This document shows, one piece after another, positions 1 to 24,338 of a stretch of 24,338 bases of DNA. This stretch comes from Candidatus Sericytochromatia bacterium. Its GTDB lineage: Bacteria > Cyanobacteriota > Sericytochromatia > S15B-MN24 > UBA4093. The stretch spans positions 1 through 24,338 of the forward strand of contig JAKFCT010000039.1 of assembly GCA_036676495.1 (NCBI GenBank). Direction: 5' to 3'. Below the pieces are notes generated by a model. It had not been told where the DNA came from, did no database searches, and worked only from the letters and a program-made list of their open reading frames with translations. Made by a program: the position numbers and the translations under genes. Positions within the stretch are counted from its first letter, which is position 1; every line of letters begins with the position of its first letter.

Positions 1-124
1 CGATAACATCCAGATGGAGATCGAGCTGATCACGCCCGTCGCCGTCGAGGAAGGCATGCGCTTCGCCATCCGCGAAGGCGGCCGTACGGTCGGCGCCGGC
101 GTCGTCGCCAGCATCATGGAGTAA
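1..124 (+). CDS. tuf: Elongation factor Tu, C-terminal end (5'-truncated by the window)
   Basis: The frame from base 2 reads [56 protein letters not shown] is the EF-Tu C-terminal signature. TAA at 122-124. Confidence 0.97.
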
Positions 125-193
125 GCACGCGTCCATTAGCTACAGGCGCTTCGCCGTAGGCGTTCGCCTCACCCGCTGATAGACCCGAGCCTT

Positions 194-234
194 GCCCGTA
201 GCGGGACCTCTAGAGGTCCCGCTACGGGCTTTTT
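194..234 (+). terminator. Rho-independent terminator downstream of tuf
   Basis: Perfect 36-bp palindrome GCCCGTAGCGGGACCTCT/AGAGGTCCCGCTACGGGC (194-229) followed directly by TTTTT (230-234). Confidence 0.9.
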
Positions 235-294
235 ATGGTATCGTGGAGCACGGTTGCCCGGTCTGGAACCGTTTGGCCGAAAGGATCTCCTGGA

Positions 295-1398
295 ATGCGC
301 GCCCCCACCCCGCCGGATGCCGTCCGCTCGCGTCACGTCCTCCCCCTGGCCCTCTGCGCCGGGGTCATCGCGTTGGCGGGCTGCCCCAAGATGCCCCGCA
401 TCAGTCCGGACGATCCGCGACCGACTCCTTCCGCCTCGGCCACCCTCAAGCCCACTCCGAGCCCCTCCCCGTCCCCCGAGGCCACGCCCACTCCCAACGA
501 GGAGCCCACGCTGCGCACGGTCGCGTTGGGATCCCAGCCGCAGGCGATCGCCTTCGCCTCCATCGGGACCGCCTACGTGACCCTGGCGGCCGACATCGTC
601 TCCCTCACTGGCGAGTTGGGAGACAAGACCGCCCCGGCCACCGCCAGCCTCACCCACGAGTCGTTCACCGTCGGCGCTCCCGCCGGCATCCTGACCTTCG
701 GAGACACCACCTGGTTCGCCGATCCGGGTCGCGGGGAGATCCGACGGATCATGCATGGCACCCACTCCGTCATCGACTTCGCCTTCGGTGGCTCACCAGC
801 CCGCCTTGCGAAGGACCGCGACAACGTCTGGTTCACCGACAGCTCCGCACCCCGCGTCGGCATGCTCCCCGGCAACGCCATCAGCGGTATCCGCCCCGTC
901 TCGGCGAACCTCCCCGTCACCGCCAGCGACATCCTGGTCGATCGGGTCGGCCTCGCCTGGGCCCTCGGCAGCGACGGATCTCTCATGAAACTCTCCTTCC
1001 AGGCGGACGAAATCACCGTGACGCCCCTCGCAATGAAGGCCCTCAAGGAAGGCAAGGGGCTGGCCCAGGACGACGCCGGCAACCTCTGGATCACGGCGAT
1101 CTCGACGGAGGACCACAAGCAGCTCATGAAGCTCTCGGCGAACGGCACCTCCACCGAGGACCTCAACCTCGACGCCCCGGGCTTCGTCCCCGGCCGCTTC
1201 GCCATCCGGGGCAACTTCGCCTGGATCGCCGACGCGGCCCCCACCGGCACCACCATCAAGAAGGTCTCCCTGACCACCGGCGAGATCGCCGCCTCCTACG
1301 AGTTGGGCGGACGGGCCGCCGAGGTCGTCAAGGATGACGGCGGCGACCTCTGGCTGCCCATCGTCACCCACAACATCGTCGTCAAACTGGACTTCTAA
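295..1398 (+). CDS. Lipoprotein with Pro/Ser/Thr linker and Vgb/NHL-like beta-propeller
   Basis: Hydrophobic signal peptide ending in lipobox LAGC, a PTPSPSPSPEATPTP linker, and repeated propeller-blade motifs (TTWFAD, NVWFTD, GNLWIT, FAWIAD, GDLWLP). ATG 295 is preferred over 235, which abuts the terminator. Confidence 0.75.
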   Translation: MRAPTPPDAVRSRHVLPLALCAGVIALAGCPKMPRISPDDPRPTPSASATLKPTPSPSPSPEATPTPNEEPTLRTVALGSQPQAIAFASIGTAYVTLAADIVSLTGELGDKTAPATASLTHESFTVGAPAGILTFGDTTWFADPGRGEIRRIMHGTHSVIDFAFGGSPARLAKDRDNVWFTDSSAPRVGMLPGNAISGIRPVSANLPVTASDILVDRVGLAWALGSDGSLMKLSFQADEITVTPLAMKALKEGKGLAQDDAGNLWITAISTEDHKQLMKLSANGTSTEDLNLDAPGFVPGRFAIRGNFAWIADAAPTGTTIKKVSLTTGEIAASYELGGRAAEVVKDDGGDLWLPIVTHNIVVKLDF

Positions 1399-1401
1399 CG
1401 C

Positions 1402-1917
1402 ATGGCATCGCTGCTTTTCTACGTCCTGGCCGCCCTCTTGCTCGCATCCGGAGCCGCCATGGTCTGGGTAAAAAACCCCTGGCACGCTGCCTACGCCTTG
1501 GTGGCCGCCGCCGTGACCGGATCCGCGCTGATTGCCTGGCTACACGCCGAGTTCCTGGCCCTGGCGCTCGTGCTCGCCCTGGCCGGCGGCTTCGCACTCC
1601 TGCTCATGGTGGGGCTGCCCGTGCTGTCGCAGCGACATCCCCTCACCCAGAGCCGTCCGGACGAGGATCGCTCCTTCTGGGCCGGCATCGTCGCGGTGCT
1701 CTTCTTCGTGATCACCTACCGGGTGCTGGCCACGACCCCCTGGGGCGCGGAGGATTTCTCTCGGATGGCGGACGCTCCGCGCGGCCTCGAGGCCATCCGT
1801 ACCCTGGGCGAGACGCTGCGCCACGAATACGCCCTTGCCCTGATCGCGGGAGTCTTCCTGATCGGAGTGGCGCTCGCCGTCGCCTCTGCCCTCAGCCAGC
1901 CGGAGCCGGACGCATGA
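1402..1917 (+). CDS. nuoJ: NADH-quinone oxidoreductase subunit J (NuoJ/NdhG)-like, divergent
   Basis: About 5 hydrophobic segments; KNPWHAAYAL, LHAEFLA and IRTLGETLRHEY resemble NuoJ/NdhG motifs; lies directly before a nuoK-like gene. Confidence 0.75.
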   Translation: MASLLFYVLAALLLASGAAMVWVKNPWHAAYALVAAAVTGSALIAWLHAEFLALALVLALAGGFALLLMVGLPVLSQRHPLTQSRPDEDRSFWAGIVAVLFFVITYRVLATTPWGAEDFSRMADAPRGLEAIRTLGETLRHEYALALIAGVFLIGVALAVASALSQPEPDA

Positions 1918-2339
1918 TGACCTTCCCCTTGCAGGCCTTCAACCTGCCCATCCTCCAATCGCCGCTCGGCATGCCCCATTTCCTCACCGTGGGAGCGGCT
2001 CTCTTCGCCATCGGCCTCTTCGCCACCCTCGCGCACCGCAACCTCCTGCGCATCCTGATGGGCCTGGAGCTGATGCTGCTCGCCGCGATGCTCAACCTGG
2101 CGGCCTTCACCGCCTTCCTTCGCCCTGAGGGCCTTCACGGCCATGCCGTCACGCTCCTGCTGGTGCTCGTGGCGCTCGCGCAGCTGGCCATCGGCCTGGC
2201 CCTGGCAGCCCAGCTCATGCGCATGCCCGAATCCCCGGCCGGCCTCTCGCCCGAACCCCCGGCCGGCCTCTCGCCCGAAACCCCGCCGGTCGAAAACGAT
2301 CCCCTCAACGTTGAACGCTACGACGACTTGAAGTGGTAA
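1914..2339 (+). CDS. nuoK: NADH-quinone oxidoreductase subunit K (NuoK/NdhE)-like with Pro-rich insertion
   Basis: LFAIGLF..HRNLLRILMGLELML..NL matches NuoK, and the tail NVERYDDLKW resembles the NuoK/NdhE terminus. ATGA overlap with the nuoJ-like stop. Confidence 0.85.
   Translation: MMTFPLQAFNLPILQSPLGMPHFLTVGAALFAIGLFATLAHRNLLRILMGLELMLLAAMLNLAAFTAFLRPEGLHGHAVTLLLVLVALAQLAIGLALAAQLMRMPESPAGLSPEPPAGLSPETPPVENDPLNVERYDDLKW
2225..2289 (+). repeat. 24-bp in-frame tandem repeat (about 2.7 copies) in the nuoK-like gene
   Basis: GCCCGAA(T/C)CCCCGGCCGGCCTCTC at 2225-2248 and 2249-2272, plus a partial copy at 2273-2289; encodes PESPAGLS-PEPPAGLS-PETPP. Confidence 0.9.
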
Positions 2340-2345
2340 CTCCCC

Positions 2346-2636
2346 ATGGCAGATAAGCTTCCCCCCGAGACCTCGGCGGACTCGCGCCCGCCCCTCACCC
2401 TCCGCATCGGCCGGATCGTGGCCCAATTCGACCGCTTCGGCGTCGATGGGCTCGTCAATGCCTGCGGTTTCTTGATCTTCGCTGCCGCCGAGGGCCTGCG
2501 CTCCATGCATCACGGCAAGGTGCAGGTCTCCCTGCTCATCGCCATGGCCGTCCTCGTCGCCACGGTCATCGCGGTCATGCTCGGCTTGCCGAACCTCTTC
2601 ATGGGCGCACGTCTCGGCGGAGTGAGCGCATGCTAG
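2346..2636 (+). CDS. Stand-alone NuoL/NdhF C-terminal fragment (lateral amphipathic helix plus last TM helix)
   Basis: FDRFGVDGLVNACGFLIFAAAEGLRSMHHGKVQVSLLI matches the NuoL/NdhF C-terminal pattern D..vDG.VN...geglr..q.G.vq.Y. It occupies the nuoL position between nuoK and nuoM, is only 96 aa, and overlaps the nuoM-like start. Confidence 0.75.
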   Translation: MADKLPPETSADSRPPLTLRIGRIVAQFDRFGVDGLVNACGFLIFAAAEGLRSMHHGKVQVSLLIAMAVLVATVIAVMLGLPNLFMGARLGGVSAC

Positions 2637-4102
2637 ACACCCTCTTTCCCAACCTCTTCCTGCTGAGCGCCTCCGTAGCGCTGCCGATCCTCGCCTCCTT
2701 GATCGTCTGGGGCCTGGGCAAGACGCGGTTCCAGGCCGGTCGGATCGTGGGGATCGGCGCCGCGGCCCTGCCGCTGCTGATCTTGGCGTTCGCGGCCTTC
2801 CGCCTCTCCACGGAGATCGGGTTGCAACTGGGCGATCGCTTCGACTTCTGGCCGGATCTCGGCATCTCCGTCGCGCTGGCCATCGACGGCCTCAGCCTGC
2901 CGTTCGCCCTGCTGGCCGCCGCCCTCGGAGTGCTCGGAGTCTCGTCCGCACGCAGCCCCCATGAGCTCGCGCTCGCCTTGCTCGCACAGGCCACGTCCCT
3001 TTTGCTTTTCGTCTCCGAGGACCTCTTCATCTTTTTGGGGGCCTGGTGGGCCCTTCCCCTCTTGCTGTACGCCCTCATTAACGGCTGGGGGCGCGGCCGC
3101 GCGGAGTACGCGGCGACGAAGTTCCTGGCCATGCTCCTGACGGGCTCGGCCCTGCTCACCGTCAGCCTGCTCGCCATCTACCTGGTCGGCAACGGCAACG
3201 GCTCCATGGCCGCCCTCTGGATCACCAAGCCCGGCTTCCCCGTGGCCTTCCTCAACCACTGGGTGCTCGCCGGCATCCTGCTCTCGGCATGGGTCGCAGC
3301 CCCGCTCTTCCCCTTCCATACCTGGCTCGCGGACGTCTTCGACACCGCCCCTCCGTCGGCCCTGCCGCTCGTCGTGGGTGGAGTCCAGGCAGGAGCCGCC
3401 TATGCGTTCGTTCGCCTGGCCATGGGCCTCTTCCCCAGCTATATGCAGCCCTGGTTGCCCTGGATGGCAGCCCTGGGCGTCCTGACCGCCCTTTACGCCC
3501 TGATGGCCTCCTGGGGCCAGCGCTCGCTCCTGCGCGCGCTCGCCTTGGCGGGCGTCGCCGTCGCCGGCATCGCCCTCGCAGGCTTCTCCGCCGTCTCGGG
3601 TCCCGAAGTCTCCACCGCCGTCGGAAGCACCCTGAACCTGACGCTGGCCGCAGTCGCAGCCGGCGGTCTGCTGACCTGGCTTTCCGCGGAGCTGACCGTG
3701 CGCGCGGGCGCGACGCAGGATCTGCTCGCCCGCTTAGGCTTCCTCACTCCGAGAGGGGCCGCCTCCTGGCTGACGTCAGCCGGCTTGACCCTGGTGCTGC
3801 TCGTCGTGGCCATGGTCTTCATGGTCTCGCCCGTCGTGGAAGCGAACCGATTGGCACTGACGATCGGGATGGGACTCGCCCTCATGGGCCTCATCCTGAC
3901 GGCAGAGAACGCCCTGCGCCGGACCTTGCGCGCTCCTGCCACTCCCGCCCGCGTCGACGGCGTCGAGGACCTGACGGCCCGCGAGCTCGCCCTCGGCTGG
4001 GGAAGCCTGCTGCTCGCCGCCATCCCCATCCTCTGGTTGATCCTCGGGTCCCGGGCGATCGCCGTCTTCGCCTCCCAGCTGAGCCTGGGCTTCGTGCGCT
4101 AG
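2630..4102 (+). CDS. nuoM: NuoM/NdhD-like antiporter-fold membrane protein, degenerate
   Basis: IDGLSLPF, WGRGRAEYAATKF, PLFPFHTWLAD and EDLTARE are NuoM-family motifs; 490 aa, multi-TM. Confidence 0.8.
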   Translation: MLDTLFPNLFLLSASVALPILASLIVWGLGKTRFQAGRIVGIGAAALPLLILAFAAFRLSTEIGLQLGDRFDFWPDLGISVALAIDGLSLPFALLAAALGVLGVSSARSPHELALALLAQATSLLLFVSEDLFIFLGAWWALPLLLYALINGWGRGRAEYAATKFLAMLLTGSALLTVSLLAIYLVGNGNGSMAALWITKPGFPVAFLNHWVLAGILLSAWVAAPLFPFHTWLADVFDTAPPSALPLVVGGVQAGAAYAFVRLAMGLFPSYMQPWLPWMAALGVLTALYALMASWGQRSLLRALALAGVAVAGIALAGFSAVSGPEVSTAVGSTLNLTLAAVAAGGLLTWLSAELTVRAGATQDLLARLGFLTPRGAASWLTSAGLTLVLLVVAMVFMVSPVVEANRLALTIGMGLALMGLILTAENALRRTLRAPATPARVDGVEDLTARELALGWGSLLLAAIPILWLILGSRAIAVFASQLSLGFVR

Positions 4103-4111
4103 GAGGTCGCC

Positions 4112-5539
4112 TTGGATCACGCACTCATCTTGCTGCCGGAGTTCTTGCTCGTCCTCTTGAGCCTCGCCATCCTGGCCTTCGGGCGCTTTGCCCCCCGGAT
4201 CAGCCCTCCCCTGGCCACCTTTGGCCTGGTCGCCGCCTTGGGGATCCTCGTCGGCCAGGCGATGACCGGAGCGCTCGGCGGTCCCGCCTTCGCGGACGCC
4301 GTCCAGATCGGGCCCTTCGCCTGGCTCCTGCGCGGAGCCATCCTGCTCGCGGCCACCGCCTCCGCCGCCATGGCCTGGAGTGAACCCCCCACCCGGCCGG
4401 ACCTCTATTTCGGCCTCCTGACGGCCTCGGCGGTGGGTGCCATGGGCCTCGCCGGCGCGGCTGACCTCCTCGTCCTCTTCCTGAGCTACGCCCTCATGGG
4501 CCTCCCCCTCTTGGGCATGCTCGCCTTAGGGCGGGGGCCCGCGCGCTCGGAAGCAGCCATGAAGCTCTTCATGACCCAGGGCGTGGCTGCTGCCGTCCTG
4601 CTCTTTGCCTTCACATGGGCCTTCGGGCTGGGAGGCAGCACCTCCTTCGTGGCCCTGGGAGCCGCCCTGCAGACGCCCGATACCCTCTTGACGTTCGTCA
4701 TGCTGCTGATGCTCGGAGGCCTCTCCTTCACGGTGGCGGCCTTCCCCTTCCATGCCTGGCTTCCGGACGTCACCGAGGCGAGCCATGCCTCCACCGGAGC
4801 CTGGATCCTGGGCGGAGCCGGCCTTGCCGCCGTGGCGGGGCTGTTGCGGGTCCTGATGATGGTCTTTTCGACCAATACGGCGCTCTGGGCTCCGTACGTG
4901 ACGGGGCTCGCCGTCTTTAGCCTGCTCGCAGGCGGCCTGCTGGCGCTGGCTCAGGCGGATCTCCGGCGCATGCTCGGCTTCCTGGCCGTCGCGACGACCG
5001 GCTTCCTCATGCTGGCGCTCATGGCGGCTTCGCACGCCGCCTCCAGCCAGGAAGCGCTGAGCGCCCTCCTGATGACGGCCCTGACGACGGCGGTCGCCAC
5101 CATGGGGTTGTTTGCCGGCTTGGGCGCCACGCAGGCGCGCTCGCTGGCCGACCTGGGGGGCTTGCACCGGCGTTCACCCGCCCTGGCGCTCGCCATGACG
5201 GCCTGCGCGCTGGGACTGGCCGCCCTGCCCCTCGCCGGGGCCTTCTGGGCCCGCCTGACCCTCATCCGCGCGCTCTTGGTCTACGTCAGCCAATCGATGC
5301 AGTTCGGCATCATCGCCCTGGCCGTGCTCGCCATGGGGATGACCGTGCTCGTGGCCTACACGGCCCTGCGGATCCCCAAGGCCATCTACCTGGGCCCCTC
5401 GGATCCGGAGCGCGCCGATCTCGCCTTCCCGGCCGGTCATACGGCCGTCCTGATGGTTTGCGCGCTACTGAGCGTTGCCTTCTTCGTGGCTCCGGCGCCC
5501 CTTTGGGCCCTCGTGAGCTTCGCCACTCGTGGCTTTTAG
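4112..5539 (+). CDS. nuoN: NuoN/NdhB-like antiporter-fold membrane protein, degenerate
   Basis: LLPEFLL, RSEAAMKLF, AFPFHAWLPDV, QADLRRML and DLGGLHRRSPALA are NuoN motifs; TTG start with AGGAGG at 4101-4106. Confidence 0.8.
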   Translation: MDHALILLPEFLLVLLSLAILAFGRFAPRISPPLATFGLVAALGILVGQAMTGALGGPAFADAVQIGPFAWLLRGAILLAATASAAMAWSEPPTRPDLYFGLLTASAVGAMGLAGAADLLVLFLSYALMGLPLLGMLALGRGPARSEAAMKLFMTQGVAAAVLLFAFTWAFGLGGSTSFVALGAALQTPDTLLTFVMLLMLGGLSFTVAAFPFHAWLPDVTEASHASTGAWILGGAGLAAVAGLLRVLMMVFSTNTALWAPYVTGLAVFSLLAGGLLALAQADLRRMLGFLAVATTGFLMLALMAASHAASSQEALSALLMTALTTAVATMGLFAGLGATQARSLADLGGLHRRSPALALAMTACALGLAALPLAGAFWARLTLIRALLVYVSQSMQFGIIALAVLAMGMTVLVAYTALRIPKAIYLGPSDPERADLAFPAGHTAVLMVCALLSVAFFVAPAPLWALVSFATRGF

Positions 5540-5555
5540 TATTGGGAGTACAGAG

Positions 5556-5846
5556 ATGATCACCAAGGAAACCGTGCAGCACGTCGCAAAGCTTGCTCGC
5601 CTGGAGCTCGCCCCGTACGAGGAGAGCCAGCTCACCAACGAGCTCGGCGCCATCCTCGGCTACGTCGAGCAGCTCGCTCAGGTGGACGTGTCCGGAGTCG
5701 CCCCCACGGCGCAAGCCATCCCCGTCTCGAACGTGGTCCGTGAGGACCAGTTGCGCCCCAGCCTGACGCGCGACGAAGTGCTTCAGAACGCCCCGGCCCC
5801 CGAGCAGGGCATGTTCCGGGTGCCCCGGATCATCGGGGAAGCGTGA
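5556..5846 (+). CDS. gatC: Asp/Glu-tRNA amidotransferase subunit C
   Basis: MITKETVQHVAKLARLEL...VREDQ...NAP...FRVPRI; GGGAG RBS upstream of ATG 5556. Confidence 0.95.
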   Translation: MITKETVQHVAKLARLELAPYEESQLTNELGAILGYVEQLAQVDVSGVAPTAQAIPVSNVVREDQLRPSLTRDEVLQNAPAPEQGMFRVPRIIGEA

Positions 5847-7099
5847 CGGCCCCCGTCGTCGTGGTGGGGGCGGGCGCTGCGGGCCTGATGGCCGCCATCG
5901 CCGCAGCCCGCGCCGGAGCCCCCACCATGCTCCTCGAAAAAACCAAGCGCTTCGGCTACAAGATCCTGATCTCGGGCCACGGCCGCTGCAACCTCACCAA
6001 CGCCGAGCGCGACCTCAAACAGCTCATCACCAACTACCCGGGCGGAGGCAAGTTCCTCTACGGCGTCTTCAGCCAGTTCGACAACTGGGACTTCATCCGC
6101 TTCGTCGAAGGGCTCGGGCTTCCCACCAAGACCGACGCGCGAGGCCGGGTCTACCCCGAAACCGACCGCAGCTTGGACGTGGTGGAAGCTTTCCAGCGCG
6201 AGCTCGATCGCCTGGGCATCCAGCTTCGCCTGGAGGCACCGGGCGCCAAGATCATCACCGAAGCGGGCCGAGCCGTCGGCATCGAGCTGGCCTCGGGCGA
6301 GGTCGTGAAGGCCGGGGCGCTCGTCATCACCGTCGGAGGCCAGTCGTTTCCCAACACGGGCTCGACGGGGGACGGCTACCAGATGGCCCAGGAGATCGGG
6401 CATACGCTGGTGGATCCCTTTCCGTCGCTGGTCCCCTTGCGCTCTCCGGGACTGGGTGAGCTGGCGGGGCTGTCGCTGCGGGACGTCGAGGTCACGGCGG
6501 TGGTCGACGGCAAGCCGGCGGCGAAGCGGCGGGCGGACATGATGTTCGCGCACTTCGGCCTGACGGGGCCGGCGGTGCTGCATCTCAGCCGGACGGCGTC
6601 CCTGGCCCTGGCCCAGGGCAAGACCGTGGAGCTTTGGCTGGACGTGGCGCCGGATCGCTCGCGCGAGGAGCTGGACGCCGACCTGAAAGCGGCCTGGGAT
6701 CGGACTCCGCGCACGCACCTGGCCAATGCGCTCAAGGACTGGCTTCCCGAACGGCTCGTGCCGACCTTCCTCGCGAAGGCGGGGGTTGCGGGCGATCGCC
6801 CCGTCTCGGAGATTCCCAAGCGGGAGCGCGCCAAGCTCGTCGAACGCCTGAAGCGCTGGGCCTTCCCGATCCCCTCGGTGCTTTCCAAGGAAGTCGCCGA
6901 GGTGACGGCAGGCGGGCTCAACCTCAAGGAGGTGGACCCCAAGACCATGGCCTCCAAGCGGGTCGAGGGACTGTTCTGGGCCGGCGAGGTGCTGGACGTG
7001 GACGGTTACATCGGAGGGTACAACTTCCAATCCGCATGGTCCACGGGCTGGGTGGCCGGCCAATCCGCAGCGCGTTCGCTGGGTTACGCGCCCGATTAG
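5843..7099 (+). CDS. HI0933/BaiN/YhiN-family FAD-dependent oxidoreductase
   Basis: VVGAGAAGLMAA, KILISGHGRCNLTN, GRVYP, TGSTGDGY, AEVTAGG, GEVLDVDGYIGGYNFQSAWSTG; GTGA overlap with gatC. Confidence 0.93.
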   Translation: MTAPVVVVGAGAAGLMAAIAAARAGAPTMLLEKTKRFGYKILISGHGRCNLTNAERDLKQLITNYPGGGKFLYGVFSQFDNWDFIRFVEGLGLPTKTDARGRVYPETDRSLDVVEAFQRELDRLGIQLRLEAPGAKIITEAGRAVGIELASGEVVKAGALVITVGGQSFPNTGSTGDGYQMAQEIGHTLVDPFPSLVPLRSPGLGELAGLSLRDVEVTAVVDGKPAAKRRADMMFAHFGLTGPAVLHLSRTASLALAQGKTVELWLDVAPDRSREELDADLKAAWDRTPRTHLANALKDWLPERLVPTFLAKAGVAGDRPVSEIPKRERAKLVERLKRWAFPIPSVLSKEVAEVTAGGLNLKEVDPKTMASKRVEGLFWAGEVLDVDGYIGGYNFQSAWSTGWVAGQSAARSLGYAPD

Positions 7100-7578
7100 T
7101 CGAACCGGCCCCGGTTGGTCTGACGGCCGTCCGGCGTGGGGGTGAACTTGTTGGGGTAGGGCTTCGGGGGCAAGGGCGAGACGCTGAGCTCGCGCTGTCC
7201 GCCCAGTCGGAACTCGGGGCGCTGGTAGTCGAGCGTATGATGAGGCAGGAACGTGGCGTAGAGCTGGATCTCCCGGCCGTCGTCGAGCGGATCGGGGGGC
7301 ATGGGCGGCAGGTTGCGGATCGCATGGGAATCGAGCTGGCGCGCCAGGACGCGGCCCTCGCCGTCGAGGACGGAGACGAGGCCGAGCGGGAGGGGGATCT
7401 CCATGCCGTCGGTCAGCTGGACCACGAGGTAACGGACATCCCGGGTCTCGTTCTCGATCAGGAGGTCGATGACCGTTCCGACCAGGCGCTCGTCGGAGCC
7501 GAGGACGGGCCAGCCCAGCAGGTCGGGCTGGGACGGGGCGATCGCCATGGGAAGCCGGGACAGCTTCGCGATGCTCAT
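7096..7578 (-). CDS. PRC-barrel domain protein
   Basis: PDLLGWPVLGSDERLVGTVIDLLIENETRDVRYLVV is a typical PRC-barrel pattern; ATG 7578 has AGGAGG (7585-7590, minus strand) upstream. Confidence 0.8.
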   Translation of the reverse strand: MSIAKLSRLPMAIAPSQPDLLGWPVLGSDERLVGTVIDLLIENETRDVRYLVVQLTDGMEIPLPLGLVSVLDGEGRVLARQLDSHAIRNLPPMPPDPLDDGREIQLYATFLPHHTLDYQRPEFRLGGQRELSVSPLPPKPYPNKFTPTPDGRQTNRGRFD

Positions 7579-7612
7579 CGGGTACCTCCTTGCCTTGGCG
7601 CGCGCAACGGCG

Positions 7613-7657
7613 CACCGCAGAGCGACGGACCGCATGGCGGCGGACCGCAGAGCGGCG
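7613..7657. repeat. 15-bp imperfect tandem repeat x3, intergenic
   Basis: CACCGCAGAGCGACG / GACCGCATGGCGGCG / GACCGCAGAGCGGCG. Confidence 0.7.
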
Positions 7658-7718
7658 GCCTCAGGCGCGATTCTAGTCGGTCCTGGGGCTCCGGACAAGG
7701 CGCGTTAGAGCGCCTGGC

Positions 7719-8579
7719 TCATGGCTCGCGGGCCGGAGCGGCCTTGGCACGTTGCCGGATGACCCAGGCCACCTCGGCCCCGAGTAGGAAGATGATGGCC
7801 GAGAGGTAGAGCCAGAGCAGGAAGACGATCACGCTGGTCGCAGGACCGTAGACCTCGTTGAAGCGCCCGAAGGTCGCGAGATACCAGCCGAAAAGACGCC
7901 TCACGATCTCCCAGAGCACCGCCGCGACCAGCGCTCCGATCACGATCTCCGTGAACGAGCCCCGCTGCGCCGGTAGGAAGCGGTACATGGCGATCAGGCT
8001 CAGGGTGACGATGACAATGGGAAGCAGGTTCATGAGCAGGGGCATGATGCCGGGGATCTCCCGGGGTTGCAGGCCCAGGACGGGGATTTCGAAGGTGAGG
8101 ACGGCGAAGACCACGCCGTAGAGCACGGCCACCGCCAGCATGGCCCCGCCGATCGCCACGGCGAAGAGCAGGCCCACGAGGTTGCGCCGGACGTTGAAAA
8201 GGAAGCCCCCACTAACAGTGGCCTCCCAGATAATGTCGAGGGCCAGCGCGAGCGTCGTGAAGATGTTCTTGCCGGCCCAGAGCAAGGTCACCAGCGCGAA
8301 GAGTCCGACGCCGCCGCGGGATTCGACCACCGCATGGAGCGTACTGCGCAGGAAGGCCTCCTGGGCGGGAAAGCCCCGGACGACGAAGCTCAGGACCTTT
8401 TCGGTCGCCGCTTCGGGCGCCAGGAAGTAGCCGGCGATGGCGATCAGCCCCAGCAAGAGCGGAAAGAGCGAGAAGAAGGTGAAGTACGAGATGGCCGCCG
8501 CCAGGAAGGGCACGCGATCGTCGTTGAAGGCCGAGATCAGATCCCGGAGGAACCTCCAGGTCGCTTTGACGGCTTGCAA
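7719..8579 (-). CDS. YihY/BrkB (virulence factor BrkB) family membrane protein
   Basis: AAAISYFTFFSLFPLL, MYRFLP, YGPATSVIVFLLWLYLSAIIFLLGAE. Likely start is TTG at 8579 after GGAGGAG; the longer ORF overlaps rqcP. Confidence 0.9.
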   Translation of the reverse strand: MQAVKATWRFLRDLISAFNDDRVPFLAAAISYFTFFSLFPLLLGLIAIAGYFLAPEAATEKVLSFVVRGFPAQEAFLRSTLHAVVESRGGVGLFALVTLLWAGKNIFTTLALALDIIWEATVSGGFLFNVRRNLVGLLFAVAIGGAMLAVAVLYGVVFAVLTFEIPVLGLQPREIPGIMPLLMNLLPIVIVTLSLIAMYRFLPAQRGSFTEIVIGALVAAVLWEIVRRLFGWYLATFGRFNEVYGPATSVIVFLLWLYLSAIIFLLGAEVAWVIRQRAKAAPAREP

Positions 8580-8733
8580 TCGCTCCTCCTCTCCCCCGAA
8601 GGCCCCTCGGCGGCTTGCCATCTGGCTTGGGAATCGGCAGAATAGAAGATAGAACATTTTAAGCATTGTAACCATCGGCGAGCCGACGGAAATTCGCCGG
8701 AGCCTCGACGGAAGAAAGTAGAGAAGGATTCCC

Positions 8734-8997
8734 ATGCGCCTGGACAAATGGCTGAAGCTCTCGCGCGTGATCAAGCGCCGCCCGGTCGCCAACGAAGTTT
8801 GCGATCAGGGGCGCGTGACGATCAATGGCCGGGTCGCCAAGGCGTCCACGGACGTCAAGCCGGGCGACAAGCTGGAGATTCACTTCGGCAACAAGACCCT
8901 CTCCCTCGAGGTGGTCCAGGTCCCGGAGCGCCCGGTCGCGGCCAAGGACGCCGCCGACCTCTACCGCCTGACCGGAGACGTCGCCTCGATCGATTAG
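8734..8997 (+). CDS. rqcP: S4-domain RNA-binding protein, YabO/RqcP (Hsp15-like) family
   Basis: MRLDKWLKLSRVIKRR..ANEVCDQGRVTING..AKAS.DVKPGD closely follows B. subtilis YabO/RqcP; 87 aa, without the long HslR C-terminal helix. Confidence 0.85.
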   Translation: MRLDKWLKLSRVIKRRPVANEVCDQGRVTINGRVAKASTDVKPGDKLEIHFGNKTLSLEVVQVPERPVAAKDAADLYRLTGDVASID

Positions 8998-10329
<1,332 letters not shown>

Positions 10330-10332
10330 CCT

Positions 10333-12120
10333 GTGGACGGACGTAAGAAAACCAAAATCGTCGCAACGCTCGGCCCCTCGACCAGCACGGACGAGATGGT
10401 CGCCAAGCTGATCGAGGCCGGAGTCGACGTCTTCCGCCTCAACTTCTCGCACGGCTCTCATGAGACCCACCGCGAGAACATCGAGCGCGTGCGGCGCATC
10501 TCCAAGGACATGGGACGCCCGATCGCCCTCCTGCAGGACATCCAGGGGCCCAAGATCCGCGTCGGCGAGATCAACGGCGGCCAGGCCATCCTGGTCCCCG
10601 GCCAGACCTTCATGCTCACCACCACGCCGCTCGAAGGCAACGAGCAGATGGCCTCGGTCACCTACCCCCGCCTCACCGAGGACGTCCGCGAAGGCATGAA
10701 GATCCTCCTGGACGACGGCCTCCTCGAGCTCGTCGTCGTCGAGGTCAAGCCCGAGATGCTGGTGACCCGCGTGGTCGTCGGTGGAGCCCTCAAGCCCCGC
10801 AAGGGCGTGAACTTCCCCGGCTCCATGCTCAAGATCTCCATCATCACCGATAAGGACAAGGCCGACCTCAAGTTCGGAGCCGAGATGGGCATCGACCTCG
10901 TCGCCGCCTCCTTCGTCCAGCAAGCCTCGGACGTCCTGGAGGTCAAGGACTTCCTCGCCCAGCTCGGCAAGAAGACCCCGATCATCGCCAAGATCGAACG
11001 CCGCGAAGCCGTTCAGAACCTCCGCGAGATCATCCAGGTCGCCGACGGCGCCATGGTCGCCCGTGGCGACCTCGGCGTCGAGATCCCGGTCGAGGACGTG
11101 CCCATCGTCCAGAAGCAGATCATCCGGGGCTGCAACCTGGAAGGCAAGCCCGTCATCACCGCCACCCAGATGCTGGACTCGATGATCCGCGCTCCCCGGC
11201 CCACCCGGGCCGAGGCCTCGGACGTCGCCAATGCCATCCTGGACGGCACCGACGCGATCATGCTCTCCAACGAGACGGCCGCGGGCGCCTACCCCCTCGA
11301 ATCGGTCGAGACCATGGCGCGCATCGCCATGCAGGTCGAGCGCTCGATGATGCCCAAGGTCCGGCCCGAACTGGAAGAAGGCTACATCCGTCCCGTGCAG
11401 GACTCGGTCGCTCACGCGGCCACCCGCATGGTCCAGGAGCTGGGCGCCTCGGCCATCGTCACGGCCACCTACTCGGGCAGCTCCGCCCGCATGGTCGCCA
11501 AGTACCGTCCCGGCTGCGCCATCATCGCCGCCACCCCCTTCGAGGACGTCTGCCGCCAGATGAACCTCATCTGGGGGGTCTACCCGATCCGGATCACCCA
11601 GACCGAGACCATCGACGACCTCTTCCAGCAAGCCGTGGCCGAAGCCACCTCCGCCGGCCTGGTCGAGGACGGCGATCAGGTGATCATGGTCGCCGGCATC
11701 CCCATGGGCGTGCCCGGCACCACCAACATGGTCACCGTCGAGGTGGTCTCCAGCATCATCGCCCGGGGCATGGGCCTCGGCCAACGGCCCATCTGCGGCG
11801 TCGCCCGGGTGGTCTTCGACCCCACCCTCGCCTGCGAGGCCGTGCACGCCGGAGACATCCTGGTCACCCAGAACACGGACGCGTCCTGGAACCCGGCCAT
11901 CGAGAAGGCCTCCGCCATCGTGGTCCGCAGCGGCGGCCTCACCTCGCATGCGGCCATCGTGGGGCTCGAGCTCAACAAGCCGGTGATCCTCGGCGTCGAG
12001 GAGCTCGAGAAGATCCGCGACGGAGCGACCATCACGGTCGACCCCCTGCGCGGGCTGATCTTCAGCGGCGAGGCCAAGATCGGCTGTGAGCCGGGACCCA
12101 CCCCCTGGGATCGCTCCTAG
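10333..12120 (+). CDS. pyk: Pyruvate kinase with C-terminal PEP-utilising (phosphohistidine swivel) domain
   Basis: [54 protein letters not shown]; C-terminal [14 protein letters not shown] start. Confidence 0.98.
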
Positions 12121-12142
12121 GCAAGTTCCTCGCAATAGAACC

Positions 12143-12181
12143 GCGAAGCCCCATCCCCCACCTCGGGGGATGGGGCTTCGC
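12143..12181. terminator. GC-rich hairpin between convergent pyk and mobA, probable bidirectional terminator
   Basis: GCGAAGCCCCATCCCCC-ACCTC-GGGGGATGGGGCTTCGC, a 17-bp perfect stem with no U tract. Confidence 0.7.
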
Positions 12182-12240
12182 TCCATGGGTCAGGGCGCGG
12201 GATCGCAGGCCCAGGCGTCCGGGCGCACTCCCTCCGGGTG

Positions 12241-12858
12241 CTAAGGGGCGCTCCCGCCGCGCCGGGACGCCAGGTCGCGCAGGGCCTCATGGTAGTCCTC
12301 CGGGCGATTGAGGTTCCGGAAGGAGGCAAGCTCGGGGTCGTAGCGGCGCACCACCCCGACGGGGATCTCCCGCACGCGGATCGCCGCGAGGAAGCGCTGC
12401 ATGCTCAGGTCGTCCGCGGCGCCCGGCGCGCGGAGCATGGGCAGGATCCGGCGGGAGTAGACGGCCAGCAAGGGCTCTCGGCCCCGGGCGCTGCACGGCA
12501 CGACGGCATCCGCGTCCAAGGTCTGCTCGGCCAGGAAGCGCAGCAAGTTCGGGTTCAAGAACGGCATGTCGCAGGCGGTCAGCAGGACCTGAGGCTCCTC
12601 GACGGCTTCCAACCCGCTCGCCAGGGCTTCCAGGGGGCCTCGGCCCGGATGGCGATCGGGGATTCGGGGGGCCTCCGGCAGCGGAAAATCCGCATGCCCG
12701 ACCACCAGGACGTTCGGGAAGATCTCGGAGAGCATGGCGTGGACGCGGACGGCCATCGGGACCCCTCCGAAGGGCAGTCGAGCCTTGTCCTGGCCCATTC
12801 GGCGGCTCTTTCCACCCGTGAGCAAGAGGGCCGCGCGGGTCTGAAGGGGGTCGGGCAT
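12241..12858 (-). CDS. mobA: Molybdenum cofactor guanylyltransferase
   Basis: LTGGKSRRMGQDKA, GPL, ACDMPF, EPLLAVY, FRNLNRPED; GGAGG RBS; divergent from the molybdoenzyme operon. Confidence 0.92.
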   Translation of the reverse strand: MPDPLQTRAALLLTGGKSRRMGQDKARLPFGGVPMAVRVHAMLSEIFPNVLVVGHADFPLPEAPRIPDRHPGRGPLEALASGLEAVEEPQVLLTACDMPFLNPNLLRFLAEQTLDADAVVPCSARGREPLLAVYSRRILPMLRAPGAADDLSMQRFLAAIRVREIPVGVVRRYDPELASFRNLNRPEDYHEALRDLASRRGGSAP

Positions 12859-12993
12859 GGGGCCTCCGGAGGTCTTGGGGACGCTTCCTTCTTATCCTAG
12901 CGGGACTTCAGAGGACGAGCGGAAAAGCACTTGAATTCCATGATGAATTTATGTTAAGCCACATGAGGGAAGCTGCCACGATCGGAGGGCGCC

Positions 12994-14118
12994 ATGAGAC
13001 CCGACACGGGCCCCGGCATGAGACCTGGCATGAGACCCGGCCGGAAGGTCGCTCCGGACGATCCGGCGGACCGCGCGGCGGCGAAGGCCCGCGTGCCGGC
13101 CGCCGCCCTGGCGCTCTTGTCGGCCGTCGTGGTGGTGCTGCTCGCCTACCTCGGCTCGCGGGGGTTCCGGGACTTCGACGTGGCGCTGATCGGGTACTTC
13201 GTGGGCCTGGTCTTCGCGACGGCGGCGATCGTCTACCGCTACAGCCTCTGGATCACGCGCCCGCCAACCTGGCGGTATTTCCGCGCCGGCTGGGCCAACT
13301 TCTTCTCCTGGAAGAACTTCACGCGCTACACCTTGCTCTTGCCGGTGGCGCTTTGGCACGACCTGATCGCCCAGACCTTCATCCGCAAGCGCAGCCTCAG
13401 GCGCTGGCTGATGCACCAGGCGATCTTCTGGGGAGTGATCCTGAGCTTGCTCGTCACCATTCCGCTGACCATGGGCTGGATCCGCTTCACGTTGATCCCG
13501 CCGGATACCTACGTGGCCTGGTTCTTCGGCCTGCCGATCATGCGCTTTCCCATCGAGGCGGGGACGGGGTTCGCCATCTTCCATGCCCTGGATTGGTCGG
13601 CGCTATTGCTGATCGTGGGGCTGGTCATCGCCTTCTGGGGGCGGCTCAACGACGTGGGCAGCCTCACGACGCAGCGCTTCAGCTTCGACCTGATGCCCCT
13701 GGTGCTGCTGGCGGCGATCGCCGTGAGTGGGCTCTTGCTCACGGCCTCGGTCTGGTGGTGGGAAGGGCGCTATTACTGGTTCATCTCGCTGGCGCACCAG
13801 GTCTTCGTGGTGGGGTGGCTGCTCTCGCTGCCCTTCGGGAAGTTCTTCCACATCGTCCAGCGGCCGGCCAGCATCGGCGTCAAGCTCTACCAGACGGTCA
13901 ACCAGGATCTCGAGCAAGGAACCGGCGTCTGCCGGGGCTGTGGGACGGCCTTGCCGTCTCAGCAGTTCGTCAGCGACCTCAAGGAGACCCTCGTGGATCT
14001 GCGCCAGAACTACGACCTCGGCCATGAGCTCGGCTGGCTCCAGGACTACTGTCCGACCTGCAAGCGGAAGCTTCGCGGCAAGGCCTACTACCAGCTTCTC
14101 GGAAAGAGGTTCCTCTGA
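12994..14118 (+). CDS. Multi-TM NarI/DsrM-like membrane protein (putative cytochrome b) with C-terminal CxxC...CxxC domain
   Basis: About 7 TM segments; His residues in MHQAIFWG, IFHALDW, LAHQVFV and LPFGKFFH (compare the NarI-family PFs(K/R)l.H motif); C-terminal CRGC...CPTC. Start is ambiguous (ATG 12994, 13018 or 13030). Confidence 0.7.
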   Translation: MRPDTGPGMRPGMRPGRKVAPDDPADRAAAKARVPAAALALLSAVVVVLLAYLGSRGFRDFDVALIGYFVGLVFATAAIVYRYSLWITRPPTWRYFRAGWANFFSWKNFTRYTLLLPVALWHDLIAQTFIRKRSLRRWLMHQAIFWGVILSLLVTIPLTMGWIRFTLIPPDTYVAWFFGLPIMRFPIEAGTGFAIFHALDWSALLLIVGLVIAFWGRLNDVGSLTTQRFSFDLMPLVLLAAIAVSGLLLTASVWWWEGRYYWFISLAHQVFVVGWLLSLPFGKFFHIVQRPASIGVKLYQTVNQDLEQGTGVCRGCGTALPSQQFVSDLKETLVDLRQNYDLGHELGWLQDYCPTCKRKLRGKAYYQLLGKRFL

Positions 14119-16418
14119 TGAGCGTCAACAAGGATTTCTTCCAGCCCGATCGGCAGTTCAACTACGATTTCCAGTCGGTCGGCCGGCCCGAGGTCGGCTG
14201 GCAAGAGGCCTCGCATCTTCCCGAGGCCCTGGTGCCGACCCATTGCTCCTTTTGCGGGGTTCAATGCGGGATGTACCTGCGGGTCAGCGACGGTCGCGTC
14301 ACCGGAGTGGAGCCCCGCGACTACCCGCATAACCAGGGCAAGCTCTGTCCGAAGGGAGTGGTCGCCTACCAGCAGGTCGATCATCCGGAAAGGCTGACCA
14401 CGCCCCTGATCCGGCGGGGGGGCAAATCCGGAAAGCTGCAGCCGGCGACCTGGGAGGAGGCGTACGCGGCGATCGCCAGCCGCTGGCAGGAAATCCAGGC
14501 CCGCCACGGCAAGGATGCGGTCGCCGTCTACTCGGGATCCTCCATGACCAACGAGAAATGCTACCTCATGGGGAAGTTCGCCCGGGTGGCCCTGCAGACC
14601 CGGCACATCGACTACAACGGGCGGCTCTGCATGTCCTCGGCGGCCTACGGGTACTCCAAGGCCTTCGGGCTGGATCGCTGCCCCTTGCCGATGACCGACG
14701 TCCCCTTGGCCAAGTGCATCGTCGTGGTGGGCTCGAACGTCGCGGAGTGCTTCCCGATCCTCATGCACTGGATCTGGCAGGCCCGCGACCGCGGCGCGCG
14801 GCTGATCGTCCTCGATCCTCGCGAGACGCCCATCGCGCGCACGGCGGACCTCTGGCTCCCGGTCAAGCCCGGCACGGACGTGGCCGTGCTCAACGCCATG
14901 CTGCGCCAGGTCATCCAGGACGGCCGGGTCGACGAGGCCTATATCCAAGCGCGAACCAACGGCTGGGAAGCGACCAAGGCCATGGTCGAATCCTTCACCC
15001 CCGAGGAGGCCGAGCGACTGAGCGGCGTTCCCGCCGAGCGGATCCTGGCGGCGGCCCGCCTCTACGGGGAGGCCGATCCATCGCTCATCATGCATGCGCG
15101 CGGCATCGAGCACAGCACCCACGGGGTCAATAACGTGCTGGCATGCATCAACCTGGCCCTCGCGCGCGGGCAGGTCGGCAAGCCCGGCGGGGGCTCCATG
15201 ATGATCACCGGCCAGGGCAACGGCCAGGGCGGGCGGGAGGTCGGCCAGAAGGCCAACCAATTGCCCGGCTACCGGCATATCACCTTGCCGGAGGATCGGG
15301 AGTACGTGGCCAAGGTCTGGGGGATTCCCGTCGATTCCTTGCCCTGGGAAGGGGCGGCGGCGACCGAGATGGTCCGCTTGATGGCAGAGGGCACGATCAA
15401 GTCCTGCCTCATCGCCTGCTCCAACCTCATGGTCTCGCTTCCCGACAACGCGGTCGTCCAGCGTGCCTTGCAGCAGCTCGATCCCCTGGTGGTGGTCGAC
15501 TTCTTCATGTCGGAGACCGCCGAACTGGCGGACATCGTCCTGCCGGGCTCGGTCTGGTGCGAGGACGAGGGGACCACGACCAACCTGGAAGGCCGGGTCG
15601 TCAAGATCAACCGGGCGGCGGATCCTCCCGGCATCGCCAAGCGGGACTGGGAGATCCTCTGCGACCTGGCCCGCCACCTGGGGCGGCCCCACGGCTTCAC
15701 GTTCCGCTCGGTCCGCGAGATCTGGGACGAGCTGCGCCTGGCGTCCAAGGGAGGGGTTTCCGACTATTACGGCATCACATGGGAGAAGATCGATGCGCAG
15801 GCCGGGGTCTTCTGGCCCTGTCCCTCGGAGGATCACCCGGGCACCCCGCGGCTCTTCACGGAGCGCTTCGCGCATCCGGATGGGCGGGCGAAGTTCTTCG
15901 CCATCCCGTTCGCCCCGGCCGCCGAAGAGCCCGGCGGAGACTATCCCTTCCGGCTCACGACAGGGCGGGTCGTCTACCAGTACCTGAGCGGCACCCAGAC
16001 CCGGCGACTCGGCTTCCTCAACAGCCAGGCTCCCGAGCCCTGGGTCGAAATTCACCCCCAGGCCGCGGATCCCCTCGGCATCCAAACCGACGACTTGGTG
16101 CGGGTGCGCACCCCGCGCGGCGCGATGGAGCTCAAGGCCCTGGTCACGCCGACCATTCGGCCCGATACCCTCTTCATCCCCTTTCACTACGGCCATGCGC
16201 ACGCCGTCAACCAGCTCACCAACCCCGCCGTCGAGCCGAACGTCAAGATCCCGGAGTACAAGGCGTGCGCAGCGGCCATCGAGCGGCTCGAGGCCCCACC
16301 CCGAGCGCTGGATCGCAGCCCCAAGCAGAACCTGACGGCTCAGCAGGCGCCTGAGATGTTTCCTTACGCCTCGGGAGCGGGCGAAGCGGGCGAGGCGACG
16401 GAAGGGAAGACCTACTAG
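14118..16418 (+). CDS. Mo-bisPGD oxidoreductase, NasA/NarB/NapA-type nitrate reductase catalytic subunit
   Basis: [4Fe-4S] motif CSFCGVQC...LCPKG; Mo-ligand region NGRLCMSSA; TGQGNGQGGRE; EGTTTNLEGR; LTTGR...QTRR; IPEYKACA. No Tat signal. TGATG coupling with the upstream gene. Confidence 0.88.
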   Translation: MSVNKDFFQPDRQFNYDFQSVGRPEVGWQEASHLPEALVPTHCSFCGVQCGMYLRVSDGRVTGVEPRDYPHNQGKLCPKGVVAYQQVDHPERLTTPLIRRGGKSGKLQPATWEEAYAAIASRWQEIQARHGKDAVAVYSGSSMTNEKCYLMGKFARVALQTRHIDYNGRLCMSSAAYGYSKAFGLDRCPLPMTDVPLAKCIVVVGSNVAECFPILMHWIWQARDRGARLIVLDPRETPIARTADLWLPVKPGTDVAVLNAMLRQVIQDGRVDEAYIQARTNGWEATKAMVESFTPEEAERLSGVPAERILAAARLYGEADPSLIMHARGIEHSTHGVNNVLACINLALARGQVGKPGGGSMMITGQGNGQGGREVGQKANQLPGYRHITLPEDREYVAKVWGIPVDSLPWEGAAATEMVRLMAEGTIKSCLIACSNLMVSLPDNAVVQRALQQLDPLVVVDFFMSETAELADIVLPGSVWCEDEGTTTNLEGRVVKINRAADPPGIAKRDWEILCDLARHLGRPHGFTFRSVREIWDELRLASKGGVSDYYGITWEKIDAQAGVFWPCPSEDHPGTPRLFTERFAHPDGRAKFFAIPFAPAAEEPGGDYPFRLTTGRVVYQYLSGTQTRRLGFLNSQAPEPWVEIHPQAADPLGIQTDDLVRVRTPRGAMELKALVTPTIRPDTLFIPFHYGHAHAVNQLTNPAVEPNVKIPEYKACAAAIERLEAPPRALDRSPKQNLTAQQAPEMFPYASGAGEAGEATEGKTY

Positions 16419-16460
16419 CTCGCTTTCTCGACGTCCCGAGGCCTCGGAGAGGAGGAGCGG

Positions 16461-17081
16461 ATGGCCATCGATACGCTGTTCATGGATCCGTCGCGCTGCA
16501 TCGGCTGCCGCGCCTGCGAGGCCGCCTGCCGGGAATGCGACTCCCACAAGGGCGAGAGCATGATCATGGTCGACTTCGTCGACCGCGCCCAGAACGTGGC
16601 CACTCAGCCGACGGTCTGCATGCACTGCGAGGATCCGGTGGCTCCTTGCGCGCAGGTCTGCCCGGTCATGGCCATCCTGATCACCGGCGAGGGGGTGGTC
16701 CAGCAGGCGGAGCCCTCCCGGTGCATCGCATGCCGAAACTGCGTCTACGCCTGTCCCTTCGGGGTCCCGAAGATGGACCTGGAGGCGCGCCTGATGAAGA
16801 AGTGCAACCTCTGCTACGACCGGACCGTCCAGGACCTCAAGCCCTGGTGCGCGCAGGCCTGTCCGACCCAGGCCATCTGGTACGGCACCTACGAGGAGTT
16901 CGTCAACCAGCGCAACGGGCGCGCCGTGAACCAGACCGTCTTCGGGACTCAAGCGGTCCGAACCCGGGTCTACCACGTGCTTCCCGAGGAGGTCGACACG
17001 CTCGACCTCGTGGCGCTGCTCGAAGGCGCCGCCAGCGAGCTCGGCCGCCCCTCGGCGGAAAAGGAGGCCTGGGTCCTATGA
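16461..17081 (+). CDS. 4x[4Fe-4S] electron-transfer subunit (DmsB/NrfC/FdnH family)
   Basis: CIGCRACEAAC, CMHCEDPVAPCAQVCP, CIACRNCVYACP, KCNLC...WCAQACP; strong GGAGGAG RBS. Confidence 0.92.
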   Translation: MAIDTLFMDPSRCIGCRACEAACRECDSHKGESMIMVDFVDRAQNVATQPTVCMHCEDPVAPCAQVCPVMAILITGEGVVQQAEPSRCIACRNCVYACPFGVPKMDLEARLMKKCNLCYDRTVQDLKPWCAQACPTQAIWYGTYEEFVNQRNGRAVNQTVFGTQAVRTRVYHVLPEEVDTLDLVALLEGAASELGRPSAEKEAWVL

Positions 17082-17641
17082 ACGAGCCGACGACGCCAGG
17101 TCTGTCCCCGCAGCCGGGCCCCTTCGGCCCCCGGGAGGCGGCTCCCGGACCGGATCAGCCGCCGTTCGAAAAATGGCGTACGACCTTCCCGTTCCACTGG
17201 GACGCCGACGAATTGGTTTCCCGCCGCGAGCTGCTTTACTTCACCGTCTTCGCCTCCGCCACCATGTTCAGCACGACCTTCCTGCTCGCGATCCTCGGCT
17301 GGCTGAGGCAGCCCGTACATGGCAGCATTCAGCCGGTCGTCAGGATCGGCGACGTCCCCGAAGGCGGGGCGCATTACTTCGATTACCCGGGCCCGGACCA
17401 GTTGGCCGTGCTCTTGCACCTTCCCGGCGGTCGCTTCGTCGCCTACAGCCTGCGCTGCACCCACCTCTCCTGCGCCGTCTACTTCAACGCGGAGCGCCAA
17501 GAGCTGATTTGCCCCTGCCATCACGGGCTCTTCGAACTCGCGTCGGGAGAGCCCGTGGCGGGTCCGCCGCGCAGGAGGCTGGAGCAGATAGCCTTGCGCC
17601 AGGAGGGCGACGTGCTCTACGCCGTCGCGATCGCCCCATGA
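17078..17641 (+). CDS. Rieske [2Fe-2S] protein with N-terminal twin-arginine-like motif and TM anchor
   Basis: CTHLSC and CPCHHG Rieske boxes; SRRELL followed by a hydrophobic helix; ATGA overlap with the ferredoxin stop. Confidence 0.9.
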   Translation: MNEPTTPGLSPQPGPFGPREAAPGPDQPPFEKWRTTFPFHWDADELVSRRELLYFTVFASATMFSTTFLLAILGWLRQPVHGSIQPVVRIGDVPEGGAHYFDYPGPDQLAVLLHLPGGRFVAYSLRCTHLSCAVYFNAERQELICPCHHGLFELASGEPVAGPPRRRLEQIALRQEGDVLYAVAIAP

Positions 17642-17940
17642 GGCGCCGTCCGTCGGGCTCCCCGCATGGGCCGCCCTTGCCCGGCCAGCAGGCCCTGGTC
17701 ACGGCCGGCATGGTCATGGGCTTCGTGCTGCTGGGCGCGCAACTCTGGCTGCTCACCGTGGCGCTGGATCTCTACCTGGCGGGACGCGGCAGCAACATCT
17801 GGCTCTTGGCGCTGGTTTCGGGGCTCATCACAGCCGGCGGCCTCGCGATCCTCTACCTCTTGCATCGCCGGCCCCGCGTGCAACGCCTGACCACCGATGA
17901 ATCCGGGCGAACCGTCCGCCGCTTCGAGCACGACGTCTGA
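17638..17940 (+). CDS. Small two-TM membrane protein (QLWLL motif; DUF6755-like from recall)
   Basis: ATGA overlap with the Rieske stop; two hydrophobic helices around AQLWLLTVALDLYLAG. Confidence 0.7.
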   Translation: MRRRPSGSPHGPPLPGQQALVTAGMVMGFVLLGAQLWLLTVALDLYLAGRGSNIWLLALVSGLITAGGLAILYLLHRRPRVQRLTTDESGRTVRRFEHDV

Positions 17941-17949
17941 GCGCGAACG

Positions 17950-19155
17950 TCACGAGGGCTCGTCGCGCGAGCCCTCGGGAGGCTCCGCGCTCTGGAAGAC
18001 GGGCTGGGGCTCCGCGACCGTGAGCGCCAGGTAGAGCGCGAGCAGGCCGCATGTGAGCAGGAAGAGGGAGAGCGCGAGGAAGCCGAAGGCGAAGCTGCCG
18101 GTGATGTCCAGGAGCACGCCGAGGACCAGCGGCGGGAAGAACCCACCCAGGCCCCCGAAGGCGCCCACCAGCCCCGTCACGGTCCCCGTCTCCGTGGGGT
18201 AGTACTCGGGAACGAGCTTGAAGACGGCCCCGTTCCCGAGCCCCAGCAGCAAGGCCAGACTCAAGGCTCCGACGGTGAAGGTCTCGAAGCGCTCGGGAAT
18301 GAGCAGCAAGGCGGAGATGACGCCCAGCAGGAAGACGCCCACCAGGATTTGCGCCCCCCCGAAGCGATCGGCGAGCCAGCCCCCCACGGGCCTAGCCAGG
18401 GTGGCCACCAGGACGAAGCCGGCCGTGCGAAGGCCCGCATCGGCCAGCGTGAGGTCGTAGCGGGTGGTGAGCAAGGTCGGTAGGTAGACGGACATGGCCA
18501 CGAAGCCGCCGAAGGTCCCGAAGTAGAAGAGGCTGAAGAGCCAGGCCTTTCGCGACCGCCCGAGCACGCCCACCATCTCCCCGAGGGATTTCTGCATGCC
18601 GGGACCGGCATCACGGGCCGTCGCCCAGAAGAGCAGCCCCCAGAGCAGGCAGATGCCGCCGAAGATCCAGAAAACGGGCTTCCAGGACCCCAGCGCGACG
18701 GCGAGCAGCGGAGCGAAGAAGACGGCGAAGCTCTGCCCGATGTTTCCCGCCCCGAAGACGCCCAGGGCCGTCCCCTGCTTGGAGGGGGGGAACCACTTGC
18801 TGGTGAAGGCCACCCCCACCGCGAAGCTGGATCCGGCGACCCCCAGCAGGAAGCCCCAGATCAGGATGGCCGCATAGCTGTTGCTCAGGGCGATGCCCGC
18901 CGCCGGCACGGCGGCGACGATCAAGAGCGCGCTCATCACCGCGCGGCCACCGAAGCGATCGGCCAGGATCCCCATGACGATGCGCCCCATCGAGCCGAGC
19001 AGGACCGGAATCGAGACCATCAAGGCCACCTGGGTCTGGCTGAGGCCCAGCTCGTCCTTGAGAACCGGCGCCAAGGCTCCCAGCAAGCCCCAGAGCGCGA
19101 AGCTGATGGCGAAGGCTGCCGTGGCGAGCAAGAGCTGCACGTTGGGCTGCTTCAC
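17950..19155 (-). CDS. narK: NarK/NasA-family nitrate/nitrite MFS transporter
   Basis: 12-TM MFS with nitrate signature motifs GAGNIG and GLGNGAVFKLVP, both conserved intramembrane Arg (GRIVMG, LARPVGG), and GGLGGFFPP. GTG start with AAAGGAG RBS. Confidence 0.92.
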   Translation of the reverse strand: MKQPNVQLLLATAAFAISFALWGLLGALAPVLKDELGLSQTQVALMVSIPVLLGSMGRIVMGILADRFGGRAVMSALLIVAAVPAAGIALSNSYAAILIWGFLLGVAGSSFAVGVAFTSKWFPPSKQGTALGVFGAGNIGQSFAVFFAPLLAVALGSWKPVFWIFGGICLLWGLLFWATARDAGPGMQKSLGEMVGVLGRSRKAWLFSLFYFGTFGGFVAMSVYLPTLLTTRYDLTLADAGLRTAGFVLVATLARPVGGWLADRFGGAQILVGVFLLGVISALLLIPERFETFTVGALSLALLLGLGNGAVFKLVPEYYPTETGTVTGLVGAFGGLGGFFPPLVLGVLLDITGSFAFGFLALSLFLLTCGLLALYLALTVAEPQPVFQSAEPPEGSRDEPS

Positions 19156-19213
19156 GGCCCGCTCCTTTCCGTTGACCCGCTAGCTCGGTCGCGACGGCAG
19201 GGGCATCAACGAC

Positions 19214-19244
19214 GATAGTGGCGACGCGACGCGTCACCACTATC
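19214..19244. promoter_or_regulatory. Near-perfect inverted repeat upstream of narK
   Basis: GATAGTGGCGACGCG-A-CGCGTCACCACTATC: 15-bp arms with one mismatch, which is a G-U pair in the minus-strand RNA. Confidence 0.5.
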
Positions 19245-19307
19245 ATTCGGAACGGTGGGGAGAGCAACGGCCGAAACGCCGTCCCCGGTTGTGGAGGATG
19301 TCGGGAT

Positions 19308-20579
19308 CTAGGCCAACACAGGCTCGGCCTGCGCCTTCGGCAGCGCGATCTGGTGCTCCCGGCTGAACTGGTAGTCCCAGAAGACATGCTCGGCGCTCGG
19401 CAGGTGGTAACGGCCCGGAGCCTCGAGGACGGTCGTCTCCTTGAGGCGGTAGACGTAATGGCCACAGGTGTAGACCCGGAAGGCGTTCATGTGCGTGCAG
19501 AGGCAGACCCGGTCCGTCACCGGCATCTTGCGGCCCGTCACGGGATCGTCGGGAGTCTCGTGGTACGCGTCCAGGTACTTGCAGTGCCCTTCCCCGTCCA
19601 GGATGAAGCCCAGCGTCTCGCAATTCGGCTTGATGTTCGAGCCGAGGGCGGGAGAGGACTTCAGCATGCGCATGGGGTAGCCGGTCGGAGACTGCGTGTT
19701 CACCTCGACGTCGTCGAGGCCGGCGCCCAGGTAGACCTGCTTCACGTGATCCGGCAAGCCGCATTCCTGGGTGATCGTGAAGCGGGTGGCGACCTGGACG
19801 GCCGCGGCCCCGCGCGCGAGGTAGTTGGCGGCGTCCGTCCCGGTGAAGATCCCGCCCGCGGGAATGACCGGAATGGAGAGGCCCTCCTTGGCAAGCATGT
19901 CGAGAACTTCCTGGACGATGGTCGGGAGATCGGCCTTCTTCCAGTCGTCAGCGCCAAAGCCAAGGTGGCCGCCGGCCAGGGGGCCCTCCACGACGACGTA
20001 ATCGGGCATGCGCTCGACGCGCTTGGCGCGGCGCAAGAAGAGGGCGAGCGCCCGCGCGGAGGAGACGATGATCCCGAGCTGCGCGTCCCGGAAGCGGGGA
20101 TGATCGGCGATCAGCTCGAAGGATCCGAGGTGCAAGCCCGCGCTCAGGGTGATCCCGTCGATCCCGGCGTCCAGGGCGGCCTCCAGGCGGACCTTGAGGG
20201 TCTCGCGGGGGGCGTTCATGGTCAGCTTCTCCATGACGTTGACGTAGACGGCCCCGGGTCCGCGCTTGGCGTCCATGGTCTTCGAGACGTGGAGCATGGT
20301 GGCCTCGCGCAACTCCCCGAGGTCGAACGGGACGTCACGCCGGGTAGGCTCGGGCGCCGTGCCCCGGTTACGGGCGCTGCGGTTCTTGAGGTAGTTGGTC
20401 TTGTAGAGGCGATCGGTCACCGCCATGGTCATGGCATCGGAGATATGGCCGATCCCGCCCAGCCGAGCCGCTTCGAGCGCCAGCCGGGAGTTCGAGATGT
20501 CCACTCCCATGCCGCCAATCATCAGGGGTACGTATTGTTTGCCACCAAGCTGGAGGCGGTAATCGTCGACGCAAGTCAT
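19308..20579 (-). CDS. Nitronate monooxygenase/FabK/FabX-family FMN enzyme with Cys-rich C-terminus
   Basis: IGGMGVDIS, VEGPLAGGHLGF, PVIPAGGI, GAAAVQVATRF, SPTGYP; ATG 20579 follows a GGAG RBS. Confidence 0.85.
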   Translation of the reverse strand: MTCVDDYRLQLGGKQYVPLMIGGMGVDISNSRLALEAARLGGIGHISDAMTMAVTDRLYKTNYLKNRSARNRGTAPEPTRRDVPFDLGELREATMLHVSKTMDAKRGPGAVYVNVMEKLTMNAPRETLKVRLEAALDAGIDGITLSAGLHLGSFELIADHPRFRDAQLGIIVSSARALALFLRRAKRVERMPDYVVVEGPLAGGHLGFGADDWKKADLPTIVQEVLDMLAKEGLSIPVIPAGGIFTGTDAANYLARGAAAVQVATRFTITQECGLPDHVKQVYLGAGLDDVEVNTQSPTGYPMRMLKSSPALGSNIKPNCETLGFILDGEGHCKYLDAYHETPDDPVTGRKMPVTDRVCLCTHMNAFRVYTCGHYVYRLKETTVLEAPGRYHLPSAEHVFWDYQFSREHQIALPKAQAEPVLA

Positions 20580-20808
20580 CTGCTTCTCCGTTTCGTTCGG
20601 GCACTCCCTCCATCGTACGGGTCGCAGGTCATAACCGCCTCCGCGTTCTGTCATGGAACGGTCACGGTTTGGTAGTCTTTTCGCCGCCCACCCAGCCTGC
20701 CGCGCCCCTCCCTCGAAGCAGCCGTCAGCATGCGGGTTTTCGCCTTTCCGTGATCCGGTCGCGCCGCGGCCGCGGCTCCATGGACGGAGGGGCCGGAGTC
20801 GCAGGGGG

Positions 20809-21222
20809 TCAGCGCCAGGTTTCCGAGCCGGGAGAGGCCCCAGGAACCCGAGGGCGCGCGGATTTCACCAGGAGCGCCGCCTCCACCGCCCGCAGCGCTG
20901 CCCGGCAGATTGCCAGCGGAGCGGTTTCGCCGCAGGCCTCGGCCTCGCCGCCCTGCGCATGGGCCAACGTGGCCCGCCAGGATCCTTCGCGGCCGCTCGG
21001 ATTGCCGCTCACGCTCACCGTCAATCCCGCCCGGAGGGCATGTGCGAGCACGCGCCAGGCGAAGGCGATCTCCGCCGACACCGGCCAGAGGGCCGCGTAC
21101 TCCTGAGTGCCGCAGCGGTACGGCGCCTCGTCAAAGGCCCGGATGCCACGCTTCCAATCGAAGACGTGGTGAAGGACGAGCCAGTCGAGTTCCTCACCGG
21201 CTTCCAGCGTGTCGATATCCAT
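20809..21222 (-). CDS. Phage ABA-sandwich (BC1872-like) domain protein
   Basis: AGEELDWLV..VFDW ... SAEIAFAWRV ... GETAPLAICRAAL pattern; ATG 21222 with GGGAG RBS (alternative start 21252). Confidence 0.65.
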   Translation of the reverse strand: MDIDTLEAGEELDWLVLHHVFDWKRGIRAFDEAPYRCGTQEYAALWPVSAEIAFAWRVLAHALRAGLTVSVSGNPSGREGSWRATLAHAQGGEAEACGETAPLAICRAALRAVEAALLVKSARPRVPGASPGSETWR

Positions 21223-21255
21223 GGAGCTCCCCGCGTTTCCGTTGATCGCCATGAC

Positions 21256-21289
21256 CGAAGCCGGTAGGGGAATCCCCCTACCGGCTTCG
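21256..21289 (-). terminator. Hairpin downstream of the lipoprotein gene, probable terminator
   Basis: CGAAGCCGGTAGGGG-AATC-CCCCTACCGGCTTCG, a 15-bp perfect stem 12 nt past the stop codon; no U tract. Confidence 0.65.
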
Positions 21290-21301
21290 CATGGACTTGG
21301 G

Positions 21302-22153
21302 TTACTTCACCGAGACAGTGACGGTGACGGCGTCCGCCTTGACCGTGGACGTGAGGGTGAAGTCATAGGTGGCCTTCGCGCCGATCACGAGGGGGAAGAC
21401 CTTGGTCTCGACGACTTCGAGACGCTTGGTGAAAATGCCGCGCTCTTCCTTGAACTCGGCCTTGATCTCGCCGGTCAGGGAAGCATTCGCGCTGTTGTAG
21501 ACGGTGCCCTTCGATTCGAAGCGCCCGGTGTCCAGCTTCTTCTCGGTCAAGTTGTAAAGGCCGAGGCTGCCGGCGAGCGGGTTGGGCGAAGGCGAAGCGG
21601 ACGGGGTGGGCGAGGGAGCGATCGAAGGCTCGGCAATGGGCTTGACGACGACGTCGCCATCGATCAGGTCGAAGTCGATGTAAAGGTTGCCGTTGGGGTT
21701 GGTGATCTCGGTGGCCACGAGCTTGATGGAAAGCTGGACGACCGCGGTCTTGCCGGCCTCGACGTTCACCGTGGCGGTCTTGGAACCGATGGTGGTACCG
21801 GTGGCATCCTTGGCGACGCTCTTGACGGTGTAGGCGCCCGGGGGAAGCTCGGTGAACTTGACGCGCTTATCGGCGGGCAGGGTAGTCTTGCCGAAGGTCT
21901 GGACGCGGGGGCCGCTGAGCACGGGCGAGGTGACCTCGAACTCGAGCAAAGCGACGTCGGCCGCGGTGGCCTGGGCCTGGAAGCCCGAGGAGGCGAGGTT
22001 GAGCTCGATCCCGCCCTTCATGGCGATGGGGCTGATGACGACGTCTTGGCGGTTATCGGCGAGGGCGCTGCCCGGAAGGTTCTGAACACCGCAGCCGGCG
22101 GCCGCGAGAAGGGTCAAGGGAAGAAGGAGGCTGAGAGCCGGGGTGATCCGCAT
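21302..22153 (-). CDS. Lipoprotein with two beta-rich (Ig/carboxypeptidase-regulatory-like) domains joined by a Pro/Ser linker
   Basis: Signal peptide with lipobox AAGC; FTELPPGAYTVKSVA...VEAGKTAVV motif; PSPTPSASPSP linker; AGGAG RBS; AT-rich upstream region. Confidence 0.75.
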   Translation of the reverse strand: MRITPALSLLLPLTLLAAAGCGVQNLPGSALADNRQDVVISPIAMKGGIELNLASSGFQAQATAADVALLEFEVTSPVLSGPRVQTFGKTTLPADKRVKFTELPPGAYTVKSVAKDATGTTIGSKTATVNVEAGKTAVVQLSIKLVATEITNPNGNLYIDFDLIDGDVVVKPIAEPSIAPSPTPSASPSPNPLAGSLGLYNLTEKKLDTGRFESKGTVYNSANASLTGEIKAEFKEERGIFTKRLEVVETKVFPLVIGAKATYDFTLTSTVKADAVTVTVSVK

Positions 22154-22277
22154 GGAAGTCTCCTACTGATTAACAGTCATTTAATAATGGAATAATCCAA
22201 TACTAATATCGTTAACCCGAGGCTAAACCTTGCGTGGCATGGCGAAGTTTTTTGAAAGCGTTCGACGGCAAAAGGGA

Positions 22278-24014
22278 TCACCCCCCTACCTTGTGTAGGT
22301 AGGCTTTGGGCTTCAGCGCTTCGGACGGCGACGAGGCGATCTTCTCGCTGAGCGCGACGACGGCCTGCGCCAAGGTGGGTTGAACCGCCCAGTCGGGGAT
22401 CGTCTCCGGGATGATGTTCAGCTTGCGCAGCACGCCTTCCGGCTCCGAAGGCAAGCCCGAAAGCATGATCGTCACCCCCTTCTCCCCCATCTTCTTGACG
22501 AACTCCTGGAGGGTGAAAGCACCGGTCTGATCGATCAAGGGCACGCGCGGCATCCGGAAGATGACGGCCTTGACGTCGGTGAGGTCCTCCTCCAGCGAGA
22601 CGAAGAAGGCTTCGCTGGTCCCGAAGAAGACCGGCCCTTCGGCGTGGACGACCCGAATGCTCTCGGCGAGGGCTCGCGCCTCCGGGCTTTCGGTCTCGAC
22701 CATGGACGCCAGCGTCCCGCTCGAGGTGATCTCCCGATTGCTGAGGTTCTTCAGGAAGAGTAGGCAAGCCACCAGGAAGCCCATTTGCACGGCCGTGATC
22801 AGGTCGACGAAGACCGTCAGCACGAGGACGACCATCAGCACGATCCGGTCGGCTCTGGGGGACTGCTTCATGAGCCGCAAGCCCTGGTAATCGATAATCG
22901 AGATGCCGACCGTCACGAGGATGCCCGCCAACACCGCCAGGGGAATCTGCGAGGCGTACCGGGACAGTCCCAGGAGGACGGCCAGCAGAAGGGCACTGTG
23001 AATGATACCCGAGAGGGCCGTCTTGCCCCCGCTCTTGATGTTGAGCAAGGTTCGCATGGTGGCGCCGGCTCCAGGCAAGCCACCGAAAGCTCCCGAGACC
23101 ATGTTCCCCATGCCCTGGCCGACCAATTCCTTGTTGCTGTGATGCTTCGTGCCCGTGACGTTATCCACGACGACCGAACCGAGCAAACTATCCAGAGATC
23201 CCAGGATCGCCAGGGTCAGCGCCGCCAGCAGAATTTGCGAGAGGACCTCGGCCGACGGCAAGACGAGGTGAAGCTGCGGCAAGCCTGAGGGCAATTCCCC
23301 GATGGTCGGCACCTGGAGCCCGAGGAGCTGCGAGACGGCCGTCATGACGATCAGCGCCACCAAGGTACTTGGGATGGCCTTCGAGATCCGGGGGAAAAGA
23401 TAGATCACGGCGATGGTGCTGAGTCCCAGCATCAAGGCCATGGCATCGACATGGGACCAGGAGTCGAAGAGGCCCGCAAGGGCGTTTAGCGGGCGAGAGA
23501 CGGACGGCTGCCCGAGAAGCGGCTGAATCTGCAGCAGCAGGATGATGACGCCGATGCCGGACATGAAGCCGGAAACAACGGTTCTCGGGACATAGCGAAT
23601 ATAGTGGCCAAGGCCGAGCAAGCCAAAGACGATCTGGATCATCCCACCGAGCAAGACAGCCATGAAGAGGTGCGCAGGCTGGGCGCCTGTCGCCAGAAAC
23701 GCCGTGGCAACGACGGTCATGGGACCGGTCGGACCGCTGATTTGGGGCGCGGTCCCGCCGAAAAGCGCCGCCATGAAGCCGAGCAAGATGGCGCTGTAAA
23801 GGCCCGCCTTCGCCCCTTCTTCCATCCCGGTGGCGACGCCGAAGGCCAGGGCCAGGGGAATCGCCACGACCCCGGTCGTGAGCCCCCCGAAGATATCGCC
23901 TCGCAAATTGGCCGTGTGGAGGGGATTGGGCCGGAAGAGTTCGAGGAACCGATACGTCTCCAGCTGTCGCCGCAGGCGCTGTGCCCAGGTGGAGAAATTC
24001 TGCAAGGCTAGCAT
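22278..24014 (-). CDS. SulP/SLC26 anion transporter with STAS domain, BicA-like
   Basis: NLRGDIFGGLT...PLALAFGVA, ISGPTGPMTVV, ELVGQGMGN, GAGATMRT, STAS motif GPVFFG...IDQTG; ATG 24014 with AAAGGA upstream. Confidence 0.93.
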   Translation of the reverse strand: MLALQNFSTWAQRLRRQLETYRFLELFRPNPLHTANLRGDIFGGLTTGVVAIPLALAFGVATGMEEGAKAGLYSAILLGFMAALFGGTAPQISGPTGPMTVVATAFLATGAQPAHLFMAVLLGGMIQIVFGLLGLGHYIRYVPRTVVSGFMSGIGVIILLLQIQPLLGQPSVSRPLNALAGLFDSWSHVDAMALMLGLSTIAVIYLFPRISKAIPSTLVALIVMTAVSQLLGLQVPTIGELPSGLPQLHLVLPSAEVLSQILLAALTLAILGSLDSLLGSVVVDNVTGTKHHSNKELVGQGMGNMVSGAFGGLPGAGATMRTLLNIKSGGKTALSGIIHSALLLAVLLGLSRYASQIPLAVLAGILVTVGISIIDYQGLRLMKQSPRADRIVLMVVLVLTVFVDLITAVQMGFLVACLLFLKNLSNREITSSGTLASMVETESPEARALAESIRVVHAEGPVFFGTSEAFFVSLEEDLTDVKAVIFRMPRVPLIDQTGAFTLQEFVKKMGEKGVTIMLSGLPSEPEGVLRKLNIIPETIPDWAVQPTLAQAVVALSEKIASSPSEALKPKAYLHKVGG

Positions 24015-24143
24015 GATTGAACACGTCCTTTTCGCATGGACGCGCACGTGATCACGGCGCGAGGGCGCGCGGCACTTCCGTAGGAAGGACGCTGGCAATC
24101 GGTTCAGCGCCCGACATCGGGGCTGAGAGCGGATCTGGTATCC

Positions 24144-24172
24144 ATCGTGCAAGGAACCCGGGGTCCCGTCAA
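24144..24172 (-). promoter_or_regulatory. Putative sigma70 promoter for the SulP gene
   Basis: Minus strand TTGACG (24172-24167), 17-nt spacer, CACGAT (24149-24144). Confidence 0.4.
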
Positions 24173-24223
24173 CCCAAGCTCGGCTGGTCAACGCTGGCGG
24201 TCAGCGGGCCTGCCGGCGGAGAC

Positions 24224-24291
24224 AAAAAAAGAGAGGCGCCTCGACCCGTTTCCCTGCGGACCAAGGCCCAGGCAGGTGGGGAGACGCCTCT
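24224..24291 (-). terminator. Rho-independent terminator, minus strand, upstream of SulP
   Basis: AGAGGCGTCTC...GAGGCGCCTCT basal stem (one G-U) with internal pairing, followed by C and a run of 7 T; probably ends a gene lying mostly beyond the window. Confidence 0.75.
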
Positions 24292-24338
24292 GCGAGTATT
24301 CTGGCGGCGGGCTATTTTCTCACCAAGTCACCCTGGCA

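Follow-up and report, generated by a model that had tools for sequence, protein, structure and literature searches.

A NuoJ-K-L-M-N-like gene cassette with a stripped charged axis is maintained by purifying selection in related soil bacteria

Gene organization of the locus

The window, i.e., the whole stretch of 24,338 nucleotides from a Candidatus Sericytochromatia bacterium that was analyzed, begins with the 3′ end of tuf (1 to 123, + strand), which was recognized by eye in translation through its EF-Tu-like C-terminus. It is followed by a terminator-like hairpin (194 to 229, +), assigned by consensus match only, with a 16-bp stem and a subsequent T run. A lipoprotein gene (295 to 1398, +; start inferred, longest ORF from 235) encodes a signal peptide with a Cys lipobox, a Pro/Thr-rich linker, and a six-bladed NHL/Pizza-like β-propeller, and ends 4 nt before the cassette.

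Positions 1402 to 5539 of the + strand harbor NuoJ-, NuoK-, NuoL C-terminus-, NuoM-, and NuoN-like genes in the order J-K-L-M-N, here called J′, K′, miniL, M′, and N′. J′ (1402 to 1917, +) encodes a NuoJ/NdhG-like protein of 171 aa, and K′ (1914 to 2339, +) a NuoK/NdhE-like protein of 141 aa with a Pro-rich C-terminal insert that is specific to this genus. The product of miniL (2346 to 2636, +; 96 aa) is a stand-alone homolog of the C-terminal ~80 residues of NuoL/NdhF. M′ (2630 to 4102, +; 490 aa) is NuoM/NdhD-like and has the full fold, and the NuoN/NdhB-like N′ (4112 to 5539, +; 475 aa) starts with a TTG that is preceded by an AGGAGG Shine-Dalgarno sequence. J′ and K′ overlap by 4 nt and miniL and M′ by 7 nt, with gaps of 6 nt between K′ and miniL and 9 nt between M′ and N′. 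ORF coordinates and family matches thus agree with an earlier note on this DNA, which had described five unbroken, tightly packed ORFs in nuoJKLMN order.

Downstream lie gatC (5556 to 5846, +; ATG start at 5556 inferred, longest ORF from 5529) and a syntenic neighbor that encodes a flavoprotein of the HI0933/aminoacetone-oxidase family (5843 to 7099, +). As the earlier note had stated, nuoA, B, C, D, H, and I are absent from the genes flanking the cassette; the ORFs on either side proved to be other genes.

Family assignment and structure

J′ and K′ match PF00499 (E 4e-14) and PF00420 (3e-14), respectively, and M′ and N′ both match PF00361 (1.6e-14 and 1.2e-35). The NCBIfam scores of the cassette proteins are all well under the curated cut-offs (e.g., 138 bits versus 263.8 for NDH_I_M and 162 versus 332.6 for NDH_I_N). 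The closest solved chains are cyanobacterial and chloroplast NdhD, NdhB, NdhE, and NdhG as well as E. coli NuoN, to which N′ aligns over nearly its full length in HMMER (residues 8-471 to 12-481). The AlphaFold2 model of M′ (pLDDT 85.7, pTM 0.89) contains the break in TM7 (residues 224-230), and in Foldseek it is most similar to NdhD/NuoM chains (TM-scores 0.79-0.84).

The miniL match is confined to positions ~550-606 of 613 in the NdhF models (E 1e-6). The protein aligns to the FDRYVVDGxVN...GKxQ...TM end of full-length L and comprises the end of the lateral amphipathic helix and the last transmembrane helix. Fifteen stand-alone relatives of 80-96 aa were found, and miniL is also present in two further genera of the family, g2 and g4. 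In complex I, the amphipathic helix of NuoL spans the membrane arm lengthwise and is anchored in its proximal part by TM16; truncation of NuoL results in a fragile complex (PMC3274701).

Loss of the charged-axis residues

The central axis required for proton transfer in complex I is described as comprising a Glu in TM5, a Lys in TM7, a Lys in TM8, and a Lys or Glu in TM12, together with E36 and E72 of NuoK and TM3 of NuoJ (PMC10212512). Substitutions at these sites were read from HMMER and MAFFT alignments, and the sites of N′ were numbered by counting in the alignment to E. coli NuoN (3rko_N). In N′, E133 is replaced by A127, K217 by T207, K247 by G237, and K395 by R381, which leaves the TM12 position positively charged. 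Compared with NdhD and intact relatives, M′ carries W140 (AWWA) in place of the TM5 Glu, A223 (VAAPLFPFHTWL) in place of the TM7 Lys, and A254 (GGVQAGAAY) in place of the TM8 Lys; the TM12 Glu is without counterpart, with V399 aligned. K′ keeps the TM2 Glu (E52, GLELM) and has Q90 (ALAQLA) at the TM3 Glu site, and L60 stands in place of the TM3 Tyr in J′. Every substitution named in the earlier note is present in the alignments, which reveal no displaced Glu or Lys relative to the intact relatives. The parallel loss across M′, N′, K′, and J′ that it described, with frames and structural motifs intact, is likewise evident.

Nineteen charged or His columns are invariant in M of five intact relatives. 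M′ of this genus keeps eight of them, in the DGLS, DL, YAxxK, PFH, PD, and R motifs, and those lost include all four axis sites and two His. N′ of this genus keeps 6 of 12 such columns. Among 12 cluster representatives of M′, the TM5 Glu, the TM7 Lys, and the TM8 Lys are each found in none.

Origin from an 11-subunit operon

The best matches in three genomes from other families of the same order or class (G016, G018, and G027) belong to complete A-B-C-D-H-I-J-K-L-M-N clusters whose axis residues are intact. The intact operon is followed by gatC in G016, as are all cassette loci, and an EF-Tu gene precedes A in G027 and the cassette itself in G008. Synteny identifies the cassette as the remnant of a second, 11-subunit nuoABCDHIJKLMN operon between tuf and gatC, not a duplicate of the canonical nuo set, and the tuf 3′ end marks the original left edge of the locus. 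The cassette shares families, gene order, and fold with the membrane arm of the 11-subunit NDH-1-type complex I. In contrast to that complex, it lacks A, B, C, D, H, and I as well as the body of L, its axis Glu and Lys residues are replaced, and its family scores fall under the cut-offs.

A search of the same genome (92% complete, 68% G+C) for a separate canonical set found one nuo operon on another contig (C80), with the sole NuoD and the sole NuoH. A canonical operon is present in all seven cassette-bearing genomes examined, and the cassette has neither a NuoD nor a NuoH of its own. An uncoupled alternative arm, in which J′K′N′M′ and miniL dock on the canonical NuoA/NuoH foot and the peripheral arm, is conceivable on this basis but unlikely. 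J′ and K′, whose counterparts contact NuoA and NuoH in complex I, are kept under selection, and a precedent may exist in Streptomyces, where nuo2 lacks CDEFG and L and a hybrid of its product with the canonical enzyme has been proposed (PMC9239103). Such an arm would oxidize NADH and reduce quinone with few or no protons pumped, and could serve as a valve for redox balance when the proton-motive force is high. However, J′ and K′ derive from the distant operon (by tblastn, the best segment of K′ shows 42% identity to canonical K, and J′ has no match to canonical J), which puts their fit to canonical A and H in doubt. The J′ TM3 Tyr and the K′ TM3 Glu, at the junction with the E-channel, are both changed, and the related genus g3 manages without the cassette.

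Distribution and stepwise degeneration

Seven of the family's 10 genomes carry the five-part cassette (3/3 in this genus, g1; 2/2 in g2; 2/2 in g4), whereas the three g3 genomes, which are 81-99% complete, lack it. Of the 77 metagenome loci returned, three also have it, each with the order lipoprotein-J-K-miniL-M-N-gatC-flavoprotein and zero stops in K′, M′, and N′, the three frames checked for stops. Orthologs with the same losses are present in two further genomes of the genus and three metagenome contigs. The lipoprotein gene precedes the cassette in 6/6 genus-type loci and is a neighbor only in this genus; its place is taken in g2 and g4 by an adenosine-deaminase-like gene (named by eye).

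The loss of charges is graded, with M′ dead throughout the three cassette genera and N′ in this genus alone. N′ of g2 and g4 keeps the TM5 Glu, the TM7 Lys, and the TM12 Lys, i.e., three of four axis residues, and the TM8 Lys is absent from all seven cassettes. The TM2 Glu of K′ is found in two of three genomes of this genus (E52) and in one of two g4 genomes. The g4 cassettes have a shortened M′ of 384-426 aa and a fusion of J′ with K′. Degeneration is stepwise across the genera.

The retained residues might fit a repurposed secondary transporter or channel that conducts an ion or small solute along a noncanonical path, e.g., through N′, although the probability of this is small. By analogy, it could operate like Mrp or in the manner suggested for partial nuo operons from marine actinomycetes. 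Mrp (Mnh/Pha) is built without a redox module from homologs of NuoL, M, N, K, and part of J (PMC10212512, PMC4938563), so that the cassette families correspond to its core. The actinomycete operons (nuoA-hyp-H-J-K-L-M-N) are linked to salt tolerance, and a role in ion homeostasis is proposed (PMC6676996); like Streptomyces nuo2 and the cassette, they add a partial set of membrane-subunit genes to a canonical nuo operon elsewhere in the genome. The Streptomyces and marine clusters belong to another lineage, differ in gene content, and keep nuoA and nuoH, both of which the cassette lacks. Mrp retains the Lys/Glu axis that is replaced here, Mrp models give much poorer matches to the cassette proteins than Nuo/Ndh models do in profile searches, and MrpE/F/G-like genes are absent from the cassette. 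The genome already has a separate Mrp-type MrpA/MrpD pair on contig C47, read from ORF lengths. Against transport also speak the nonionizable residues at three of four axis sites in N′ and four of four in M′ of this genus, the missing TM8 Lys, which links the two half-channels, and the deletion of the L body, the proposed proton exit (PMC10212512).

Selection on the cassette

Selection was estimated with a maximum-likelihood codon model (F3X4) in three genomes of this genus, with likelihood ratio tests (LRT) against ω = 1. The ω values are 0.117 for J′ (LRT 147), 0.100 for K′ (95), 0.146 for miniL (62), 0.086 for M′ (433), and 0.083 for N′ (456), at a dS near saturation (0.5-1.1, NG86) and with a possible F3X4 bias at 68% G+C. 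In g2 and g4, ω is 0.071 for M′ (LRT 417) and 0.083 for N′ (573). For comparison, gatC yields 0.066, canonical subunits 0.064-0.086, and the upstream lipoprotein 0.162. NG86 dN/dS likewise gives 0.22-0.49 for the cassette versus 0.53-0.76 for the lipoprotein. The cassette is under purifying selection (ω 0.07-0.15), ω = 1 is rejected, and the values are far below 1, near which a decaying duplicate would lie; natural selection preserves the cassette in a number of related soil bacteria.

A functionless remnant in slow decay is very unlikely under these values, which are near those of gatC and the canonical subunits and below that of the lipoprotein. Its ORFs would persist because stops in them would have polar effects on the essential gatC, which follows in the same transcription unit, and through the cost of misfolded membrane proteins. 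This agrees with the tight junctions from the lipoprotein gene through gatC, the lack of any terminator-like site from 230 to 7600 whose stem exceeds 7 pairs, the progressive residue loss, the truncation of M′ in g4, the complete loss of the cassette in g3, and its faster evolution than the canonical set. Polarity alone, however, preserves open frames and not amino acids, and conservation in M′ is patterned: the β-hairpin, the PFHxW motif, and the C-terminal helix hardly change, in contrast to the variable residues 300-440. No frameshift occurs in seven genomes and three contigs (contig stops checked directly in K′, M′, and N′ only) despite divergence to ~30% identity.

Such a remnant has been described in Gilliamella/Orbaceae, bee-gut Gammaproteobacteria in which nuoJKLMN alone is retained and conserved across many genomes, and is read as left over after loss of the catalytic subunits (PMC11325843). 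The available text on Gilliamella reports no other complex I and lists L as whole, whereas the cassette genome has a canonical operon, an L stub, and a stripped axis. From the interpretation in the earlier note, the parallel axis loss and the intact frames hold, and the outcomes that it named as refuting (shifted Glu or Lys residues, a lack of orthologs with the same losses, dN/dS near 1) were not observed. Its view that no such system had been described was too strong, as orphan nuoJKLMN sets and partial actinomycete nuo operons are published; charged-axis loss is not mentioned in the available text on the Gilliamella, Streptomyces nuo2, and marine actinomycete sets.

A proton-inert subcomplex as the probable product

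The origin, residue losses, conservation, and purifying selection demonstrated above point, somewhat better than evenly, to an operon remnant that now serves as a proton-inert structural membrane subcomplex or scaffold; its assembly, expression, inability to transport, and role are predicted. In the ancestor of the three genera, nuoA, B, C, D, H, and I, which encode the quinone module and membrane foot, would have been deleted together with the antiporter body of nuoL, leaving its C-terminal strap-and-anchor piece beside J, K, M, and N. Judging from homology, the five proteins may still fold and assemble as a J′K′N′M′ membrane subcomplex with the L fragment as a clamp. The canonical hydrophilic axis would no longer carry protons. 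M′ presumably lost all four axis residues prior to the genus split, K′ its TM3 Glu, and N′ the linking TM8 Lys early, followed in this genus by the TM5 Glu and TM7 Lys. As selection retains the proteins, their present role is most likely structural and nonpumping.

Several observations count against a scaffold. The cassette is dispensable, as g3 lacks it, and the M′ shortening and J′/K′ fusion in g4 look like continuing erosion. Its dN is 0.17-0.35 versus 0.05-0.13 in the canonical set, i.e., ~2-3 times faster, and between-genera identity is 27-35% versus 54-60% for canonical M and N; constraint is therefore relaxed. The search listed no RNA runs holding the cassette DNA. R381 of N′, E52 of K′, and the Glu/Lys/Lys set of g2 and g4 N′ leave some room for residual ion chemistry.

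Gene content of the cassette

Five tightly packed ORFs on the plus strand, within positions 1402–5539 of the window, build the cassette: J′ (1402–1917), K′ (1914–2339), miniL (2346–2636), M′ (2630–4102), and N′ (4112–5539), named after the complex I membrane subunits they resemble. The G+C content of the cassette is ~68%, and the window ranges from ~61 to 70% when divided into 1-kb windows. Four proteins pass the gathering scores of Pfam families, namely J′ for Oxidored_q3 (NuoJ; PF00499, 53 bits, cut-off 33.2), K′ for Oxidored_q2 (NuoK; PF00420, 52.9 bits, cut-off 26.1), and both M′ and N′ for Proton_antipo_M (PF00361, 54.2 and 123.6 bits, cut-off 21.5). The top-ranked NCBIfam models for J′, K′, M′, and N′ are NuoJ, NuoK, NuoM, and NuoN, all with scores far under the curated cut-offs. 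Membership at the orthologue level, as defined by NCBIfam equivalog or subfamily models, is therefore not supported for any subunit (best score versus cut-off: J, 47 versus 154; K, 66 versus 128; L, 28 versus 676; M, 138 versus 263.8; N, 166 versus 523 and 162 versus 332.6).

Family searches find no genes of the quinone-reducing module (NuoA, H, B, C, D, I) within the window. The genome, which is 92% complete, harbors one NuoD and one NuoH, both in a separate canonical operon (nuoH-I-J-K-L-M-N) on contig C80. Seven genes of the PF00361 family are present in total: three in the canonical operon, two in a Mrp-like locus on contig C47, and two in the cassette. It is unlikely that the cassette provides the canonical enzyme with an uncoupled alternative arm.

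Loss of the charged axis

The antiporter-like subunits of complex I carry a Glu in TM5, a Lys in TM7, a Lys or His in TM8, and a Lys or Glu in TM12; E36 and E72 of NuoK and the TM3 Tyr of NuoJ complete the central hydrophilic axis. The earlier note had named substitutions at these sites and in NuoJ and NuoK, and its observation is confirmed in full, because alignments to E. coli NuoN, NdhD, and intact relatives show each of them. In N′, aligned to E. coli NuoN (3rko_N) with HMMER, E133 is replaced by A127, K217 by T207, K247 by G237, and K395 by R381. In M′, compared with cyanobacterial and plant NdhD and intact relatives, the TM5 Glu is replaced by W140, the TM7 Lys by A223, and the TM8 Lys by A254, and the TM12 Glu is absent. 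In K′, the TM2 Glu is preserved as E52, but Q90 takes the place of the TM3 Glu; in J′, L60 stands where the TM3 Tyr would be. In complex I, the residues at these sites form the central proton-transfer axis (PMC10212512). Of this axis, none of the four sites is unchanged in M′ or in N′ (the latter with an Arg at TM12), one of two is kept in K′, and the Tyr of J′ has become Leu; residual or novel ion transport is an improbable reading of such a module.

Five intact relatives served as the reference for charge retention. Of the 19 charged or His columns that are invariant in their M subunits, M′ of the source genus (g1) retains eight, each within a structural motif: DGLS, DL, YAxxK, PFH, PD, a single Arg, and a pair in the C-terminal loop. 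Among the losses are all four axis sites and two His. N′ retains 6 of 12 such columns. In a check for displaced or compensating charges, E405 of M′ (in VVEAN) was considered as a substitute for the TM12 Glu and rejected, being unconserved among 12 cluster representatives and lying beside a loop in the structural model.

Predicted fold of M′ and the remnant of NuoL

The AlphaFold2 model of M′, computed from a 41-row alignment, has a mean pLDDT of 85.7 and a pTM of 0.89. Foldseek matches it best to chains of NdhD and NuoM (TM-scores 0.79–0.84), and the interruption of TM7 is preserved in it at residues 224–230. The expected TM12 is modeled as a single continuous helix (374–404) that adjoins a low-confidence segment.

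A full-length NuoL with its antiporter body is not encoded in the cassette. The 96-aa miniL has no Pfam hits and aligns with NdhF models only over the final ~60 positions of those models (E 1e-6). Aligned to the full-length L of related genomes, it spans the FDRYVVDGxVN...GKxQ motif and the last transmembrane helix, and so corresponds to TM16 together with the terminal part of the lateral amphipathic helix. In NuoL, the lateral helix follows the membrane arm, and the 16th helix is its anchor in the proximal part (PMC3274701). A complex prediction of N′ with miniL, run without controls, scores 0.01 against a mark of 0.32, a value that speaks neither for nor against their binding. In a collection of 5.8 billion proteins, a search for lengths of 52–168 aa finds 14 other stand-alone relatives of miniL, 15 with miniL itself counted, all of 80–96 aa.

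Origin from an 11-subunit operon

Three genomes from other families (G016, G018, and G027) have their best N′ matches in complete A-B-C-D-H-I-J-K-L-M-N clusters without E, F, and G and with intact axis residues. In G016, gatC directly follows N, and in G027, tuf precedes A. The window itself opens on the final 40 codons of tuf, behind which a terminator-like hairpin is found, and gatC comes after N′. As tuf and gatC are shared with the intact clusters, the cassette is a syntenic remnant of the 11-subunit operon and not a copy of the canonical set. Genes A to I and the body of L have been deleted from the ancestral operon.

Two of the intact operons contain a long minus-strand ORF between nuoM and nuoN: one of 1061 aa with a signal-peptide-like start in G018 (locus L027, 8155–11340) and one of 365 aa in G016 (locus L025, 5992–7089). 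Either gene insertion or spurious ORF calls in high-GC DNA may explain them. On the tuf side of the cassette, assemblies break in or just past tuf in 3/3 g1 genomes and in three metagenome contigs (window start; ends of loci L020, L021, L022, L014, L127, and L128), probably owing to collapse of a duplicated tuf.

Distribution and graded degeneration

The cassette is found in seven of the ten species genomes of the family in the collection, and additionally on three metagenome contigs. All three g1 genomes carry it with identical neighbors and 56–74% amino-acid identity. In the second genus (g2), it is present in both genomes, with M-N-gatC on one contig and an adenosine-deaminase-like gene plus J, K, and miniL on another; both assemblies break between miniL and M′. 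In both g4 genomes, J and K form one 222-aa ORF and M′ is shortened to 384–426 aa. The three g3 genomes have the canonical genes only. In one of them (G004), the neighborhood of the HI0933-type flavoprotein gene that follows gatC in the window contains neither gatC nor the cassette, and the locus is rearranged, with ORFs that we take by eye to be NadA-like and phosphatase-like.

A metagenome scan returned 77 loci, three of which are close relatives (69% identity in M′). These three contigs show the full lipoprotein-J-K-miniL-M-N-gatC-flavoprotein order with the same substitutions, and the frames checked for stops in them, K′, M′, and N′, contain none. An artefact or contamination is rejected, as the arrangement recurs in three g1 genomes, four genomes of two other genera, and three metagenome contigs. 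Among the 5.8 billion proteins, M′ has 11 other cluster representatives at 56–71% identity, and the next match is an ordinary NuoM at 32%. A profile search of 1.84 billion representatives places five members of the clade at the top (343–710 bits), after which the scores fall to 241 bits. The pattern PFH[AS]WLPD, searched across genome contigs, returns only distant NuoN genes with 23–36% identity (Pseudomonas, Methanolobus, Chloroflexota, and others).

The degeneration is graded between the genera. In none of the seven genomes does M′ have its TM5 Glu, TM7 Lys, or TM8 Lys; W/G, Q, and Q stand at TM5, A/S, Q, and Q at TM7, and A, T, and P at TM8. In all seven, the TM3 Glu site of K′ is Gln and the TM8 Lys of N′ is missing. 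The TM5 Glu, TM7 Lys, and TM12 Lys of N′ are kept in g2 and g4 and lost in g1 only, where they are replaced by A/N/L, T/T/M, and R, respectively. At the TM2 site of K′, the Glu persists in G000 (the source genome), G002, and G008, whereas G001 has Ser, G005 has Gln, and g2 has Val.

Selection on the cassette

Under the codon model GY+F3X4, ω of the five cassette genes across the three g1 genomes is 0.083–0.146, and ω = 1 is rejected (LRT 62–456). The corresponding values are 0.064–0.086 for canonical J to N, 0.066 for gatC, 0.048 for the flavoprotein, and 0.162 for the upstream lipoprotein, all to be read with dS near saturation and with a codon bias that lowers dS in the canonical genes. In the four g2 and g4 genomes, ω is 0.071 for M′ and 0.083 for N′ (LRT 417 and 573). 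Nei–Gojobori ratios are 0.22–0.49 for the cassette versus 0.53–0.76 for the lipoprotein. The nonsynonymous divergence of the cassette is 2–3 times that of the canonical set, and between genera the cassette proteins share 27–35% identity versus 54–60% for canonical M and N. Conservation in M′ is patterned, with hardly any variation in the β-hairpin, around TM7, and in the C-terminal helix, and with variable residues at 300–440. Taken together, ω, divergence, and patterned conservation show that the cassette is under purifying selection at the protein level, which is relaxed relative to the working enzyme. A slowly decaying remnant, whose frames stay open because of polarity on gatC or because misfolding is costly, would fit the cassette's loss from g3 and its erosion in g4, but clashes with the low ω and the patterned conservation and is the least probable of the readings.

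Relation to known systems

The cassette differs from Mrp antiporters, which are characterized by an MrpA–G set and a conserved Lys/Glu axis, in that the axis is lost. MrpE/F/G-like ORFs are absent from the cassette, and the Mrp models match less well than the Nuo models (best E 2.8e-21 versus 1.3e-48 with NuoN for N′, and 1.7e-9 versus 3.1e-40 with NuoM for M′). With the L fragment counted as L, the cassette falls among the orphan nuoJKLMN remnants, in which only J, K, L, M, and N are retained and conserved across relatives, a descriptive class rather than a curated family. Such a cluster is present in 95/95 Gilliamella genomes and described as a remnant (PMC11325843). No second complex I is reported for Gilliamella, whereas here a canonical operon with NuoD is located on C80. 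Streptomyces nuo2 clusters (without CDEFG and L) and nuoA-H-J-K-L-M-N operons of marine actinomycetes are described as having unclear or salt-related functions (PMC9239103 and PMC6676996).

Given these published clusters, nuo clusters of membrane subunits only are an already known kind, and the claim of the earlier note that no system like this has been described does not hold to that extent. In the portions of the literature covered, neither a membrane-only nuo cluster with a stripped axis, an L cut to its anchor, and measured purifying selection nor a charge-less or non-pumping antiporter-like arm is described.

In a survey of 268 NuoM-family sequences drawn from the two M′ searches above, 230 have Glu-Lys-Lys at TM5/TM7/TM8, and all three, or all alignable, sites are lost only in 16 sequences from the cassette clade. 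Ten unrelated NuoM-like representatives lack two of the three (P0166, P0188, P0190, P0197, P0234, P0243, P0247, P0252, P0276, and P0283), for example P0247 with FWMVSI and FAVSIP and P0283 with FWGVML and FAITVP. Judged from these motifs, partial degeneration may extend beyond the cassette clade, and other lineages may also have antiporter-like subunits stripped of part of their charges.

Proposed role and implications

The surviving parts are the ones that hold the arm together, namely the antiporter-like folds, the hairpins, the L strap with its anchor, J, and K. The proton-moving parts have been erased, including the body of L, which is the proposed proton exit (PMC10212512). This division leads to the reading, held at somewhat better than even odds, that the cassette is expressed and assembles into a structural subcomplex that is inert to protons and kept for a role other than pumping. 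Three sequencing runs are listed as containing the window or part of it, none of which is an RNA run; one of the three may be the source sample. A σ70 promoter scan of window positions 1–7600 gives no hit, with a model that is not informative for this organism.

A bolder and slightly less likely variant than the uncoupled arm is a naturally evolved charge-less complex I arm. In it, J′K′N′M′ and the L stub would be a proton-inert replacement that plugs onto canonical NuoA/H and the peripheral arm, or onto another partner, giving a switchable non-pumping NADH:quinone oxidoreductase. If so, the graded series from intact to M dead to M and N dead would amount to mutagenesis carried out by nature, probing to what extent the antiporter-like fold and the clamps between subunits survive without the hydrophilic axis.

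A buried Lys/Glu axis is what normally defines an antiporter-like subunit. In the cassette, purifying selection has kept the fold, the β-hairpin, the broken TM7, and the L-derived strap long after that axis was erased, which separates structural from catalytic constraints on the complex I membrane arm. The stepwise series is found inside one bacterial order. Ion pumping should not be assumed for orphan nuoJKLMN clusters, and genes labeled NuoM or NuoN may be transport-dead. Should a function as a scaffold or uncoupled arm be found for the cassette, it would be a new use for one of the oldest bioenergetic modules.

Other features of the locus

The lipoprotein gene (295–1398) ends 4 nt before J′ and encodes a six-bladed NHL/"Pizza"-like β-propeller (E 5e-16 to designed Pizza6 proteins). 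It evolves fast, with 44–47% identity inside g1, and is located beside the cassette in 6/6 loci of the g1 type and not in g2 or g4. K′ of g1 contains a Pro-rich, partly repeated insert (PAGLSPE PPAGLSPE; window 2232–2298, residues ~107–128) ahead of the conserved C-terminal D-L-K-W end; g2, g4, the intact operons, and canonical NuoK all lack this insert.

Further downstream, ORFs of 220, 374, and 485 aa (12238–14118 and 19218–20675) have no Pfam family at E ≤ 1e-5, and in such high-GC DNA they may not all be genes. Enolase (9040–10329) is directly followed by a pyruvate kinase with a C-terminal PEP-utilizing mobile domain (10333–12120). A molybdopterin oxidoreductase (766 aa, Fe4S4 domain), a 4Fe-4S dicluster protein (206 aa), and a 255-aa ORF without Pfam hit (14118–17940) look like a three-subunit enzyme of the DMSO-reductase family (Psr/Nrf-type) that is unrelated to the cassette.

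Follow-up and report, generated by a model that had tools for sequence, protein, structure and literature searches.

In NuoL of complex I the lateral helix HL lies on the cytoplasmic face of the membrane and the N-terminus of the protein is periplasmic. The "2M" variants of complex I combine a second NuoM with a lengthened NuoL helix. According to the available text of PMC8165549, HL is present without exception, it is as long as the set of antiporter-like subunits that it spans requires, and cross-linking and mutagenesis are cited for its role in assembly; whether HL serves as a coupling rod or as a clamp is described there as debated, with the clamp favoured (see also references 57 and 58 therein). 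The same text describes two further systems, namely MBH, in which HL is carried by the separate small subunit MbhI (TMH1-HL-TMH2) and ties the antiporter-like part to its neighbours, and Mrp, which is membrane-only and has two antiporter-like subunits, K- and J-like elements, and a short HL.

The stretch of DNA analysed here, referred to as the window, comprises 24,338 nt of one contig from a Candidatus Sericytochromatia bacterium and contains five plus-strand open reading frames (ORFs) arranged head to tail in the order J-K-mini-L-M-N, followed by gatC (Table 1). The protein mini-L is homologous to the C-terminal ~60 residues of the subunit called NuoL, NdhF, or Nqo12 in complex I and in cyanobacterial NDH-1. 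It shares with NuoL/NdhF the pattern DR..DG..N...E..L...G..Q, the gene slot between K and M, and a long helix followed by one transmembrane (TM) helix, both of which are predicted in mini-L. It differs from NuoL/NdhF in being encoded by a separate gene and in having no antiporter core of 14 TM helices, no TM15, and no proximal HL portion, and its gene cluster differs in lacking the Q-module, NuoH, and NuoA and in encoding antiporter-like subunits stripped of key charges.

Like MbhI, mini-L is a small, separately encoded lateral-helix subunit, but it has no TM helix ahead of the lateral helix, and it appears to derive from a truncated ndhF-type gene. A PDB search with the mini-L profile recovers no MBH chain at E ≤ 1, and Pfam searches of the mini-L cluster find no hydrogenase-type genes. 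Mini-L resembles MbhI in design, not in architecture or detectable sequence. The module formed by the five genes shares with Mrp the composition outlined above; however, in Mrp (MrpC being NuoK-like and MrpD NuoM/N-like) HL belongs to MrpA and the charged axis is complete, whereas the module proteins do not make up the MrpA-G gene set and are nearest not to Mrp but to NdhD, NdhB, NdhE, and NdhG of NDH-1. A separate Mrp cluster is present on contig C47 of the same genome. The module is also comparable to the "2M" complexes in that the length of HL appears adjusted to the number of antiporter-like subunits, although the arm of those complexes is extended and functional, whereas the module here is shortened and has neither catalytic partners nor charges. 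In the literature outside subscription journals neither a NuoL C-terminus encoded on its own nor a relic cluster of this kind was found described; the available text of PMC8235220, which concerns complex I phylogeny in Sericytochromatia, contains neither of the words "partial" and "truncated".

Homology and predicted fold of mini-L

A preliminary description of the locus placed the mini-L gene 6 nt after the nuoK-like stop and in overlap with the nuoM-like start, leaving no room for remnants of the antiporter domain, and this arrangement is borne out. The ATG at 2346 is separated by 6 nt from the K-like TAA stop codon ending at 2339, and the end of the mini-L stop codon at 2636 produces an overlap of 7 nt with the M-like gene, whose ATG is at 2630. 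The open frame surrounding mini-L is 98 codons long and no more, so that a longer mini-L protein is impossible. The peptide comprises the segment FDRFGVDGLVN...EGLRSMHHGKVQ and then one strongly hydrophobic stretch, and the claim that it encodes only these two elements likewise holds, the last ~60 residues of NdhF being matched and nothing else.

The relationship to the NuoL/NdhF C-terminus is recovered both with the single sequence and with a family profile. Mini-L matches positions 550–606 of 613 in the NCBIfam profile NF005633 (NdhF) with E = 9.9e-7, and its score of 27.7 bits misses the cut-off of 676 that applies to the whole protein. A phmmer search with the single sequence matches residues 596–652 of the 656 residues of 6hum_F (E = 5.5e-4). 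The mini-L family profile, in the search against the NuoL/NdhF C-terminus that the preliminary description had proposed, matches residues 595–654 of the same chain (E = 5.5e-8) and residues 545–605 of 611 in NdhF3 of 6tjv (6tjv_F; E = 1.2e-3). A Pfam search of the 96 residues returns nothing significant, and the antiporter core families PF00361 and PF00662 are absent. Judged from its sequence, mini-L is the distal lateral helix HL plus TM16 of NuoL/NdhF and nothing else of NuoL. Two D..(I/V)DG.VN repeats occur in HL of many canonical NuoL proteins, and the second repeat alone is left in mini-L. Although mini-L has the K-M gene slot and the HL/TM16 end of NuoL, it is not classified as NuoL because the antiporter core that defines the family is missing.

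The Kyte-Doolittle hydropathy of the predicted TM helix is 2.2–2.9, with the peak of 2.9 at residues 61–79, and four Arg residues precede it. An amphipathic stretch at residues 16–39 (µH 0.5–0.6) forms the first part of the HL-like helix, which carries the motif D29-R30...D34-G35..N38...E49 common to canonical NuoL. The AlphaFold2 model, calculated from 21 sequences and of modest confidence (mean pLDDT 64), consists of a helix at residues 17–52, a loop at 53–58, a second helix at 59–78, and a short helix at 81–91; by arithmetic from this model the first helix, of 36 residues, would be ~54 Å long. A Foldseek search of the PDB with this helix-loop-helix model gives no match at E ≤ 0.001, and the four weak rows returned, all of them ribosomal or translocon helices, carry no meaning for a model of this shape and confidence.

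Table 1. Positions in the window of the mini-L gene, its predicted helices, and the neighbouring genes.
Feature	Positions	Strand	Evidence
NuoJ/NdhG-like, 171 aa	1402..1917	+	PF00499 E 4.1e-14; 6hum_G E 4.2e-5
NuoK/NdhE-like, 141 aa	1914..2339	+	PF00420 E 3.2e-14; PDB and family alignments
mini-L (stand-alone NuoL/NdhF C-terminus homologue, 96 aa)	2346..2636	+	ORF and NdhF C-terminal matches
mini-L residues 17-52, predicted long helix, HL equivalent	2394..2501	+	AlphaFold2, hydrophobic moment, conserved columns
mini-L residues 59-82, predicted single TM helix, TM16 equivalent	2520..2591	+	hydropathy, AlphaFold2 helix 59-78, alignment to last TM of 6hum_F
NuoM/NdhD-like, 490 aa	2630..4102	+	PF00361 E 1.6e-14, profile positions 1-192 of 294 only
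NuoN/NdhB-like, 475 aa	4112..5539	+	PF00361 E 1.2e-35
gatC	5529..5846	+	PF02686 E 3.5e-21; overlaps N-like stop; synteny anchor to G021 operon

Conservation and erosion of the module

Mini-L is a real, conserved gene. Logan contigs from a likely source sample reproduce positions 2310–4077 with zero differences, the sequencing run X3 covering parts of the stretch only. A contig of 4322 nt from an independent soil study, ~90% identical to the window, is colinear with it over 1402–5393 (J to N), the differences amounting to 384 substitutions plus a single deletion of 24 nt in the tail of the K-like gene. The genome to which the window belongs (G000, a 4.1-Mb assembly that is 92% complete) contains seven PF00361 matches, of which three lie in a complete nuoA-N operon on contig C80, two in the Mrp cluster on C47, and the remaining two are M and N of the module. 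NuoL of the C80 operon is 675 aa long and has its own HL/TM16, and no orphan gene for the N-terminal part of NuoL is found among the seven matches in this 92% complete genome.

The mini-L family profile was used to search 47 genomes of the class and finds a match in 21 of them. Fourteen of these matches lie in open frames of 637–803 aa and are full-length L; six are short genes, which belong to three genera of one family, namely g1 (G000, G017, and G018), g2 (G010), and g3 (G012 and G013); and one, in a genome from a different family (G019), lies in a frame of 343 aa. The frame of G017 is open further upstream, yet the homologous ATG gives a protein of 94 aa. In the genomes examined mini-L is found nowhere but in the K-M slot, and in the module-bearing genomes the gap between K and the gene in the L slot (L') is 2–8 nt, while L' and M overlap by at most 7 nt or stand no more than ~16 nt apart. 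A near-length search (jgi, ena, and lgn sources) yields relatives of 80–96 aa with 59–100% identity for 15 of 19 scored candidates. In an all-lengths profile search of 1.84 billion representatives 111 proteins are found at E ≤ 1e-3, one of them, of the g1 type, at E ≤ 1e-30; no close fused form of mini-L was found among these representatives, the best full-length hits having E ~1e-5. Eighteen of the 111 hits were fetched, among which P0018 and P0027 are of the g2/g3 type with a VLRVP(D/E)T tail, P0016 represents the g1 type as a fragment of 48 aa, and the remainder look like NuoL C-terminal pieces. Scanning metagenome contigs with the mini-L alignment gives at least 80 loci, all of them C-termini of longer NuoL-type genes with 28–50% identity, and no close relative of mini-L is among the matches listed.

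Residues R30, G35, E49, Q60, V71, L79, and P82 of mini-L are invariant over the three genera, and D29, D34, L51, R52, and G57 are nearly so. The D-R, D-G, E, and Q columns are positions conserved in HL of canonical NuoL (DR...DG..N...E...Q). Genus g3 has a degraded DG..N motif (ERDWIGGAYAA), and in g1 the C-terminal Cys, C96, is near-invariant and has no counterpart in NdhF alignments. Pairwise dN/dS within the genus, calculated by the Nei-Gojobori method for three g1 genomes with dS of 0.5–1.1, is 0.40–0.52 for mini-L, 0.22–0.26 for J, 0.34–0.38 for K, 0.31–0.34 for M, and 0.25–0.32 for N, compared with 0.11–0.22 for gatC and 0.54–0.76 for the upstream lipoprotein gene, and these ratios are rough because dS is probably underestimated in GC-rich, codon-biased DNA. 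The ratios below 1 indicate that the module genes are under constraint, relaxed relative to the housekeeping neighbour, and the constraint on mini-L is considered relaxed because its dN/dS exceeds those of the other four module genes and is roughly two- to fourfold the gatC value. Identity between g1 and g3 is 27–30% for M and 33% for N, as against 68–71% for gatC and 62% for a HI0933-like protein.

The J, K, M, and N proteins of the cluster belong to PF00499, PF00420, and PF00361 (twice), each above the cut-off, and the best PDB matches of the module proteins are NdhG, NdhE, NdhF, NdhD, and NdhB. The N-like gene is adjacent to gatC at seven loci (L198, L197, L111, L112, L114, L196, and L204), and in every module-bearing genome gatC overlaps or nearly abuts it. 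A strong terminator-like hairpin lies at 194–229, and from there to gatC only weak terminator-like sites occur (6 sites in all, 2.9 being expected in shuffles); a sigma-70 promoter scan of the plus strand finds no promoter-like site, using a consensus that may not fit this phylum. The gene upstream of J encodes a lipoprotein in g1 and an adenosine deaminase in g2 and g3. The lipoprotein was ruled out as a partner of the module on account of this restriction to g1 and of its dN/dS, which marks it as the fastest evolving of these genes.

The charged positions of the antiporter-like subunits that we take to be key from the literature on E. coli and T. thermophilus are TM5 Glu, TM7 Lys, TM8 Lys/His, and TM12 Lys/Glu, together with two Glu residues of NuoK; they were located on the canonical subunits of the same genome and checked against PDB alignments. 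The available text of PMC8165549 served as a further source for the choice of these positions. The M-like protein of the window retains none of TM5 Glu, TM7 Lys, TM8 Lys, and TM12 Glu. Among seven module sequences, TM5 Glu and TM7 Lys of M are lost in all, TM8 Lys in six (G019 keeps it), and TM12 Glu is lost or unalignable in all. The N-like protein of the window has Ala for TM5 Glu, Thr for TM7 Lys, Gly for TM8 Lys, and Arg for TM12 Lys. Over the seven sequences TM8 Lys of N is lost throughout, g2 and g3 (3/7) keep TM5 Glu and TM7 Lys, which G019 and the three g1 genomes no longer have, and the TM12 residue is Lys in four, those of g2 and g3 included, and Arg in the three g1 genomes. The TM3 Glu of the K-like protein is replaced by Gln in all six module sequences aligned; the TM2 Glu is kept in three of the six, the window included, and varies within genus g1 (E, E, S). 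Neither the conserved charged axis of the antiporter-like subunits nor the NuoK Glu pair is intact in the module, and the alignments indicate that the loss of charge is graded among genera.

In genus g3 the M-like protein is also shortened to ~384 aa, and J and K form one ORF of 222 aa. The mini-L profile has no match in any of the three genomes of genus g4; one of these, G014 (99% complete), has three PF00361 matches only, and its HI0933-like gene is present, whereas gatC and module genes are not adjacent to it and the synteny is broken. The decay of the motif, of M, and of J-K in g3, together with the absence of the module from g4, indicates that the module is eroding and is dispensable in some lineages.

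Origin from a second complex I operon

The genome G021, which belongs to another family of the same order, contains by tblastn a gene series A-B-C-D-H-I-J-K-L-M-N, with full-length L, followed by gatC and all on one strand; nuoE, nuoF, and nuoG give no tblastn matches in this gatC-linked operon. Eight PF00361 matches and three NuoH-like places are found in G021, corresponding to both of its operons and a third cluster, and a full-length L occupies the slot between K and M in G021 and in G001. In tblastn comparisons at E 1e-3 the module proteins score against the gatC-linked operon of G021 and against the C80 operon of their own genome, respectively, 69.3 and 52.8 bits for K, 109 and 95.5 bits for M, and 159 and 131 bits for N; J (92.8 bits) and L' (38.5 bits) match the operon of G021 and have no hit in the C80 operon. 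These scores and the matches to NDH-1 chains in the PDB indicate that the cluster is a remnant of a second complex I operon and not a duplicate of the resident one. In this reading mini-L is the remainder of nuoL/ndhF from a second, 11-gene operon of the NDH-1 type without nuoEFG.

In the family of the window the operon is reduced to J-K-mini-L-M-N-gatC, and the genes A to I are gone. In the 92% complete window genome nuoH, nuoD, and nuoA each occur once, within the C80 operon, and one NuoH gene is found in each of G017, G012, G010, and G013. No Q-module and heel (NuoB, C, D, I, H, and A) is present for the arm that the module would form.

In G019 the genes J, K, L', M, N, and gatC lie on a contig of 5.2 kb, and L' has 343 aa, of which the last ~70 are HL and TM16. 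The first ~270 residues are hydrophobic and have no Pfam antiporter match; this N-terminal part shows weak, colinear phmmer stretches to full-length NuoL at ~65–157 and ~73–307 (best E 0.0076 and 0.03) and is colinear with TM1 to about TM9 in a MAFFT alignment. The L' of G019 is a possible decay intermediate by this alignment, and because of it the loss of the L core may have been stepwise. Two elements of the preliminary description consequently need revision. The "clean deletion" that it envisaged is too simple, given that the same slot in G019 holds a degenerate N-terminal multi-TM part joined to HL and TM16. The "design" of a working M+N two-antiporter arm does not stand either, in that the module is the leftover of an 11-gene operon without nuoA, B, C, D, H, and I, its M-like subunit is without all four key charges, and its g1 N-like subunit is without three, with Lys replaced by Arg at the fourth.

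Possible role of mini-L

Taking the evidence together, our favoured reading, for which the balance is modestly positive, is that mini-L has been retained as the structural strap of a membrane subcomplex that is reduced and probably does not pump. Mini-L would then act like the HL/TM16 segment of complex I, with its N-terminus in the cytoplasm, an orientation that fits the four Arg residues ahead of the TM helix; removal of TM1-15, an odd number of helices, would allow mini-L to insert N-in with no signal needed. The long helix would lie on the cytoplasmic face of the membrane along the N-like subunit and part of the M-like subunit, and the TM helix would be anchored beside N, J, and K, so clamping the residual J-K-M-N membrane subcomplex. 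The strap role that had been proposed for mini-L agrees with the published work on helix HL in the available text of PMC8165549. We infer that mini-L contacts M, N, J, and K as a clamp; the assembly of the module, for which the preliminary description argued, is likewise an inference. A prediction of the complex of M-like residues 1–420 with the N-like protein and mini-L, run with separate alignments and no controls, gives a score of 0.04, the mark being 0.32, and bears on the contact in neither direction. The module has no Q-module, NuoH, or NuoA of its own and most of its charged axis is gone, and for these reasons the J-K-M-N subcomplex most likely does not pump protons in the ordinary redox-driven way.

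Alternatively, the module may be a functionless relic, in which the frames are kept open by polarity on the overlapping and essential gatC, mini-L has no role of its own, and the hydrophobic helices stay membrane-like merely because misfolded membrane proteins are costly. The position of gatC directly at the N-like gene in all module-bearing genomes and the weakness of the terminator-like sites between the 194–229 hairpin and gatC are in accord with this reading, as are the much faster evolution of the module proteins than of their neighbours between g1 and g3, the loss of key residues that are variable even within a genus, and the absence of the module from g4. However, mini-L is conserved exactly at the positions that are conserved in working NuoL, and polarity alone would not keep motifs; dN/dS stays well under 1 for each of the five genes, and the tight coupling of the five genes is kept over three genera at about 30% identity. 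Bacterial genomes, moreover, usually delete dead DNA. Weighing these points, we consider a relic rather unlikely.

It is doubtful that an arm deprived of its redox module, its distal pump, and nearly all its charges has been kept by selection for a new job in which the lateral helix is now a free-standing subunit. That job might be to serve as a scaffold or as a non-pumping alternative arm plugged onto the only NuoA-I module of the cell. The latter option, in which J'-K'-L'-M'-N' would take the place of the canonical J-K-L-M-N on the one NuoA-I set of C80 and yield a short isoform of NADH:quinone oxidoreductase with little or no pumping and with mini-L as the strap, appears improbable. It would account for the presence in the window genome of one set of nuoH, nuoD, and nuoA, yet two sets of J, K, M, and N, for the single nuoH in each of G017, G012, G010, and G013, and for the retention of J- and K-like subunits. 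J and K contact NuoH and NuoA in complex I. The module descends from an operon other than C80, so that its J and K would need to fit a foreign H and A; the origin of the module, the lack of any tblastn hit of its J in the C80 operon at E 1e-3, and the loss or variability of the Glu residues of the K-like protein all argue against such a replacement.

There is very little probability that mini-L has been co-opted for a separate life as a small membrane protein that has nothing to do with its M- and N-like neighbours: small single-TM proteins are common, and C96 of g1 has no counterpart in NdhF, but in the genomes examined mini-L always occupies the K-M slot, and the residues that it conserves are the HL ones. 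The three refutations named in the preliminary description, namely an artefact of assembly, a deletion that is recent and strain-specific, and a split nuoL of which mini-L is one half, can be practically dismissed, in that the arrangement is shared by independent assemblies and by the contig of the independent soil study, short forms occur in three genera and in 15 protein clusters of 80–96 aa, the other PF00361 genes of the 92% complete genome belong to complete L/M/N or MrpA/MrpD sets in the nuoA-N operon and the Mrp cluster, and no close fused relative was found among 1.84 billion representatives.

The series of loci documents the stepwise decay of a complex I operon in the sister lineage of Cyanobacteria, from the full operon through an L' of 343 aa and an L' of 82–96 aa to genomes in which no module is found. 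If the module is only a relic, it would be a neat example of an operon eroding slowly, and its interest would be modest. In three genera, nevertheless, HL and TM16 are kept as a gene of their own with the canonical HL motif, despite the loss of the antiporter domain, the redox module, and most relay residues. If the arm has indeed been kept by selection for a new job, the locus would be a natural "strap-only" experiment, in which HL and TM16 are necessary to hold antiporter-like subunits even without energy coupling. If mini-L is made and binds M and N, it would provide natural evidence for a purely structural role of HL and a minimal system in which to study what holds antiporter-like subunits together.

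Upstream boundary and possible co-transcription of the module

Because only weak terminator-like sites occur on the forward strand between the strong hairpin that precedes the lipoprotein gene and position 7099 of the window, the genes lipoprotein-J-K-L'-M-N-gatC-HI0933, in which L' denotes the 96-aa mini-L homologous to the NuoL C-terminus, may form a single transcription unit, as judged from sequence. The lipoprotein gene, whose weak beta-propeller-like matches include Vgb_lyase (E 0.0018), lies upstream of the module only in the genus of the window and evolves fast, with 47% identity and a dN/dS of 0.54-0.76. Contigs end within ~2.3 kb upstream of mini-L in several independent assemblies (window 1-235; loci L114, L196, L111, and L112 of relatives). 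The breaks in the assemblies of G000, G017, and G018, the genomes of the window's genus, all fall immediately before the lipoprotein gene, and that of G012, from genus g3 of the same family, lies within an EF-Tu-like gene. That several independent assemblies break here hints that a gene upstream of the module may be repeated or duplicated.

Coordinates of features in the window and at related loci
Feature	Location	Strand	Description
Strong terminator-like hairpin	window 194-229		16-bp stem, 12 G-C pairs, then TTTTT; immediately upstream of lipoprotein gene
Lipoprotein gene	window 235-1398		lipobox (LAGC), Pro/Thr/Ser-rich linker, weak beta-propeller-like matches
Fused J-like + K-like ORF, genus g3	L111 10444-11112	-	single 222-aa ORF
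Fused J-like + K-like ORF, genus g3	L112 1323-1991	+	single 222-aa ORF
343-aa L' of G019	L197 3198-4229	-	occupies K-M slot

Other clusters in the window and in G021

Three further genes of the window, at 14118-17940, resemble a Mo-enzyme cluster with no connection to the mini-L finding. They encode the catalytic subunit of a molybdopterin oxidoreductase (766 aa), a 206-aa 4Fe-4S subunit, and a product of 255 aa for which Pfam gives no match. In G021, a relative from another family, the region at about 9688-14137 of contig C171 holds a NuoH-like gene (frame of 325 aa, E 3.1e-28) flanked by two antiporter-like PF00361 genes; it is a third membrane cluster, complex I-like or hydrogenase-like, and is absent from the window's family.

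Variation within the module

In the K-like protein, the C-terminal tail contains a direct 24-nt repeat (window 2225-2272; PAGLSPE PPAGLSPE), the number of which differs from strain to strain, since contigs of two other sequencing runs each lack one unit (X2 at 2263, X3 at 2225). In genus g3, Pfam places K at residues 128-221 of the fused ORF and matches J weakly over residues 16-116, and the M-like gene is shortened to 384 aa. In G019, a relative from another family, L' joins a degenerate multi-TM N-terminal part, which has weak colinear similarity to NuoL from TM1 to about TM9, to the lateral helix HL and TM16, and it may represent an intermediate in the truncation of L.

Follow-up and report, generated by a model that had tools for sequence, protein, structure and literature searches.

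Gene content of the locus

We have analyzed a window of 24,338 nucleotides from a Candidatus Sericytochromatia bacterium (GCA_036676495.1, contig JAKFCT010000039.1), which contains five genes on the + strand between positions 12994 and 17940. These are g1 (12994-14118, 374 aa), g2 (14118-16418, 766 aa), g3 (16461-17081, 206 aa), g4 (17078-17641, 187 aa) and g5 (17638-17940, 100 aa). Genes g1 and g2 share one base (cTGATGa), g3/g4 and g4/g5 have ATGA overlaps and a gap of 42 nt separates g2 from g3, so that three of the four junctions overlap, as had been stated in the initial annotation. Upstream and divergent is a mobA gene (12241-12858, - strand) for a molybdenum cofactor guanylyltransferase, which makes the bis-MGD cofactor that g2 needs. 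It matched NTP_transf_3, while MobA models scored 87-122 bits, all below their cut-offs. A mobA gene is also next to the cluster in a genome of the same genus. Downstream and convergent is a NarK-family nitrate/nitrite MFS transporter (17950-19155, - strand), which matched MFS_1 and scored 235.7 bits with the NarK model TIGR00886, below the cut-off of 311.7. No nitrite reductase was found in the window. In the mobA-g1 intergenic region there is an AT-rich box (TTGAATTCC...ATGTTAAG, 12931-12958, + strand), the core of which is conserved upstream of g1 in two genomes of the same genus and that is a candidate promoter or operator, although a scan with the sigma-70 consensus found 0 sites in 12800-18100.

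The subunits

The product of g1 (12994-14118) is a protein with six TM helices that has no Pfam family and gave only weak hits to QmoC and TcuB membrane domains. Its start codon is uncertain, because the first ~30 residues are not conserved. Four His (H141, H197, H268 and H286, assigned to two haems b) and four Cys (C313, C316, C353 and C356) are invariant in 32 sequences. The Cys form a conserved cytoplasmic C-terminal Cys4 knuckle that had not been mentioned in the initial annotation. The AF2 model (pLDDT 87.9) had its best fold matches with EtfD (Z 11.0, rmsd 5.5, 232 aligned) and NarI (Z 10.7, rmsd 4.3, 173 of 224 aligned), and hhalign placed H268/H286 on NarI H187/H205, with the PFGKFFH motif aligned to NarI PFSRLIH205. 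The description of g1 as NarI-like is thus borne out by fold and motif. However, Z scores of about 11 lie in the range that helical bundles can reach by chance, the hhalign probability to NarI was only 5%, Foldseek E-values were above 0.07 and two of the four His lie on different helices than in NarI.

The g2 gene (14118-16418) codes for a Cys-ligated Mo-bisPGD catalytic subunit with Molybdop_Fe4S4, Molybdopterin and Molydop_binding domains and a [4Fe-4S] FS0 motif. It carries the motifs GRLCMSSA and GQGNGQGGRE, has no RR pair before the first Cys motif and no C-terminal Cys cluster, and 0 of 75 homologues have a Tat-like motif. The initial annotation had considered GQGNGQGGRE to be unusual, but a canonical nirB-linked NasC-type enzyme has it too. 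The residue after the ligand Cys is Met in all 14 cluster members aligned, as in NapA/Nas, while in the four formate dehydrogenases compared the motif is Cys/Sec-His. In the tree, the 14 cluster sequences form one clade (SH-aLRT 97) that is sister (99) to a canonical NasC-type enzyme located beside NirB, and is apart from formate dehydrogenases and from NasA/NarB/NapA. It must be noted that the tree was a quick search with few references and without the B. subtilis NasC. Among NCBIfam models g2 scored 824 bits for NasC, 646 for Fdh-alpha, 292 for NapA and 66 for NarG. The first is below the cut-off (1100) and the second close to it (666). By BLAST, g2 is as near to plasmid FdhF genes (34-35% identity) as to proteobacterial Nas (33-34%).

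The g3 gene (16461-17081) codes for a four-[4Fe-4S] ferredoxin subunit (Fer4_11, DmsB/FdnH/HybA-like) without signal peptide, with hits to HybA, FDH-beta and DmsB and 16 Cys in four groups that were conserved in 31 sequences. The g4 gene (17078-17641) codes for a membrane-anchored Rieske [2Fe-2S] protein with a conserved N-terminal motif (EFPxxWDxDE), a twin-arginine signal anchor and the bc-type cluster boxes CTHLSC and CPCH, including the disulfide cysteines. It matched the Rieske family and gave bc1 QcrA, AioB and b6f hits. Residues R49, R50, C127, H129, C132, C145, C147 and H148 are invariant in 25 of 25 sequences, and the RR pair was seen in 57 of 59 loci. The last gene, g5 (17638-17940), codes for a small DUF6755-like protein with two TM helices and the motif QLWLLT..L..L.G. 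Its DUF6755 score (24.7 bits) is below the cut-off of 27, but the Deinococcus orthologue is named a DUF6755 family protein and, by our inspection, a similar ORF follows g4 in 57 of 59 loci.

Conservation of the cluster and predicted complex

The order g1-g2-g3-g4 was found in 59 of the 60 loci that have at least 4.6 kb after the start of g1, coming from at least seven phyla, and is not due to chance. One locus (L006 in our set) has g1-g2 without g3-g5. NarK is linked to the cluster in 41 of 80 loci, either adjacent or fused to g1, and in 30 of them it forms one ORF with g1. Independent fused proteins are P0122, P0152 and P0170 of our protein set. Relatives in a cultured Deinococcus are annotated only generically, and full-text searches of the literature found no description of this cluster, so that the architecture seems not to have been described.

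We have also predicted the complex of the accessory proteins. The prediction scored ipSAE 0.86 (runs 0.86, 0.87 and 0.84) against a best control of 0.35, with a partner pLDDT of 73-74 and runs that agree in at least 75% of contacts, a mark reached by 58 of 80 solved complexes and 2 of 110 mismatched pairs, although our own alignments and four chains were used, unlike in the calibration. In the model the Rieske cluster loops lie on g1 164-196 and 252-265, at the periplasmic face, g4 residues 36-46 lie on g3 60-78 in the cytoplasm, and g5 packs on the g4 TM helix.

A putative quinol:nitrate oxidoreductase

Our analysis supports the inference made in the initial annotation, a quinol-linked, membrane-bound nitrate (or related oxyanion) reductase of hybrid architecture, every testable element of which held up in silico. 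In the absence of any assay, transcript or structure, the explanation that we favor, with a probability of roughly 0.6, is that the operon encodes a five-subunit, membrane-bound and cytoplasm-facing quinol:nitrate oxidoreductase, a functional analogue of NarGHI assembled from NasC-type and other parts. Sidedness, electron path, quinol as donor, nitrate as substrate and a respiratory rather than assimilatory role are all inferred. Quinol would be oxidised at the periplasmic side of g1 and the electrons would cross the membrane through two haems, the distal one on H197/H268 and the proximal one on H141/H286, to enter the four [4Fe-4S] clusters of g3 and reach the FS0 cluster and the Mo-bisPGD of g2, where nitrate would be reduced to nitrite. 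A NarK-type transporter would bring nitrate in and take nitrite out. Quinol protons released outside and protons consumed inside would make this a proton-motive redox loop. The cytoplasmic location of the g1 N-terminus is indicated by the NarK-g1 fusions, provided that the usual MFS topology applies. The Rieske protein, Tat-inserted and with its head on the opposite membrane face from g2/g3, next to the distal haem, could be the first electron acceptor at a Qo-like site, an exit or entry to a periplasmic partner, or structural. NarGHI needs no Rieske centre, and the model leaves two conserved subunits without a necessary role. Bifurcation or a Q-cycle-like mechanism, as suggested in the initial annotation, remains a possibility only.

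We have examined the genome (92% complete) to which the window belongs and found no NarG and no NIR_SIR domain, but it does have NrfH, above its cut-off, next to a Cytochrom_C552/NrfA gene. In this organism nitrite would then go to periplasmic NrfAH, giving nitrate ammonification. Pyrinomonas carries a separate canonical NasC/NasB-like/NirB locus as well as this cluster. Hemerythrin/ScdA genes adjoin the cluster in 3 of the 4 flanks scanned, and a Crp/Fnr regulator in 1.

Alternative explanations

It is possible, although we consider it less likely, that the same complex serves nitrate assimilation, as a quinol-fed Nas that spares NADH or ferredoxin and passes nitrite to a cytoplasmic sirohaem nitrite reductase. 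Besides the sister position of NasC, 5 of the 5 other carrier genomes tested have NIR_SIR-domain proteins, and in Streptomyces filamentosus a NIR_SIR-domain ORF of 989 aa lies about 5 kb upstream of the cluster, so that an assimilatory role there is plausible. Furthermore, 4 of those 5 genomes lack NarG and most carriers named in the record titles are aerobic soil heterotrophs. The NarGHI of M. tuberculosis shows both assimilatory and respiratory activity (PMC7816997), and a membrane enzyme can therefore serve assimilation. However, the genome studied here has NrfAH and no NIR_SIR domain at 92% completeness, the canonical locus of Pyrinomonas (NasC/NasB-like/NirB/CobA) is complete, no nirA or nirBD gene was found in the four flanks scanned, and NIR_SIR hits can be sulfite reductases.

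It appears improbable that the Mo enzyme acts on another substrate, for example formate oxidation, or chlorate, selenate, arsenate or an N/S-oxide, with the NarK-like transporter carrying something other than nitrate. In favor of this, g2 is below the cut-off of every NCBIfam model and close to that of Fdh-alpha, its best plasmid matches after its own family are annotated fdhF, and the NarK score is also below its cut-off. On the other hand, the residue after the ligand Cys is His in all 4 formate dehydrogenases aligned and AioA lacks the Cys altogether, the cluster clade is sister to a NirB-linked NasC and separate from the FDH clade, and the genome has the NrfAH nitrite sink but no other candidate nitrate reductase.

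Equally doubtful is a periplasmic catalytic module, Nap-like or Aio-like, in which g2 and g3 would be co-exported on the Tat signal of the Rieske protein, as AioA is with AioB. This would fit the twin-arginine motif of g4 and its absence from g2 and g3, the proposal that AioA, which pairs with a Tat Rieske subunit, derives from the Nas lineage (Wells et al., 2020; PMC7331816) and the match of g4 to the arsenite oxidase small-subunit model (39.9 bits, below the cut-off of 95.65). Against it, in the predicted complex g3 is touched only by the g4 peptide that precedes the RR motif and the TM helix while the Rieske cluster loops touch g1 at the other end of that helix, NarK is fused or adjacent in 41 of 80 loci, which fits cytoplasmic nitrate reduction, g1 carries a transmembrane haem pair and the Cys4 domain on the cytoplasmic side, and g1-g2 fused ORFs exist (P0236 and P0206), although these could be frameshift artefacts.

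Comparison with known systems

The overall logic is that of the respiratory nitrate reductase NarGHI of the E. coli type with NarK, i.e., a NarI-fold dihaem cytochrome b, a four-cluster Fe-S subunit and a cytoplasmic Mo-bisPGD nitrate reductase partnered with a NarK transporter, and the PFxK/RxxH haem-ligand motif is shared. However, the catalytic subunit here has 766 aa, is Cys-ligated and of NasC lineage, and scored 66 bits with the NarG model against a cut-off of 1084, while the 206 aa Fe-S subunit is DmsB/FdnH-like and scored 24.5 bits with the NarH model against 524. In addition, g1 has six TM helices, a Cys4 tail and a different placing of two haem ligands, there are two extra conserved subunits (Rieske and DUF6755) and no narJ is found in the operon.

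The nearest lineage of the catalytic subunit is that of the NasC/NasB-type assimilatory nitrate reductases (B. subtilis type and the canonical Pyrinomonas locus, L110), with which it shares the motifs IDYNGRxCM and GQGNGQGGRE, similar NasC-model scores (824 here against 865 for the NirB-linked Pyrinomonas enzyme) and a cytoplasmic location with no Tat signal. Canonical NasC takes electrons from a soluble NADH-dependent flavoprotein and sits beside nirB, while here the partners are a membrane cytochrome b, a four-cluster ferredoxin, a Tat Rieske protein and a small membrane protein. Wells et al. (2020; PMC7331816) state that no member of the Nas/Aio/Nap/Fdh clade is associated with a four-cluster subunit or a membrane anchor.

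Like in the bc1 and b6f complexes, a Tat-inserted Rieske protein with CTHLxC and CPCH boxes, including the disulfide cysteines, is predicted to dock its cluster tip on the P-side face of a dihaem cytochrome b, next to the distal haem. Here, however, the cytochrome has a predicted NarI fold and matches no Pfam cytochrome b family, there is no cytochrome c1 or f and no Qi-site evidence, and the haem chain would end in a cytoplasmic reductase. In the archaeal pNar (haloarchaeal and Methanoperedens NarGH) the nitrate reductase operon apparently also encodes a Rieske protein and a cytochrome b (PMC2483277; PMC4683180), but there the catalytic subunit is probably NarG-type, Tat-exported and outward-facing and the cytochrome bc-type, while here the former is NasC-type without Tat signal and the latter NarI-type.

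Arsenite oxidase AioAB likewise pairs a Mo-bisPGD subunit from the Nas-related part of the family, without its own signal peptide, with a Tat-bearing Rieske subunit. However, AioA lacks the Cys ligand, g2 scored 170 bits with the AioA model against a cut-off of 359, Aio has no four-cluster subunit and no cytochrome b, and in our model the Rieske head binds g1 and not the Mo module. Finally, the EtfD/HdrE/DsrM/QmoC membrane modules, among which M. smegmatis EtfD was the best fold match of g1, are NarI-like haem b anchors that pass electrons between quinone and a cytoplasmic Fe-S partner. In the present case there is no CCG/HdrD-type domain, the partner is a molybdoenzyme and g1 carries a Cys4 knuckle instead.

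Gene organization of the cluster

Five tightly packed genes, which we call g1 to g5, are found on the + strand: g1 at 12994-14118 (374 aa), g2 at 14118-16418 (766 aa), g3 at 16461-17081 (206 aa), g4 at 17078-17641 (187 aa) and g5 at 17638-17940 (100 aa). The genes g1 and g2 share one base (TGATG), g3/g4 and g4/g5 overlap as ATGA, and g2 and g3 are 42 nt apart. A MobA-like gene is located divergently upstream (12241-12858, -) and a NarK-family MFS gene convergently downstream (17950-19155, -). The initial annotation, which had described a five-gene operon with overlaps at three of its four junctions and flanked by mobA and narK, was correct in all these points. Directly upstream of narK, on the same strand, lies a gene of the nitronate monooxygenase (NMO) family (19308-20654, -; PF03060, 104 bits), and since enzymes of this kind are expected to release nitrite from nitroalkanes, a link to nitrite handling is conceivable. 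The other neighbors, a SulP/STAS anion transporter downstream (22278-24191, -) and an enolase plus a pyruvate kinase with a PEP-utilising domain upstream (9040-12120, +), are ordinary housekeeping genes. A scan for promoters and terminators gave 0 promoter-like sites and 1 terminator-like site, inside g2, fewer than in the shuffles, but such a scan is uninformative in this 68% G+C DNA.

The product of g2 has the three domains of a Mo-bisPGD enzyme. Its best NCBIfam model is NasC (NF047855, 824 bits against a cut-off of 1100), followed by Fdh-alpha (646 against 666), haloarchaeal NasA (416), NapA and NarG. The gene g3 codes for a Fer4_11 protein with four Cys groups, most like HybA, FDH-beta and DmsB, and g4 for a Rieske protein whose best partial matches are actinobacterial QcrA, AioB and b6f PetC. 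The product of g5 is a two-TM protein that scores just under the cut-off of DUF6755 (PF20540, 24.7 against 27 bits).

The g1 product has no Pfam family and gives only weak hits to the membrane domains of QmoC and TcuB. In 32 homologues of 39-72% identity, four His (141, 197, 268, 286) and four Cys (313, 316, 353, 356) are invariant. The latter are part of a conserved C-terminal domain that the initial annotation did not mention. The first ~30 codons (12994-13080) hold three ATGAGACC repeats, giving MRPDTGPGMRPGMRPG, and are not conserved in homologues, many of which start at about M-x-RRE-L/V/M-PA, so that the true start may be one of the later ATGs. An AF2 model (pLDDT 87.9) shows six long TM helices, a three-stranded sheet in the loop 163-186 and a C-terminal Cys4 knuckle. 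A sequence search of the PDB with the g1 profile gave only one chance-level row (E 1.7), and Foldseek gave no match at E <= 0.001, listing mostly GPCRs, with EtfD and NarI at probabilities of 0.98 and 0.97 but E > 0.1. Structural alignment with VIA-align against 48,161 PDB representatives was more informative, the best rows being M. smegmatis EtfD (Z 11.0, rmsd 5.5, 232 aligned), E. coli NarI (1q16_C, Z 10.7, rmsd 4.3, 173 of 224 aligned, 18% identity) and CybB (Z 9.2), while FdnI scored Z 7.0. These Z values are within the range that helical bundles can reach by chance. However, hhalign against E. coli NarI lays FISLAH268 on FIFRLH187 and LPFGKFFH286 on FPFSRLIH205, positions that should correspond to the two helix-V haem ligands of NarI, although the probability is only 5% (E 0.0074). 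We read g1 as a putative dihaem cytochrome b of the NarI/HdrE/EtfD superfamily with a different placing of the other two ligands.

Conservation and distribution

At least 567 stretches across species genomes encode a g1 relative, of which the best 80 were kept. The record titles name Chloroflexota (including the cultured Thermogemmatispora aurantia and Dictyobacter kobayashii), Acidobacteriota (Pyrinomonas methylaliphatogenes), Actinomycetota (Streptomyces filamentosus, Iamia), Gemmatimonadota, Armatimonadota, Dormibacterota and Verrucomicrobiota. Of the 60 loci with at least 4.6 kb after the start of g1, 59 have g1-g2-g3-g4 colinear on one strand. The exception (L006, 8137-10440 and downstream), a MAG contig labelled Dehalococcoidia, has g1 and g2 (76% identical) but no g3-g5, being followed by a membrane-protein ORF on the other strand and small unrelated ORFs, and may be a truncated cluster or a chimeric contig. 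By our reading, a g5-like ORF (motif QLWLLT..L..L.G) follows g4 in 57 of 59 loci. In one of the loci (L070) an apparent g3-g4 fusion was discarded, as a stop lies between the two genes. An exhaustive profile search of 1.84 billion cluster representatives found 1487 g1 relatives at E <= 0.001, 976 at <= 1e-10 and 323 at <= 1e-30. On a Deinococcus psychrotolerans plasmid the cluster is annotated as 'MFS transporter' (this is g1), 'molybdopterin oxidoreductase family protein', '4Fe-4S dicluster domain-containing protein', 'Rieske 2Fe-2S domain-containing protein', 'DUF6755 family protein' and 'MFS transporter', i.e., with generic names, as the initial annotation had suggested for similar clusters.

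The cluster is patchy even among relatives. In a sample of 151 genomes of the same phylum, 55 match the NasC model, none above the cut-off. Of the 12 loci that we retrieved only 4 carry the cluster (the genome studied here, two of its genus and one of its family), and the other 8 are 34-40% identical enzymes without g1/g3/g4. The family-level relative (locus L101) carries a version only 53% identical in g2, which groups with the Deinococcus psychrotolerans plasmid copy rather than with the copy studied here. This suggests lateral transfer, in line with the plasmid location in Deinococcus. Most genomes of the phylum that match the NasC model carry a stand-alone enzyme (loci L102-L109) 34-36% identical to g2, with GQPNAMGGRE, that groups with NasA/NarB-type reductases. 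The phylum therefore holds two quite different Nas-like enzymes.

Lineage of the catalytic subunit and link to nitrate

We compared g2 with sequences from annotated records and family-labelled genomes. All 14 cluster members aligned have Cys-Met at the ligand position (GRLCM[SVT]SA), and so do C. necator NapA (RHCMASA) and the Nas enzymes (RLCM[AS]S), while the four formate dehydrogenases have Cys/Sec-His and the two AioA sequences have no Cys. The motif GQGNGQGGRE, considered unusual in the initial annotation, is shared by a canonical enzyme of Pyrinomonas that belongs to an assimilatory locus (L110, G153:C1:13000-27000) made up of a sigma-54 regulator, this NasC-type enzyme, a NasB-like flavoprotein, NirB (1200 bits) and CobA. 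NasA, NarB and Nap have GQPNAMGGRE or similar. Actually, the Pyrinomonas enzyme also stays below the NCBIfam NasC cut-off, at 865 bits, so that this cut-off misses bona fide NasC outside the group it was trained on. In a quick ML tree of 29 rows the cluster clade (SH-aLRT 97) is sister to that NasC (99), apart from a FDH clade (95) and a NasA/NarB/NapA clade (95), with AioA outside. The search was a quick one with few references, and the branches of NapA and FdnG are long. Thus, g2 does not group with formate dehydrogenases; such a grouping is what the initial annotation had named as contrary to its reading.

A NarK-like gene lies on the same strand and in the same operon in 41 of the 80 loci, upstream in 34 and downstream in 7. 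In 30 loci it forms one uninterrupted ORF with g1, of about 740-830 aa, seen mainly in loci labelled Acidobacteriota. The 742-aa ORF of one of these loci (L044, 5840-8065) and three independent database proteins (P0122, P0152 and P0170) have MFS_1 followed by the g1 domain. These fusions probably explain the 'MFS transporter' label on unfused g1 proteins. Two more proteins (P0236 and P0206) run from g1 into the Fe4S4 domain of g2, but with a one-base gene overlap these could be frameshift artefacts.

Membrane sidedness and predicted assembly

As MFS proteins are expected to end in the cytoplasm, the fusion puts the N-terminus of g1 inside. With six TM helices, the basic loop 88-134 and the Cys4 tail would then be inside and the loops 55-62, 160-196 and 256-260 outside, which places H141/H286 near the cytoplasmic face and H197/H268 near the periplasmic face, as in NarI. 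None of 75 g2 homologues has a Tat-like motif before the FS0 cysteines. On the contrary, g4 carries an invariant RR in a [ST]RRxxL/F context before its single TM helix (R49 and R50), found in 25 of 25 aligned sequences and in 57 of 59 loci inspected; of the other two, L026 shows it in the alignment and the ORF of L055 is truncated. The cluster boxes of g4 are CTHLSC and CPCH, and the residues C127, H129, C132, C145, C147 and H148 are also invariant in 25 of 25 sequences, including the two extra cysteines that would form the disulfide in bc1/b6f Rieske proteins. Besides, a conserved motif (W-R/K-x-E-F-P-Y-x-W-D-x-D-E) precedes the RR pair, which is unusual for the n-region of a signal peptide.

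We folded together g1 (residues 25-374), g3, g5 and g4 (the scored partner) using our own alignments. The ipSAE score was 0.86 (runs 0.86, 0.87, 0.84) against a best control of 0.35, with a partner pLDDT of 73-74 and agreement between runs in at least 75% of contacts. That mark was reached by 58 of 80 solved complexes and by 2 of 110 mismatched pairs, although the calibration used pairs of single chains and other alignments, so these counts hold only roughly. In the best run, the g4 TM helix (48-77) packs on g1 TM2 (62-89) and TM6 (273-282), and the Rieske cluster loops (125-138, 146-150, 161-166) touch the g1 loops 164-173, 187, 192, 196 and 252-265, next to H197/H268. Residues 36-46 of g4, part of the conserved N-terminal motif, touch g3 60-78, and g5 (10-75) packs along the g4 helix. 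The model supports binding but does not show it. It agrees with the independent Tat, fusion and charge arguments that the Rieske head is outside and g3 is inside.

Physiological context and possible mechanism

The genome (4.14 Mb, 106 contigs, 92% complete) has only one other, distant Mo-bisPGD paralogue (30% identity), no NarG and no NIR_SIR domain, and a NirK-like gene below the cut-off (198 against 296 bits). However, it has an nrfH-nrfA pair. NrfH scores 150 bits against a cut-off of 134, while the neighboring gene scores 428 bits on Pfam Cytochrom_C552 but 282 and 212 bits on the two NCBIfam NrfA models, below their cut-offs. This complex is therefore the only candidate nitrate reductase, feeding an ammonifying nitrite reductase. 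Among five other carrier genomes, NIR_SIR proteins occur in 5 of 5 and NarG in 1 of 5. The flanks of the four loci scanned hold hemerythrin/ScdA-type genes (L039, L044, L007) and a Crp/Fnr regulator (L044), but no nitrite reductase.

Most likely (probability about 0.6) we are dealing with a NarGHI-like redox loop, in which quinol would be oxidised outside, electrons would pass through two haems to g3 and g2, nitrate would be reduced inside, and NarK would exchange nitrate for nitrite. The Rieske centre and g5 are conserved but are not needed by that scheme. The predicted position of the Rieske centre, beside the distal haem at the P-side, recreates the geometry of a Qo site. It could be the first electron acceptor in quinol oxidation, a branch to or from a periplasmic partner, or a structural clamp that ties g3 to the membrane through the N-terminal peptide of g4.

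The branched option, which we consider unlikely, can be taken further. The complex could be a bc-like, obligately bifurcating quinol oxidase built on a NarI-fold cytochrome, in which one electron of each quinol would cross the membrane to the cytoplasmic NasC-type nitrate reductase from a P-side Qo-like site flanked by the Rieske cluster and the distal haem. The other would leave through the Rieske centre to a periplasmic acceptor, such as a cytochrome c feeding NrfA, NirK or an oxidase. Nitrate would take the place of the Qi site, cytoplasmic nitrate reduction would be mechanically coupled to a second, periplasmic reduction, and the complex would represent a fourth architectural class of prokaryotic nitrate reductase, beside Nar, Nap and Nas. 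This remains a speculative reading.

Among the alternatives, the one that survives best, although we consider it unlikely, is that the same machine is used for assimilation. Pyrinomonas has the complete canonical assimilatory locus in addition to the cluster, which argues for a distinct role. That the enzyme acts on another substrate is doubtful given the Cys-Met motif and the position of g2 in the tree, even if its score is close to the Fdh-alpha cut-off. Least likely is a periplasmic enzyme exported by hitch-hiking on g4, as the fusion, charge and model arguments suggest that g3 is inside.

Comparison with known nitrate reductases and related complexes

This is a real, strongly conserved and widespread five-subunit system. 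Judging from sequence, predicted structure and context, from which all the functional statements made here are inferred, it is best described as a membrane-bound nitrate reductase that combines NasC-lineage catalysis, a predicted NarI-like anchor and a bc-type Rieske subunit. We have found no description of this cluster in the literature searched, which left out most subscription journals and supplements, so that a prior description cannot be excluded. Prokaryotic nitrate reductases are taught as three classes, Nar, Nap and Nas, and a NasC-lineage enzyme plugged into the quinol pool would be a fourth wiring scheme. Wells et al. 2020 (PMC7331816) state that no member of the Nas/Aio/Nap/cytoplasmic-Fdh clade is associated with the canonical four-cluster or membrane-anchor subunits, which this cluster contradicts, and that AioA derives from the Nas lineage. 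Wells et al. 2023 (PMC10100899) treat NasC/NasA as purely assimilatory. Metagenomic pipelines that go by the catalytic subunit alone would probably file g2 as an assimilatory nasA/narB gene. Eichorst et al. 2018 (PMC5900883) report Acidobacteria that reduce nitrate to nitrite while carrying only 'nasA' genes, and this complex is a candidate explanation, provided that those strains carry it. [quoted passage not shown]

Compared with the respiratory nitrate reductase NarGHI, g2 scores only 66.3 bits over two short stretches on the NarG model (TIGR01580, cut-off 1084) and its ligand is Cys, within GRLCMSSA, while g3 scores 24.5 bits on the NarH model (TIGR01660, cut-off 524). With the NasC-type assimilatory enzymes g2 shares the Cys-ligand and GQGNGQGGRE motifs and the phylogenetic grouping, but no soluble NADH/ferredoxin-dependent partner and no nirBD or nirA was found in the window or in the four flanks scanned, and the partners are membrane and Fe-S proteins. 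In the case of the periplasmic Nap, the NapA models give 275-292 bits (cut-offs 904-930), the Tat-like motif is missing in the 75 homologues and there is no cytochrome c gene in the operon. The formate dehydrogenases FdhF/FdsA/FdnG differ at the active site and in the tree, and the arsenite oxidase Aio models are not reached by either g2 (169.9 bits on TIGR02693, cut-off 359), which has the Cys, or g4 (39.9 bits on TIGR02694, cut-off 95.65). Finally, the Tat-anchored Rieske protein with CTHxxC / CPCH boxes and the disulfide Cys is shared with the Rieske/cytochrome b complexes, but g1 does not match a cytochrome b of the bc1/b6f fold, its best fold matches being EtfD and NarI, and the operon has no c-type cytochrome gene. 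A Rieske centre docked on a NarI-type cytochrome would be a new kind of quinol site, and bears on how Rieske/cytochrome b complexes and Aio-type enzymes arose.
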